From: Botryllus schlosseri | Lineage: Eukaryota | Assembly: GCA_051294905.1 (NCBI GenBank) | Contig: CM119372.1 | Coordinates: 36,024,001 to 36,088,000, forward strand | Length of the DNA stretch: 64,000 bases | Direction of reading: 5' to 3' | Shown: positions 1 to 64,000 of the stretch, piece after piece | Numbering within the stretch: the first letter of the stretch is position 1 | Layout of the letters: every line of letters begins with the position of its first letter | The notes under the pieces: model-generated | The model's database searches: none | What the model was told of the DNA's origin: nothing | What the model saw: only the letters and a program-made list of their open reading frames with translations | Position numbers and translations under genes: made by a program

Positions 1-554
1 GCCGCCGAATAGGAACTTTGATGTTGTTATACTGTTCTCTTCTTTCTTGTCCTTCAATTCAATGTAATGTATCATTTTTCGTTTCGTTATTTTGAACGGA
101 ACGGGCTCATCCACTTCCTTTGTAGAAGAGATCCCGAGAGCTTTGCGAGCTATTCTACGTGTAAGAGTCGTTTTTCCTGATCCTACAGGTGCGACGATAG
201 CAGTGACCCCAACTACATCATCCGGAGATAATTTAATATTGTTCGATATTGCTTCCATGACCTCTTCCATTGTGATCGATTTACATTCCTTATCGTGTTG
301 ACGGTAAAACCCGAAATCCTCGGTCAACTGATTTCGAAAATCTTTTCTTCTAATTCTGGTTTGGGCATCAAAATGATTTTCCATGCGAAAACGACCTTTG
401 TAATAATCGTCAACATCAACTTTTTTCATCCGAGGGAAAACTTCGAAATCCGGTTCATGAAGAATTTCATTCTTGAAGTCTTCGCGAATGCCAATGGCCG
501 TTTCTTGCCGAGTATGATGGTTAACAATCGCTATCAATTCGCCGTAGTTTACGC
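1..554 (-). CDS. Large exon of a NACHT/NLR-like P-loop NTPase gene (continues off the left edge)
   Basis: Acceptor tttttacag|GC at 554, then an open frame to base 1: ..VNYGELIAIVNHHTRQETAIGIREDFKNEILHEPDFEVFPRMKK...VVGVTAIVAPVGSGKTTLTRRIARKALG...MIHYIELKD...SKFLFGG. A hydrophobic strand, Walker A (GSGKTT) and following helix resemble NACHT/STAND NTPases. Absent from the ORF track because there is no stop codon in the window. Confidence 0.8.
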
Positions 555-636
555 CTGTAAAAAGTCCGACAATTATTAGATGTGCTGCTAAAACAAAAAA
601 GCGGATACATTAAAACTGATTTGACGTACTGCCAGA

Positions 637-1892
637 CAGGACTTTGGAGCCGGAGCCGGATCCCGAAGCCGGAGCCCCGGAGCCGTGCATTTTCACCGGA
701 GCTGGAGCCGGAGCTCTACATATAATTCAGCCGGAGCCGGAGCTGGAGCCCGTTATTTGAGGAGTAGCTCCGGCTCCGACGTATTTCATAAGATGCTAGG
801 CTATATATGCAACTACCACATCTGCTGATTTATCATAATTGAACAGCAGGCCTGAATTTTATTGCTGTGTACAGCAATGGCAGCCTGTGTGCGTTCTAGT
901 GGAACTAGTTACCAACCATTGACAAGTATTCATTAAGATGTCACAAGCCAAGATGTCACCAAAGTCTTCGTTGCTACATCGGATGTTACTGTCGGTTGAC
1001 AAATTCTAGATTACTATAGATAACTAACATATGTGTAGATAAGTAATCTATATAGACCAGAATGGCCTTTTCGGCTAAAGGGACACATGCTATTGACGAA
1101 CGAGTGCGCGGTCCACTAGCCACGCGAAGAGGGTAAAATTTTCAAAGTTTATAAATAAACAAGGTCAATAATATTATTACTTGAGTATATTGCGGGTCTG
1201 CTGTATACCGCCCGCTAGGCTTAGCTTGCAAGGACACGACTATTCGGCGTCTGGCCACATCGATATCGAAGGTCTCCGATAACGTGCGACAATGATTTTG
1301 TGCCTACATTTCATCATCATCATTTCATCTTCATGCGAGCGTAAACGCGAAAAGACTTTCTCCCGTAATTGCGAATACAGTTAGACTCAATCGGGTAAAT
1401 TAGGCTTTTTTTCATTTTTGGTAGGGGGTAGGCAACCAAGCAAGAAATTGTGTGACAATTGAACACGCGAAGCGTGAAGAATTTCACTACTATTTTAGTT
1501 TATTGTGATGTAAGACGATATACTGAAAATGTGACTGTACCATGGATCTGCCAATGCGTCGGAACTGATATTTTGGTCATCAACATCCCAAGTGTCGCAG
1601 TCATACTTCTAATTTTTGGCTGGCATTGCAAGTTCACAATCTGAGCAATTCATTTTCGATAATATAATAAGAAAATACCTCGCAGGCCACGCAAAACTTT
1701 CTCGCGGGCCACATTCGACCCGTGGGTGGGCAACCCCTGATATAGAAAGGCCCATTCGATAATTTCAGAGCCGGAGCTGGAGCAGTGGTAATAATGCGGG
1801 TCCGGAGCTGGAGTCGGAGCTAATGTATGATAGAAGAAAGCTCCGAAGCCGGATCTGGAGCAGTTTAAATTTACGGCTGCTCCAAAGCCGTG
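637..1892. mobile_element. hAT-type MITE with GGAGCC subterminal repeats
   Basis: Ends CAGGACTTTGGAGC / GCTCCAAAGCCGTG; 8-bp TSD ctgccaga (629-636) / ctgtcaga (1893-1900). A related fragment starts near 18496. Confidence 0.75.
1058..1739. mobile_element. Degenerate Charlie/Buster-type hAT MITE nested in the 637-1892 element
   Basis: Right end GGGCAACCCCTG; left end decayed; TSD atatagac / atatagaa; internal GCGGGCC motifs. Confidence 0.55.
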
Positions 1893-1991
1893 CTGTCAGA
1901 TCAGTAACACATTTTCGGGGCGCTATCTGAAAGTTGCTACCAAAAAATTGATTTCGGCTTACCGCCCGTAACATAGATGATAACACAACAC

Positions 1992-2396
1992 TGGGGTTAC
2001 CATACGTCCTCTTTTAAGAGTATTTGTCCTCATTATTGACTTATTTGAAAGTATCATCGGAGTACGCCTTAATGTCCTCTTTTTTTAAAAAAATTGTCCT
2101 ATTTTTGAGAATCTTGGTTAAATATATGGCAAAATCGACATAGAGTAAATCAGCAATGAAGTAACGCTGCGCCGGGTATTTCCGGAGCTAGGCCGGAAAA
2201 CTGACTTTTTCAAGTCAACCACCTGATAATGTGACAGAAAAAATGTATTTTGGGCGATGAGCGTGAAAGATGCTCATTTTTTATTTTAGTCAACCGACCA
2301 CGATTTACCATTTTTTAAAGATTATCCTCCGGTTTTGGTAGTCTGAAAAGTTTCAAAACGTGTCCTTATATCAGATTTTCGAAATATGGTAGCTCA
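1992..2396. mobile_element. hAT MITE (GGGTTACCATA ends)
   Basis: Ends TGGGGTTACCATA / TATGGTAGCTCA; perfect TSD cacaacac (1984-1991, 2397-2404). An inverted relative lies at 10081-10505. Confidence 0.75.
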
Positions 2397-4549
2397 CACA
2401 ACACTGACTGGGGAAATATGATTGCAGGGGCACATAGTCGCATCGTATAAGTATTGTTGGTTAGCGCTCGCTTTGCAGACCAAATAACCAGTCGGTATCA
2501 GTACCAATATTGATACGCCACAGAGTTTCATCTCGGAATTGCGTACCAATGAACGTATGAGTGCTGTCACATCCTTGAGTGTCTTGACGTCGGCTTTCTC
2601 TCATTGCGATCAAAAGATATTGCATTGAGATGGCGAAATGCACCAGTGTATCGTTATCGCAGCCACCCCCACCGAAAACCGCGCAAATTTGAAGGGAAAT
2701 AATGTAACGGGTCGCAATCAATCTCTCAAATTGGGTAATGATCTTTGCAGTAAAATGTTGCAGTTAAATATTGCAGAAGTTTGCAGAAAAAAACTGAGTT
2801 TTCCCGGACAGGTTCATCAAACATGGAAAAGATTTATTGCACTAGTCGCGATCTATGCTTTTGCGAAAGTTCTTGATAAATGCAGGAAAGGAATTACATT
2901 AGTTTTCACTGATAACCACAAAAAGATCCCCGCAATCGAGCAAAACAGACGGGCTAGAGCTTTTTTGAGGTACAAAACTCCAATATACAATTGAATGGTG
3001 TATTCATATTAAAATAAACCCGACTATCGTCGGCTGACACTCGTCAGGGGTATTCGTCAGCAACTAGTTGAGAATTGGAAAGAACATATTATATCAGCAA
3101 TCGTATCGCAATTTCAACAATATATCACACGGCATTCACCATACATTAATGTTGACAACATCAGTCGCACGGCACGCTTTGATTGGTGAAGTTGAGAAGT
3201 TGCTATACTTTTGCTCTTGAACTGCCAAAGTTTCTACGGGTGGGATTTCGAAGCAAATAGTCTGGGAGCCGACGGCCTAAGTCCGTGCTCATAGGGTCTT
3301 GGAAGGTTTGAAGGTCGGAATTGAAAGTATAAAATGCACTGATCACAAATCTTAACGTCAGCCGTTACCGCTCCGGGGGGTTTGGCTGTGAGGGGGCAGC
3401 AAAATTTTGCAAAAAACTGAAATTTCGACTCATAGGTACAGCGTCAGTTCCGATATTTTAAGGAATAGTACCCTTTCGCATAACACAATATATATGAACT
3501 GACGAATGATGGTGGTGGAAACGCGAGATACGGCCGTCTGAAAATCGACTGTCAGAAAAAGTTCTTGCCCCATTTTCAAATCGCTGCCAAAACGAGAGTA
3601 ATGTTGCAGCTGATAACAAGTTCAATCATGCTGGTAAATGCTAATAAATCCACCAGGTCGCAGTTGTGTTGCATTCATAAGTAATTAAATGAATATCGCG
3701 GAGAGAGAATGGAAGCAGACGAAGTGAATATAGGTAAAGATTATATGAAAATTACAGCTTATAGGGATTGATCATGTATAACCACAGTCATGCTCGTTGC
3801 TCATTTTGCGATAAAGTTATTCCCATACACAGCTATCGTGTATACAGGATTTGTATCAATTAGCATGAGGCGAGGCTCTTTAACTACGTTTGCTTTATAT
3901 GTCCGACGTATATGACAATATTGCTTTAAATTTAAGCCGCAAAACATTCTAAGATTAGCCCCCCCCCCATCATTTAACGATGGAAAATGGCCATGGGCTG
4001 GGCATTCAATCAGTACATAAGGTACGGTTGAAGATGGCCAATGTCCATGCGCATTGATACAACGAAGTGACTATGATGGATGTTGAAGTTGAGTACTTCT
4101 TGGTGAAGTGAAAGCACGGTTTATGCTATAGATTCTTGTTGAAGGAGGGGAGGCTTTTCTTCAAATCACCTCATTGCCATAGGCTACCTGAGTGAATACG
4201 ACTTTCCGATATACATCGAGGCATCAGACGACTTACATATAATTTAGCCTACGTCGGTACCAAAAAGCATTTGTGCTTTCAGGTTATTTTGCATCCACTG
4301 GGAAGGATTGATTTTATTCTTTCTCTAGAATGACGCTCCATAGCGTCACCTGGTAACGCAATATGCATTGGCAATTCTCCATGTCAGTGCATGGTTCCAA
4401 AACATTTCCAGAAATTTTGCCTGGAGGATCTTTTGCTATCATTTCGATCTTTTGTGGCCCTAAATTATGGAGCAAATCTATAGGGAAAATGTGAAAACCA
4501 CACCAACGAAATTATAAGCAACAGGTTTCAAATATTCAGTGTGCGTTTA

Positions 4550-4770
4550 TTAATGGCATGGGTGCAGTTGTGTTGCTGCAATGAAGTCATCAGCAGTCTT
4601 TGGTTCGGTTTTCGATAGCGAATCTCTCATGTCGTCTGCTATATACAGTTGGTTTCTTTATTCGTGTTTGATAAATAGGCTTTGATTTGAAGAGGATCTC
4701 ACGTTAGTAGTTGGCTACAAAAGAAACGCGAACTTTCCTAGCCACCTTTGAAATATTTGGACAGGGCCAA
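4550..4770 (-). pseudogene. Fossil C-terminus of a Buster/Charlie hAT transposase
   Basis: Broken frames read PNISKVARKVRVSFVANY*RE... and RNQLYIADDMRDSLSKTEP...TQLHPCH*, matching the Buster YP..SK.A.K.L.PF.TTYLCE and R.RL...DD.R..LS...P....Q.H.SH ending. Confidence 0.6.
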
Positions 4771-6309
4771 CTGTCCCATTTCTATGTAAATCTTCCCACT
4801 TCATAGTAAATAGGGTGGTAATAAAATGGTGCAATTTGTCAATTGACTTTGATTTTTTCGCTGTTTTCACCATGGAGCAGTTGAGAATATAAGACGCTTA
4901 CTAAAAGACAATGCTAACAAGACACACCTCTTTTCGGTTACTACCCATGTTACCTCAGTACGGGCAGTGACGCGTGTTTGCGGGGATATCTAGAAGTAGA
5001 ACCTACCAAAAGTATGGGAACCCTCGACAAGTTCTATTTTTGGAAGCTATAATTACTTGAGTAGCTATCAGACTGTTCATTCTTTTCATACACTTGAAAT
5101 AGTCTTGACACGTCTGGGAAATTGCTATAGGTATACCTCTACTTGAAATTGAGCAGAAATCCATGGAATTACTGTCTACTTGAGTAGCGAAGCTGAACAC
5201 TTTCACTGGTGGTGTTGCATCAAATCGTTTGTCGACCAATCGATATTCAATAAGTCCAGGGTTATTCATTGACTCTTGTATATCCAGTTGATACAGCGCG
5301 GTTAACTGTCGATATTCGTCAAGTGCATATAAATTAGGCAGAAAATCGATTATTCACCTTCTCCAGGCGTGGCTGGTAATACTTCTTCGATAAATACTTA
5401 CAACTGAGCGAGTCAGCATTGACTCATTTCCCTTATTTTAAAATCAAAACTGTTGACCCAATTGACATCGGATGCTTACATGTAGGCTATCCAGATATCC
5501 CATAAAAATACGTAATTTATTGTATGGAAATCGACAGGAAAACACCACAAGATAGAGTATAGTTATGCTAAACCAATACGTTAGATTTAACGTTATACAG
5601 ATAGAGTTTCAAACATACGGCCAGTCAAACGATTTCATCCGATCCGCGAAGCAATTCCGAGTAGATTGAAAAATCTCTGTATTATCCATCACATTCGTAA
5701 GAAATATTGAGGATTTTAGTAAAAAATACTTCCATTAATTAATCCCTCAAGACAGCAGATGTAGAGTATGCTGATGTTCAATTGTTCATCGACCACATTA
5801 TACCCAATCGATTACGGTGATGTGGTTTCACTCTAGTCACAAGCTGCAGATATTGACAGCCAATTCCGAGAAGGAAAAATGTGCTTTCCGATCTCAGAGT
5901 TTTATCGAAAAATTGACCAGAAGTAAAAAGGCCAGTGCGAAACTGTCATAGGCGGAGAATATAATAGTCACAAATAATTATAATTCAAATATCTGTGGTC
6001 GTACTGCTACATCAATTCTGACTCAAAAGGTCCCCGCGGCTTCATCGAGAGAAACTGGAATTGCGATTTAATAATAATCAATTCCAACGTCCGCGGTAAC
6101 AGTTAAATCTGTTCTAGTAATATAAATTCATACGCAGGGTTGACGCCAGTATACAACTAAATAAAGGGATCATAGAAATGACAAATTATATCATAGCTAT
6201 AGCCACTGTTTTAACAATTTATAACTGGACGTATTCAACCTGCCGATCACCGCATTATTGACAATTCCATTGTTCACGAATTAAGAAGTAACTAGAATTT
6301 ATTCTAAAT

Positions 6310-6639
6310 CAGCGGTTCTCAACCTTTTTTTTTAACACGGCCCCCTTTTTCATAATGAAAAATTTCGCACCCCACCCCCCTTATCGTCATATCACAAAAT
6401 CCAACTGGGATGCTAGCAACCCTAATAGATTGTTTGGTGGCATGGTCGGTTATGAATGTTGATGAGAGAATAGAAAAATACGAAATTTGATCCATATAGA
6501 GAGAAGGACGCGTGTATTGGAGGTAAATCACGCGGAGTGCGCAATTTTTCTCCAGGTGACAGCTTCTTCTCGCCCCCTCCAGATGTTTCACGACCCCCCG
6601 CATCCCAGGGGGCCCCGCTGCCTAGGTTGAGAACCCCTG
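6310..6639. mobile_element. Charlie/Buster-type hAT MITE
   Basis: Ends CAGCGGTTCTCAACC / GGTTGAGAACCCCTG; perfect TSD ttctaaat. Partial relatives near 19295-19580 and 38491-38700. Confidence 0.85.
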
Positions 6640-7544
6640 TTCTAAATGAATAGGCATTACTGGTCAGCCTTCAGGTTTAGGATTACCGGACTATGACCTT
6701 ACATATCGATCTCGCCTTCCTCTGCATGTCACCTCAATTTTTCCCTTGCCTTTTATATTCTATGCTATGCTTTTCATTCATTTTCATCTATAACTTCATC
6801 GCATAAATGACTGTGAATATTTGTTCAATCCCAAAAGCTGTAATTTTCACAAAATCTTTTGCTCTATTTAATTTGTCAGATCCATTCTCTCTGACCAATA
6901 TTCATTTTAATTACTTATGAATGCGAAATCTCGGTGACATGGTAAATATATTGGCATTTCACCACGATTGAACCTATTATCAGCTGCCACATTACTCTCG
7001 TTTAGGCCGAGCTTTATAAAATGTGGCAAGAAGTTTTTCCGAAAGTCGATCTTCCGACGGCCGTATCTCGCGTTTCCACCACTATCATTCGTCAGTTCAT
7101 ATATATTGTGTTATGCGAAAGGGTACTGTTCCTTAAAATATCGGAACTGACGCTGTACCTATGAGTCAAAATTTCAGTTTGTTTGCAAAATTTTGCTGCC
7201 CCCTCACAGCCAAACCCCCCGGAGCGGTAACGGCTGACGCTAAGATTTGTAATCAGCGCATTCTATACTTTCGATCCCGACCTTCAATCCTTCTAAGAAC
7301 CTATGAGCACGCACTTCGGCCGTAAATTCTCGGTCTAAAAGTATCACCAATATAACTTCAGATTTCAAAAATGTTCTATCATAAGTGCGATGACACTCGT
7401 AAATTGTAAGTGGTGTTTTTGGTGTTACATGAATGAAAAATTATTTGCGGCTCACGTTTCGTTTTATGCGATGACAAATAAGTTACATTGGATCATTGTA
7501 GGTTGATGATGCGCAATCGGAAATAACCAGAGAGATGAACTCAC

Positions 7545-7670
7545 AATCACCTTGATTTCGTGCCGATTGCCCGACAATAGTGACGTTGTTATTATTCCCA
7601 GCTACAACAGTTATCTGGCTGCTCACAAACTTCTGATTCACAGAGTCTCCTTCAGCTAAGGTCGCAGATC
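7545..7670 (-). CDS. NLR-like gene exon carrying RHIM-like motif copy 2
   Basis: tttttttgaag|...|gtgagt; 126 nt, phase 1-1; GSATLAEGDSVNQKFVSSQITVVAGNNNNVTIVGQSARNQGD. Splices in frame onto the 554 exon (T|GC = Cys). Paralogous to 16991-17137. Confidence 0.7.
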
Positions 7671-7695
7671 CTTCAAAAAAAGTAATAAGTTAGAC

Positions 7696-9247
7696 CAGGG
7701 GTCACCAACACGCGGCCCGCGAGTTCATATTTTGCGGCCCGCGACCTGATTTGGAAAAAATTCGGAAGAACGCTTAGTAAAGCATTTTGAAATGCTGAAC
7801 TTGATATTGTTGTTTTTGTTTAAAATAAGCCATTCTACTGTACTCTATATCGCTATTCCTCAGTAGCTGATACGGCTTCAGCATCGTAATATCATTCTAT
7901 GGAGGAGGAATTTGCTAGTATAAATGGGCATTGGGTATATTGCCTTGATGTGCAATAGCCTACCAGTACCAAGACCGAGACGCTTGAAAACGACTCCTGT
8001 TTCTCCAAAATACAATGCTTCACGAGGATATCGTTTTCCAGCAATTAGGCTACCGTGTCTAGCTAACGCCAATATCGATTCTTTAATCCAGGGGTGGCCG
8101 ATCTGCGGCAGCAGAAAGAAAATTATGCGTCCGTCGACACTTAATTCAATTAGGATGTTTTGGCGGCCGTCAATATATGCAATTGAATTTACAAATTGAC
8201 TCATTGATTAATGAAAGGTTTGGATTATTCTTGAAATTTTCTTCGCGCTGCGCGCAGTTCCATGCGTGTTGATTTTCGATTTTAATATAGTATAGTGTCC
8301 TTTGTAATCATACAGTACAGATGCATGCGCAGGCATGACGCATGCGCCCCATAAAGAAATACAAAATTTTTAATCGTGTTCTCCTCATCATGAATGAAAT
8401 TTCTTTCTGGTATAAGCCTGCATTTGAGGAATCAAATGGGCCATATCTCCACTATACCGACAACTCTGATGGGAGGTCAAGAAATAATTGCATGCAACAA
8501 AGGGGACTAATGAGAATTGGCCCAACAAAAGATGCAGCACAGCATTAATAACTTCCCATTCGCTTTTTCGAAGACACGCTCTGCAATAGGTCTACCGGTG
8601 AATTGGATCACATTGGCCGAAAAAGGATAAATATTTGATTGTAATATGTGAAACTATAGTAATATTAGATAAAGAAATTCACTCACGAACATGAAAATTT
8701 TTTCGCGCTTGGCGCGACCACGGAACGAATCCCTGTGGCTCTTCATAATATGATTACTAACGATTTCGCTGCGCATAGTAGCCGATATGCGTAAATATAT
8801 TAGTCCGGATGGTACCAGCAATGGGTATGGGCAGTTTAACGTGGCTATTTCGCCCCAGTTAGGTCATTCTGACTATTAAACGGAATGCGGCCGCAGGCTA
8901 CATGAGTAATTGCAATACGGCCGTGAATAACAATTAGGTTGGCCAGTCCAGACTTAGCTGCTACAGAGCGTTGTCAGGTATGGGACACAGGTCATAGTTG
9001 AAAATATAATGAAGTTTATTATGATGACATTTTTGTTGTATTTGTGTTTGTTCAATAAAATATTGCCTCTTTTGTAGTGAATATGCCCGTCGCCCATGTT
9101 AAAGAGCATAACATTGTAATAACGTAGAGTTATCAGACGTGGCTGACTGTGTTGCCTACTTCAATCTCGATATTGATGTCATGCGACCCGCGGTCTCTAG
9201 GAATTTTGAAAAGTGGTCCGCGACCCATTTTGAGTTGGCGACCCCTG
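7696..9247. mobile_element. Charlie/Buster-type hAT non-autonomous element, probably with a second degenerate copy nested at ~8089-8951
   Basis: Ends CAGGGGTCACCAAC / GTTGGCGACCCCTG; perfect TSD agttagac (7688-7695, 9248-9255). Confidence 0.85.
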
Positions 9248-9488
9248 AGTTAGACCCTGTTAGATTGCTTATTAGGATGATGGATACGAAATTGAAGCTC
9301 TCACGTCTCCCTGGTGCATTCGCATTATGCCTGATATCATCAGACGCCCTGCAGATCCATGTTTTATTACTTCAACATTGATCGCAGGGGCCTCAAACGT
9401 CCGGCCCGACGTAAGGATCCGGCCAAGAAGCAATGGTAAGGCTTAATAATGCACATTTCTATAGAATGCGGGCATAAGATATACTTAC

Positions 9489-9792
9489 CTTGATCTGTGG
9501 ATAATCCTAGAATTATCATCTGAAAACGCAAACACCTCCGCTTCTACGGGTTGTAATTGAGTCAAATTTGTTTTGCATCGTTTTTGAAGACAGCTCAACA
9601 ATTTCATGGGGTTGATAGAAATATTTGACCAAAAAATATTTGTCTTTGTCAGTAAATTCAAAATTTACAAATTGTAAGAAATACGCGATTGCCGGTTGAA
9701 ATGAATTCAAATTAGGTGAGCGTCGTTTTCAAGGCAACCTAACGATTTAGTCGCCTAATACGCAAGATTCAGGATTTTTTTGAACAGCCCTA
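9489..9792. mobile_element. Half copy of the TAGGGCTGTTC foldback MITE family
   Basis: Ends TTTTGAACAGCCCTA and aligns by eye to one arm of 62606-63222. Confidence 0.6.
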
Positions 9793-10080
9793 ATAATACC
9801 CACTGTCATGTGTGAGAGGCCAACGTGTAAGTGCGGGGCATGTGAGGCAGACTGTCTATTTGATTTTGAACATGTTAACTACCAAAATCACGCAATTTGC
9901 CTATTTTTATGTTTGAAAATAAAGCGTGAAAAGAAAGGTAAGGAGTATGCGAGGCACGGCCGTGATAGCGCAATTCATCGTAAAAATCTTAGAATTTATA
10001 ATTACTGATATTAATTGAATGTAAATATCGCACTGGTTCTGATTTGACTTCTAAATTCTCAAGGTATTCTGCGGTAACAT

Positions 10081-10505
10081 TCGGGTTACCATATTTTGGA
10101 AATATGAAAAGAGGGCAATTTTTCAAAATTTTAACACTTGCAAAACCGGAGGAAAATCTTGAAAAAATGGTCAACTTTTCACACTTCGTGGTAGGTTGAC
10201 AAAAAAATAAGGTCAACTTTCTGGGTCAACTCCCGAAAATACATTTTTCTTTCACATCATCAGGTAGGTCTAGCTGACTAAACAACAGGTGAACTTCCCG
10301 GCCCATCTCCCGAAATAGCCGCCGGTGCGTTACTACAGTGCTGACTCATTGTGCATCTGTCGCATTTGCCTGTATATCTGACCGAAATTCTGAAAAAAGA
10401 GGACGAAGTCTCAAAAAGAGGACATTTGGGCTTCATCCGAAGACAATTTCCAAAAAGTCAAAAAAGAGGACAAATCCATTTAAAATAGGACGTATGGTAA
10501 CCATA
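10081..10505. mobile_element. hAT MITE, inverted relative of 1992-2396
   Basis: Ends TCGGGTTACCATA / TATGGTAACCATA; TSD ggtaacat / gttaacat. Confidence 0.7.
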
Positions 10506-11738
10506 GTTAACATAAAGTCGAGCCACGCCCCTACATTTAACAGCGACTACAAAGCTACGTTGGCAATCACGAACGTATATAGCTATGACGTTGTTTGTGC
10601 TTTGAATTTGTAATTGTGAATGCCCCTTCCACCCACGGTATTTCATTTCTCGCTGCAGATCAGGAAGACAATGTGTATTATTTGAAAACTGCATTGTGAT
10701 ACAGGCGCCACCGTGTCTCCTATAGTCTCTCTAATCTATCAATGTATCGTGCAATCCGAGATTTCGGGCCGGGCATATTCGAATTCGGGAGTGATATTGG
10801 TCGCCGGCGCAACAGCAACTAAAATTTGAGGATTTTGAAAAAGGGGCCTGAGCCTCGAACCCCGAATACGCCACTCTATAAATCTTGCAAATCCATGTTT
10901 ATACTACCACAAGAATAATTATACTTGTCGTGATGGAGATTTAAAAGCAAGTCGCTGCAATATTAATACATTAGGCATAAAAATAAATTTTTGAAAAGAG
11001 TCATATCCTATGTCCAACGGAGCCATATATTGCTCGCGAGCCCTAAGTTCCCGACCACTGATCTATACGTTGCGTCTTTATATTTCAGTCAGAACGAAAC
11101 CCATTAAGAAACAAATCAACATAAAATTTTGATTGTATATATCATGGAATGGGATTTCGAAGGACTCATCCAAACATTTTCATGAAAACGGCGTTCCAAA
11201 AAAGGGGCATTGCTAAACCAATCACGTGCCATTCTACTGCAAAACGATTGCTTGGTTTATGGCTTACAAATGCATTAATTACCCACCTATATTTTTTAGT
11301 GCACATCTTAAGAAGTATTATTGAAGTATAAGTTGAGTTCCAGACAATGTGCTCATGAGTTGCTTTGAAACTTATCGAATAACTTTAGCCAGACATAACC
11401 CCCAGTTCATATGTGAACAATACCCTATTAAACGGCAATACCATGCTTGATTTCATGGACACGGCCACAAAATGTGCTTATTTATCAGAACGCTGAACAA
11501 CAGATCGCTCTTTAGTGGCATCTGCTTGTCTCGCGGCACAAATAATAATCTCGTGGCACCAAGTTGGGGAATCACTGATCTAGATGCTCACGTAAGTATC
11601 GTCCGTGACCACTTTTGTCCCCCATCTCGCCACTCGTTCCGCTAAGATTTCTACACTCGATCCTTTAAATACCACGCCCTAATGCTACGTCTTCCTATCT
11701 CAGCTATAGAGACTTACTCAGACAAGTTGACTCATAAG

Positions 11739-13343
11739 CAGGCCTGTTTATTTTTGGATGTTGGGTTTTATTTTTGGAGATTCTCCAAAAATAAGATTTG
11801 AAAACATCCAAAAATAAGATTTTTTTGGATGATGTTTTTCAGTGAAATATACAAGTCAGAGCGATGTAAACGATTAGAAAACGCACAAAAACACACAAAA
11901 CAGCATCTATGTGAGGGAAGGGGTCACCGAAACGCTAAAACTACTTCGACTCAATCCACTTCACGTTTCTGCTGACCTTGCCTGCCTGCCCGCCCCTCTG
12001 CCTTTGTACTCCTATAAGTTTCACAGTGCGACACGTAGAGAAGACGGGAAGGCAGCTTAAGTGAGGCAAAGGGAACGGCGAAATCATATACAGCCATCTC
12101 TGTCACAATCACTTCGTCCACACGATGACGGGACTCATCTGCTGATGCTTCAGACGGCAACACAACTTGATCCAGAGTAGATGGATCGACGAGCATGTCC
12201 ACATTCAAGTTGAAATACAAGCAATGACTACTAAATAAATACAGTCCATCCTCAAGATTACCGGACCACGACTGACCTATCGATCTCGTTTCCCATGACA
12301 TGCCGCCCTATTTCTTGTCGCTTCCTTTTTCTATACTATCTTCTTTACTTTCATTCAGTGTGCATGCCTCCTCTTTACATCGCCTAGGCCAAGGTGGGTG
12401 TCAGATTCCACAGACTACTCCTTGTCGCTTCGACATCTTCCTGTCTTTTCATTGTATCGCATTTTTTGTGGTGTATTGAACTGATAAAATTGCTAATAAA
12501 CCAATGATGATGATGATGATGGAAAGCGTGCGACCCAAGTTTGTTGACGCTCGTTTATTGTCAATGAAGAGGGTGGCCTCTTGGTTGACTGGAAACCGTA
12601 CCAAACTCCTTGATGTTATGGACGAAAACAGTCCGGCGTGTGCAACTTCGCTGCTGTGGTGGATCCATCTGATCGTTCTCGATCGCATGGTCACGCTCGC
12701 ACATAGCTGAGCACCACCGTCACGAAGCTTCATGGTCTTGATGTTCTGATCATGGAGCAGCAGGAGCTCATGTGCCTGGTCGAACGCCTGTGTCCAGATG
12801 AGGACTGGGACGAGGACCGCCACAAGGAAGGTTTTCTGGTCAGAGGGTGTTGGGCTGTCAAAGTTCAATGAGGCACGCAACTTCGTGGAGGATCAGACGT
12901 TTCAAGCGCATTACTGACGAGCGCTTTTCAGGAGCAAAGGCTTGGAAGATTGGAAAGTTTGAAGAGCTAGACATTCCTCCATTTTTGGACCCCTAACCTC
13001 GATGTTTCCCACAATTGCGACGTTCGAGGCCGATATCTCGAAAATCAAGGGGGGGGGGACGTCTCGCAGTGATTAATATTCTCTAGAAGGCATCCTCCAG
13101 GCCAAAGACTAAATTTGTGAAGAATGTATTGGAAAGTTAGATCAAGATCACTGATGATATCTATGTGTTGGAGGACTTGAATACATGATAATAACATACT
13201 TTTGGTGGATTTTTTCAGTAGTAATAGGGCTCAAAACGCCTTCAATTCTTATTTTTGGAGATCCTCCAAAACTAAAATTTGAAAACATCCAAAAATAAGC
13301 TATTTTTGTTATTTTTGGAGAAATCCAAAAATAAACAGGCCTG
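11739..13343. mobile_element. hAT-like non-autonomous element with decayed internal coding-like sequence
   Basis: TIR CAGGCCTGTTTATTTTTGGA with repeated TTTTTGGA subterminal motifs; perfect TSD ctcataag (11731-11738, 13344-13351). Confidence 0.85.
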
Positions 13344-13747
13344 CTCATAAGCCATCCAAACAAACCATGTGCAAAATACAATTATAAACGGAAATACCGA
13401 AAAATCCAGAAACCTCGGGTTTCCACACATGTAAAAGGTCCAGTTGCTACGTAGAACGTCGAACAATGTTTGCGATAACAATCAATGAGGAATAGCCGGG
13501 GTTTGTATGGGGAGATTGTTGAAAAGTCTTTTATAAACCATCAATTCAGCATCTTTCATGGCTACATTATTTTTCGTCAAATAGCCTACATACGTCTCTC
13601 CAAAATTATCTTTGAAAGTATAAGCAAATATGGTGATGCGACAAAGAGTTTTGTTTGGGCGTCCTCGTAGGACAATTCACTTTTCTTGAGAAAAGAGGTC
13701 ATATCCTTTTAAAATACGACATATGGAAACTTTAGGGATATACCTAC

Positions 13748-13864
13748 CTACAGAAGCACCACCTTCATCATTCGACAATGATGATGATGACGATCGCTTG
13801 AAAACCTTGCTTGTATTTCGCCATAATTTCTTCAACCAACTGCTGTTTCCCGTTCGCCTGTCAC
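13748..13864 (-). CDS. Probable NLR-like gene linker exon
   Basis: tttcccacag|...|gtaggt; 117 nt, phase 1-1; DRRTGNSSWLKKLWRNTSKVFKRSSSSSLSNDEGGASV. Joins both neighbouring exons in frame. Confidence 0.55.
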
Positions 13865-15269
13865 CTGTGGGAAAACGGTTCGTCGTATGGTTAAATAACA
13901 CGTCGTCTCACTTGGAAAATCACATCACCATTCAAGTTCAAGCTGACGATAAAAATATGACTCGTTATTTCGAGATCATCCGCCAACCAGGGTGAATTTG
14001 GGAAAGATTGCTTGATTCGGTGCCTCGCTTAAGCACAGTAAATGACTTACCTAAACAAGGTTCTTACGCGGTTCTTACGCACTAGAGGTGATCATAGTCA
14101 AAATACATGTTATGTTATTGGTAGAGCTTTTTAATTCGGTCGCATTTTCTGTGTGGCTTATATCAGTGCTCTTCAGCCGGTGTAAACGGTGCGCCAGGGT
14201 GCATGGAAATCTACATTTGTTGAACAAGCACGAAAGTGGGAACAGGGTTCATGACAAAATTTACACTCGAAATCAATGAATTGTATCATGCGGGTGAAAT
14301 TCGCAATTTGATCGATCTGCCAGTAAGAATCATCCTCTATAATTGACCGATATTTTGGCAAAATGTAAGTGACGCCATTTTTATCGGTACCCATATAGCT
14401 ATGTGACAATTTGTTAACAGGCAGATAAAACTAATGGCATTTTATAGTCGCCACATACAATTATGTAGATGTAGAATGGTTGAAGAGCACTGACGAAGCC
14501 CTACGCAGAAGTTTTCCATATACCTACATCATCACCATGGACAGTGGAGACGTTTTGATTAGATTTGTTGAATAGAGTTTCCGGATATTCGATGTACCTC
14601 GTTCACCTACCACTACGTATGTCTCTGTGATGTAGACTAAATGAAAACCAATTCAATACCATTTATTTTGAGGTTTATCGCTAGTTAATTGCCACAAAAC
14701 TCCATCGTTAGTTCATTGTTATTAATATTGTCAAATTCATTGATGAAAATGGGAGTGACCCATTTCGCCTAAGGCCACTGATGGTCAGGCGCGTCACAGA
14801 CTAGAACATGGGTTGCCAACCTTTTTGACCAAAGGGCCACATGCGGTTTTCTAAGCCAGTGCACGGGCCACTAGAGTAATAATGACGCTTTCGTTAGAGC
14901 GAAATGTAAGGGGGCATGGTACCTTTCATCGCCCCTGGCTACACCATTGCGTAAAAACTGCAACATCCTACATTTCACGGTCAGGCTAATCAGGACCGTA
15001 ACAGCTGTTCGTCAGCCCACCCAAAACGTTGGTCTCGGGCCCCCATAGGGTGAATATTCCAACGTCTGGGGGGGCTTCGCTCCCCCACCCCATACCCCCC
15101 GCCCGGCCCTACCTTTTTGGCCGAAGGTTACTTGCGAGTTCTGTGGAATGTTTGGCGATTCAGCTTTAGTCCTCTAGGCGTGCGTAGCCCAAAAATTTTC
15201 TGTAATTCATCATTGATCGGTCAATGTGATCGGGAATTGCATATATCTTGTTATCAATTTTTATCTTCT

Positions 15270-16900
15270 CTCTGCTCACATAATCCCACTTACCGATAGA
15301 GCTGAGTGAGGTGTCTTGGAACATGTAGGGGCCGTAAATAATATTTAAACAGCTTCAGGCGAACCCGTTGGTATAATGACTTCGTTACATGATGTTATTT
15401 CGTGATCTTCTGTCCGCTATGTCAAAAGATACTGACAAATGATTGTTTCCTGCGGGATGGCAGTTGTCTTGTGGGGTTCAGATTGCTTGGACAGGAACAT
15501 TCGGCGCCATTCATTAAGCGCCTATATATGGACAATTAAAAATATGTATGCATGGACGTTTTCGGTCAACATAAGGGTAGTCCTTCGGTCATATTCGGAA
15601 TCAGTGCCCTTCAGAACCCCCAAAACCACTCTTACTTTGTCTGCCTATAAAATATGAGTTGACCCGATGTCGATGCATCGATGGAAAGTGGCCATCAATC
15701 AATGATCAATGGACATTACGATAGTGCGCTCCTTGCTCATTTCGTTGATATTCGGTGTTCTAGGCCGCTCTACAGTATTGCCGTACTTTGGCTTTCGCAT
15801 CAGTATGGCTAATTTCGTCAGGAAATGTCTGGGGAGGGGAATTTTCGCTATCGGTCAAGCCAATTTGTCGGTCAACTCGTTACCACAAATGTCAGCGTGT
15901 CTCGGTACACAGGCCAGGACAACGATGGTGCCTTTACCAATCGTTTGATTCAGCGAGAGGCCATATTCAAATATAAAATTTCGCGTTGGCTGTGACTGCA
16001 AGATGGCAATAGTATAGTACGCTCAGTCTGTCTAAGATAGTCAGATCTGTGGGGTTTGAGCCATTCTGGCAGATCCATTTTAGAGCGTGGACAATGGTTT
16101 GGGCTTCTATGGAAATGATTGACTTTGGGGTAGAACAAGTTTGAGAAATGTTTATCATCAGCAACGGGATAGTAAACGCATAAGCAGCTCATTCTGTTGA
16201 TATAGACCCGTCAGTGTATAGTTCAATGACATCGTTATAGCGTTTGAATGTGAAGTCCAGGAATATGGGTTGTGTGACAGAGATGAGATACGTTTTATTA
16301 TGATTTTGCCAAGTCTAGATCAACATTTGGTAACTGCATCAACCCTGTCGGGATATCTTGGAGCATTTTTTCTTTCAAGGACCAGGTTACTTAGAGACGT
16401 AACCTTCACTTTCATGTTAAAGGTATTGAATTTTGGGTTCATGAGGCTGACTATATCTAATGCCACGAATCTTCAAGAACTTCTTTTGTTGGGTGTTCGT
16501 AGGCCGCCTGGTGGCGTCTGAGATGGCAGCAGTAGCCTAGTTACGGCTACGCTGCTTGTGACGTCGATGAAGGGGGGTTCGTCATATGATGCTTCCAGTG
16601 CACAAATGGGAGTGGTGCGCATAGTTCCGCAGTAGAGGCGGATAGCTTGATTTTTGAATGGTGCGTTACTTGTCCAGATACTTTGTGGAGGCGAACTAAT
16701 ATGCTGGTAACCGATAGTCAATGAGTATCAGAGTCCTAAACAACTCAGCAATGTTATTTTACTAGATCCCCATGAGATACCATAGTCACTACTCTGGTGA
16801 GATTCAGTCTATTGAACCACTTTATGGAAATCGTATCGATATGTAGGTTATAGTTTTTCAAAGACAGTTACATTGTTATGATTAATGAATGCGCTTACCG
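15270..16900 (-). pseudogene. 5'-truncated, decayed non-LTR retrotransposon with RNase H (I-group-like)
   Basis: Broken frames: end of RT (HIDTI...RLNL...WGS), QAIRLYCGTMRTTPICALE, and RNase H motifs LYTDGS (~16205-16221), EAQTIVHAL and CVPRHADICGNELTDKLA. Boundaries are approximate. Confidence 0.75.
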
Positions 16901-16990
16901 CATTAAAAAGTTACCGGCACCGTAAAAAGTTACCGGCCCATGTATAGTAGACCTTTTCCCCAACAGGGACGCCTACAGCAGTTTACTAAC

Positions 16991-17137
16991 TTTGGCTCGC
17001 AGGACTTGCTTCGCCTCCAGCATTCGAAATGTTGTTGACCAACTTGTTCCCATGTGCCTGATTTTCTGCCACGGCGGTCACCGAGTTTTTCATGAACTTT
17101 TGGTTGACGTTTTCTCCTTCTGCCAACGCTACAGATC
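16991..17137 (-). CDS. NLR-like gene exon carrying RHIM-like motif copy 1
   Basis: cgacttag|...|gttagt; 147 nt, phase 1-1; GSVALAEGENVNQKFMKNSVTAVAENQAHGNKLVNNISNAGGEASPASQ. The first 15 aa closely match the 7545-7670 exon. Confidence 0.65.
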
Positions 17138-17146
17138 CTAAGTCGC

Positions 17147-17786
17147 ACGAGAATATTGTAATGCGTGTTATATTCCGATGCATATTCAGAAAACATCATT
17201 AGAATATAGCCTATGAGGACCATTAAAACCCCTAAATCTCATATTTATCAGGATTTGGTCGCGCAAGCAGAAAGTGGATAGCCCTAACTAATATGGATAA
17301 TGTTAATGAAATGTCGATAAGGCTATGTCATAAATATAGGTCTACTTAACTGCTTTTCACTGATGGTAATGATGGCACACAACGAGAATATTGTAATGCG
17401 TGTTATGTTCCGATGCATATTCAGCAGATAATATTGAAGTAAATGAGGATCATCGAAACTCCTAAACAATGTTACCTCTGAGCTACGCACGTGCGCAAAT
17501 GCGCAGTGCTGACACGGCCTCTGCGCACAGAAAATCTAGTTTGCGCACGAAAAATCCGAAGTGATGACCTTTATTTTTCATTTTCAGTCGTTACGCACTG
17601 TTGTCCAAGGGTTTACGCAGTGAATTGATGAGTGTGCGCAGACTCATCAAAATATTTACTAGGATTTGGTTACGCAAGGAGCAATTGGATGGCCCGCACT
17701 ATTTTGGATAATGTCATTGAAATGTTGAATATGGAATATGTCATAAATATAGGTTTACTTACCGCTTTTCACAGGTGGTAATGATG
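17147..17786. repeat. Diverged tandem duplication (~235-bp unit), second copy interrupted by a ~180-bp insert
   Basis: ACGAGAATATTGTAATGCGTGTTAT...GCTTTTCAC..GGTAATGATG occurs at 17147 and 17382; extra TGCGCA-rich sequence at ~17468-17650. Confidence 0.75.
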
Positions 17787-17813
17787 TAGGCCCATCAGCA
17801 ACAGGAGCCTTTT
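17763..17813 (-). CDS. Probable small upstream exon of the NLR-like gene
   Basis: tcctggcag|...|gtaagt; 51 nt, phase 1-1; KAPVADGPTSLPPVKS. In frame with the 17137 exon. Further 5' exons and the start codon were not found. Confidence 0.5.
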
Positions 17814-20134
17814 CTGCCAGGATAACAACCACGTAAAATGATGTAGTAAATTTATCAAACAACTCTAAAGATACGATAGCAGCAATTAGAATTTTTGATG
17901 AAATCTAAATACTACTTCGGGACTCAAAAATGCGATATGAGCGTCTAATATGGAAGCCGTAACTGGTCACAAACTGACAAGTCTCATTATCCATGTTGAA
18001 TAGACTTATTTACGGAATTGTCCAATAGGCAATTGTTTTTTTTCTCGCATTGTCATACCATAATGTGGGGAATAAAATCAGAATCAGTAAAAGTATTCTC
18101 CCGGACAGCTGAGTCGTCCAGCATATAGAATGTGACAACATTTCGCTTCTCCGACACATTCCCGCGACGAGACAGGGCTCTCCCATTTGAACTGTGTATA
18201 ATGAAAAAGTGACGAGATCGTAAAATTTTTAAAATGTGGCTATGAAATTCCAACGTCATGGAAACAAATCCAGGAGATGTCGAGTAGCCAGTCGCCGCTA
18301 ATTTCCGCTTCACAAATTGGAATAAAAGGGTTGAATTCACCATTTCATTCGAAAAGAGCAAAACTTATATAATATACCGATATTTTAGAAAAAAAATTAG
18401 AAAAGAAATCGGTCTGTTTGGTGTACTTGTACTTGATCAGAATCACCTTGTTCCTCCAAAATACACAAGGGAATATAGTTACATTGGTATACAACCACGG
18501 CTTTGGAGCAGGCGTAGGCTAAACTTCAAACTGTTCCAGCTCCAGCTTGGGAGCTCTCATGTGCTATAAACTAGCTCTGGTTCCAACTCATTGATACCAC
18601 TGCTCCGGTTCCAGCTTCGGCTCTGAAAGGTTAAGTCAGCAGGCTGGAACAACGGCGGCAGCTTGAACACATAGGGGAGATCAGGCCGAACCGTCATTTT
18701 GTGTGGGGAGTGCCCATTGTCGCAGAGACATATCTCATATAGAGTGAGGACCTGTATACGTCGCAAATTATTAATTCGCAAATTATATATATTGATATTC
18801 CTGAGATACTATCCCTCATGGCTTATGCTGTGTATACAGAATAGTCGTCGAATATGGCAGTGTAGAATACCAAAATTATTTATAGGGACGCTTGGGCGTT
18901 GACTTACACAAATATATTTACCACTTGGTAAATAAATGTTCTCAATGGCTTCGATACAGCAACAGGTCTATTTCGTGTCACAATTTCAATCTTGAATTGC
19001 CGAACGGTCTCTCAAGTCCAGCAAACAGGACTGGATACTCAGCCGTCAAATAAAGTTATTTTAAATGTTATAAAGCGAAGGATATATAACTTAGGACGCT
19101 TTGATTTTAATTAAATGCCACAGTGTCCTATCAGGCTGGATTAACAATTGGTATTCATGATAGTATCCGGTTATATAATTGATGATGTTAATAAATGTTG
19201 TCCGTGCCTTGAGATTGATTGCACTTGGGTACAAAATAAATAGCCGATTCTGTCACTCCAATCAGTATCCTAACCGCACATTTATCCCCTAACGCAGTGG
19301 TTCACAACCGTTTTTTGGACACGCCCTCCTTAATGATAGTGAAAAATTTCCCGCCCCCTTATCGTCATATCACAAAATGCAACCGGGATGCTATAGCAAC
19401 CCCAACAGATTGTTTGATGGCATGGAAGGTTATGACTGTTGATGAGAGAATTCAAAAATCTGAAATTCGGTCTATATATAGAGGAACACGCGTGAATTGG
19501 AGGTAAACCGCGCAGGGCGCGAAAAGAAATTTCAGTGGACCGCTTCTTCGCGTCCCCCTTCAGATGTTTTCACGCCCCTGTATGTCCTTACACTCTCCTG
19601 CAAAAGTATATTCAAACTATTTTGAGAACTTGCTACCGATACAGTGCCTACATGTGATTGATTACTCAAGTTATGTAAATGTGGAAATTCCCTTATAAGA
19701 GAACATTCGCAATTAGTATCTAAAATCCTGCATCCGCTTTCACTAAAGCCAGTAAAGCGCCCGGTAGATCTGCCGTGATAGCATACAAAATATGCACTTT
19801 CATCGGAACATTAACGCGCACGCGATGCCTGTTAACCATTACTACCGAACCTTGTGTATATAAGTATGGGCACCAATGCGTCAATATTGAGATAGATGGG
19901 ACGGTTTTTATAATGTCGGTATGCAAGCAAGCCATGTTTTATATATTTTGCTCAACATCAATTAAACACTGTAAAATGTTATGTTGTTACGGGCTATGAT
20001 ATATAAACCAAGTATCACTGGACCGAGAGGATTGGTACGGTTATTAAGTTACAATGACCGTGTGGAATTTTCGATTAATTTAAAATATTTTCTTCATATT
20101 TCATTCCAAACTCCTTTTTATTGTTGTTATATAG

Positions 20135-20809
20135 TAGGGGTGGGGAAACTGCGGTTCTTTAAGATTGAACGCACACACGTTTTCCTGGAGAGGTTTAACC
20201 TAATTATAAATTGCTGAATTTTATCTCGTATCAACAATGTGCGTACTGTTTTCGTGTTGTTTCTTTCCTTATGGTTCATGCAAGACTTCTAAAAGGGGAA
20301 TGTGGAACTGTAAGGTCGAAAAATTGGAATTGAACTCTGGAATCGAGTTAATATTAACGTTTCACCCGCAACAATGGATTCCTGGTCATCAATCATTGAT
20401 GAATGATTGTGTTCTACATTGCCGTTGATAATTATAATTAATTACGCCAACGCAGGTCCCAATCATCTCCGGGCTAGTAATGGTGAATACGGCTCTTCCA
20501 TTTGTATTGTAAAGGCTAGCAATAACTGCAGAGTTCGACCAAGAAAATTTCGTCGAGATTACCCTGCTCTAATCTTCCCGATTCTCATCAGCACTTGAAG
20601 GAACTGCCCCGCACTGCTTGGACGTCATATCAGCCGGATTTCCTTAACCTCGCAGCCTAGGTGGGGACCGTATCACCACACCAATAATAAACTTCCTACA
20701 CTACATTGTGACGTCATAAATTCGTCTTTTTTATTTCTGTGATGTGGCTCTTTTTAAGATGATATTTCTGATATGCGGCTCCCGCATGACGCGAGTCTGC
20801 CCACCCCTG
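20135..20809. mobile_element. Charlie/Buster-type hAT MITE (degenerate)
   Basis: Ends TAGGGGTGGGGA / TGCCCACCCCTG; TSD ttatatag / ttatatat. Confidence 0.6.
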
Positions 20810-21312
20810 TTATATATATCTTGAGATTACATGGCTCGATCCGTTTCTATACGGAATATATCCCTTTAAAACGTCTCATCGTCTTTAATTTAGATTTCTT
20901 GTACAATAAACTATCACATGTTCGCAGTAACTGATGTGAATTTTTACATAAGAAGTGAGCTTATATCCGCAATGAACGAGTCTATGGTTGGTCTGAAGCA
21001 ACAGTTTAACATCCACGGAAGTAATCACTAGACGTGGTAACAAGTAACAATGCATAATGATACATACTTGTTTGGGGGACATGATTAGGTTGTGTCTCCT
21101 TCTACAATCTACATGATAAATTTACAATGTTTCTATACCACTCCACTTCTAAATTAGAATTTTTGAAGCCTTGCACTTTGTGGACAATTGTATCACTCCT
21201 AATTTGTATTATCTACGGATGGTGTGAATGTGAGGTTCGGGACGCGTTCTATGTATGAACCTCAGAAATCTAGAGGTTCGTGGCCACAAACGAACCTTGG
21301 TGGGTTCTACAC

Positions 21313-22122
21313 CAGAGGTATGAAACACGCGGCCCGCGAGACAGGTAAGTGCGGCCCGCGACGGTATTTTGGATTTCGAAGTATTCGACAATATTTAACT
21401 GCCAAATATATTTTTTTCATTTGAAAACAGGAAATTCGCCTCAAAACTATTCCAGAAGCCTGAAACTACTCAACAAAATTCACTATTACAGCACTTTCAA
21501 AAGTTACCATGCAGTGGAAGATCAATGAATACTTCGGCGATTGGACATTTCCATTGCTATGGCACAGTCATCATTATATTCAAGTTGTTATAGATCTGTT
21601 CCAATATTCGAAGGTAAATCTAACGCTGATTTAATTTGACTTAGGTAATAACGTGATCGATAGCCTTGTTATCAGGAGTATGCGCAAAGCCCGGATTAGG
21701 CTGTCCTGCTCCAATGCTCTGATGTCAGATCAATCTTTGTACAATTCTAAAATATTCTACCTATAATTGTGACACGTCAAATGTCCGCTAGCTGCAAAAT
21801 CATAACGCGACAAGTTTTACGATGTCCTAATGCATTTGTACTATCGCTAGGTTTCTACAACCAAACATACAGCAACTATATGCCAAGTAGAGCAACAATT
21901 TTATTCAAATATTCTTAAATGTGATTTTTTTGATGCCGGGTGTGAATTCACAATAGTAAATTACATTTTCAAGATCCGTGTGGAATGTCAGTCTGCAAAG
22001 TCCTTTCAAATAAGGCCTTCTCGGAAATACATTGAATTCTCTTATTATTGTTGCTGCGGCCCGCGGCGCCATAAAAAAAATAGGAAATTGGCCCGCGAGC
22101 ACATTTGAGTTAGAGACCTCTG
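21313..22122. mobile_element. Charlie/Buster-type hAT MITE
   Basis: Ends CAGAGGT / ACCTCTG; perfect TSD ttctacac. Partial copies at ~29949-30200 (inverted) and ~40500-40640. Confidence 0.85.
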
Positions 22123-23325
22123 TTCTACACTGTGAACCTTTATGATGTATTACAATCTTTCACGGTATATTATAACGAATCTTTGGTTGAAATTCGTTGT
22201 ATTTCAACTCCGGACCAATCTCCGCATGGTGTCGGCAGCATGAAAAGAAATTCAGCACTTAACGAGCATGCACCTGTGACTATTTCGAAAAATATTTGCT
22301 CGAAAGTTTGCTCGGAATATTCAGCTTTCAATTGTGAATCTTTAGTGACTCTACTTTGAGCTTTACCCGCAATGACACAACGAAACACATGTGGGAAGTC
22401 AGCGAATTGTGCCTGGTTTATATATACATCAACGAAATTCATATAAAGAATGCATCGATGTCTAATGTATAAAATCCGTCATCTTTAGTTGCAGTGTTCA
22501 CACCAAGACGCCGGACACACTGACAAAGAATGCTGTAGATTCCTGACACCGCGGACATGTCAATTCCCCTGTCGTTTTTAAAGCATCCAAAGTATGAGCC
22601 AACACACCATGAAGGAAATGTATCGACGATTTCAGAAGAGTTACCTGAAGATTTTTAATATAAGGTTGCACTTTATCCTCATTCGTCTAGAAACAGTACC
22701 CTGCTGTCGTCTTCGGTCACCATCTATGTCGAATATGAAAACGGCCCTTGTCTTCCTTGCCAGTAATAACAGACTGGTGAACATTTTGTTATTCCTTGCG
22801 CGAGATATTCACGTCAATAAAAGGATCTAGAAGTGCAGTTTAAAGCATCCAAAGTATGAGCCAAAACACAATGAAGGAAATGTATCGACGATCTCAAAGG
22901 AGTTAACTGAAGATTTCTCATAGAAGGGTGCACTGTTTCAGTGTTGGGATCAAGTCACTACCTTCGAGTCACGTGTCATCTCGAGTCATCGCACATTTTG
23001 ACTCGAGTCAAGTCAAGTCAATCGATTTTCAAAGGTGACTCGAGTCTAGTCAAGTCAGTCGTTTTTTGGAGGTGACTCGAGTCAAGTCAAGTCAAGTCGA
23101 GTCAAGTCACGAGTCAAGTCACAATTCAAGTCAAATTGAATTTTTGAAGTATGAGTGATCATTCAAATTCATTTTATTTTACTAGCTGTGTTAAAGAGAT
23201 CAATTGGTCATTGATCTTGAATCAAATAACGAATATAAAGTTAAATATACATGCAAAAATGCGTGGTATCGCTCACGCACACGTAAAACTGCTAATAAAA
23301 TACGTAAGTAACTCTATAGCTACAT

Positions 23326-23710
23326 CAGAGGTGTCAAACATACGACCCGCCAAATGATTTCATTCGACCCGCGAAGAAATTCTGAGTATATGTTGAAAAT
23401 TGCGTGATTTTATCCAACACATTTCTCTAATTTGTAGTAAGAAATACTACTAATAAATATATTCCTTCAAGATAGCAAATTTCGAGTATGTTCATATAGG
23501 CCACATATAACAACCCGACAGCGGAGTTGTGATTGTATAGTTATTGTCAAGAGAAAATCGCTGACATTAACACCCAATTTCGAGAATGCGAAAAAGTGCA
23601 TATATTGAGTTAATAGTTAGTAATATTTGGAATCATTTGACTGGTGCGGCCCGCGAGTGATCTGTATATTTGAATTCGACCCGGGACGTCAGTCGAGTTT
23701 GACAACTCTG
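23326..23710. mobile_element. Charlie/Buster-type hAT MITE, nested
   Basis: Ends CAGAGGTGTCAAAC / GTTTGACAACTCTG; perfect TSD agctacat. Confidence 0.85.
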
Positions 23711-23820
23711 AGCTACATACTACATTATCTTATTATCAGCCAAAATAGAGGATCGAATACGAAGCCTCGAGAAGATGAACGAAATTGATATCGTACAATA
23801 CACTAGCCATCTATACACAT

Positions 23821-26800
23821 TAGGGTTGTCCAAAATTTGAAAAATTTCGAAAATGCTGCGTTGTAATGTCTTATTCTATAGATTATTGATTAAAAACATC
23901 AACAAGCCTGAAAGAAGCTCTCAGGAACGTCGTTAAGATTTCTTACAAAGCGTTTGAAAGTAGCCGTCTGCATGTGGGCGGGGAATCGATGAAGTGGGCG
24001 GGCAATCACGAACCTAGAATTTTGATTGGTTGGAACCTGTAATAATAAGCTACTGATTGGCTGAAATACTGATTTTGTGATCATTGCTGGTCACGATTTC
24101 GTTCTACTCTGTTGTGTTGGTTTGCAGCCATTTCTGTTCGTGGCATTGGCGATATGGTAAATTGACGTTGTTAATGCTGCCATCGACAACAGCATAACGA
24201 TCCAGTAATATATTTTCTACCTGAACACTGTGTATAACAGTTTTGTTACTTCTTGCACAGGAGCTTGGCCAATTAAGATAAGAATGAACTAGATGCATGC
24301 ATCGTGCTACCTTCGAGCCTTCTAAAACATACCAGTTGACAACGACTGTAACTCATAAATTGCAAACCAGTAGTCAATTTCTCCTTATGGCTTGTTATGG
24401 TAAGTCGACGTCTCTCTCTAAAACGAACGCATATTACACTTTTTATTCAAGATTTAACAAAGGCAAAAATGCTATTTACAAAAGGCATCATTAAAAAGTA
24501 TATCGCAGGGTCAGTGTTGCAGATCACTGGCCTTTGATAAGAGTAGACTTCCTGCTGTCTCCAAAAATCTTCCTATGCTGTTCCACAGCTTGAAGCAAAC
24601 TGTCTCTTTGCTGTTCATTGTCAGTCAAGATTGCAGCATAGTCTGTGCTTAGCTTGACACCTCTTTCTGCGGCATCATTAACGACTTTGACAGAACTAAC
24701 GTAGCAATTCATTTTATTGAATGAATCTGAAAAGTGCCAATCATCAACCGGTTGACGCAGCCAATCCCCAGAGCATTCAAAAACTTCAAATATGTACCAC
24801 GACTGGGGCCCAATAAGGTCAGACAACGTACTGTCCTTGTTGATCTGTATAGTTGCATTCAATGAGGGTGGGCCCCTTCTGAAACTGGAAGTTCGCTCTA
24901 CTTGCAGGAGCGCCTTTGCCATATTTTCCCGGGTTTCCTTGCTTTCCGTCGGTGAAAACAAGGCGTATACAGCGGTTTCCTCAACAATATACCAGTCGTG
25001 CTTCAAAAGCTTTCGTGAAGCAGCTGTGGAAACTTGCTCATCATATTCCTTATAACTCAACATGTGCTGAACGAATCTCAAGTCATTACCAGCTGCATCA
25101 CGACCAATGCTTGAATCCACCCACGCAGGGATATAAAAGAGAACCAAAAATAAATTGAAGCGGCGCAGCAGTTCAACTTCTTCAGATTTGTAATCTAATT
25201 GGTCGGCCCACATGAACATCTTTTGAGCATACAGAATTGTACCCATCCATCTCGCATGGTGTGCTGCACCAGGTTTGTGATGACGTATATCTTCATCTGC
25301 ACCGAGAAGAGCAAGAGCATTAGTCACACATTGCTTGTAGTCATCCCGTGTGAAAAAATCTTTTCTGTTCAACAGTAGCTTGAACTTATCAACTATCATT
25401 GCAGCTCGTTCAGCAAAACATAGAGGAATAGTCAGAGTCTTGAATTGCTGTTCCCTGTCAAGACTGCTCCAGTTCCTTTTAAGGTGGGCAAACCATGCAT
25501 TCTCTGGTCCAGTTGTGGCCTTTCCAAATAAAGATTTCCAAACGTCTTTCACTACCAGCTCATACACATGGTGCCGACATGCATGGTAGAACACCTTCCT
25601 TCCTAGAAGGTCTTCAAGAATCTTTGCCGCATCCTTCTTCCAGCCGCTGTTGCTTGCTGTAGTGTCAAAAACCAAAGCTGTTACAGCATCTTTTATATTC
25701 CAACTTTCAATTATGTTGAAAGTGGTTTCTGCTTGCGTCTGACCTGCAGCATTTTGCATCTTTTGAATGCCAAGTAGTTTTCCTTCTGAGTATTGAGGAT
25801 GACAAGATAGGACAATTGACAGAGCCTCATACCGATTTCCTAATCTATCCTCTGTGAGCTTTCCATCCCAATGAATAGCAACATGTTGAGGTTTATTTTC
25901 TGCAAATTTTTCTGAAATATCCTTGGAAATTTCAAGACGATTTGTTTCCCTGGCTCTCTTTGTCGAAGATCTTGACAGAGAGAACATTGCTATGTCACCG
26001 CCACAAGCCGTAATAAATGCTCCGATCAGCATTGTTGCCTTGTTGTCTGTTATTTGCAATCGATCCAGAGCTTGGGACACATGGGTATTATTCATAATAT
26101 TTTTAGGTGCCATCAGCTTAATGGCTGTCGAGGTGCCAAGACCAACATCAGCATCATAATCAGAACTTGAACTCAAACTATCACCCTCTTTTGAAGATGA
26201 AGAAGATGCTAAAACAACATAGTCATCACTTGAGTCATGTTGAATGTTTTTAACAGTTCTATCCGCCATGGTTGCTGTTTTCTTTTCGATGTCTTTAGCG
26301 AGAATCTTGTCTCTTCCCAACATTATGCATTCGCGAGATTGCTGTTGATCTTCATAGAATGCAATGTCTTCGAGCTTTCTATCATGTGATAGATAAATGT
26401 CATTTTGTATTATTGCTATCGCATCTGTACTTCCAATATCCCACAACTTGTCCAAATCTTCCGTGAATTTTTTCCTCTTACCCTTGGGATCACTTTCCCG
26501 TTTCATGGTCGCCTTCAGAAAAATATATTTTTTGTTCAGTTTTTCAAGTAATTTCACCGCATTTCCTTTAAGTATTGTGGCAATTCTCGCCATTTGCCAC
26601 ACTGTCATGACATCATGAACCACCACATTACATAGCTCACGAGTAGGGGTTGACTGAGGGCAATGGTCTTTCAGATGCAGAAAGTAACTCATTACTTCTC
26701 GCAAGGTTGGTAATCTCGAGCCACAGATGTAATCGCAAGCATATCCGACCAAGTAATGCTCAGATCGAGATCTTGTTCTTCTCTGTGGCAAGTGCACAGT

Positions 26801-27524
26801 CTTCCGCCGTTTTGCCTCTGCCATGACAGTAATATTTTTGCCTTCTATCATAAATTACAGCTACGCCTAAAACATTTAAGTAACAAGTGTTACATTACGA
26901 CTATTAACTCACCAACCCACAATGCCCTTGTACATAACCACAACCACTACTAACAAAATCGACCTCATCAGAACAGAAAATGCTGCTGCAACTAAAACAT
27001 TGAGCAAGGAACAAGTGTTGCATTACAACTATTGATGCATCAACCCACAATGCGCTTTACAAATTCCCGTCTCTACTAACAGACTCGACCTCCGCAAAAC
27101 AGAAACTACTGCTACAACTGATACATTCGAAGAACCACTGTTACATTACTACTCTTGACTCATCAAACCACAACACGCTTTTACAGTATTACAGCCGTCA
27201 CCAACAGACTCAGCAGCAGCAAAACCTACTCCTTCTGTCAAACACGGTGAAGCACCCAAATCAGAGCTGACAGCCGCCGTCATCATTGAAGCATAACCGA
27301 TTACCCAATCAAGAATCGTGGTTTCGTCATTGCCCGCCTAGTTGCAATTTCGCCGTCGGTGGCCCGCCCACTCTTTGGCAGCTACTTTCAAACGCTTTGT
27401 AAGAAATCTTAACGACGTTCCTGAGAGCTTCTTTCAGGCTTGTTGATGTTTTTAATCAATAATCTATAGAATAAGACATTACAACGCAGCATTTTCGAAA
27501 TTTTTCAAATTTTGGACAACCCTA
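23821..27524 (-). mobile_element. Full-length autonomous hATm-type DNA transposon
   Basis: 144-bp TIRs that look perfect by eye (23821-23964, 27381-27524), starting TAGGGTTGTCC; perfect TSD atacacat; single intact transposase ORF. Confidence 0.93.
24524..26851 (-). CDS. hATm-family DDE transposase (775 aa as called; the true start may be the second Met)
   Basis: Uninterrupted ORF with IHWDGKL, FDTTASNSG, ACRHH (CxxH), RDDY, PGAAHHARWM and VVNDAAERGVK motifs. Confidence 0.92.
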   Translation of the reverse strand: MIEGKNITVMAEAKRRKTVHLPQRRTRSRSEHYLVGYACDYICGSRLPTLREVMSYFLHLKDHCPQSTPTRELCNVVVHDVMTVWQMARIATILKGNAVKLLEKLNKKYIFLKATMKRESDPKGKRKKFTEDLDKLWDIGSTDAIAIIQNDIYLSHDRKLEDIAFYEDQQQSRECIMLGRDKILAKDIEKKTATMADRTVKNIQHDSSDDYVVLASSSSSKEGDSLSSSSDYDADVGLGTSTAIKLMAPKNIMNNTHVSQALDRLQITDNKATMLIGAFITACGGDIAMFSLSRSSTKRARETNRLEISKDISEKFAENKPQHVAIHWDGKLTEDRLGNRYEALSIVLSCHPQYSEGKLLGIQKMQNAAGQTQAETTFNIIESWNIKDAVTALVFDTTASNSGWKKDAAKILEDLLGRKVFYHACRHHVYELVVKDVWKSLFGKATTGPENAWFAHLKRNWSSLDREQQFKTLTIPLCFAERAAMIVDKFKLLLNRKDFFTRDDYKQCVTNALALLGADEDIRHHKPGAAHHARWMGTILYAQKMFMWADQLDYKSEEVELLRRFNLFLVLFYIPAWVDSSIGRDAAGNDLRFVQHMLSYKEYDEQVSTAASRKLLKHDWYIVEETAVYALFSPTESKETRENMAKALLQVERTSSFRRGPPSLNATIQINKDSTLSDLIGPQSWYIFEVFECSGDWLRQPVDDWHFSDSFNKMNCYVSSVKVVNDAAERGVKLSTDYAAILTDNEQQRDSLLQAVEQHRKIFGDSRKSTLIKGQ

Positions 27525-30500
27525 ATACACATCCGTGAGGATATAAATGCATAAAATATATTTGTTAGATTTAAATCATACAAGAGGGTTGGTAAAGGTG
27601 AGCGCCGTGCAATGTAAGGACAGAGCCGTCCAATAAACAGCGATACGTTGCTGTTAAATTAATCTGCTACTACGACAACGCAAGCTGTGATCATTTCATA
27701 TGCGGTCAGTGTATTTGTGATGTAACAATGTAGTATTAGTGAAACGTACAATCAGTGAATGACTGGTTGCTCTCAAAAGTTACAACGGCGTCTCGTGAAT
27801 AATCCGAACATGCACAAAATACAATGATTTAGTCGACACCGTTTACTTGATGACTCGAAATTGACTCGTAAATTTTGCTCCGAGTCACGAGTCAATCCAC
27901 ATTTTGAAGCGCCGAGTCAAGTCAAGTCAAGTCATTCGAAAAAGTTGACTCGAGTCTGACTCGAGTCCAGTCATGACTCGAGTCATCCCAACACTGCACT
28001 GTTTTATCCTCATTCGTCTAGAAACAGTACCCTGTGGTCGCCTTTAGCCACTATCTATTTCGAATATGAAAACGGCCCCTGTCTTCCTTGCCAGTAATAA
28101 GAGACTGCTGAACATTTTGTCATTCCTTGCGCAAGATATTCACGTCAATAAAAGGATCGAGAAGTGCAGCAACGCCACAGCGAGCGTCATTTTAAACTGC
28201 AAATATTCTGACTCGTCCCAACGCAAGTTTTCCGGCCATTGAATTTGCTCGCCTTGCACGAAGAGATATTTAATAGAGCAACATGATTGGAACCGAACAT
28301 GTGAATAAGGCCACAACTGGTAAGCGGTTGCTTAACGTTTGTGGGCATGTGACGCAAAGAAAACGATAGTTAAAACGATAGTCACGAGCATGTGACGTTG
28401 TAGCTGCCAAACTACCCAAATCAAACCACAAAGTTTCCTGTTATCATAATCCAAACCTCAACCCATGCTCTCATGCGGGAGCGTGCTACTGTGTCCCATT
28501 CTCATATGTTGACCGACCTACAAATTACCATTATATCACATCAGTAATTCCGGCACCTGCTGAAACTCGAATTCGAGAGAACATAGAGCTCAGCACGCCC
28601 CACCGAATCTCACAATTGATTCACTGTTTTTCTAAGATCGTGTTAGTAGTGCGATCAATGCATGTCTTTATTGTTCCGAGGACATTATTCGTGAGTAACA
28701 GTCGCATCAAAAAGTTATGCGGCCGAAAAGACAATACATGAATCATCGCGTCCACTGACGACGACAACAACAATATTGTATCGCTTCAAATCAGTTCAAA
28801 GGCACTACTTTCTCGTAACGCGGGGTATGGACCAGAGCCAGATTTTCTCACATAGAGCAGGTGGCGGTACGGACAGGATCAGTACTTTTTCTGATGCGGT
28901 CGGAGTCGGATCGGAGCCGGATCAGTACTTTTTACTACGAATAGCACAGTCTCACTAGTTTCCACCCACGAATTAATAGTTAAAGTGAAAAGTTCATGAA
29001 AATATACCACTTAAAGCTAAGTTGGCATAATTACTTCAGATAAAGGTTGGGCTTGATCTTTGAGTTCTTAATATCCTGTCTGAATTGTTTCAATCAAAAT
29101 TCAATACCATCCTGTGAGGAGATAATTATTATCGGAGTTTTCCGGACCGGATCATGGTCATTTCTAGAATCCGACCTATATAGGTGTAAGACCGGAATCG
29201 GGCAAGAGCTTTAAATATCAGGATCCGAGTAGGACCAGGGAATTTGTTGATCCGCTCTGCACTATTTTATAGTACCATTACGAATACCATATCCGTATGG
29301 AGTGTATGGGTGAAGTGGATTTTGTTTTTGTGAACCACCCACAGTAGGCACGAAAAGGTGATACGTGTTTACAGCACCCAATCCAAACTAAACCGTCCGG
29401 GATATATATCTTTATATAAGGTTTGGTGTACGTGTCTCGTTTTTACCAACTCACACGTCATTCGTCAGAGTTGCTTTGATATTTTAATATTATTATGTTC
29501 GTGTTTTGGATGGTTGCCGCAAATTCAACTCGGCAACTTCGTAATTTAATTCAACAATATTAATTTTATCAACACTACTGCGACAGTTCTAAATTAATAT
29601 GCAGCTTTGTAAAATTACTATCGGCGTCGACAGCATGAAGTACTTTATGATGTTGTGCTTTTGATAATTTAGGAAAGCGTCATCGTCCAGGAAAATATTT
29701 TACACCACGTAATTTATTGGACAAGACACACAGTATAAACTATCGGTAGATGATATAAGTCTAAGGTCATATATAGATACATCTGTATAGCTATAGGGAC
29801 ATACTGTATAGTGGACGTTCGAGCACATCAAAACTATCTAATGTTTTAGGCAATGGTTCTGAACGGAGGTTTTCAAGGAATCCTAAGCCTTCACTGAGCC
29901 ATTTTCCGCGCCTTGCCAGATACACTCGATACATATGATAGCCTAAGTCAGAGGTCTCGAACTCAAACGTGCTCGCGGGCCAATTTCCTACTTGTTGATG
30001 GCGCCGCGGTCCGCAGCAACAATAATAAGGGAAATCAATGTATTTCCGAATAGGCTTTTATGACGGGACCTTGCGGACTGACATTCCACACGCATCTTGA
30101 AAATGTGATTTACTATTGTGAATTCACGCCTGGAATGAAAAAAAATCAAATTTTAAAATATTTGAATAAAATTGTTGCTTTACTTGGCATAGTTTGCTGT
30201 GGCATTGTGACGCAACAATACTGTTTGCAAAAACGGTACTGCATCTCAGGAGAAAGGGCCAGACACTTTGATGCGTCACAATGTTAAAGTCGACGGCAAT
30301 GCAAAATTCGTGGCTGATTTTTGGGGTTCCAGATCCTGGAGCTGATTACAATTTATATTTTTGTAATCAGTGCAGCAGCAGCTTTCCATTGACACCCGAT
30401 TTTATCAAATTTAGCGCTCGTTAAGCCGGACAAAAATGATCGTAAAATTGCCCTTGGACAATTCGAAAGCATGACGTAAACCAAATGCAGTTAGCCGTTC

Positions 30501-31562
30501 AGTCTCGCTGTGTCCACACCATTTAGGACACCAAGCTTTCACCCCTAATGGGTGGCCTGGCCCCCAGATTAGGAAACCTGCCCAGCACACATACTTTTCC
30601 CGCTTGTAACGCGGTCCTGTTAAGACAACACCATGAATGAAATGCACAGTGTTGGGAGGCCGTGTTATTTTTGGCATTTTCAAACTTTTATTTTTTGCAG
30701 TTTTGGCATCTGGCTCCTGAAATGCCAAAAATATCACGGACTGCTAATATCCCTCATTTTCGCTTTCATTTAGATAAAATGAACTGTCGTCTATTGTATT
30801 TTTGGCATATTCTATTTAGAGGTCAATCAGAGCCCCAAAAAGACTACCTTGGAGCCGCATGCGGCTCTGAGAGCTGCGTTTGGCAATCACTGCGCTAAAT
30901 GGTCAAATGAAACTGACCTAAGATGTTATGAAACGTAACCGGTGAGTTACGCCATATAAGACGTTCGTACCACTAGTATAGTTACCTCGTTACGAATGGC
31001 ATAAGCACATTTGGATGATGGAGTGCCACCGCAGCGCCTACATATTATACAAATAGGGACGTGAAGATGAAGGCAAGGGAGCTTCCCAATGCTCTATACT
31101 GCTTTTGAATATGACGATGGATAGGCCTATAGCAGATATTAGAAACAACCAATCCGGATATATGCTAATTTCGACAAGCAGCTTCCAATCTCACTAAATA
31201 TACGTACTGTACTTAGATCAAATGTATGGAGCTGCTGGAAGGTATCTTGTTATTATGTGTCACGTCTCGGTCGTTTGATCCAATCCAATTATTATTCACC
31301 CCCTCACGTTAATCATCACCGTTTTGATCCCGTCTGCTTGCCAGCACGCCATCAGTCTTGGTCAGTTAGATGCATGGAGCGTTCAGTGAGCAGCAGTTCT
31401 TTCAAGACGCTTCCGATCGAGGTTTAATATGCTCACCATCTTTTTGTCCTAGCCTACCTTAGAACGAGGTAGGCTAGGTATTTTTGTAAATCATCGATTT
31501 ATAGACATTGAGAGTTGTTCGCGATAGAAGAGATAGCGTTTCGAACTCTTACGTGGCATGGG

Positions 31563-31724
31563 TGTGTTTCTGCTACGTGCCCCTTGTGACGCATGATATC
31601 TGTCAGCGAGCGTTGTACGGCTCATATTCGTAACCCCAAACCTTGTATTTCTGCTACGTGCCCCTTGCGACGCATGATATCTGTCAACGAGCGTTGTACG
31701 GCTCATATTCGTAACCCCAAACCT
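31563..31724. repeat. Tandem duplication, 2 x 81 bp
   Basis: CTGCTACGTGCCCCTTG... starts at 31570 and 31651; few mismatches. Confidence 0.9.
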
Positions 31725-31729
31725 GGCAT

Positions 31730-32290
31730 TGCCATAGTCGGTGATCCGCGTCGACCAATATTAATGAATGACATTGTTGGACGCATGTTCATGCATTGCG
31801 ATTTCCGAGTGCATGTTGTATGCAGTCTCCGCAGTGTGTGCATTAGAAGACTTGTCACAAATCTCACATGCCTAATTCTTTCAAGTCATAATTTTTGCGT
31901 TCTAGGTGCTCATGGCCTTTCAAGTTTATTGCCCGTTATCAATAGTAACTGTAGTCCGGGAAATATTAGTGTGTCAGTGTCGGCGTGGGCCAACCTGATG
32001 CTGTGTCATGCTATAAGTTTAGACCGTATATGACGAAATCCAGTATGGAATCGGTGTGTGTGGCAAGCCATGCAACCACGCGAACTTTGAGTTTGTCTGC
32101 TATAGCACGCAGCGACCAAATAGTTCGTGCCCGGCCCCGCACAAATTCTTAATTGATTTCGAATTCAATAAGCAGTCGATGCCGCCTATACCTCTTATGG
32201 TAATATTGGCTCCAGTCACCAGTTCCCATTGCTTTGTAGTGTGGTGGGAGTGATTTGTAAGAATTTGACATCGCAACATACAAGCCATTG
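31730..32290 (-). pseudogene. Decayed APE-endonuclease fragment of an RTE-like LINE
   Basis: Broken frames WELVTG...GIGGIDCLLNSKSIKNL, G-L-P-H-T, DNG and a terminal ADHRL (SDHR motif), in the expected order. Confidence 0.5.
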
Positions 32291-32812
32291 CGGTGGTATC
32301 TACGTATAAGCCTCAGTACGATAAAATAAAAGCTGTCACATGATCTAGTCTTCTCTCGTCGGAAAACCCACTCTGTCACGCGATGAAAATTTCAAACGAA
32401 AGCATAAGTGCACGTCATACGAATGCTCTGCACAAAATACCTAGATCTCGAAACGAATTGTTGGGGTTGCAGGTAAAGCCGATGAACGTCTTCAGTTTCT
32501 TTCTCGATAACTACCCTAAACAAGTACAACCGAAATAACATTCAACCTCTTTCAACAAAGTGCAGACTCGTACTCTGCTGGTTGCAACGTATATCCATCC
32601 TTCCATCTTTTAGAGTGCAGATTCTCATCAACGCTTTTCATCATAAAGTTTTTAAGAGGAGTTCTATTGGTCTCAGGACATCGGACGATAGCATTGGTGG
32701 TGAAACGTGAAAGTATCTTGTATCCGTTTTGCCCTTTGTAACACGCTACATCTATATGTCGACGAATCGATAAATCGTAGAGTCTCTATTTCGTTTTATT
32801 GTTTGCCCTTTC

Positions 32813-35800
32813 ATGAATTACAGCATAATTTTTCTCGTTAGTTTAATTACATTGGCACATTCGTTCCGATATTATAAGATGGTGAGTCACGTTCCTATTA
32901 CGCCTTGCCGTGCCTTGTAGTATACGCGATGAACTATGCATAAATTACCAATTTGCTCAGGTTCTATACCGGTCATTATTGTCAGCTTGAGGTATCAGTA
33001 AGGCGTTTGTCACTACTATTCATGCATGTTACAAAGAATGGTAACAGATCTAGTCTTTGATGACTGACCAAACGATGATCGAAACATATCAATGATGCTA
33101 TAATTTTCGCTCCAACCCTACCTCCCGGTATACTAGTGCTGGTCCCGTGCTTACGGACCGATCTCATCCCAACGATCTATTGCATATTAACTTGCCGTGA
33201 ACAAGATATACCCCAGCTTCAATGGCAGCGATTGCAATATTTTGCATATGAACGGATAATGTGAACAAATTAGGATTGGTGCATAGTCGACTTGATGGAA
33301 CGGACCGAATGTTTCCATTAAATTTGAAGAATTGTTTCCAATTAGCGTGGAATTATAGATACTCGCCTTTTCACATAGGGGCTTCCTCGGTGAAAACAAC
33401 ACGTTCTTGCTCATGTAATGACTTGCTATCATATACGTCAGTATCAGTCATCGGTATCAGTCCTCGTAAATTGTTATTATGTTAGGTAATTCCGTAGACG
33501 GTTTCTGAACTGTATTTGGCTGGACGTCTCCTTCAAGTTTTATATACTGTGACACGGCTTCATTGAAGTTCGTTAGTATTCAAATGAATGCATTTTTACA
33601 TAGGCTTGTGGCGGCTCTGATGACAACTGGAAAACAGCTAAAACCATTTGCGATTTCACTGCCGAGGACATAGATGGCAATTCCGTTTCTCTGGATAAGT
33701 ACAGGTGATTTTTCGAAGAGGGTTTGATATAAACACTGCACGTGGGGCTCCGATAACTACCTAAACAGTAAATGTTTTCCTTGGTGACAAGTTGAATAGC
33801 ATCTCGATTTTACCACAGTCGTGATTTGAAATGTTTCAGGACGGAAGGCTTCTTGACCAATTTATTTCATTTCAAGTAAAAGTGACTGCAGCACATTTAT
33901 TATCCCATTCTGCTTTGTTCGATCGAGGGCTTCTTGACCAATTTATTTCATTTTAAGTAAAAGGGACTGGAGCACATTAATTATCCCATTCTGCATTGAT
34001 CGATCAAGGCCATGAAGATGTCCTTGAATCGCGTCATTTTACAAATACGTGTTTTGGAAGAAATTTTGATCATTTTGTCAGCTCGACTAGGTTTTTGTAC
34101 ACCTTAATTTCATTACAGTTAATTAGCCTCTGTCAGGGATACTCAATAGGTGGGCCGCGGTACAAATGTGAACCTTCTTAAGCGTTTGATCAGGCTCTTT
34201 ATCTTCCTCAATATTCACTCGAGATTTTCCAACAGCCCGAAATCGATCATCGTCGATCGGGCTCTCGCGGAGATGCCGACATTTTATTTGAAGAGTCCAA
34301 CGCGCTTGGGAGTGCGACGCGATCTAATATTGGGTCCGGACCTGCGTCCGTGTCAGTTTATTCAATTTTTAGTAAAACCAACTCCAGTATCCTTGATTCA
34401 ACTCACGGATATGCCATCATTTTATTCAGTAATGAGACTCTGGGATTGAGGCACGCCATTATCATAGGACAGATCGGCGCCGTAAAGGATGCAGGATTTC
34501 GGCACAACTGATCCCAGTTTGACCAAAATGGCGGAAGAGCGCTGTCAGATAACATTGTATTACTAGGAAATGCATTATAAAGAGCTATATATTACAGACC
34601 TAAGCAAATTTCCTACCTCCGCATCCTAACCGTTGGGGAACATAATTGATTATCCCTTTCGTATATAACGTTGTCTACTATTCGCCGTGGTATAGAGATA
34701 CACCAGTAACGCAACCATATATAGACTATCATCTCGACATAGATGTCCTTCTCCTTTCAAAATCTGTTTCTTATATTGTCGAATTCAATACAGGGGCCGA
34801 GTCTGTATGATAGTGAACGTCGCGTCCCAATGACTCAAGACGAAATCCAACTACCAACAGATGGAACAGCTTTTTGAAAAGTACTCAACTAAAGGATTCA
34901 GCATTTTGGCTTTCCCGTGTAACCAGTTCGGTGGTCAGGTCGGTATTACCTGCATTTACAGCTTATTTACCAGTTTTTAGAATACCACCTTTGCTCTCTG
35001 TAACTCCACACTTGCAGTTGACGAGGTCCATCTTCTTGCTACAATTGTGCGAGGTTTTCGGACGGTCAGATTATTTGAATTGATGTGAAAAAAGAACTTG
35101 CTTTGAAATTCTTTTAGAGATTAATCTGCGACTAGTATGTGGTTCTTTTACTCGCGGTATCAGTATCCTTCAATCATTAACGGTCATAGGGGTAGTTTTT
35201 CCATGGTACTATGACATTGATAATAGGGTTATAAACCAAAATGATTTCACATCATTTGCCATGGTACTATGACATTGAATAATATGATTTTATAAACCGA
35301 AATAATTTCATATCATTTGTCAAGAGTATGAAACTTGAGTAGGAAAGTATTTAATAGGTGGCTTACTGACCCGGGCGGACAGACTATACGGACTATTCAC
35401 ACGTCCTACTTCGTACCAAGTACTGCAGGTAGTTAGTTTGGCGACGTAAGATGTAATGAATTTATTTTGTCGCACCGATTGTGTGATGGCTATTTTTGAC
35501 CTGAGAATCTTAACGTTACCCGGAGGACCAAAACGTGTCGTATGATGGAATGTCGTCATTTGTCATGAGATTACATATGAATGCCTCCTGATTTCCTTCC
35601 AAACAGTAGGAAGTCATTAAAATATCTTGTGTTTGACAGGAACCAGAAAGTAATGAAATTATTAAGGAATTCGCGCAGAAAACCTACAACGCCAAGTACG
35701 ACCTTTTCTCCAAAATTAAAGTCAACGGCGACAATGCTCTCCCGTTGTTCAAATGGATGAAGAGTCAGAAAAACGGTAAAGGGACTCTGACGAAGTAAGT

Positions 35801-37290
35801 TGCAATTATGCTGTTACGGTCCTTTCGCGTAGGTCACAGAATCGACGTATCTGCACAACGTCGTGAACCGTTGTTTTGTCTGATACGTTAAGGGCACGAC
35901 GTTCAAATGTTGGCAATTTTGGGACCAGTTCAAAATCTTCGGATTATTCATCAATATCATAGTTTTGCAATGATTGCAGCGTGACGCTAGGGCTAGACTG
36001 TCATCAGTGCTTTGCCGTTCTGATTTCGGAATTGTTCATCTGTGAAAATACCCGATTCCGCGCAAGGCCATACTCGAAAATGGAAATGAGCAGAACGTTT
36101 CGAATCTCCATTATTTTGACGTATTTATCGGCTTCACTATATCGATTGCAAAAATGCTGACATGCTCATTAAAGCGTGATTCGCTAACTGGTCCTGGTTG
36201 TTGAAGCGTAAAATAACTGGAAGTGATGGGGTTATTAAACGGGTAGTCGACTCCCAGGTTATTCTGTGCCAACTACCGCAGTAGGAACAGCTCAAGACCA
36301 AGTTTGACCGCAGTTATGTATGCACTTTATGTACTATTTTCGCCAAATACTTCCAAGTCGACCTTCCACGCTTCTCGTTACGTATCAGTATCATGTTATC
36401 AGTATATTTCGCGTTTCAGTTCTATCAAGTGGAACTTCTCCAAATTTTTAATCGATCGTAAAGGAGAAGTTGCATCCCGATATGCGCCTAACGTCGGTCC
36501 AATGGTGAGGGCATTTTTTACTCGGCATTATTAGCCATTTCGATGTAGTCAGTTTTACAATAGTCAAACACTCGCACCACGAAAAGTTTTACAATAGTCA
36601 AACTGTCGCACCACGAGAAGAGTTAATTTGACTAGTAAATATATATGCCTGTATCACATAACGTGAAAATGTAGGAATCAGTTCCAATTGCCGTGTCGAG
36701 TGTTACAGGTTGGAAGCTTACATAGTAATCATTTTATTCGGCATTACAGAAATCTCCGGCGAATATCAATTTGATTGAGATATCGCTTGTCTTGAATTGT
36801 ACATTGTCATAATCCATCGTCCCAAGTGACGGCGCACAATTCGTTCATTGGTCAACATTTCCACAATAACCCAATGAACTAAGCTGTGCTTTACGTCGGA
36901 ATGCAACACATTAGCGACATCAAACTGCGAAACCACAGTTCTTTTAAAACGAAACCGAACAGTCATAATGAAGTTGGTCGTTTCATCGCCGTGGAAGAAC
37001 TTGCATGGGCGCACCACGCACGTGTAATATCATGGAAGCAGCAGTATATATTTATCGTTGAATTGGAAGTATGCGATATTCATTCGTCATCGTTGCATTT
37101 TTCAGTTGAGTTTGTATGAAGGTTCACAAAAATTCGGTCAGCAAAATTTTAGAAAATACTATTCCGCAATCTAAAAGGGCCATTTACCTGATTTAGCTTG
37201 GACCGTTGTAATTGTTTAACGCGTCTGCCTTGTTTTCAGAGCAAAGATATCACGGGGAAGATTGAAAAACTCCTTGAACAGGAGGCGTAA
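32813..37290 (+). CDS. GPX4: Phospholipid-hydroperoxide glutathione peroxidase (GPX4-type selenoprotein), 6 coding exons, 201 aa
   Basis: join(32813..32881,33604..33704,34794..34938,35640..35794,36420..36504,37240..37290) = 606 nt, all introns GT-AG. Motifs [26 protein letters not shown][TGA][26 protein letters not shown] and [11 protein letters not shown]. Exon 1 is the least certain. Confidence 0.93.
34794..34938 (+). CDS. GPX4: GPX exon 3 containing the selenocysteine UGA codon (34831-34833)
   Basis: atacag|G GGC CGA...GGT CAG|gtcggt; [48 protein letters not shown]. Confidence 0.95.
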
Positions 37291-37359
37291 CTCATCCCTT
37301 TTCAGTAACCAAGTTGGAAAACCTGTCACGGCACGAAACGTGCCGGGTCATCGAACGCA

Positions 37360-37429
37360 CCTCGCGAATATATGATAGTCTGCTTTTAAAGCTTCACGTT
37401 GGAGCAGGCTGGACGCGATGTCTCGCAGG
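37360..37429 (+). promoter_or_regulatory. SECIS element in the GPX 3'UTR
   Basis: AUGA (37372-37375); 10-bp helix AGUCUGCUUU/GGAGCAGGCU; unpaired AAA (37388-37390); GA at 37412-37413; lower helix CCU-GCGA/UCGC-AGG. Confidence 0.9.
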
Positions 37430-37575
37430 CGTCGCCGGCAGATCGGTTTCAGAGTACTTTTCCGTCTGGCGGGGTTGTCTGCTTGCATTTTGCGTGGGGT
37501 TCGATTTGGTGTCTCGTAGCGTTTCTTGCGGTCTTCATCTCATGACAATTATGTTCTTTCCGTTTTCTTTCTGCC

Positions 37576-37581
37576 AATAAA
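37576..37581 (+). promoter_or_regulatory. Candidate polyadenylation signal of GPX
   Basis: First AATAAA downstream of the SECIS, followed by GT-rich sequence. Confidence 0.55.
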
Positions 37582-37656
37582 CTCTATTACACTGGACTTT
37601 CCGAGTTGATGGTTATTGTTTTACTAGTGGGATAACGTGTATAGCTGCTGTTAAAA

Positions 37657-37776
37657 CATCTTGCTATATGCAAGAACGGGCGACAAACCAAGTGAAATTA
37701 GGTGATTTTCGCGATGACATCTTGCTATATGCAAGAACGGGGGACAAACCAAGTGAAATTGCGTGATTTTCGCGAT
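37657..37776. repeat. Tandem duplication, 2 x 60 bp
   Basis: CATCTTGCTATATGCAAGAACGGG..ACAAACCAAGTGAAATT..GTGATTTTCGCGAT occurs twice. Confidence 0.85.
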
Positions 37777-40700
37777 TCACCGTTATATTTGCGCTTGCGT
37801 GGCGTAGGCAAAATTATGGAGCGTAGGCAAAATTATGGAGGTTAATTTTCTTTGTCAGTAAACTCCTATACTGGAGTTATCGAGTAATTTTTAATTGCAA
37901 GGCGCGTAAACATAGGTCACTTCATCGCATTTTGATCCATCCAAATATTTCGACAAATGCTTGTCAAACTATAATAATTTTATTTGCTCCGGGGTGATTC
38001 TACGACGCTGCTGACAGAAGGCAAACTATTGAAGCGTCCAATTATCAACTTTAAAAAAAACTTGCCCAACTTTTAAACGGGGAAATCGCCCATTTAAAAC
38101 AAAACTGCTTCTTTCATGTGTTTTTTTTTCAGCAGCTCAGAGGAATCGCGGTATAGTTTCGTTGCCCAAAAGTGTTATCCGTAGATTGGCTGTCACCAAC
38201 CACCAAGCTGAACCTTCCTTGCAGGGGTTGACAATAACTTTCCTCCGCGGGCCGAATGAGAAGTAGGAAATGCGTTGGCGGGCCGAGTGATAAAGTTTAG
38301 CTATATTCTCCGGCGGACTTCAATTTTATTTTCAAATTACATTGTAAATAAATGCTGCTCTGTGATTGTGTTGATGTTAGGTAATGAGAAAGTGACGGCT
38401 AATTGAAAAGATTCGTCATCATGATTCGAAACAATGTTAAACATGATACGTTTTTAACTCTCTTTAAACCCCTATCCACATCCTTCTAAAACAGTGGTTC
38501 TCGAACTTTTTAGGCACGTCGTCTCCATTTATGATAGTGAAAAATATCGCGCCGCCTTATCATGATATCACAAAATATTGAAAAGTGCAACACATATGCT
38601 AGCAATCCCAACGGATAGTTTGATGGCATGGTAGGTTATGGCTGTTGATGGGAGAATTCTGAAATATAAAAGTCGGACAATACACAGAGCAATAACTATA
38701 AGCTGGGGGTTTGTCGACTACTATGGTCACTTGCACCAGGTCAATTTCCCCATTTTTATTCCGTAGCTGCCGACTTGTAGCATGGCCCATTTCTGGGCTT
38801 TTATAAGACACCGCTTACACGGATGAGATGTGCAGCTTAAATAGCCTTGATGTTGAGCTAAGCTTGCAGTTTTTCTGAACTTCTCCCTTGATAGACTGTT
38901 TCGTGGTTTTGTCATAAGACCGACTTTAATTAAAATCCTTAATCTCGGTGACATGCTAGGCAAAAAGTAAAAGGACGGGTTTACTCCTAACTCCAGTATA
39001 CAAATATTTATTGCTTTGAAGTCTAAACCTCTTTTTAATTTCAGTTTTCTGCTTTCTTTCTTTTTGGCATGGCCGTTAATCCTTTATGCGTGATAGATAT
39101 GATGAGTCCTGTAGTATAATCGCCAGCAGTGATCGACTTGTTTTACAAAATGGGGATTCGGAAACGTATCACGTTACAATTTGAAACACACACACGTATA
39201 ATGCGTAATGTCGCAACGAAGAAGGTGGCAATCAAGAAGGTTTGAACTACACTATATGGTAAGAGTGGTTTCTTGTGACGTTAAATGCTACTCATTCTCA
39301 TAATGAACAGGCTTCAAAGTAAACGAATTGCCTGTCCATTTGATATAGCCTATGGTTTTAGTCATTCAGAAGGCAAGTTTTATGTTTTGAATTCCGAGCA
39401 ACGTTTCACGGGCCGCACAGAATAACTTCGCGGGCAGTATTAGGCCCGCGGGCCGCACTTTGACCAGGTCTGTTCTATTGCCTTAGTTGAGTTTTCTGGC
39501 AACATCACAAAGGACAAGGAGCAACTGCAATTTACAATTGGAGTTTTTGCTGGCCAACGTTAAAAAGTACACTCGCAACCTGAAGCTCACTTGGCTTTAT
39601 CAATTGATATTGGTCATCATGACACCCCTGTCACTGATCAGTGGGGCAATTATTTTGGACATGTCAATAAAAGTCAATATTCGGTCAAAATGGTAGCGTT
39701 AGGTCAAAAAATGTCAAAATTGAAAACAAAGTAAAAAAAATTTGCAACCTGTATTTCGTTTGTATCGTAGATTGTGCACTGTCGGAGAGCTTATCATTTG
39801 ACATTTTACAGCTTTTAGCCTACTCTATAGGCCTATCGTTGTAGACGGCCCATTGTCTTCTCACTGTGAATCACAAACATTCAAATAACACAAATAGGTC
39901 GACATGGTGGGTGGTATGCTCAACGTACCGCAATATCCTAACCGAATCAAGACTGCGTGGGTATTGCAGGTTCTTATATCGAGAAGCGCCTTATGAAAAA
40001 TTGTGATGTAGACACCATTGTCAGAATGAAGTAACACGGTGTGTCAACAGCAGTCTACGAGCGCACAACTTCAGTGTTGTCCGCCAACAACTGCTACTAT
40101 TGAACGTTCTTTCTCCACTCTTGGCAAGCTAATTAGTAAGAACAGACGCTTTGATGCGTGATGTAACTACTGGAATTCTTCATAGGGCCAGATTTCGTTA
40201 ATATGAAGTTTTTTCAGGCCGAACTAATTAGCCTATTTCGTAAGGACAGACAGTTATAACCATAAATGATGCTAAGTAGAACAATTCTAATATTATGTGG
40301 GAAAATACCTAATTTGCATTGATTTGATCTAAATTATATTTTTTAAGGTCAAAGAATTTCAACATATTGATTTTTTTAGGTCAAAATCTTCCGTTTTTAG
40401 GTCAAAGAATGCGTTACTGATGAGCTTTATTCTTGCGAGGGAATCCTGGCCTAAATCCAAAAGTCGATTTTTAAAGACCACCCCAATATATATTTATAAG
40501 GTATTCGACAATATTAAACTGCCACCGATCTTTTGTTAGATTTGAGAACTTGAAATTCGCTCTGAAACTACTTCAAAAACCTTAAACATCTCATCAAACT
40601 TCACTATCACATCACTTTCAAGAGTTACCATGCTGTAGAAACTCAGCTATTACGTCACACTTCATGTTTATGATAGTGAAACAAATGGCTAGTTGATAAC

Positions 40701-40869
40701 AGTGGGCAACAATTTTGAACAACAAATTTATTGATTTCGATTTGGCACTTGATTAAGGCTAGTTTCGGCGTGCTGATTCCAGAAATGCCACTGGTTTTCT
40801 TCTATCACGTCAGTAGTATAGTAGATCGGTCGCGAACTAACGTTTTTTTGCATGGGCTCTTATGGGCGG

Positions 40870-41218
40870 GGTGGTGACTCGTATTGAAAACCCGGGGTGG
40901 TGACTCGTACTTTCAGACCCCCCTTGTGGTGGTGACTCGTAATGGGTTCTTATGGATGCGGCCGTGATTCGTACTTTCGGGTATAGGCTGCGGCGGTGAC
41001 TCGTATTGAAAACTCGGGGTCGTGACTCGTACTTTCGGGTATAGGCTGCGGCGGTGACTCGTATTGAAAACTCGGGGTCGTGACTCGTACTTTCGGGTAT
41101 AGGCTGTGGCGGTGACTCGTATTGGAAACTCGGGGTCGTGATTCGTACTTTTGGGTATAGGCTGTGGCGGTGACTCGTATTGAAAACTCGGGGTCGTGAA
41201 TCGTACTTTCGGGTATAG
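40870..41218. repeat. Left subterminal minisatellite, 58-bp unit
   Basis: GTATAGGCTG.GGCGGTGACTCGTATTGAAAACTCGGGGTCGTGACTCGTACTTTCGG starts at 40981, 41039, 41097 and ~41155, with partial copies upstream. Confidence 0.92.
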
Positions 41219-44200
41219 TCAACTCTCGCGCTGTGTTGAAGAAGTATCAGGAATAGTAAATAGTCACGTGATTGATTCTTAGTTAATGTGTATATTACAA
41301 ATTATTAAATATGACCGATTCGAGTTAATCTCAACGTTTGCGGTGAATGCGACTTCGATATATCGTTATTCTTATGGGCGCCGCGATGATTCGTACTTTC
41401 GTTGATAGAATGCTAGCGGCATGTCGTACTTTCACCAAAAAGGGTGTGACATAGTTTGCTAAATCTAGGAATCAGTCGCTTGGTAATTAGTTTACCACGG
41501 AACCGGTGTAGACGGCGATTCTAATACCAACAATAGCCGCGTTCACATATTAACACTCCAAATAGGTGTGAAATAGTTTGCAAACCCTGCGCTCGCTGAC
41601 AAGATAATGTCTCAGACATACGCGACTTGATGTTACAGGCATATCGATCGCTCACGCGGTGAAATTTTCGTAAGCAGTTTGACACAGAGCTTGATTTCGC
41701 TCGTACGATTTAATAAGTAACGAATAACAGACCGCCAGTGTCGGTAACTTGAATAGCGACAAATTGTCACTTATTTCCGCTCTAACCCTAATCCTTTGTG
41801 AAGTGAACGCTTATTCAAAAGGGTGTGATATCATTTTAAAATCCTACGACACTCACAGGGTAATGCTTCAGACAAAGCGATCCCTCATGCCCGCTCACAA
41901 GGTAATATTTCCGTAATTAGTTTGTCACAGAGTCGTCGCAGACGGTGATTCGTAAACCAACAATTTGACACTTTCTGGTATGGTCGCTATATGTTTTTGA
42001 CACTTTGTCCGTGTTTGACTTTATTGTATGATAAGAATCATGCGAATATTCAAGCAATGTATCAATTGAATGAAATGAAACTCACTACACAGCTCAAGTT
42101 GATTCGTATTTGAATGTGTTGATCCGGTACAATTCTAATTAATTTGAGAAATCTTTTTAACGTGATCTTCTGATTCGACCGTAACCTGAATATTACTGAC
42201 GCCGACTTTCAGTCACATTGAATTATTCACACATTCCACGCCGCTGTTTTAACAGTTATAGAATCAATACCAACTATCTCTAACCCGATAATATTCAATC
42301 ATTTCGGTAATTTACCAACTTTAAATCCATTCGCGAATGTACTAAAGGTAAATCCAAATAATCCAAAATGAAATATTTGGACTTTGACATAGTCTGAATT
42401 GAAATAGATTGACAAACATGACTACCAACTTTCCCGCAGGTCCATTTCGATATTATATGCACATTGATTTGAAACAAGTAATGAAACATTGCAACTCTAT
42501 TCGCGATCCCGCTTTCCGTTTGTCAAAGAGATATTTTAACATCTTACCATACTCAAAAGAATTCTTCACAACATTAACAATTGTTAAAAATCTAGTTTTC
42601 ACTTACTTGATTATATCACTACAACTCACAAACTTGAATTAATTCATCCTGGCTGTATTCGTATGATCGGTCTTTTTTATTCGATTGTAAAGGTCGTTAC
42701 TATTCTGAAGACAAAGTATTTACTAATCGGTACATATACGATTTGACTTGGACATATTATATTTTGAGTATACGAGATTTGAATGTCCGAACAATAACTG
42801 AGAATTAATTTATCACAATTAAATCCGTATATTACAGCGTAAAAGATATTGGGGTGTCAGCAACTCTGTACGGTCGTAGTTACAACCACATTAACTAATC
42901 TACCCAGGCAACTCGTCACGATCATTCCTGAAATCAACACAAACACGACCACTGACTTGAGTTAACCACGAAACAGCATCAAGTTTTAAATCCGCTTGCA
43001 GCTGACGGATTATTCGAATGCATCGATGGAGAATATTATTGAACTCGTCGGTATTGTTACTTCAACAAATTACACCGACTGCGAAAGTTAATATCGAATG
43101 GTAAGACTTGATCACATATTTGTTGATCACAGACATGACAAAAAAAACATTACCGAGATATTATAAACTAGTCATATTACTCTACACATCTATCAATATC
43201 AAAATGCGAGTCATCCAATTTTTCTACTAAAGTAACATTGCACTTTCGGATTCGGTATAGTCATACAAATTGTATTAAATCCAACATCAAAACAAAAGGA
43301 TTTTTTTTTTAGTTTATTGAAATCAAATCATTCGTCTTCGACTTGTGCTTTTCTAGATTGCACGCAACAATTCGTTACGAATGAGCTGTAACCAAAGTTA
43401 AGAATTCTTTGTGTCCACAGATATAGAAGATGAATATAGCTAACACAATCACGAATCGACGTTTCAGAGTATTTCGCGGATGTAATAAACTTGTTAGTGT
43501 CGCCTATCTAAAAGTATGCATGCGTTCGATTTCCATACCGACTGTTGCGATGTTTAGGATTCGCTTACAATGACCAAGAGTGAGGATTTAACATCAATGT
43601 CGTTACTGGAGGTATTCACAACAGAGAATCGAAACATTACACAGTGTGAAAATATATCTTTGATATCAAAGCACTATCCCAAGTACACGATTAATACTCA
43701 ACTCCGTTCACACTTTCTATAGAACGTGCTAAATGTAAAATATCACGAGGTTGCACTCTAAGACTTTGATCATTACAAAAGTAAATTGAATATGTTTGCT
43801 CGACGCATTCAATTCAACTAGAAATGTCTAGGGCACAACAATCGTAATATTAAGGAAGTACTTGCTACACTGTAATTCACTTAACGTGTTTTGCATTGTT
43901 GTTCATTTGTAGTATTGATTGTTTTTGAACCCCCAAATAATAATTCCCGACATGAAACCAAACCGCTGAAAGTCGTTACCAACACAAAGAAACACTTTGT
44001 ACGATGTTTGCCAAATGTATCCTATATGGTTAGGTGTACTAGAATTATTTGTGTAACACATACACCGACAATGTAATCGAAAATTTTTCCGTTGTCACTC
44101 GCTAAAGTAAATGTCATCACAATACTCTGTCACTAAAGATCTTACTTGTATCTGATTGAATCACCGATAATTAACTCGCTAAATCAAACCATAAGGAAAT

Positions 44201-45945
44201 TTCACTCACTCATCAGATATGAAACAGCATCGCTTAATCGGTGTAGATCGTTTTTCTAAATGCAAATCATACCTGACCAACAGAAAACAATTTTCACTCA
44301 CCTTGTAATGAAACCAAGTGGTGGACCTTCGTTCAATATTTTGTTTGTGTCAAATACTTTGCAATAAACACAGTGGAGTGGTCGAGCTTTACATCAGCAG
44401 ACTGTAATCTGTAAATCAAGCTTACATCCGACTTGTAACTGTATCGTTTACCTAACCGAGTTGTATGCACAGTTTGATATTTTTTGTTATTTGGTAATTG
44501 CTGAATATACTACTTCGAAATACTCCCTTGAACGTAATTTCCATCATCGTAATAATCGAAGTACATTTGTGTCGAATTCGTAACAGCCGACTATGACATG
44601 ATAAATTTTTGACAAGTTATGCTTGGAAGATTGGTTGTATATCACGAAAAATAATTACCGCTCATACTGATACTGTTATCCATTGTTCGGTATTTTCAAA
44701 CGAGTAAAATTTATTACTTGAGTTACTCCGCTTAATGCAAATGTAAACACAACCGTCTTTCAACATCGCAAAGACATCGATACAAAGTATACAATCAAAC
44801 GCAACAAGTTTTACTTTTGTAGGTTGTGTATGGTTATCCTGCATAACTCATTTCTTACCAAAGCCATATGAAATATATTCATGTTACACGAAAATATTCA
44901 CTCATGCTACAAACCTGTACAATGATTGGCGGTGCTTTCAAACTGTTTCGATACCTCAAGAACTTTATTGTCTGAATGGTTGTTCATGTATCGTAATAAT
45001 CAAGTAGTTCAACACAGAACTAGTATTAACAGAAACACCAGAGTTGTTTACACAAAAGTTTGTATGTGTACAGTATACGAATACCATGTGTAAGTCCAGC
45101 ACAATTGTGGTATCCATACGAGTTTAGTTAACACAATTTACGACACCGAGGTCGCGTCATCTTTCGTAAGACAACAAACCAAGGCTTCAGGATATGTCCA
45201 TGTCATAGCAATGAATCGGCTACTCCAACAACAGAGTGCATATGTTTTCTAGTTACGGTGCTTACATCTTACACACAAATCAATCTACTTTGCTAACGAA
45301 AAGTGGTGAGTCATCATATGGTTATCCTCACTAGTAAAACATACTATCATACAAAATGGTCGTTATAGTTTGCACACCAACGGTACATCGTACAAGTAAC
45401 AAGTCTCGAGAATCCAGTTATTCAAAAAACGTGAAAGTATTTCTACACCAAGTCGTTATGTTGACGAAAGCGTATATTGTAATACCATGATCGATTTGCA
45501 TTCGTTGGTCACAAACTGTCACTACTCTAAATAATTCTTTTTCACTCAAACACAAACGCATACTTGTCACCATTCGTTTTCATCAAGTACGAGTTCAAGA
45601 AACTTACTACGACATGAATTTTTATTTTTATGTTGTGTAAATAGGTAATAATTAATTCAAGTAACACTATATCAACATCATCGAGTTGTGCTAATAGATT
45701 TACATGCGGTCTTGTGGTTTTCATCGGGACATACAGCACGAACTAACTGTAGACTCCTCTCTGTTGTACAGCTACTCGGTAATCGAAATGCATTAACATG
45801 TAAACAACGATCTTGTTTCGTCACACCAAAAATATGTTCACTGTCGCGATACTCCGCACAAGACGTGCATAGCCTTTGCACACTCGTAATAGTATACCAA
45901 CGTCAAGCGATAACGTTTAACAAGACCAACGACACTGAACCCACG

Positions 45946-46460
45946 ACGTTTACCTATGTAAAATTACCACTTTCACTTGCCAGTCCATCGTTTACCTGAA
46001 TAAACATATTATTTTCCTTTGGAGATCTGATGTTTACCCAGAGTAAGAAACCTTTTTCACTTGGAAATCTATTTTTTCCTTGGCTAACAAACCTTTTTTC
46101 ACTTGTAAATATATTTTTTCCTTGGCTAACAAACCTTTTTTCACTTGGAAATCTATTTTTTCTCTGGTTAACAAACCTTTTTCCCCGGGTAACAAACCTT
46201 TTTCCCTGAGCAACAAGCCATTTTCACTTGGTGGTCCGTCGTTTGCCTGAGTAAAAATATCATTTTCCTTTGGGGATCTGGCGTTTACCCAGTGTAACAA
46301 TACATTTTCGCTTGGAAAAATACTTTTACCTAGAGTAACTAATTATTTTCTCCTGGGTAACAATCCCTTTTCGTCTGGAAACTATCATTTAACTGAGTAC
46401 CAATACCGTTTTCACTTGGAAATACATTTTTCCCTGGGTAACAATACCATTTTCGTTTTG
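45946..46460. repeat. Internal degenerate tandem array (~41-bp unit), left arm
   Basis: Repeated TAACAAACCTTTTTTCACTTGGAAAT; inverted counterpart at 48840-49367. Confidence 0.8.
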
Positions 46461-48839
46461 AAAACTGACAACCACACCGGTCAATTTGATATTTTTGTAT
46501 ATTGTTACAACGAACAGTGACGGAAATATACACAGACTACCGGTTTCAGAGTACACCCCATCGGTCGTATCACGTCAATATCATCGGTTAACCACATACA
46601 ATATACTCTTGTACACCGAAATGCACGCTTTGGAAAATTGGACAATAGGCTGCGATAGTTATGTGATGTCCGGGTTCGTGCTTTAGATTTTCCAGAGTCA
46701 AAATGTCTGAATAAAACACCTCCTCGACGACGGTTGGTATGTGGATAACGGTGTTCGGAAAACGGTTGGATTTATGTCACCCATCGCGATAACAATTCCA
46801 GGTCGAGTTTTCCTCCCGCATGTTTACTATATTGTGTCTTTATTGGTCAATGTATGTCTCGACATTCAGTTTGAAATCGGAAATGATAAAGTATGTAACC
46901 GGATCCGGATATCAACTCTGAATCGATAAACCAATGAACAATATTCAAAGTAAACATGTTACACCCTGTGTTTCCACGAAAAAATACCATCCAGACATAC
47001 GTCGCGCTTGTTTGCCCACACCAGTATACGCGTAAATGGAGGTGTGTGACATTGCATGCAATGTGTTGGTATACAAACATCGATCCACAGACATTATCAT
47101 AGCCGGTAGTTTTGATGTAGATCGAATGTCACCCGATAACAATACCAATAAGCCACATTGCAATGACTCTGAGTCCGCGCTATGACATCGATATTTCGAC
47201 ACCGTTCACTGATTTATTCGATGGTGTTATCGTGTTGTAACATTACAAGATAGTCATGACCCTATCTGCAGACGGACCACCCAGACCAATTGGATACATC
47301 GGTCAATATCCATCGACACCGAAGTTTTCTGCTGAGACTACAGTGTTTGATCTAGGTGAACTATCGAAGTACGGTGCTCGAAATGATTGCGATCAGTCTT
47401 TCAGTCACGATGCATGGATGTCGCTACTCCCACATAACGACTCCAGATAAATATCGTGAACAGTGATTCTGCAAATCTCGGACTGATACTGTGATCCAAT
47501 AAGGTGTGTTTCTGTGAAGACTGCAATCGGACACCACAATAGAACACTACCTCGTGATTTCACACGCAATCATAAAACACACTTTCGTAAGGGTCTAGCT
47601 CGTCCGGTGACATTTCGAAACGGTCGTCACCACAAGAGATCGGGGTTGGTCTCGTCATATCGGAGCATTTTGAAACGACATCGTCACAAGTCTATTGACG
47701 TCGATTCAGTTGGTCATGTCAATCCGTTTCACAATCCACCGTTTTTCAACTCCCCGCACCATAGTGTTACGACACAGACAAGAAGCGTCGGTGGAAATAA
47801 TAAAACACGGAAGGGACACTTTGGTGTTATTTGACATGGGCTTTACACCTGACGAACCTTACATTCGAGCGATGCATTGGAATGCCGCTTGTATTATTGA
47901 CGTAGAAGGAACAGAAATGTATCGATTTATTGGTTTCGTACATATCCAACGAAAATCTGGGTATATGATTCTGCATGGCTCGCATATTCGACTGTGAACG
48001 CTCTATTGGTATATTCTGTATAGTTCACTTTCGCCGTCGTGCGAATAACCCATGTTACGGTTCCATGTTTGTGCGTCTGTATGTCATGCTTCAGATTGAC
48101 TCAGAGTCATTGCAATGTGGTTTATTGGTATTGTTATCGGGTGTGATGACATTCGATCTGCATCAAAATTACCGGCTATGATAATGTCTGTGGATCGAAG
48201 GATTACTCCCCGATGTTTGTATACCAACACATTGCATGCAATGTCACACACCTCCATTTACGCGTATACTGGTGTAGGCAAAGAAGCGCGACGTATGTCT
48301 GGATGGTATTTTTTCGTGGAAACACAGGGTGTGACATGTTTACTTTGAATATTGTTCATTGGTTTATCGATTCAGAGTTGATATCCGGATCCGGTTACAT
48401 ACTTTATCATTTCCGATTTCAAACTGAATGTCGAGACATACATTGACCAATAAAGACACAATATAGCAAACATGCCGGAGGAAAACTCGACCAGGAATTG
48501 TTATCGCGATGGGTGACATAAATCCAACCGTTTTCCGAACACCGTTATCCACATACCAACCGTCGTCGAGGAGGTGTTTTATTCAGACATTTTGACTCTG
48601 GAAAATCCAAAGCACGAACCCGGACATCACAGAACTATCGAGGCCTATTGTCCAAGTTTCCAAAACATGCATTTCAGTGTACAAGAGCATATTTTATGTG
48701 GTTAACCGATGATATTGATGTGATACGACCGATGGGGTATACTCTGAAACCGGTTGTCTGTGTATATTTCCGTCACTGTTTGTTGTAACAATATACAAAA
48801 ATATCAAATTGACCGGTGTGGTTGTCAGTTTTCAAAACG

Positions 48840-49367
48840 AAAATGGTATTGTTACCCAGGGAAAAAATGTATTTCCAAGTGAAAACGGTATTGGTACTCA
48901 GTTAAATGATAGTTTCCAGACGAAAAGGGATTGTTACCCAGGAGAAAATGATTAGTTACTCTAGGTAAAAGTATTTTTCCAAGTGAAAATGTATTGTTAC
49001 ACTGGGTAAACGCCGGATCTCCAAAGGAAAATGATATTTTTACTCGGCTAAACGACGGACCACCAAGTGAGAATGGTTTGTTGCTCAGGGAAAAAAGGTT
49101 TGTTGCTCAGAGAAAAAATATATTTCCAAGTGAAAAAGGTTTGTTACCCAGAGAAAAAATATATTTCCAAGTGAAAAAGGTTTGTTACCAAGAGAAAAAA
49201 TATATTTCCAAGTGAAAAAGGTTTGTTACCCAGAGAAAAAATATATTTCCAAGTGAAAAGGGGTTTGTTACACTGGGTAAACGATAAATCTCCAAAGGAT
49301 AATGGTATTTTAGTTAGGTAACGGTGGACCTCCAAGTGAAAATGATAATTTTACATAGGTAAACGTC
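48840..49367. repeat. Internal tandem array (~41-bp unit), right arm
   Basis: Repeated AGAGAAAAAATATATTTCCAAGTGAAAAAGGTTTGTTACCC. Confidence 0.85.
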
Positions 49368-50434
49368 AGTTGTCCAAACCAGTATGATATCTTGACTTGG
49401 GTAGGTATCTTGTGTTCAACGCTGGTAGTGTGATTGGTCTTGTTAAACGTAGTTGCCGAGTTGTACAATATACTTTTCGTGCGTATACAGTTACGAAGGG
49501 GCGGAAAATGAAATTGCTATTATGATCGTCAGAAGATTGTTGTATGTTGATTTGACAGTAACCCTATCATTCGCATATGACAAACACAATCATGGCCATT
49601 AACTAACTTGCTCGGTCTCGATCAATGTAAAAGAGATGATTAGTTTTTTGAAACCGTAGCGAAGACCACATGTAAATCTATGCGATAGACTTCTATCTCC
49701 TTGCATTCAGTCGTGTCGTATCCATTTTAATACGGTCCCCACATGTATGACATGCACACACTAACGACGTAAACAGAAGTCGATGATTAATAAAAATATT
49801 TCTTGACTACATCGGAATGTCTATGTTGTAGAAAGTGAATACTTTTATGGTGTTGTGTGTTTAATGAAAGCGATTGGTTACAAGTATGTTTTGGCGGAAT
49901 AGAATTTATTTTTCTGTATGTGACAGTTTGTGGGGAAATGAAAATAGATTCATGGTTTTAATTGGATTGCGCTGTTTAATGTACGCTTCAACATGGAGAC
50001 TTGACGCGGAACAACAACTCGATTCACAAAACAATCATTCACTGGTGTGCAGAGGGTTAGGGACATTTTAATACAGCTCCATCTACTGGTTGCTGTGAGG
50101 ATAATCATGTGATGACTCAGCACTTTTCGTTAGCAAAGTTGATTGATCTGTGTGTAAGATTCGAGAGTCGTTACTAGAAAACGTATGTACTCTGTTGTTG
50201 GAGTAGCTGGTTTATTGCTATGACATTGACAGAATCTCGAGAAGTGAGTATGCCCTACATTCACGAAAGTTTACGTGGCTCCGTTGTAATAAATTGGTGT
50301 TAACTAATCTCGGCTGGATACCGCAATTGTGCTGGACTTACACGTGGTATTCGCATACTGCGCACATATAAACTTTTGTGTAAACAACTCTGATGTTACT
50401 GTTGGTACTAGTGCTGTGTTGAACTATTTGGTTC

Positions 50435-50649
50435 TGTGAAACCCTGTTTTTTTTTTATATTTTCCGGTTGGAAAATTGTGTGATTTTCCGCGCGCGTTTC
50501 TTTGTTTCGTTGATCGGTTGTTGGATTTTGGTGGCGGCTGAGTACTGACCAGTTGTTGTTTTAAATAAATATTAATAGGATTATTCGACTGGATTCTTCC
50601 GCTGTGTTAAGTGCAAATCAGCAGTGTGTAATCGAAAAGGGACGCTACA
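50435..50649 (+). repeat. 5' LTR
   Basis: TGTGAAACCC...GACGCTACA; direct repeat of 55916-56130. Confidence 0.97.
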
Positions 50650-50653
50650 ACTT

Positions 50654-50670
50654 TGGCGAGCACGCCAGGA
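50654..50670 (+). promoter_or_regulatory. Primer-binding site, probably tRNA-Arg
   Basis: TGGCGAGCACGCCAGGA, 4 nt after the LTR; resembles the complement of tRNA-Arg(ACG) 3' ends. Confidence 0.75.
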
Positions 50671-50725
50671 CATACTGTACTGATTTGTGCTACTGGAATA
50701 ACGGCGACGCTACGGTACTGACAAA

Positions 50726-52030
50726 ATGACGAAAACCAGGAGTAGAAAGACCAAGCGCGAATCTATTGAGAAGTACGAGGCCACCGATCAGGAACTTGAA
50801 GGACAGTATTCTGCTTTCGTCAGTAGAGCAGTGGGGGAATTGAAGGAATATCTTGACAAAAAGATTGCACTACAAGAAGAAAGGCTGTTGAAAACGGAGG
50901 CTCGACTGAGTAATAGAATTGATGGTCTTGAACAAGGACTAGCCGAGATTATGACTTTCATTCGGACGGTTACCGGCTCTACACTGCCAGCTCAACATGT
51001 CGCTGCTACTACTGAACATGAGTTGGTTGAGGAAGAACAGGAAGTTGTGACCTTGTCAGAGCCGGTTGTTGAAAAATTCCTGGAACCAGTCACTCCGTCA
51101 GCAGGAAAGCCAACCGTAAGTGATGATATTTCTACTGCGAGTAATTTAGCCCCAGTCACGGAGCAACATTTGACCAATAATTCTGGTCGCTGTAGACCTA
51201 AACGACCTCAACCGTTTGATGGAACTAGCTCTTGGAATAGTTATATATGCCATTTTGAAGCGGTGGCCGAGTATAACAGATGGGATGACTATGAAAAGGG
51301 CTACGAGTTAGCAACTTGTATGCTTGGGCAAGCTCTCGACTTACTCTCTGAACTAGCACCCTCAGATCGGAACAACTATACGGTAATTGTGGCGCATATG
51401 CAAAATTTCTTCAATCCCATTGGGGGAGAAATGGCCTACCGAGCGATGTTTGACAATAGGGTACGAAAAAGTACCGAAACTCCCATGGAGTATGGAGCCG
51501 CTTTAAAGTTACTAGCAACAAAAGCATTTCCTTCACTGGATTTGCCTGGGCGAGGCGTGATGTTGAAGACGCAGTTTCTAAGGGGAATTGCTGACTGCGA
51601 AATGCGCAAGCTTGTGGCCATGCAACAGCCGAAGTCGTTAGAAGATGCAATAGCACTCGCCACTCAATACTATTACCTCGACACTATGGACAATAATGTT
51701 AAGAGAGAGGGTAAGCCGCGTGCTGGCATCGCTCCCGTGACTCGAAGCGAACATCATTCCTCGTCGGATGAGTCAACTCCCAAGGTAGATGAGACTCTGA
51801 GTGAACTCAAGGGTTTGCTGCTGAAACTTGTTCAACAGAATACGCCCATCAAACCTTGTCCGATATGTAAACAGCAAGGCCATTGGGCCCGGCAATGCCC
51901 AAATATCCCACCAGGACCTCGCCGTTGCTTCAATTGCCATGAAGAAGGGCATTTTAGGAGGGACTGTCCCAGACATGGTGTTACGACTCCAAAAGACCCT
52001 GCATCAAAAAACTCAACGCAGCAGGCATGA
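50726..52030 (+). CDS. gag: Gag (434 aa)
   Basis: N-terminal coiled-coil-like region, capsid-like PQPFDGTSSW, and two CCHC knuckles (CPICKQQGHWARQC, CFNCHEEGHFRRDC). Confidence 0.95.
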   Translation: MTKTRSRKTKRESIEKYEATDQELEGQYSAFVSRAVGELKEYLDKKIALQEERLLKTEARLSNRIDGLEQGLAEIMTFIRTVTGSTLPAQHVAATTEHELVEEEQEVVTLSEPVVEKFLEPVTPSAGKPTVSDDISTASNLAPVTEQHLTNNSGRCRPKRPQPFDGTSSWNSYICHFEAVAEYNRWDDYEKGYELATCMLGQALDLLSELAPSDRNNYTVIVAHMQNFFNPIGGEMAYRAMFDNRVRKSTETPMEYGAALKLLATKAFPSLDLPGRGVMLKTQFLRGIADCEMRKLVAMQQPKSLEDAIALATQYYYLDTMDNNVKREGKPRAGIAPVTRSEHHSSSDESTPKVDETLSELKGLLLKLVQQNTPIKPCPICKQQGHWARQCPNIPPGPRRCFNCHEEGHFRRDCPRHGVTTPKDPASKNSTQQA

Positions 52031-52047
52031 GGTCCTCATCGCCTGCT
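52006..52047 (+). promoter_or_regulatory. -1 programmed ribosomal frameshift signal
   Basis: A AAA AAC in the gag frame (52006-52012), a 7-nt spacer, then hairpin AGCAGGC-ATGAG-gtc-CTCAT-c-GCCTGCT (52020-52047). pol is in the -1 frame and open from the heptamer. Confidence 0.85.
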
Positions 52048-55000
52048 ACTACAATTATGGATGACGACGTTAAAATGGACCTGTTCTCGAGACCATGGAT
52101 TTCAGCTATCCAATGGGAAGATAGCTGGTATGCTGAAATTAATGTAAATAATCAATTGATCTGGTTTATGGTGGATAGTGGCGCTGGTACGACATTACTG
52201 GATAAATCACTTCTAGAATCGATTGGTAGTGTCCTGAATCCCTGTATGCGTTCGTTCGATGCGGTGGGAGGATACCCACTGGACATCTCTGGTACCGTCG
52301 AGGTGGAGCTCAGCGTTGGCTTGGTGGCGGCTCGACAGACGGTGGTTGTAGCGGATTTGGGTGTGCCAATCGGACTTCTTGGGATGGATTTTTTGAAGAG
52401 TCACGAGTGTGTGATGCATCTCTCATCCGGAATACTAGACGTTGCAGGAGAACAAGTGAAACTCACCAGGCATGACAGGGTACCGTTTTGCCAGGTCACC
52501 GTTCATGAGGATGTTGAAATTCCACCGCTATCCAAGAAAATAATACCCGGTAAACTGCAACTACGTTTGTCTACTTGCAGCACGGTGGCTACAGTCGTGG
52601 AACCCTTGCCAACTAAGGATTCTTCGGAAAAGAGAATTGAAGTAATCCCTGGGATTGTCGATCCGGACCAACCACAAGTCCCTGTATTGGCTCTGAACAC
52701 TTCAACGGAAAAGGTCACTTTGAAGTCAGGATCACTGTTGGGTAAGGCACACCAGTACACCATGTCTGATTTTTCGGAAGCGACGAACGAGGACTCAAGG
52801 GATCAGCGACCGTGGATGTACAAAGAGGACTTGCCTGCACATCTGCGCAGCCTGGTAGCAGATGCCGATGATCTTACTACTGAGCAGGAGAAATGTTTGA
52901 TCTCATTATTATACGAGTATCGAGACATTTTTGTTGGGCCTGATGGGGCCTTGGGGCGAACGTCTGCTGCCAAGCACCGCATCATTACAACCTCTGATCA
53001 ACCGATACGTGTTCCTCCTAGGAGATTAGGTTGGACCAGGCGACAAGTTGCGGAAAAAGCTGTTGATCAGATGTTGGAACAGGGTGTCATAGAACCTAGC
53101 GACAGTCCATACTCCTCACCTATTGTGCTGATACCAAAGAAATCAGGTGACACTCGTTTTTGCATTGACTTTCGGCGTCTTAATGACATCACATACAAAG
53201 ACGCATACCCTTTGCCGCGTATTGAGGACATCATCGATTCCTTAGGCGGGGCAAAATGGTTCTCAACCTTGGATTTAGCCAGTGGCTACTGGCAAGTCGA
53301 AGTAGACCCCACGGACCGTGAAAAGACCGCGTTTAGCCTACCTGGGAAGGGTCACTTCCAATTTGTGGTCATGCCATTCGGATTGGCTAATGCACCTGCG
53401 ACATTTGAGAGAATGATGGAATCAGTGCTTGGAGATATCCTCTGGAAAAATTGTTACACCTATTTGGATGATGTAATGACTCATGGCACCGACTTCGATT
53501 CCGCTCTTGAGAATTTGAGACAGGTCTTGAATCGATTGAAAGAAGCTGGTCTTCGATTGAAACCATCAAAGTGCACCTTGTTTCGACGCAGCACTCGTTA
53601 CCTTGGTTTTGTGATTTCTGAAGACGGTGTGAAATGTGATACTGACAATGTCTCGGCAATAACCAATTGGGAAACTCCAAGTACAGTGACGGAGGTACGT
53701 AGTTTCCTTGGGACGGCCAATTACTATCGACGTTTCCTGCCGGACTTTGCAACTGTGGCATCCCCCTTATCACGCTTGACACGGAAGAATACTGTTTTTC
53801 ATTGGACTCCTGAGTGTGCGCAATCTTTCGAGCGATTAAAGCAAATGTTAACGACGGATCCAGTCTTGGCGTTCCCTACCTTAGACGGCGAGTTCATCCT
53901 AGATACGGATGCTAGTGGAACTGGGACCGGTGGTGTCCTTTCTCAGATTCAAGATGGAATTGAACGTGTCGTTGCATATACTAGTCGAACTTTGACAAAA
54001 GCAGAAAGATCGTACTGTGTCACCGAGCTTGAATTGTTGGCGGTGGTACATGCTGTTCGAAGCTTCCGCCATTACCTTTATGGGAGGCCATTTCTTATTC
54101 GTACCGACCATGGCGCGCTTACCTGGCTACTCAACTTCCGCGAACCAGAAGGCAAAGTTGCTAGATGGATCTCAATGCTGGGAACATATGACTTTCGCAT
54201 AGAACATCGTCCAGGAAGAAAACACGGCAATGCCGATGGACTCTCCCGACGGAAGTGCAAACGAGCTACCTGCCCCGATTGTGCAAACGCCCCGATATCT
54301 AGCATCCGCAAAGCCAGGGAGAATAAGCTGCCAGCCTGCAATTGGCCAATTGCGTACTCCGAAAATGAAATCAAGGATCTTCAACATCAGGATGCAACTC
54401 TCAAGTCAGTTATTGCTTGGCTGCAGGCTTCCACCACAAAACCGGATCCTGACCAGATAATGCACGAGTCGAGTGAAGTGAAACAATACCTCGGACAATG
54501 GAACCTGTTGAACCTGTCAGATGGGGTTTTGTATCGACATTGGGTTCCAGATTACACCACGGAGGAAAGTATCTGGCAACTATGTACCCCGGTTAACGTC
54601 CGTAAAAAGATATTTGAAGAACTGCATTGCCGTCGCACAGCGGGCCATCTCGGTACAAATAAGACCTTTAAGGCTATACGAAGCCGTTTTTACTGGCCTG
54701 GATTTAAAAGGCAAGTCACGGACTGGTGTCGCTTCTGCAAGACCTGCACATCTACCAAAATGCTTCATGGTAAGCCACAGGGCGATTTGAAACAGTTACT
54801 CTGTGGTGCCCCAATGGAACGCGTTGCTCTGGATTATATTGGACCGTTGCCAAAGACAGAGAATGGTAATGAGCATCTACTTGTTGTCTCCGATTACTTT
54901 ACCAAGTGGGTTGAATGCTTTCCAACGTCAGACCAGTGTGCAGATACTACAGCAGACATATTGGTTACACAATTTTTCTCTCGTTTTGGTGTACCCAGGC

Positions 55001-55800
55001 TGATTCACACTGATCAAGGCCGGAATTTCGAGTCCGATCTGTTCTCACAAATGTGTTCTCTATATGGCATTGTAAAAACACGTACAACACCTTATCATGC
55101 AAGATCGGATGGTCAGGTGGAAAGATTCAACAGGACAGTGCAGCAAATGCTTCGTGCCTATGTCAATGAGAATCGTTCGGACTGGGATGACCACGTCCCA
55201 TACTTGTGTATGGCGTACAGGTCGTCTGTGCATGACAGCACAGGGTATACACCAAACCGGCTCATGTTGGGACGTGAAATTGATCTACCGGTAGATGTCA
55301 TGTATGGGAAGCCTCCCAAGGACAAGACTCATGGCTGTTACACAGATTTTGTGCAATGGTTCGCTATCGCCACAGAGGACGCATTTCAACATGCACGGTC
55401 CAACCTTCATAATGCGGCCTTGCGGCAGAAACGAAATTATGATGTCAAAGTAAGACCTGTAAGATTCGACGTGGGCGACTTGGTTTGGTATTATTACCCG
55501 CCGAAAAATCTGAAACTGGGTTCGCCTTGGATTGGGCCATATCAAGTTTTGGACTGTATCCCGAATCATCTTTACAGAATAAGACAAAAAGTTGGTGGGA
55601 AGAGTCGGGTGGTACATGTCGACAACTTGCGACATTACTTCAGTGAGGGCGAGGAACCCCTCTCTGAACTTGATGGAGAATCTGGTCCCGGCGCCGAAAT
55701 TGAGAATGCAGACTCTGAGATGTCCGAAGCTTCCAACGACAATGCAGGAGTGGAATCTCGTCAGCGCCGTCGCCCCGCATACTTGGACGATTATGTTTAA
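52027..55800 (+). CDS. pol: Pol polyprotein (protease, RT, RNase H, integrase)
   Basis: VDSGA protease, YLDD RT, DTDAS RNase H, HHCC plus DDE integrase and a GPY motif, in Gypsy domain order. Confidence 0.97.
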   Translation: MRSSSPATTIMDDDVKMDLFSRPWISAIQWEDSWYAEINVNNQLIWFMVDSGAGTTLLDKSLLESIGSVLNPCMRSFDAVGGYPLDISGTVEVELSVGLVAARQTVVVADLGVPIGLLGMDFLKSHECVMHLSSGILDVAGEQVKLTRHDRVPFCQVTVHEDVEIPPLSKKIIPGKLQLRLSTCSTVATVVEPLPTKDSSEKRIEVIPGIVDPDQPQVPVLALNTSTEKVTLKSGSLLGKAHQYTMSDFSEATNEDSRDQRPWMYKEDLPAHLRSLVADADDLTTEQEKCLISLLYEYRDIFVGPDGALGRTSAAKHRIITTSDQPIRVPPRRLGWTRRQVAEKAVDQMLEQGVIEPSDSPYSSPIVLIPKKSGDTRFCIDFRRLNDITYKDAYPLPRIEDIIDSLGGAKWFSTLDLASGYWQVEVDPTDREKTAFSLPGKGHFQFVVMPFGLANAPATFERMMESVLGDILWKNCYTYLDDVMTHGTDFDSALENLRQVLNRLKEAGLRLKPSKCTLFRRSTRYLGFVISEDGVKCDTDNVSAITNWETPSTVTEVRSFLGTANYYRRFLPDFATVASPLSRLTRKNTVFHWTPECAQSFERLKQMLTTDPVLAFPTLDGEFILDTDASGTGTGGVLSQIQDGIERVVAYTSRTLTKAERSYCVTELELLAVVHAVRSFRHYLYGRPFLIRTDHGALTWLLNFREPEGKVARWISMLGTYDFRIEHRPGRKHGNADGLSRRKCKRATCPDCANAPISSIRKARENKLPACNWPIAYSENEIKDLQHQDATLKSVIAWLQASTTKPDPDQIMHESSEVKQYLGQWNLLNLSDGVLYRHWVPDYTTEESIWQLCTPVNVRKKIFEELHCRRTAGHLGTNKTFKAIRSRFYWPGFKRQVTDWCRFCKTCTSTKMLHGKPQGDLKQLLCGAPMERVALDYIGPLPKTENGNEHLLVVSDYFTKWVECFPTSDQCADTTADILVTQFFSRFGVPRLIHTDQGRNFESDLFSQMCSLYGIVKTRTTPYHARSDGQVERFNRTVQQMLRAYVNENRSDWDDHVPYLCMAYRSSVHDSTGYTPNRLMLGREIDLPVDVMYGKPPKDKTHGCYTDFVQWFAIATEDAFQHARSNLHNAALRQKRNYDVKVRPVRFDVGDLVWYYYPPKNLKLGSPWIGPYQVLDCIPNHLYRIRQKVGGKSRVVHVDNLRHYFSEGEEPLSELDGESGPGAEIENADSEMSEASNDNAGVESRQRRRPAYLDDYV

Positions 55801-55903
55801 TACCCTATGCTTTTGGCTCTAACTTGTGTTTTCTTTCTTGCAAATTGTGTTCGTTTGAACCCTATTGATTTCGATTCCCAGTTAGGGAATCTCCATCAAT
55901 AAT

Positions 55904-55915
55904 AGGAGGGGGTAG
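55904..55915 (+). promoter_or_regulatory. Polypurine tract
   Basis: AGGAGGGGGTAG immediately before the 3' LTR. Confidence 0.85.
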
Positions 55916-56130
55916 TGTGAAACCCTGTTTTTTTTTTATATTTTCCGGTTGGAAAATTGTGTGATTTTCCGCGCGCGTTTCTTTGTTTCGTTGATCGGTT
56001 GTTGGATTTTGGTGGCGGCTGAGTACTGACCAGTTGTTGTTTTAAATAAATATTAATAGGATTATTCGACTGGATTCTTCCGCTGTGTTAAGTGCAAATC
56101 AGCAGTGTGTAATCGAAAAGGGACGCTACA
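55916..56130 (+). repeat. 3' LTR
   Basis: Identical by eye to 50435-50649; followed by gttc. Confidence 0.97.
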
Positions 56131-59100
56131 GTTCTTAAGACACATGAACAACCATTCAGACAATAAAGGTCTTGAGGTGACGAAACAGTTTGTAGAGTCA
56201 AACCAACCATTCTTTAGTTTCGTAATGTGAGAATATCGAGTAAAGTTGATTACTTTTTGTAAATATCTTTCGTACTTTTGTAAGAGTTGTGGGGGGGTCT
56301 CATGAAAAAGTAACTAGTTGACAAAAACAAAATATTGAATGAAGGTTCGTCTGTTGTTTTCATAAGTCAAGAGAGTGGAAATTGTTGTTGTTGTTTTTGT
56401 TACACTGAATCGAAATAGTGTGAAAGCGTCACCAATCATTGCGTATGTTCGTAGCACGAGCGAATATTTTCGTGTGCCGTGAATATCTTTCATATACACT
56501 TAGTATGAAATGAGATGTGTGGAATAATAATTAGTGTCCAACAAAAGTAAAACTTGTTGTATTTGCTTGTGTACTTTTTATCATTGTTTGTTGTTGAAAG
56601 ACGGGTGAGTTTACATTTAAATATAGTAAGCAGGACAACTCAAGTAATAAATTTTGCTCGGTTGAAAATCGACTCGTTTGAAAATACCGGTCAATGGACT
56701 AACAGTATCAATATGAGTGGTATATTATTTTTCGCGAGATGAACCAATCTTCTAAGCATAACTTTTCAAAAATTCGTCATGTCATAGAGAAGTAGTCGGT
56801 TGTTATGAACTCGACACAAATGTACTTCGATTATCACGATGATGGAAATTACGACCAACACAGTATTTCGTAAGTGAATGTGTATCGTTTGGTATGTTCA
56901 GCAGTCACTAAATGACAAAAATAGCAAACTGATGCAACCCGGTAGTTAAACGATACAGTTACAAGTTGGATGTAATCTTGATTTACAGATGACAGCTTGA
57001 TGAGTATTGTGATGACATTTACTTTAGCGAATGACAACGGAAAAATTTTCGATTGCATTGTCGGCGTATGTGTTACACAAATAATTCTAGTACACCTAAC
57101 TATAGGATGCATTTGACAAACATCGTACAAATTGTTTCGTTGTGATGGTAACGACTTTCAGCGGTTTGGTTTCATGTCGGGAATTATTATTTGGGGGGTT
57201 CAAAAACAATCAATACTACAAATGAACAACAATGCAAAACACGTTAAGTGGATTACAGCGTAGCAAGTACTTCCTTGATATTACGATTGTTGTGTACCAG
57301 ACATTTCTAACTGAATTGAATGCATCTAGCAAACATATTCCAATTTACTTTTGTAATGATCAAAGTATGTGAAATGGTGCGAATGGATTAGGTATTAATC
57401 AAGCGGCTGTATATGTCAATTCACCTAGTGTGATATCTTGACACCGGATAATGTGCGAAAGTGTTTCAATTCTCACTGCTGATTACGATGATAAAGTATT
57501 GTACCGGTTATTGTTTAACAAAGGAAATTGTTGTTTCATCTTTAGTCTTGGTTAGTGGAGACAATTACATTTGTAAAATATTTTCTGATATCCGCGATAC
57601 GCAGGGTGATATGTACCAAGGTGGAATAATTTTCCATTCAAGAACATTTCAGACACGCATAGTTTTACAACTCAATATGTTAATAACAACGGTACTGAAA
57701 AGTTTGTTGCTGTCATAATAACCTTTACCACAACGCCGGGTCTAATTAACGCGAATAATTTAATAATCAAGTCATGATAGACCATTACAAAATCTCATAT
57801 GTTCAATCGATGTGACAATCCTTATGTTTACATCACGATAATTTTCGATATAACACCTGCGTTCGATTGTAAGAAACTACGATGGTCATACTTTCAAATG
57901 TCGTATACTCAAATATATTATGTTAATCTCAAGTCGCCGACACCGAGAAGTAATTATTTTTGTCTTACAAAATATACCGCAAAGTAATTTCTTGGTCTTG
58001 CGGCATAGTAACGACTTTTACAGTTGAACAAAAAAGACGAGTTGGTGGCATATGCCTAAAACCGAACTTGATATGTTTGTGGGTTGTAGTGATTACTTGC
58101 GTAGTCTTGTCTACTTTTCATATGGACACTTTTTGCTTTGGTTCGGTGAGTTACAAACGGATTGACTTGACAAGGTTTTTGTATTTTATTCTTTTGTTGA
58201 TGGCAAGATGTTACAATGTTGAGATGTCGTAGTGATTATATTTCTGAAACTCTGTTTGACAAACGTAAAGACAGGTCGCGAATAGAGTTGTAATGTTTCA
58301 TTACTTGTTTCGAATCAATGTGCGTATAATCTCTAAATATGACTGGGTTGAAAGCTGTTAGTCATGTTTGTCAATCTATTTCAATTCAGACTATGTCAAA
58401 GTCCAATTATTTCATTTTGGATTATCTGGATTTACCTTTAGTACATCTCGCGAGTGGATTCCGACGTCGTGCTATAACACTCTTAATAATACGGGTTCAA
58501 GGGTTTTCAATCAACAATGCCTGAATTTTTTGGTAATGCTAGAGTTGGCAAATGATTAGTTGCGTGTTTTTGTTAAGAGTTTAAATTCATGTTGATAGAG
58601 ATAATAACTGTATAATGCACATACTTGTGATTCTTGTAGAGTTATAGTTGGTATTGATTCTATAGGTGTGAAAACAGCGGCGCGAATGTGTGAATAATTC
58701 AATGTGCCTGAAAGTCGGCGTCAGTAATATTCAGGTTACGGTCGAATCGAAAGATTACGTTAAAAAGATTTCTCAAATTAATTAGAATTGTACTGAATTA
58801 ACACATTCAGATACGAATCAACTTGAGTTGTGTAGTAAGTTTCATTTCAAGTTGACAAATTGACACACTGATTGAATATTTTCATGATTTGTATCACGCA
58901 AAGTCAACGACTGTTCCGAAGTCTCAAAACATATAGCGATCACGTGCAAGTGTCAAATTGTTGGTTTTCGAATCACGGTCTGCGCTGGTACTGTTATTCA
59001 TTACTTATTACTTGATAGGAACAACCACCGATATATTACACTGTAGCGATTGGGATGTATGTAATGACAAGACGCGAGAAATGGCTATGTCTTTGGTGTT

Positions 59101-59679
59101 ATCTTGTGAGCGATCGTGGGATTTGTAACCTATTTCACACGTTTTGAAGTGTTGGTTTGTGAACGCGGTTATTGTTGCTATTCGAATCACCGTCTACGCC
59201 GGCTCCGTGGTAAACTAATTACCAAGCGACTGATTCCTAGATTTAGCAAACTATTTCACACCCTTTTTGGTGAAAGTACGACATGCCGCCCGCATTCTAT
59301 CAACGAAAGTACGAATCATCGCCGCGTCCATAAGAATAACGATATATCATTGTCGTACTCGCCGTAATTTGGAATATACACATTAACTAAGGATCAATCA
59401 CATGACTATTTACTTGATACATATTCAACACCGGGCGAGAGATGCCTATACCCGAAAGGGCGATTCACGGTCGCACCTATAAGACACAATAGCCGCATGC
59501 CACCACCGCCATAAGAATAACGTTATATCATTGTCATACTCACCGTAAACGTTGGGATTAACTCGAATCGGTCATATTTAATAATTTGTAATATACACAT
59601 TAACTAAGAATCAATCACGTGACTATTTACTATTCCTGCTACCTATTCAACACAGCGCGAGAGTTGACTATACCCGAAA

Positions 59680-59985
59680 GGGCGATTCACGGCCGCACCC
59701 ATAAGACACAATAGCCGCATGCCAGCTCCGCCATAAGACGCAATAACCACATGCCAACTCACCCGTAAGAAATAAGCACCGCATGCCAACTCACCCATAA
59801 GACATAGCCGCATGCCAACACGAATTTCCAAGCCGCGTGCGAGCGATCCCTATACTGAAAAGAGTTACCGTGCGAGAGGGGCCATAAGACGCAATAGCCG
59901 CATGCGAGCGGGCCCATAAGCCATAAGGAGCCGCATGCCAACACGAGTTTCCCAGCCGCATGCGAGCGGGCCCATAAGAACCCCA
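59680..59985. repeat. Right subterminal degenerate array (CCATAAGAC..ATAGCCGCATGC units)
   Basis: Many irregular copies of CCATAAG and CCGCATGC. Confidence 0.8.
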
Positions 59986-60196
59986 TGCAAAAAACGTTAG
60001 TTCGCGACCGATCACATATACTACTCACGTCAAGTTTTTGCTCTACGACATATGCCCAAAATATGCAAATTTCCACGAATTCAGCCATATTACTTTTCCA
60101 TGCCAATATAAATCCACACTTTTACCATATAATAAGTTATCTAGCCAAGGGTTCAATTGAATTTTTAAGAATAAAGGTAGTGGTATCGATCTAGGC

Positions 60197-61456
60197 CAGG
60201 GGTTCTCAAAGGGTGGGCCATGGCCCACTGGTGGGCCACAGAGCATTTTCAGGTGGGCCACAGAGCTATTTAGAAAATTTCAGAATTAATGTAGGTTTAG
60301 TTATATTGCTTATGTTATTCGCTAAAATTATATTCGTATTATCTAATTATACGTGGGCTACATAAAGCTTTTCATCCGACTCTGATTAGACGTATAGTCG
60401 CACGTGTATGAATTCAGCATATACAAATCGAAAACGTTAGGGAGAAACGGTGACTTTTTCTACTGGCTATGACAACCTACGACAAACAGTAACTAAAATA
60501 ATTTCAAGCGTATAATAACTGGAAGATAATGCTGAAGTAACCAAGTATTCCGGTAGTTTCATATGTCGTATGCCGTTCAAAGGGGTATGCAATGAACTCG
60601 CAATGAAGTGCAATTGATGTATAGATTTACTGTACTTCGGCAGGCCGTATCGTTGCAAGCTAAAAACAGCCACAATTGAAAATTATTTGCAACTTCTGGC
60701 GGAGGTAAACTGCACCACCGCAACGAATCTTAATGGATTGAGGATTTATCGGAGCGCATTAATCTTTGAAGTCGGTTTGAAATGTCCGGCCTGAAAATCA
60801 TTGTACATAATGAAAGAGTCACAGATTTTGATTGTATCATTGGATTGAATATTCTGACATCGCAACTCCAGTAGTTTCGGTACAAGACATACAAAGTAGC
60901 CTACATCATGCATATTGGAAAATCTTTCTCCACTTCTCTGTAGTACCCACTGAGCTATATACCATACCGTACCCCATTCACCAATGAATTGTTCGATGCC
61001 GGCACAGAATGATAATAATATTCCCCATAATAGTATCACTAAAGTCGGAATTACACAGTGCCGGGATCTGCTCATTGTGTTTCGCGACGCGAATGGAGCA
61101 GCGGTCGAAAATAATCTACTTAGGAGTTTTAGCTCTACCAGGGCCGTAACTGCCGCACCCACACCCACAATTGGGGGAGTTAGAAGGGGCCTAAGATTAT
61201 TTTGTTGGTCGTTTGTTGGAGGATATTTATTCAACGTAAAATTTTTTCGCGCTTCGCGTGATTTCATATCCCGGGAGATCGAGATTTAAATTTAATCAGT
61301 TAGAGAAAAATGCGCCTAATTTGGAGAAATAGGCATATCGGCGCTGTCCATGACCACGTATTAAATGGGATTATGACTCTAGTATATCAGGTGGGCCACA
61401 GCACATTTTTTAAACCGGAAAATGGGCCACGACCAAGAAAGGGCTGAGAACCCCTG
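60197..61456. mobile_element. Charlie/Buster-type hAT non-autonomous element nested in the Chapaev3 element
   Basis: Ends CAGGGGTTCTCA / TGAGAACCCCTG; perfect TSD atctaggc. Confidence 0.88.
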
Positions 61457-61464
61457 ATCTAGGC

Positions 61465-62470
61465 CGATGCTCTCTCCCATTTTTGGTAAGAGGATGCAAC
61501 CATCCGATGATATTTCACACACATATTTGATGCAAACTGCAGGATTTGGCAAGAAAAATAAACATTACATTTACTATCAGCTATAGGTCCAATGCCCCAT
61601 TCAGCTTATCGAGTGTAACTTTAAACTGCTATATGCTCGATAATTTGGATCAAGATGAAGATATTAGGGATAGCAGGCCTAATGATGTAGATTTTGAAAT
61701 TGAAGATGATTCAGAATGTAGAGTAGTCAATCAACACAAGTTATTGATCAAGGCTTGACATAGGCTTTGGGACTTGGCATAGAAATTTTCGGAACTTTTG
61801 ACATCCTTACGAAGTGAGAAAAGATTATTTGGCAAGGTAGAGAAGGTATCTCACTTTAGATCAGGAGAATCACCCTTTCCTTCGTCGGCCTACTTTGGAT
61901 AGCTTTTTGTATTGCTGTGATGCGGGTATTGGCATGATACTGTCACCATGGATTACTGGAGGAATTAGGAATCCCCATTTAGAACTCAAGTGAATGACAA
62001 ATGCCTATAGGTAGCTCAAAAAGGATCCTAAAGTGTGACATTCTCCAACATGGCAAAGTCTTGAGTGCAGTAACAATTGCACGCTCATTTAGTCTTCGTG
62101 AATAGTACAGAAACATTGAGAACAATACAGAAACATAGAATTATTGTTGCAATATCACGAGCACGATTGGATCGTATTTTTCAGCTTTGAAATATTGTGT
62201 TTTCTTTGTTTTTCAGACAATAAGGATGCACAGCACATGCTACCCTGATACACATGTGCCACTGCCATATGTTGATGTTGGACAGCAGACATTTAAAAAA
62301 AAACTAAAGTATCTTAATTATTTCCCTGAAAACCTTGACATAATCAGAGATGGCCAAGGAGAAAATGTCTCCCAACATCAGAATATGATGGGGATAAGAT
62401 ACCAGAGTAGATTGGAGCTTACATATGTTAGCTGACTATTGCTCGAGTATCAAACTAGACAACCTACAGA
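61465..62470 (+). pseudogene. Chapaev3 transposase pseudogene, internally deleted
   Basis: Broken frames SAIGPMPHS, GLLEELGI...GSSKRILKCDILQHG, LLQYHEHDWI and YLNYFPENL...DGQGE...RYQ...MLADYC. Confidence 0.8.
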
Positions 62471-62605
62471 ATTATGGGTTATTCGCGTGAATTTGGACCC
62501 TGGAACTCGCACTTTATTTGTCCTGTACAAGCAATATCAGTTTAATACAATGAACACAAAATATTAAAAATAGTGTTATTATTTGGATTTTGAGGCAATG
62601 TGGGG

Positions 62606-63222
62606 TAGGGCTGTTCAAAAATAACTTTTTTTCCCGGATTCCAGCCATTCACTGATTAAATTGTCAGGTTAGCCTAAAAAACGCTGCACACCAAATTTGG
62701 TTCAATTCTAACAAGTATAGGACTCCGCAGATCCAATTAAAATTTTTAATTTATTATAGAAAATTTAAAAAAAAAAAATTCAAATTTTTCTGCCAACCCC
62801 ATGAAATTGTTGAGCTGTCTTCAAAGACGTTGCAAAACAAATTTGAGTCAATTCCGACCAGTAGAAGCGGAGTTATGTGAGTTTTTCATTGAAAAATCGC
62901 GGATTATCCACCGATCAAGGATAATCAGAGGATTTTCTTCGAAAAACTCACATAACTCCGCTTCTACTGGTCGGAATTGACTCAAATTTGTTCTGCAACG
63001 TCTTTGAAGACAGCTCAACAATTTCATGGGGTGTGCAGAAAAATTTGAAATTTTTTTCTTTTAATTTTCCATAATAAATTAAAAATTTCAATTGGATCTG
63101 CGGAGTCCTATACTTGTTAGAATTGAACCAAATTTGGTGTGCAGCGTTTTTTAGGCTAACCTGACAATTTAGTCAGTAAATGGCAGGAATCCGCGAAAAA
63201 AAGTTATTTTTGAACAGCCCTA
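62606..63222. mobile_element. Foldback (almost fully palindromic) MITE with hATm-like ends
   Basis: Ends TAGGGCTGTTCAAAAATAAC / GTTATTTTTGAACAGCCCTA; arms of about 290 bp; perfect TSD atgtgggg. Confidence 0.92.
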
Positions 63223-63521
63223 ATGTGGGGGTGCCCAACCCAAAAATTTGACGTGATAGAGAAGAACGGAAGTCATTTTTAAATTCAGCGCCCAGAAGTT
63301 AGTCAAAGTTAACAAAAACTGTGTTGACCAGTGTAATTCGTCACTGAAAATTGTGATTTGACCTTGGGCGCGACGACCTCTTGTAGACTTACCCGAACTC
63401 TTGGCTGAATGAGTAATACAATAAAAATGACTCGAGTTGAGTCGGGTCGAACGTTAAAATCAGAGCAGGACTTGTGACTCAGAACGCCGTGAGTTGGAAC
63501 TACCACTGACGCAACGAACTA

Positions 63522-64000
63522 CACTGGTCTACAAATTTCAAGACAAAAAAAAGCTAGCGAAAAAAATCCTAATTATTAATATAGGCTAATTTTAGGTTGC
63601 TGAATCCGAGTCTGTGCTCAGAATTTCTCTATCAGGTCAGAATTTTTGGGTATGTATTTTTCTCATTTTCATAAAATAATCAAATTTCGGCTTTCGTTAG
63701 TGACATTACGGTCAACGTACAACAGCATTAGATCAAATTTTGTTATTGAAAACATCTATAATGATGGGACCTGGGTTGTTATTGAACAGAATAAGTCTCT
63801 TTTCGGTAAACTTGAATCCAGTGGTTCTCTTTTTCTTTCAATCAGGACCTCTTTTCGGTTCATGAAATCATATGTGGACGCAACCATTTTCAGTCGGTAG
63901 CAGTTATAACTTTTTGTACCACTCTGGCTACATAAGTTACGCGTGCTGAAGGCGGTCAAAAATGTTTCCATCGTTTACGACGTCATAATGACGCATTTGA
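63522..64000. mobile_element. Terminus of a second Chapaev3-like element (runs off the window)
   Basis: Starts CACTGGTCTACA and carries TGCTGAATCC...TCTATCAGGTCA, similar to the ends of 40700-63333. The other end is not visible. Confidence 0.55.

Follow-up and report, generated by a model that had tools for sequence, protein, structure and literature searches.

A conserved motif exon upstream of NACHT domains in Botryllus schlosseri, also found upstream of kinase and NHL-propeller genes

Introduction

Short signalling motifs ahead of a NACHT domain are known from fungi, bacteria and an invertebrate chordate. In the fungal NWD2/HET-S and PNT1/HELLP pairs and in the bacterial BASS motifs, a short N-terminal motif of the NACHT receptor is built of Gly-centred pseudo-repeats and also occurs on non-NLR proteins, as described in the available parts of the sources (PMC7889193, PMC12881547, PMC12261475), and the effector-side motifs recorded there sit at the C-terminus of products of neighbouring genes (PMC12261475, PMC7889193). 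In the amphioxus Branchiostoma floridae, the RHIM-NACHT-repeat protein BF82280 and other RHIM proteins carry a short motif in the usual place of the death fold, and the motif recurs on several immune architectures; BF82280, noted by Kajava et al., is the animal precedent (PMC4262963). The RHIM core is the tetrad (V/I)-Q-(V/I)-G, and RIPK1 and RIPK3 of the necrosome join a kinase to it (PMC12119088, as far as that text is accessible). Within the same portions of these sources, tunicates are described as being without RHIMs (PMC4262963), and RIPK1 homologues combining kinase, RHIM and death domain are given as not found in tunicates (PMC12119088). Ascidian NLRs, in turn, have been described as having no N-terminal domain (PMC11508797, in the part available).

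Here we analyse a stretch of 64,000 nucleotides from the ascidian Botryllus schlosseri, referred to as the window (G000:C2:36024001-36088000, in a genome of 495 Mb). Its NLR gene shares with NOD2/NLRC-type NLRs, including Styela clava XP_077971977.1 and XP_039264287.1, the NACHT domain and, putatively, the rest of the core of winged helix, HD2 and LRR, but in place of a visible CARD, PYD or death domain it carries a conserved peptide module. Like the amphioxus protein, this is an invertebrate chordate NACHT with a short motif where the death fold usually stands, and here too the motif recurs on several architectures. The likeness to the fungal and bacterial systems lies in the N-terminal position on the receptor, the Gly-centred pseudo-repeats and the predicted presence of the motif on non-NLR proteins; however, there is no Pfam sequence match to those motifs, the repeat period is 17 residues rather than the 21 of HET-s, the candidate partner bears its motif N-terminally and in an unlinked gene, no HeLo-type effector was found, and amyloid is only predicted. 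As in the RIPK1/RIPK3 necrosome, a kinase appears to be joined to a short putative assembly motif, but this motif lies before the kinase and not after it, has no RHIM tetrad, and belongs to a kinase known from its sequence alone.

Results

Identity of the window gene

A first-pass annotation of the window proposed an NLR-like gene of five minus-strand GT-AG exons, spliced into one open frame leading into a Walker A NTPase, with two RHIM-like peptides ahead of it. All five segments are present with AG/GT ends (Table 1) and join at four phase-1 junctions; the spliced frame stays open as far as the Walker A motif and contains both peptides. The AG of the outermost segment is probably not an acceptor, as discussed below.

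Table 1. Features of the NLR gene within the window.
Feature	Position	Strand	Basis
Homologue of the family's first coding exon	17763..17820	-	blastn to start exons of L041, L047, L055, L060, L066; phase-1 GT donor at 17762
Motif exon 1, 49 codons, phase 1-1, degenerate (Gly25 to Glu)	16991..17137	-	sequence, alignment
Linker exon, phase 1-1	13748..13864	-	sequence; weak homologues in 2 paralogues
Motif exon 2, 42 codons, phase 1-1, intact family motif, directly precedes NACHT exon	7545..7670	-	sequence, genome search, alignment
5' part of single NACHT-winged-helix exon	1..554	-	Pfam NACHT; PDB 5irm; public contigs ending at acceptor
Walker A of NACHT domain	169..192	-	Pfam, sequence

The NACHT exon runs about 900 bp beyond the window, the whole exon being G000:C2:36023103-36024554 (484 codons). 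The profile search on this extended exon, which the annotation had called for, identifies the NTPase as a NACHT domain (Pfam, 47.7 bits against a cut-off of 26.7, E 2e-12). On the same exon NOD2_WH scores 22.0 bits (cut-off 23.1), and the only PDB sequence matches of the NTPase exon are 5irm and 5irl, both rabbit NOD2. An exon about 7 kb past the NACHT exon matches the HD2/first-LRR region of Styela NLRs (tblastn, E 3e-8) and no Pfam family; no further LRR exons were found within 60 kb. Twenty of at least 150 homologues were looked up, and the 14 that are named are all ascidian (11 from Styela clava, two from Phallusia and one from Clavelina), the nearest named relatives being Styela clava NLRs. 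Word-index protein searches returned no matches. Judged by the sequence of its NACHT domain, the window gene is a genuine NLR gene.

The annotation had seen no death-fold domain, in agreement with a genome-wide Pfam scan for Death in which none of 124 matches falls in the window. The Styela death-domain NLR P0008 likewise has no tblastn match upstream of the NACHT exon.

In runs X1 and X5, public contigs match the NACHT exon as far as base 553 and beyond it show 57 and 234 letters that are not intron. Since they part from the genomic sequence exactly at the acceptor, this acceptor is used and the gene is spliced there; an end at base 553 is compatible with a junction to a GT donor, whose G may be assigned to either exon. 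The exon joined to the NACHT exon is not among the joints listed in the contig alignments, and the 234 extra letters would fit motif exon 2 plus 108 letters of the linker exon. The bin holding motif exon 1 has zero depth in all four runs, although contigs cannot prove absence, and the two raw-read runs, of which 6% and 13% were read, have almost no depth over the NACHT exon. The linker exon encodes a basic, possibly amphipathic helix and a Ser-rich tract, and weak homologues of this exon (E 0.06 and 0.19) lie between motif and NACHT in two of its three non-self matches.

The 5' end of the window copy

In 13 of 30 loci of the family, an ATG start exon of 24-25 codons is found 182-843 bp upstream of the motif exon, so that in those genes the motif begins near residue 26. 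The outermost segment of the window gene (17763-17813) is homologous to this start exon, and the AG at 17814-17815 therefore probably lies inside the start-exon homologue and is no acceptor. The family's ATG position reads CTG in this copy (17820-17818), and the first in-frame ATG, at 17093, falls within motif 1, the next being in the NACHT exon. Position 25 of motif 1 is Glu, where the 29 other aligned copies have Gly. A pattern search of the window upstream of this segment gave no ATG start exon resembling that of the family; its sole match there, at 54072, was dismissed because it is located within a retroelement.

The window copy may start at the CTG, at 17093 (which leaves motif 2 intact) or at another exon, or it may be decaying. 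With an altered start codon and a degenerate motif 1, it is doubtful that this copy has two functional modules, and the annotation's two motif modules hold as peptides, less so as working units. Probably the copy yields a protein with one intact motif, that of motif exon 2, or its 5' end is decaying; a two-motif protein is a possible, somewhat unlikely product.

The motif family

The motif comprises about 30 residues on a phase-1 exon of its own. Genome searches gave at least 117 matches with one query and at least 150 distinct matches with two. All 30 loci read have a phase-1 acceptor at the motif exon and a phase-1 donor, the latter recognised by pattern in 28 and by eye in two. For most motif exons (121 of 150) a NACHT exon follows on the same strand within 50 kb; by comparison, three lie within 30 kb downstream of a NACHT exon and none has one within 30 kb on the opposite strand. 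Conservation in paralogues, on which the annotation had made its proposal depend, is thus borne out.

About 190 NACHT genes were located in the genome, comprising 154 of clade A, 30 of clade B and seven others. At least one motif precedes 88 of the clade-A and 22 of the clade-B NACHTs and none of the seven others, leaving 66 of the 154 clade-A NACHTs with no assigned motif; of the 110 NACHT genes that bear the motif, 11 have it in tandem copies. When one NACHT per clade is compared, the two domains are 21% identical while their motifs are 54% identical with saturated synonymous sites (pS 0.81). Selection has thus maintained the motif ever since an ancient divergence, and the similarity is not due to recent exchange. 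The dN/dS of the motif is 0.39-0.57, a range subject to ascertainment bias because copies were chosen by protein similarity, and the value of 0.57 is only slightly under the 0.67 of the start exon in the same 11 genes.

The motif is rich in Asn (14%), Val (13%) and Gly (10%), with an Ala-rich consensus and almost no Pro (0.4%). Two near-invariant Gly residues stand 17 residues apart, at the centre of a weak 17-residue pseudo-repeat with the nine-residue cores TLAEGENVN and NVVAGDQIN, the score of which was reached by 36 of 2000 column shuffles. Charged residues at motif positions 7, 9 and 26 need accommodating in an amyloid reading.

Of 19 NLR N-termini compared with the motif profile, eight scored higher than every one of 40 local shuffles, at a weak 6-15 bits (family members score 54-77). 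Seven of these are mutually related Styela proteins and one is from Phallusia; by eye, the Styela N-termini contain two to three tandem motif units. In the AlphaFold model of one of them, Styela P0028, residues 1-200 are of low confidence and the remainder is NOD2-like. The AlphaFold monomer of the motif itself is uninformative (pLDDT 59), and a four-copy complex prediction scored 0.01. A search of the ESM Atlas gave nothing or only leads below 0.9, a scan of viral contigs gave 37 pattern matches and no relative, and no description of the motif was found in the literature searched, which mostly comprised sources other than subscription journals. The motif family is real and, within that literature, undescribed.

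Comparison with RHIM and other amyloid motifs

The label “RHIM-like” used in the annotation is not borne out by the family. The core tetrad is present in none of 29 copies, and none of 30 members matches RHIM or a fungal amyloid-motif family in Pfam at E<=10, in a search run with no positive control. The only Pfam match of any member is to RodZ_C (one member, E 0.082), and the motif has no match in the PDB, where short peptides may be filtered out. Membership of the RHIM family was rejected on the missing tetrad and the lack of Pfam and PDB matches.

Other features are those of NLR-associated amyloid motifs. The motif is short and sits at the NLR N-terminus, both in the loci with a start exon directly before it and, by its placement upstream of NACHT, in the wider set of 121; it also combines Gly-centred pseudo-repeats of modest significance with polar/hydrophobic alternation and scarcity of Pro. 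No C-terminal motif on an adjacent effector gene was found, the kinase and NHL carriers detected having theirs N-terminal and unlinked, and for this reason the motif is placed in no known family. In position and make-up it resembles an NLR-associated amyloid signalling motif.

Motif exons before NHL and kinase genes

For 29 motif matches there is no located NACHT within 50 kb. Six of these orphans are resolved, four as NHL genes and two as kinase genes, and 23 are unexplained, including those at C3:16.05, 16.44, 20.18, 21.62-21.70 and 25.4 Mb, C5:3.18 Mb, C10:27.5 Mb and C16:21.1 Mb. Most of the orphans of the initial pass, on C3, C1 and C12, were rejected as effectors since they precede the second NACHT clade. 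The annotation had looked to effector proteins sharing the motif; the motif exon does precede kinase and NHL genes, while Death and caspase scans, checked by eye, gave nothing near orphan motifs.

Each of the four orphan motifs on C8, which are tandem copies, is followed after 4-8 kb by an NHL-repeat terminal exon, and the NHL search ranks these four exons highest. In the C8 copy whose sequence was read completely, no NACHT intervenes, and a phase-1 acceptor leads into an open frame of motif, linker and propeller. The predicted join from motif to NHL runs from C8:3863.9 kb to 3867.2 kb. One of these genes (L047) has the family's ATG exon in front of the motif. About 46 other NHL terminal exons have no orphan motif within 100 kb upstream.

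The two orphan motifs on C5 are arranged head to head, and protein-kinase exons (Pkinase, E 3e-13) follow them at distances of 8.5 and 13.6 kb. In the plus-strand copy an open frame runs from the motif through a helical exon of 29 codons into two kinase exons, and a predicted motif-to-kinase join lies between C5:24987 kb and 24991 kb; no MLKL-type family was found by Pfam on the helical exons, the sequence read ending before the 3' exons and C-terminal half. Purifying selection acts on the two C5 copies (dN/dS 0.33, P 1e-5, with 0.43 for their motif taken separately). The catalytic loop of the kinase is altered, and among the motif groups that of the kinases diverges most, with 36-48% identity to the others. 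In the NHL and kinase motif pairs alike, pN is about half of pS, on small counts.

One further kinase paralogue was found, on C7; its helical exon is longer and includes an ATG. No motif is present in the 8.4 kb read there, and a different gene lies close upstream. Both C5 copies have stops in this old start region and a phase-1 CAG acceptor where the frame reopens, suggesting that the C5 kinases swapped their start for a phase-1 upstream exon. Most simply, the replacement exon would be the motif exon. For one C5 kinase (L070), a possible separate ATG exon ending at 2287 was discarded, as the sister copy has a stop and lacks a donor there. As a new observation, the NLR motif exon precedes four NHL-propeller and two kinase genes, to which we predict that it is joined. 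Each case goes back to one duplication event, and in both the 5' end of an NLR might have been captured.

Discussion

A short, apparently unfolded module that is constant on divergent receptors and turns up again on a kinase and a propeller behaves as expected of a tag for protein interaction. The Gly-centred two-unit pattern and the tandem copies fit a beta-solenoid or amyloid tag of the NWD2/HET-S or RHIM kind, as these are presented in the available parts of the sources (PMC4262963, PMC7889193). Amyloid signalling by the motif is plausible, and we consider it an evenly balanced proposition that the motif is a homotypic tag, probably of beta-solenoid or amyloid form, linking NLRs to the kinase. 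In most of the genes the motif, some 25 residues from the N-terminus, would replace the death-fold domain of other animal NLRs and would be unfolded at rest. Ligand-driven oligomerisation of the NACHT domains would cluster the motifs, which could then stack into a two-rung beta-solenoid or amyloid seed, and the seed would recruit motif-bearing partners. The best candidate among these is the C5 motif-kinase, by analogy with NWD2/HET-S and the RIPK1/RIPK3 necrosome, and the motif-NHL proteins may be extra sensors, adaptors or decoys. We infer all of these steps, from oligomerisation through the fibril to kinase recruitment. The proposal in its entirety, in which more than 100 NLRs from two ancient clades act as sensors and, through an exon-shuffled, non-RHIM amyloid motif, nucleate a beta-solenoid filament to which the motif-kinase is recruited, with motif-NHL proteins as sensors or decoys, is tentative and rather unlikely to hold in every part.

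The motif might instead be a linear peptide that docks, as a beta-strand, onto a folded adaptor shared by receptors and kinase, without any amyloid. This would account equally well for conservation across the clades, and it suits the conserved hydrophobic positions, the N-terminal place of the motif in all carriers, unlike effector-side amyloid motifs, and the lack of a match to known amyloid-motif families in Pfam and the PDB. However, thirty conserved residues with a ladder-like pattern of Asn, Gln and Gly and an internal repeat seem long for a linear motif, and the tandem copies, in Botryllus and by eye in Styela, also speak against docking, which we regard as unlikely. An alternative given still less credence, and improbable in our view, is that motif and start exon form a targeting or stability cassette (localisation, membrane anchoring or degron), or a captured promoter with first exons through which the kinase and NHL genes gained expression control. 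The C8 NHL genes do carry the entire NLR 5' end including the start exon, the motif is under just slightly stronger selection than the start exon, and each fusion arose once; yet the start exon is recognised in only the 13 loci noted above and in none of the five clade-B loci read, whereas the motif persists across clades, and the twofold deficit of pN in the NHL and kinase pairs, small as the counts are, also weighs against a cassette. Finally, the motif lies directly before NACHT in most genes and could act in cis, packing on the NACHT or LRR to hold the receptor off. We rate this as very unlikely, given that the motif is equally conserved on NACHTs of such low identity and also stands before NHL and kinase exons that have no NACHT; the absence of confident N-terminal packing in the Styela model is weak evidence in the same direction.

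The amyloid tag, if it is one, would have consequences at several levels. Through a conserved motif on most of its members, this very large NLR family would have the output module that ascidian NLRs are described as lacking, and the motif-kinase, as a named candidate partner, turns amyloid templating by animal NLRs into a small question of peptides and co-expression. If the proposal is true, there is a metazoan motif family beyond RHIM, in which a signalling tag was spread by exon shuffling, and a fungal-style NLR amyloid signalosome exists in a close invertebrate relative of vertebrates. For a colonial ascidian, this would open a possible link to cell death of the allorecognition type, as in fungi.

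Mobile elements and other gene families

Features located in the window and elsewhere in the Botryllus schlosseri assembly (G000; C, contig; L, stretch of its DNA that was read)
Feature	Position	Strand	Remarks
Partial copy of the start exon's 3' end	window 17382-17415	-	within the intron preceding motif exon 1
Linker exon	window 13748-13864	-	codes for a possible amphipathic helix, basic and with Trp and Leu residues
776-aa single-exon ORF	window 24524-26854	-	
LTR retroelement, gag- and pol-like ORFs	window 50702-55800	+	zinc knuckle, protease, RT, RNase H, integrase
1294-aa ORF and neighbours	L034-L036, G000:C2:35964001-35994000		
Cu-oxidase_4 (laccase-domain) gene, intronless	L072:3983-5212	+	closely upstream of the C7 kinase
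Long single-frame ORF cluster (521-569 aa)	G000:C8:2350000-2403000		both death-domain and caspase matches
Orphan motif exons, tandem array of three	G000:C3:21620750, 21663592, 21703802	+	
Further orphan motif exons	G000:C3:16053823, 16440045, 20181632, 25399326, 25414427		
Further orphan motif exons	G000:C5:3175232; C10:27536472; C16:21122497		

The 776-aa ORF, for which no credible Pfam match was found, presumably resembles a DNA-transposon transposase, and the 1294-aa ORF and its neighbours are taken by us to be Polinton-like in appearance, their Pfam matches being weak. A fragment of an IS4/piggyBac-type transposase is present in another stretch, L033. Genome-wide there are 124 death-domain matches, and because the majority are near-identical and these are often paired in inverted orientation, 5-15 kb apart, they suggest a mobile palindromic element. 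Paralogues of the NHL propeller number about 50, many of them on C8. No NACHT, NHL, death or caspase exons were located near the listed orphan motif exons on C3, C5, C10 and C16, loci that may represent additional motif architectures.

N-terminal regions of the NLRs

Basic stretches comparable to that of the linker exon lie ahead of NACHT in Styela NLRs, and they might bind membranes. The N-terminus of one Styela clava NLR (P0059, XP_039258506.1) carries about ten tandem 33-residue repeats (residues ~150-460), which are rich in Val, Ile, Asn and Gln and differ in type from the motif of the window NLR. Related, beta-prone N-termini occur in P0011, P0018, P0025 and P0027, and together with the P0059 repeats they indicate that several motif families may be in use among Styela NLRs.

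Follow-up and report, generated by a model that had tools for sequence, protein, structure and literature searches.

To our knowledge, the replication and movement of Polintons/Mavericks have never been directly shown. The model in which a racket-shaped, single-stranded intermediate is copied by a protein-primed polymerase is a proposal, relayed at second hand in PMC4196379. The locus described here raises the question of what an element with Polinton-type ends and a hairpin layout is, by what means it moves, and whether it is a singular copy-back product, as originally predicted, or one of many. We carried out a computational analysis of a 64-kb stretch of Botryllus schlosseri DNA (the window) and of relatives of the element in the same genome assembly.

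Structure of the element and its insertion site

The features of the locus are listed below, with positions numbered within the window.

40806..40811, strand not applicable: left copy of the target-site duplication (TSD), CACGTC, 6 bp, perfect
40812..40831, + strand: left end motif, AGTAGT-N6-GATCGGTC, common to gene-bearing Polintons of the same genome
40812..47175, + strand: left arm
40873..41218, + strand: about 4.4 tandem copies of a subterminal 58-bp repeat
46012..46454, + strand: inner tandem repeats (41-42 bp) in the left arm, with a mirror counterpart at 48978-49271
47176..48097, + strand: unique loop, 922 bp
47716..47997, + strand: intact open frame of 93 codons plus stop (P0001), found conserved in loops across the family
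48098..50434, - strand: right arm, inner part
50431-50434 and 56131-56134: 4-bp duplication GTTC of the Gypsy element
50435..56130, + strand: nested Ty3/Gypsy-type LTR retroelement, 5,696 bp
56131..60025, - strand: right arm, outer part
60006..60025, - strand: right end motif, AGTAGTATATGTGATCGGTC
60026..60031, strand not applicable: right TSD copy, CACGTC, 6 bp, perfect

The termini AGTAGT...ACTACT lie at 40812 and 60025, and subtraction of 5,700 bp for the Gypsy element leaves 13,514 bp, made up of the loop and two arms that account for about 93% of the element; ends, duplication, size and loop all agree with the original prediction. The 5'-AG...CT-3' ends, here in the form (AGT)2...(ACT)2, and the 6-bp TSD, CACGTC on both sides, are those of Polintons/Mavericks, and both features are reported for vertebrate Mavericks in PMC8097293. 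The family's 20-bp end motif matches only twice in the window, once on the + and once on the - strand. A single end pair and a single perfect TSD support integration as one unit, as had been claimed, rather than as two independent insertions. The 130-160 bp beyond each end are single-copy sequence.

The insertion nested in the palindrome is indeed of the Ty3/Gypsy type. Its LTRs run from TG to CA with no differences within them, the GTTC duplication is short, gag contains a zinc knuckle, pol has the order PR-RT-RNaseH-integrase, and both frames are open. It is a very young element that inserted later, into the right arm.

The palindromic family and its gene-bearing relatives

The 20-bp end motif, AGTAGTNNNNNNGATCGSTC, has 2,286 matches in the genome (1,148 + 1,138); the reversed control has 0 + 3. 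Among the first 100 matches listed, 37 adjacent +/- pairs were counted by eye, 21 of them spaced 12.8-15.5 kb apart. Fifteen relatives were fetched whole; 13 are palindromes with an arm-to-arm identity of 98.8-100% over 4.1-6.8 kb and two are rearranged. The unique centre of the like-armed relatives measures 0.75-1.4 kb where free of later insertion, and loops can be aligned end to end between copies. Perfect 6-bp TSDs, all different, were found at 15 of 18 elements, and 11 of these 15 have CG at positions 3-4 (NNCGNN), including the TSDs of two gene-bearing Polintons, d1 and d5. The palindromes are spread over all large contigs. The window element is one of many palindromic, non-autonomous Polinton/Maverick derivatives of about 13-16 kb, which form a very abundant family with, by its motif matches, more than a thousand ends and an inherited arm/loop layout. 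The genome search suggested earlier thus returned like-armed palindromes with different TSDs as well as gene-bearing Polintons with the same ends, but the notion of a one-off product did not hold. We found no description of such a palindromic Polinton-derived family in print. With this number of ends, elements that are almost entirely inverted repeat and arms that change in step, the family offers a natural readout of Polinton replication and movement. Its palindromes are also large hairpin-forming sequences, with a bearing on genome stability and assembly quality, and possible sources of double-stranded RNA.

The Polintons d1 (18.3 kb, inverted repeats of 443 bp) and d5 (17.3 kb, inverted repeats of 688 bp) share with the palindromes the AGTAGT-N6-GATCGSTC ends, 6-bp TSDs and NNCGNN target. 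Polinton d1 encodes pPolB (PF03175, 32.6 bits, cut-off 25.8) and an rve integrase (60 bits) with a chromodomain, and has a weak A32-like ATPase match; a PF03175 profile search of the whole genome gave no match, although the d1 polymerase passes the PF03175 cut-off. The first 233 bp of the window element match the d1 inverted repeat, in which the 58-bp-unit type of subterminal repeat is also present, at 76%, and copy c4b matches the d5 end at 92% over 682 bp. The arms match the two Polintons examined in the outer 0.2-1.3 kb only. None of the 73 frames of at least 55 aa in the window element has a Pfam match at E <= 0.01, and tblastn of 74 internal d1/d5 frames against the palindromes yielded no core-gene match, only two subterminal non-core pieces. 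Polinton-type ends without Polinton core genes were thus rightly predicted: the window element shares end motif and TSD length with Polintons/Mavericks, and subterminal repeats and target with d1 and d5, but is unlike them in carrying no gene for pPolB, retrovirus-like integrase, packaging ATPase, protease or capsid. It is also unlike them in its inverted repeats of about 6.3 kb, against the 443 and 688 bp of d1 and d5 and the 46-1,447 bp given for vertebrate Mavericks in PMC8097293.

Ends, TSD length and target preference identical to those of gene-bearing elements in the same genome, as expected of a non-autonomous derivative, support the classification of the window element as a probably dependent, satellite-like element. 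An internal deletion of a parent with long inverted repeats is disfavoured because the gene-bearing Polintons with the same ends have short ones; equally long repeats in autonomous relatives had been named as evidence against the original prediction, and those of d1 and d5 are far from equal in length. From the shared ends we infer mobilisation in trans by Polinton proteins. The cis signals would be those of gene-bearing Polintons: (AGT)2, followed by GATCGSTC and, further in, by the subterminal tandem repeats. A Polinton integrase, probably together with the protein-primed polymerase, would move the element and leave a TSD of 6 bp, preferably at NNCGNN.

Arm evolution and the loop frame

Differences between copies are mostly mirrored in both arms. 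Copies c7 and c6a differ by 166 mirrored against 8 + 5 one-arm differences over 6,261 sites, c7 and c4a by 52 against 0 + 7, and c6a and c4a by 136 against 5 + 7. Between c7 and c6a the arms are 96.4% identical and the loops 85%. Loops and arms have had histories of their own, the arms of each copy staying alike. Copying from arm to arm occurs within the family: at copy c9b the inverted repeat continues for 535 bp past the element on either side, and the left 'duplication' reappears on the right as its reverse complement. Such copying keeps the two arms nearly identical; it might take place when the arms of a single-stranded intermediate fold back and pair, or in the chromosome, by repair of one arm with the other as template. 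The large palindromes of the human Y chromosome also undergo arm-to-arm gene conversion and so resemble the family in their concerted arms; they are, however, fixed chromosomal structures, whereas the family is mobile and may copy its arms while in a replication intermediate.

The element was originally described as gene-less with no long open reading frame. The second part stands, as the longest stop-to-stop frame outside the Gypsy element has 154 aa and lies in the terminal repeats. The first does not, given the conserved 93-codon frame in the loop. A homologous frame occurs in 12 of 17 fetched elements, with in-frame stops in four of those 12, and is not present in d1 and d5. Between two clades, dN/dS is 0.30-0.32 and dS 0.85-0.92 over 91 codons with no indels; by this measure the loop carries a small putative protein gene under purifying selection. 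Homologues outside the family were limited to two short database entries, and structure prediction gave a pLDDT of 39. RNA depth over the frame is almost nil in two RNA runs, with sparse reads only, which bear variants of other copies. That the protein serves propagation of the element itself is a guess; a conserved loop gene would be a first example of a gene retained by a dependent Polinton derivative.

Origin of the window copy

The hairpin with arms of about 6.3 kb holds as an arm/loop layout, but it is not a near-perfect palindrome. The two arms are about 88% identical over some 3.2-3.7 kb, roughly half, of each, in patches of 77-97%; some stretches, 42531-43763 among them, are without a counterpart in the opposite arm, and 32-bp tandem repeats in the right arm (59696-59819) are unlike the left-end repeats. 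Over 6,229 bp, between about 40960 and 47175, the left arm matches those of copy c7 (C7:28373900+) with an identity of 98.56%. Its inner 1.2 kb is of c7 type at 65 of 74 diagnostic sites, and two bases in the arm, 47021 and 47033, are of right-arm type. The right arm is 99.83% identical to copy e1 (C5:23506001+) in its inner part from 48082 and 99.25% in its outer part up to 59993. Judged by these relatives, the window copy is a recombinant whose left arm belongs to the 'c7' and whose right arm to the 'e1' subfamily, and not an aged palindrome, since each arm is near-identical to a different subfamily while the arms are mutually about 88% identical. From outside, this reading is checked solely by how closely the arms match further copies in this assembly. 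The loop most simply arrived together with the right arm; its best relatives elsewhere in the genome are 94% identical (40 scored of 990 candidates). No second copy of the chimera was found among the 40 scored of 1,385 candidates for 46700-48500, the best other match being 94%. In such an unlike-armed copy, which marks recombination between lineages, the two arms can be told apart, so that arm-to-arm copying, loop orientation and strand-specific transcription become measurable at one locus.

We consider it probable that the explanation holds as a whole, namely a member of a Polinton-derived palindromic family that is a recombinant of two subfamilies, with arm copying and a loop gene. The chimera would have formed before integration, or by whole-arm conversion afterwards, and was apparently never made symmetric. 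A bolder version, which we hold only tentatively, is that of a hairpin-genome satellite of Polinton viruses, replicated extrachromosomally by a helper's protein-primed polymerase, in which displaced single strands fold back so that one arm is proof-read against the other, the window copy is a frozen inter-lineage recombinant integrated before symmetrisation, and the loop protein is the satellite's own helper-exploiting factor. If true, it would account for arm identity despite lineage divergence and module swapping, and two parental lineages would have replicated in the same nucleus.

A snap-back genome made once from one Polinton end and then integrated would have the near-Polinton size, Polinton ends and hairpin shape seen here, but its arms should be exact complements from one template and consist of the parent's terminal sequence, whereas these arms agree at about 88% over about half their length and match d1 and d5 in the outer 0.2-1.3 kb only. 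The inherited layout, with loops alignable between copies, and the number of family ends also speak against a singular product, and because a fresh copy-back cannot give arms from two subfamilies, we find this reading very improbable; for the family as a whole, a copy-back origin long ago is possible. Defective adenovirus genomes, known to carry long inverted duplications of one end and to repair ends through a panhandle, are similar in being linear, with protein-primed replication, one end copied onto the other and large terminal inverted repeats. They arise anew in infections, however, and are made of viral sequence, whereas the palindromes are integrated, inherit their layout, have an arm interior not recognisably derived from Polintons and possess their own loop gene. 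Equally little credence is due to a fold-back transposon of another cut-and-paste superfamily, Polinton-like at its tips only: long inverted repeats rich in tandem repeats and the absence of transposition genes recall classical foldback elements, yet the same 20-bp end motif occurs on elements encoding pPolB and rve integrase, with which subterminal repeats (76-92% over 230-680 bp), 6-bp TSD and NNCGNN are also shared. Drosophila Foldback (FB) elements, of another superfamily, have 9-bp duplications and a MuDR-related transposase; they too have very long inverted repeats, partly tandem repeats, are mostly non-coding and move in trans (as we suppose here), but the 6-bp duplications and Polinton ends of the family differ, and membership of the Drosophila type was rejected on the duplications.

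Next to no weight is given to the view, implicit in the original prediction, that arms identical at insertion drifted in place to about 88%. Patches that are most alike close to the centre would suit it, but near-loop similarity is normal inter-subfamily conservation, as the two sides of the loop retain 98.8% and 99.8% identity to their respective relatives. Near-identical relatives elsewhere for each arm (left 98.56%, right 99.3-99.8%) and whole stretches missing from one arm yet present in relatives of the other also contradict it, and it was rejected because the arms' close relatives belong to two different subfamilies. A joining by the assembler of two members from two loci through the conserved centre is improbable, even in a family of over a thousand copies whose inner arms are 97% alike between subfamilies, with short contigs, no read or contig seen to span the element and no sister chimera among the candidates scored. 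Against it stand the identical CACGTC on both sides, exactly one + and one - end in the window, and the greater ease of assembling unlike than identical arms correctly. A mis-join in the centre is excluded only by the matching 6-bp TSD, and two unrelated insertions would share CACGTC, given the NNCGNN preference, perhaps once per few hundred. The recombinant reading would also accommodate, though we think it unlikely, a like-armed insertion in which gene conversion, with an unlinked member of another subfamily as donor, later replaced one whole arm. Copy c9b is a case of templated copying on the scale of an arm after insertion, short conversion patches are hinted at by the bases at 47021 and 47033, and both outermost stretches of about 45 bp are of one type, unlike c7 and e1, so that the foreign tract may be internal. 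These 45 bp vary even between close relatives, however, and do not fix the tract end, and the tract would need to span almost exactly one arm (about 6.2 kb). Such in-place replacement differs from the main reading only in the timing of recombination.

Structure of the window element and its family

The element begins with AGTAGTATAGTAGATCGGTC at position 40812 and terminates at 60025 with the reverse complement of AGTAGTATATGTGATCGGTC, and CACGTC directly abuts both ends as a perfect 6-bp duplication. Read directly, these ends bear out the AGTAGT...ACTACT termini and 6-bp duplication of the original prediction. The family end motif, with up to two mismatches allowed, has only two matches in the window, at the element's two ends. 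The principal features are as follows.

Features of the window element (window coordinates)
40812-60025: palindromic element with Polinton/Maverick-type ends
47176-48097: unique centre (loop), located as predicted
47716-47997: intact 93-codon frame in the loop
50435-56130: nested Ty3/Gypsy-type LTR retroelement with TG..CA LTRs and the 4-bp duplication GTTC

In the nested retroelement the gag frame is open and includes a zinc knuckle, and the pol frame is open with protease, reverse transcriptase, RNase H and integrase. Its LTRs show zero differences between them, and it is a very recent insertion. Its removal leaves 13,514 bp, in agreement with the predicted length. The DNA contigs include a joint that skips the retroelement, which could derive from other copies such as e1 (C5:23506001-23530000). 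Depth in two raw RNA runs never exceeded 6.4 per 656-bp bin and came chiefly from partial reads with the variants of other copies, and no Rfam family reached its gathering score in window positions 40000-61000. Elsewhere in the window, a 776-aa open frame without a Pfam match lies at 24524-26854 (-).

The first 389 bp of the element gave at least 66 matches across the 495-Mb genome to which the window belongs, the majority arranged as inverted pairs with spacings of 9.6-15.7 kb. Genome-wide, the end motif AGTAGTNNNNNNGATCGSTC is present 1,148 times in forward and 1,138 times in reverse orientation (reversed control: 0 and 3). Among the first 100 matches listed, 37 adjacent pairs of opposite orientation were counted by eye, 21 of them spaced 12.8-15.5 kb. 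Seventeen elements were fetched whole, comprising 13 palindromes, two rearranged copies and two gene-bearing Polintons. The arms of the 13 palindromes are 98.8-100% identical over 4.1-6.8 kb, around a unique centre of 0.75-1.4 kb except where a later insertion sits in it. With the window element included, 15 of 18 elements carry a perfect 6-bp duplication, every one different. Palindromic copies with other duplications, for which a search had been proposed, do exist and make up a family. CG occupies positions 3-4 in 11 of these 15 duplications (NNCGNN), a target preference common to the palindromic and the gene-bearing elements. Overall, the window element is judged genuine: a palindromic, dependent form of an already known class of element.

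Two elements with unlike ends were also sampled, each in part. The first (C1:17830932-17844021) is a true element: it is flanked by the duplication AACAGT, and its arms agree at 99.6% over the 2.4 kb sampled. At its extremities, ~570 bp on one side and ~190 bp on the other are dissimilar, so that it has ends of two types. The second lacks a duplication and was rejected as a single element.

Gene-bearing relatives and the loop frame

An autonomous Polinton with the same ends had been proposed as a putative helper, and two gene-bearing candidates were found in the same genome.

Gene-bearing Polintons sharing the end motif
C1:5923771-5942033: d1, 18.3 kb, inverted repeats of 443 bp
C1:19598838-19616100: d5, 17.3 kb, inverted repeats of 688 bp

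Both carry the end motif and 6-bp duplications as in the palindromes, with the NNCGNN preference. Equally long inverted repeats in autonomous relatives, which would have reduced the palindrome to a simple internal deletion, are not a feature of these two. In d1, a 1,214-aa frame matches DNA_pol_B_2 at 32.6 bits (cut-off 25.8), and an rve integrase with chromodomain and a weak A32-like ATPase are further encoded. A PF03175 search across the genome returned no match even though the d1 polymerase exceeds the cut-off, and was treated as a search miss. The first 233 bp of the window element match the d1 inverted repeat at 76%, and another palindromic copy (c4b) matches the d5 end at 92% over 682 bp. 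In Barreat and Katzourakis 2021 (PMC8097293), the Maverick signature is given as the (AGT)2//(ACT)2 motif with 6-bp duplications, and the inverted repeats as 46-1,447 bp. The Polinton connection is well founded, since ends, 6-bp duplications, subterminal matches and target preference are common to the palindromes and d1/d5, in keeping with that published signature.

The element had been described as gene-less. This holds for Polinton genes: none of its 73 frames of at least 55 aa matched Pfam at E ≤ 0.01, and tblastn of 74 internal d1/d5 frames against the palindromes recovered subterminal non-core pieces only. It does not hold for the loop, where the 93-codon frame is intact. A homologous frame lies centrally in 12 of the 17 fetched elements (four of the 12 with in-frame stops) and is absent from d1, d5 and the copies that lost their centre. 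Comparison of two deep family clades gave dS 0.85-0.92, dN 0.26-0.29 and a ratio of 0.30-0.32, with no indel across 91 codons; because of this ratio and the absence of indels, the frame appears to encode a protein maintained by selection. Pfam holds no family for it. A word-indexed protein search found one entry (93 aa, 90% identical), a profile search of 1.84 billion representatives one relative (91 aa), and the ESM Atlas only matches below 0.9. No frame among 374 from d1 and d5 resembled its profile (best E 0.21), and its AlphaFold model (pLDDT 39) offers no usable fold. A marginal match to WD40-protein repeats (E 1.5e-4) is probably due to chance and was set aside.

Among known systems, these palindromes come closest to adenovirus defective genomes, with their long inverted duplications, and to the foldback elements of Drosophila. 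Full-text literature searches turned up no account of gene-poor, palindromic Polinton derivatives, and the passages of PMC6431247 consulted describe no such palindromic, foldback or long-TIR non-autonomous Polinton family.

Concerted evolution of the arms

Left arms are 82-98.7% identical across copies; the two arms within one copy are 98.8-99.94% identical. In joint alignments of palindromic copies, sites at which both arms of each copy agree were counted against sites at which the arms of one copy differ. Between c7 (C7:28373900+) and c6a, 166 sites differ with the arms agreeing within each copy, against 8 and 5 arm-discordant sites; the corresponding counts are 52 against 0 and 7 for c7 and c4a, and 136 against 5 and 7 for c6a and c4a. 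Arms and loops have separate histories, with modules swapped among lineages: c7 and c6a are 96.4% alike in the arms and 85% in the loops, and c6a and c9b are 96.4% and 98% alike, respectively. Since modules are swapped and yet both arms end up alike, one arm must be copied from the other, for which the comparison provides a count-based case. The copying could occur while the element replicates, on a single strand folded back on itself, a scheme compatible with the racket model of Polinton replication (cited second-hand in PMC4196379), or could equally be chromosomal repair. Of the substitutions between arms in eight copies, 21 are CpG transitions, 62 are transitions of other kinds and 84 are transversions.

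Copy c9b (C9:7518100-7535100), which has inserted into a different member of the family, within its loop frame, offers a direct case. The inverted repeat of c9b extends 535 bp past both ends (99.89% over 7,150 bp), and the 'duplication' on its right side reads TCCGTG, the left-hand CACGGA in reverse complement. After insertion, the left flank was copied in inverted form over the right flank, as far as the limit at which the arms of the host element give inverted homology.

The window copy as a recombinant with unlike arms

Within this family the window copy stands out as a recombinant whose arms are unlike. The near-symmetric hairpin of ~6.3-kb arms originally envisaged was not upheld, as an alignment of the two arms covers just ~3.2-3.7 kb, at ~88%. 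The left arm (~40960-47175) is 98.56% identical to c7 over 6,229 bp; in the right part, identity to e1 is 99.83% over 48082-50429 and 99.25% over 56131-59993. Among the 40 candidates scored, the stretch confined to the left arm (42540-43760) has 39 other matches at 91-99%, of which 32 form 16 inverted pairs, and the stretch confined to the right arm (57400-58640) is likewise mostly paired among the matches listed. Because both recur mostly in pairs, the two parental types normally build like-armed palindromes, to which the window copy is the exception.

The simplest reading is a single exchange near the border of left arm and loop. Of 74 diagnostic sites in the left arm's inner 1.2 kb, 65 are c7-type. 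Eight right-arm-type sites in the left arm could be checked against further relatives, and six vary inside the c7 subfamily; the neighbouring sites 47021 and 47033 disagree with each of the four relatives, perhaps marking a short patch of conversion. Identity between the arms near the loop is 97% over 656 bp; local homogenisation was rejected as its cause in favour of ordinary conservation between subfamilies. The nearest relative of the window loop is 94% identical (best 40 candidates scored). The closest relative of the right arm, e1, lacks the family loop and one copy of the inner ~750 bp of the arm; a piece of arm sequence serves as its loop as a result, and one arm carries a 1.5-kb insertion.

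A single unequal crossover in place is excluded, as it would leave unlike flanks but the duplication matches. Because the 6-bp duplication matches on both sides, two timings remain for the exchange, namely recombination before integration or whole-arm conversion afterwards. A sister insertion of the same chimera was not found among the best 40 candidates scored per search. The matching duplication also makes an assembly mis-join of two unlike copies unlikely; the contigs available over the element are too short to span it. The nearest 130-160 bp on each flank are single-copy, with no paralogous flank for an empty-site comparison. Beside them lie dispersed repeats (40212-40683 and 60184-60625) with 81-97% matches genome-wide.

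At both ends of the window copy the outermost ~45 bp share one type, which differs from those of c7 and e1; this stretch varies among close relatives as well. The ~25 bp inward of the conserved 20-bp end motif (40832-40856 and 59981-60005) are strongly variable even among copies with arms 96-99% alike, and in most copies both ends match.
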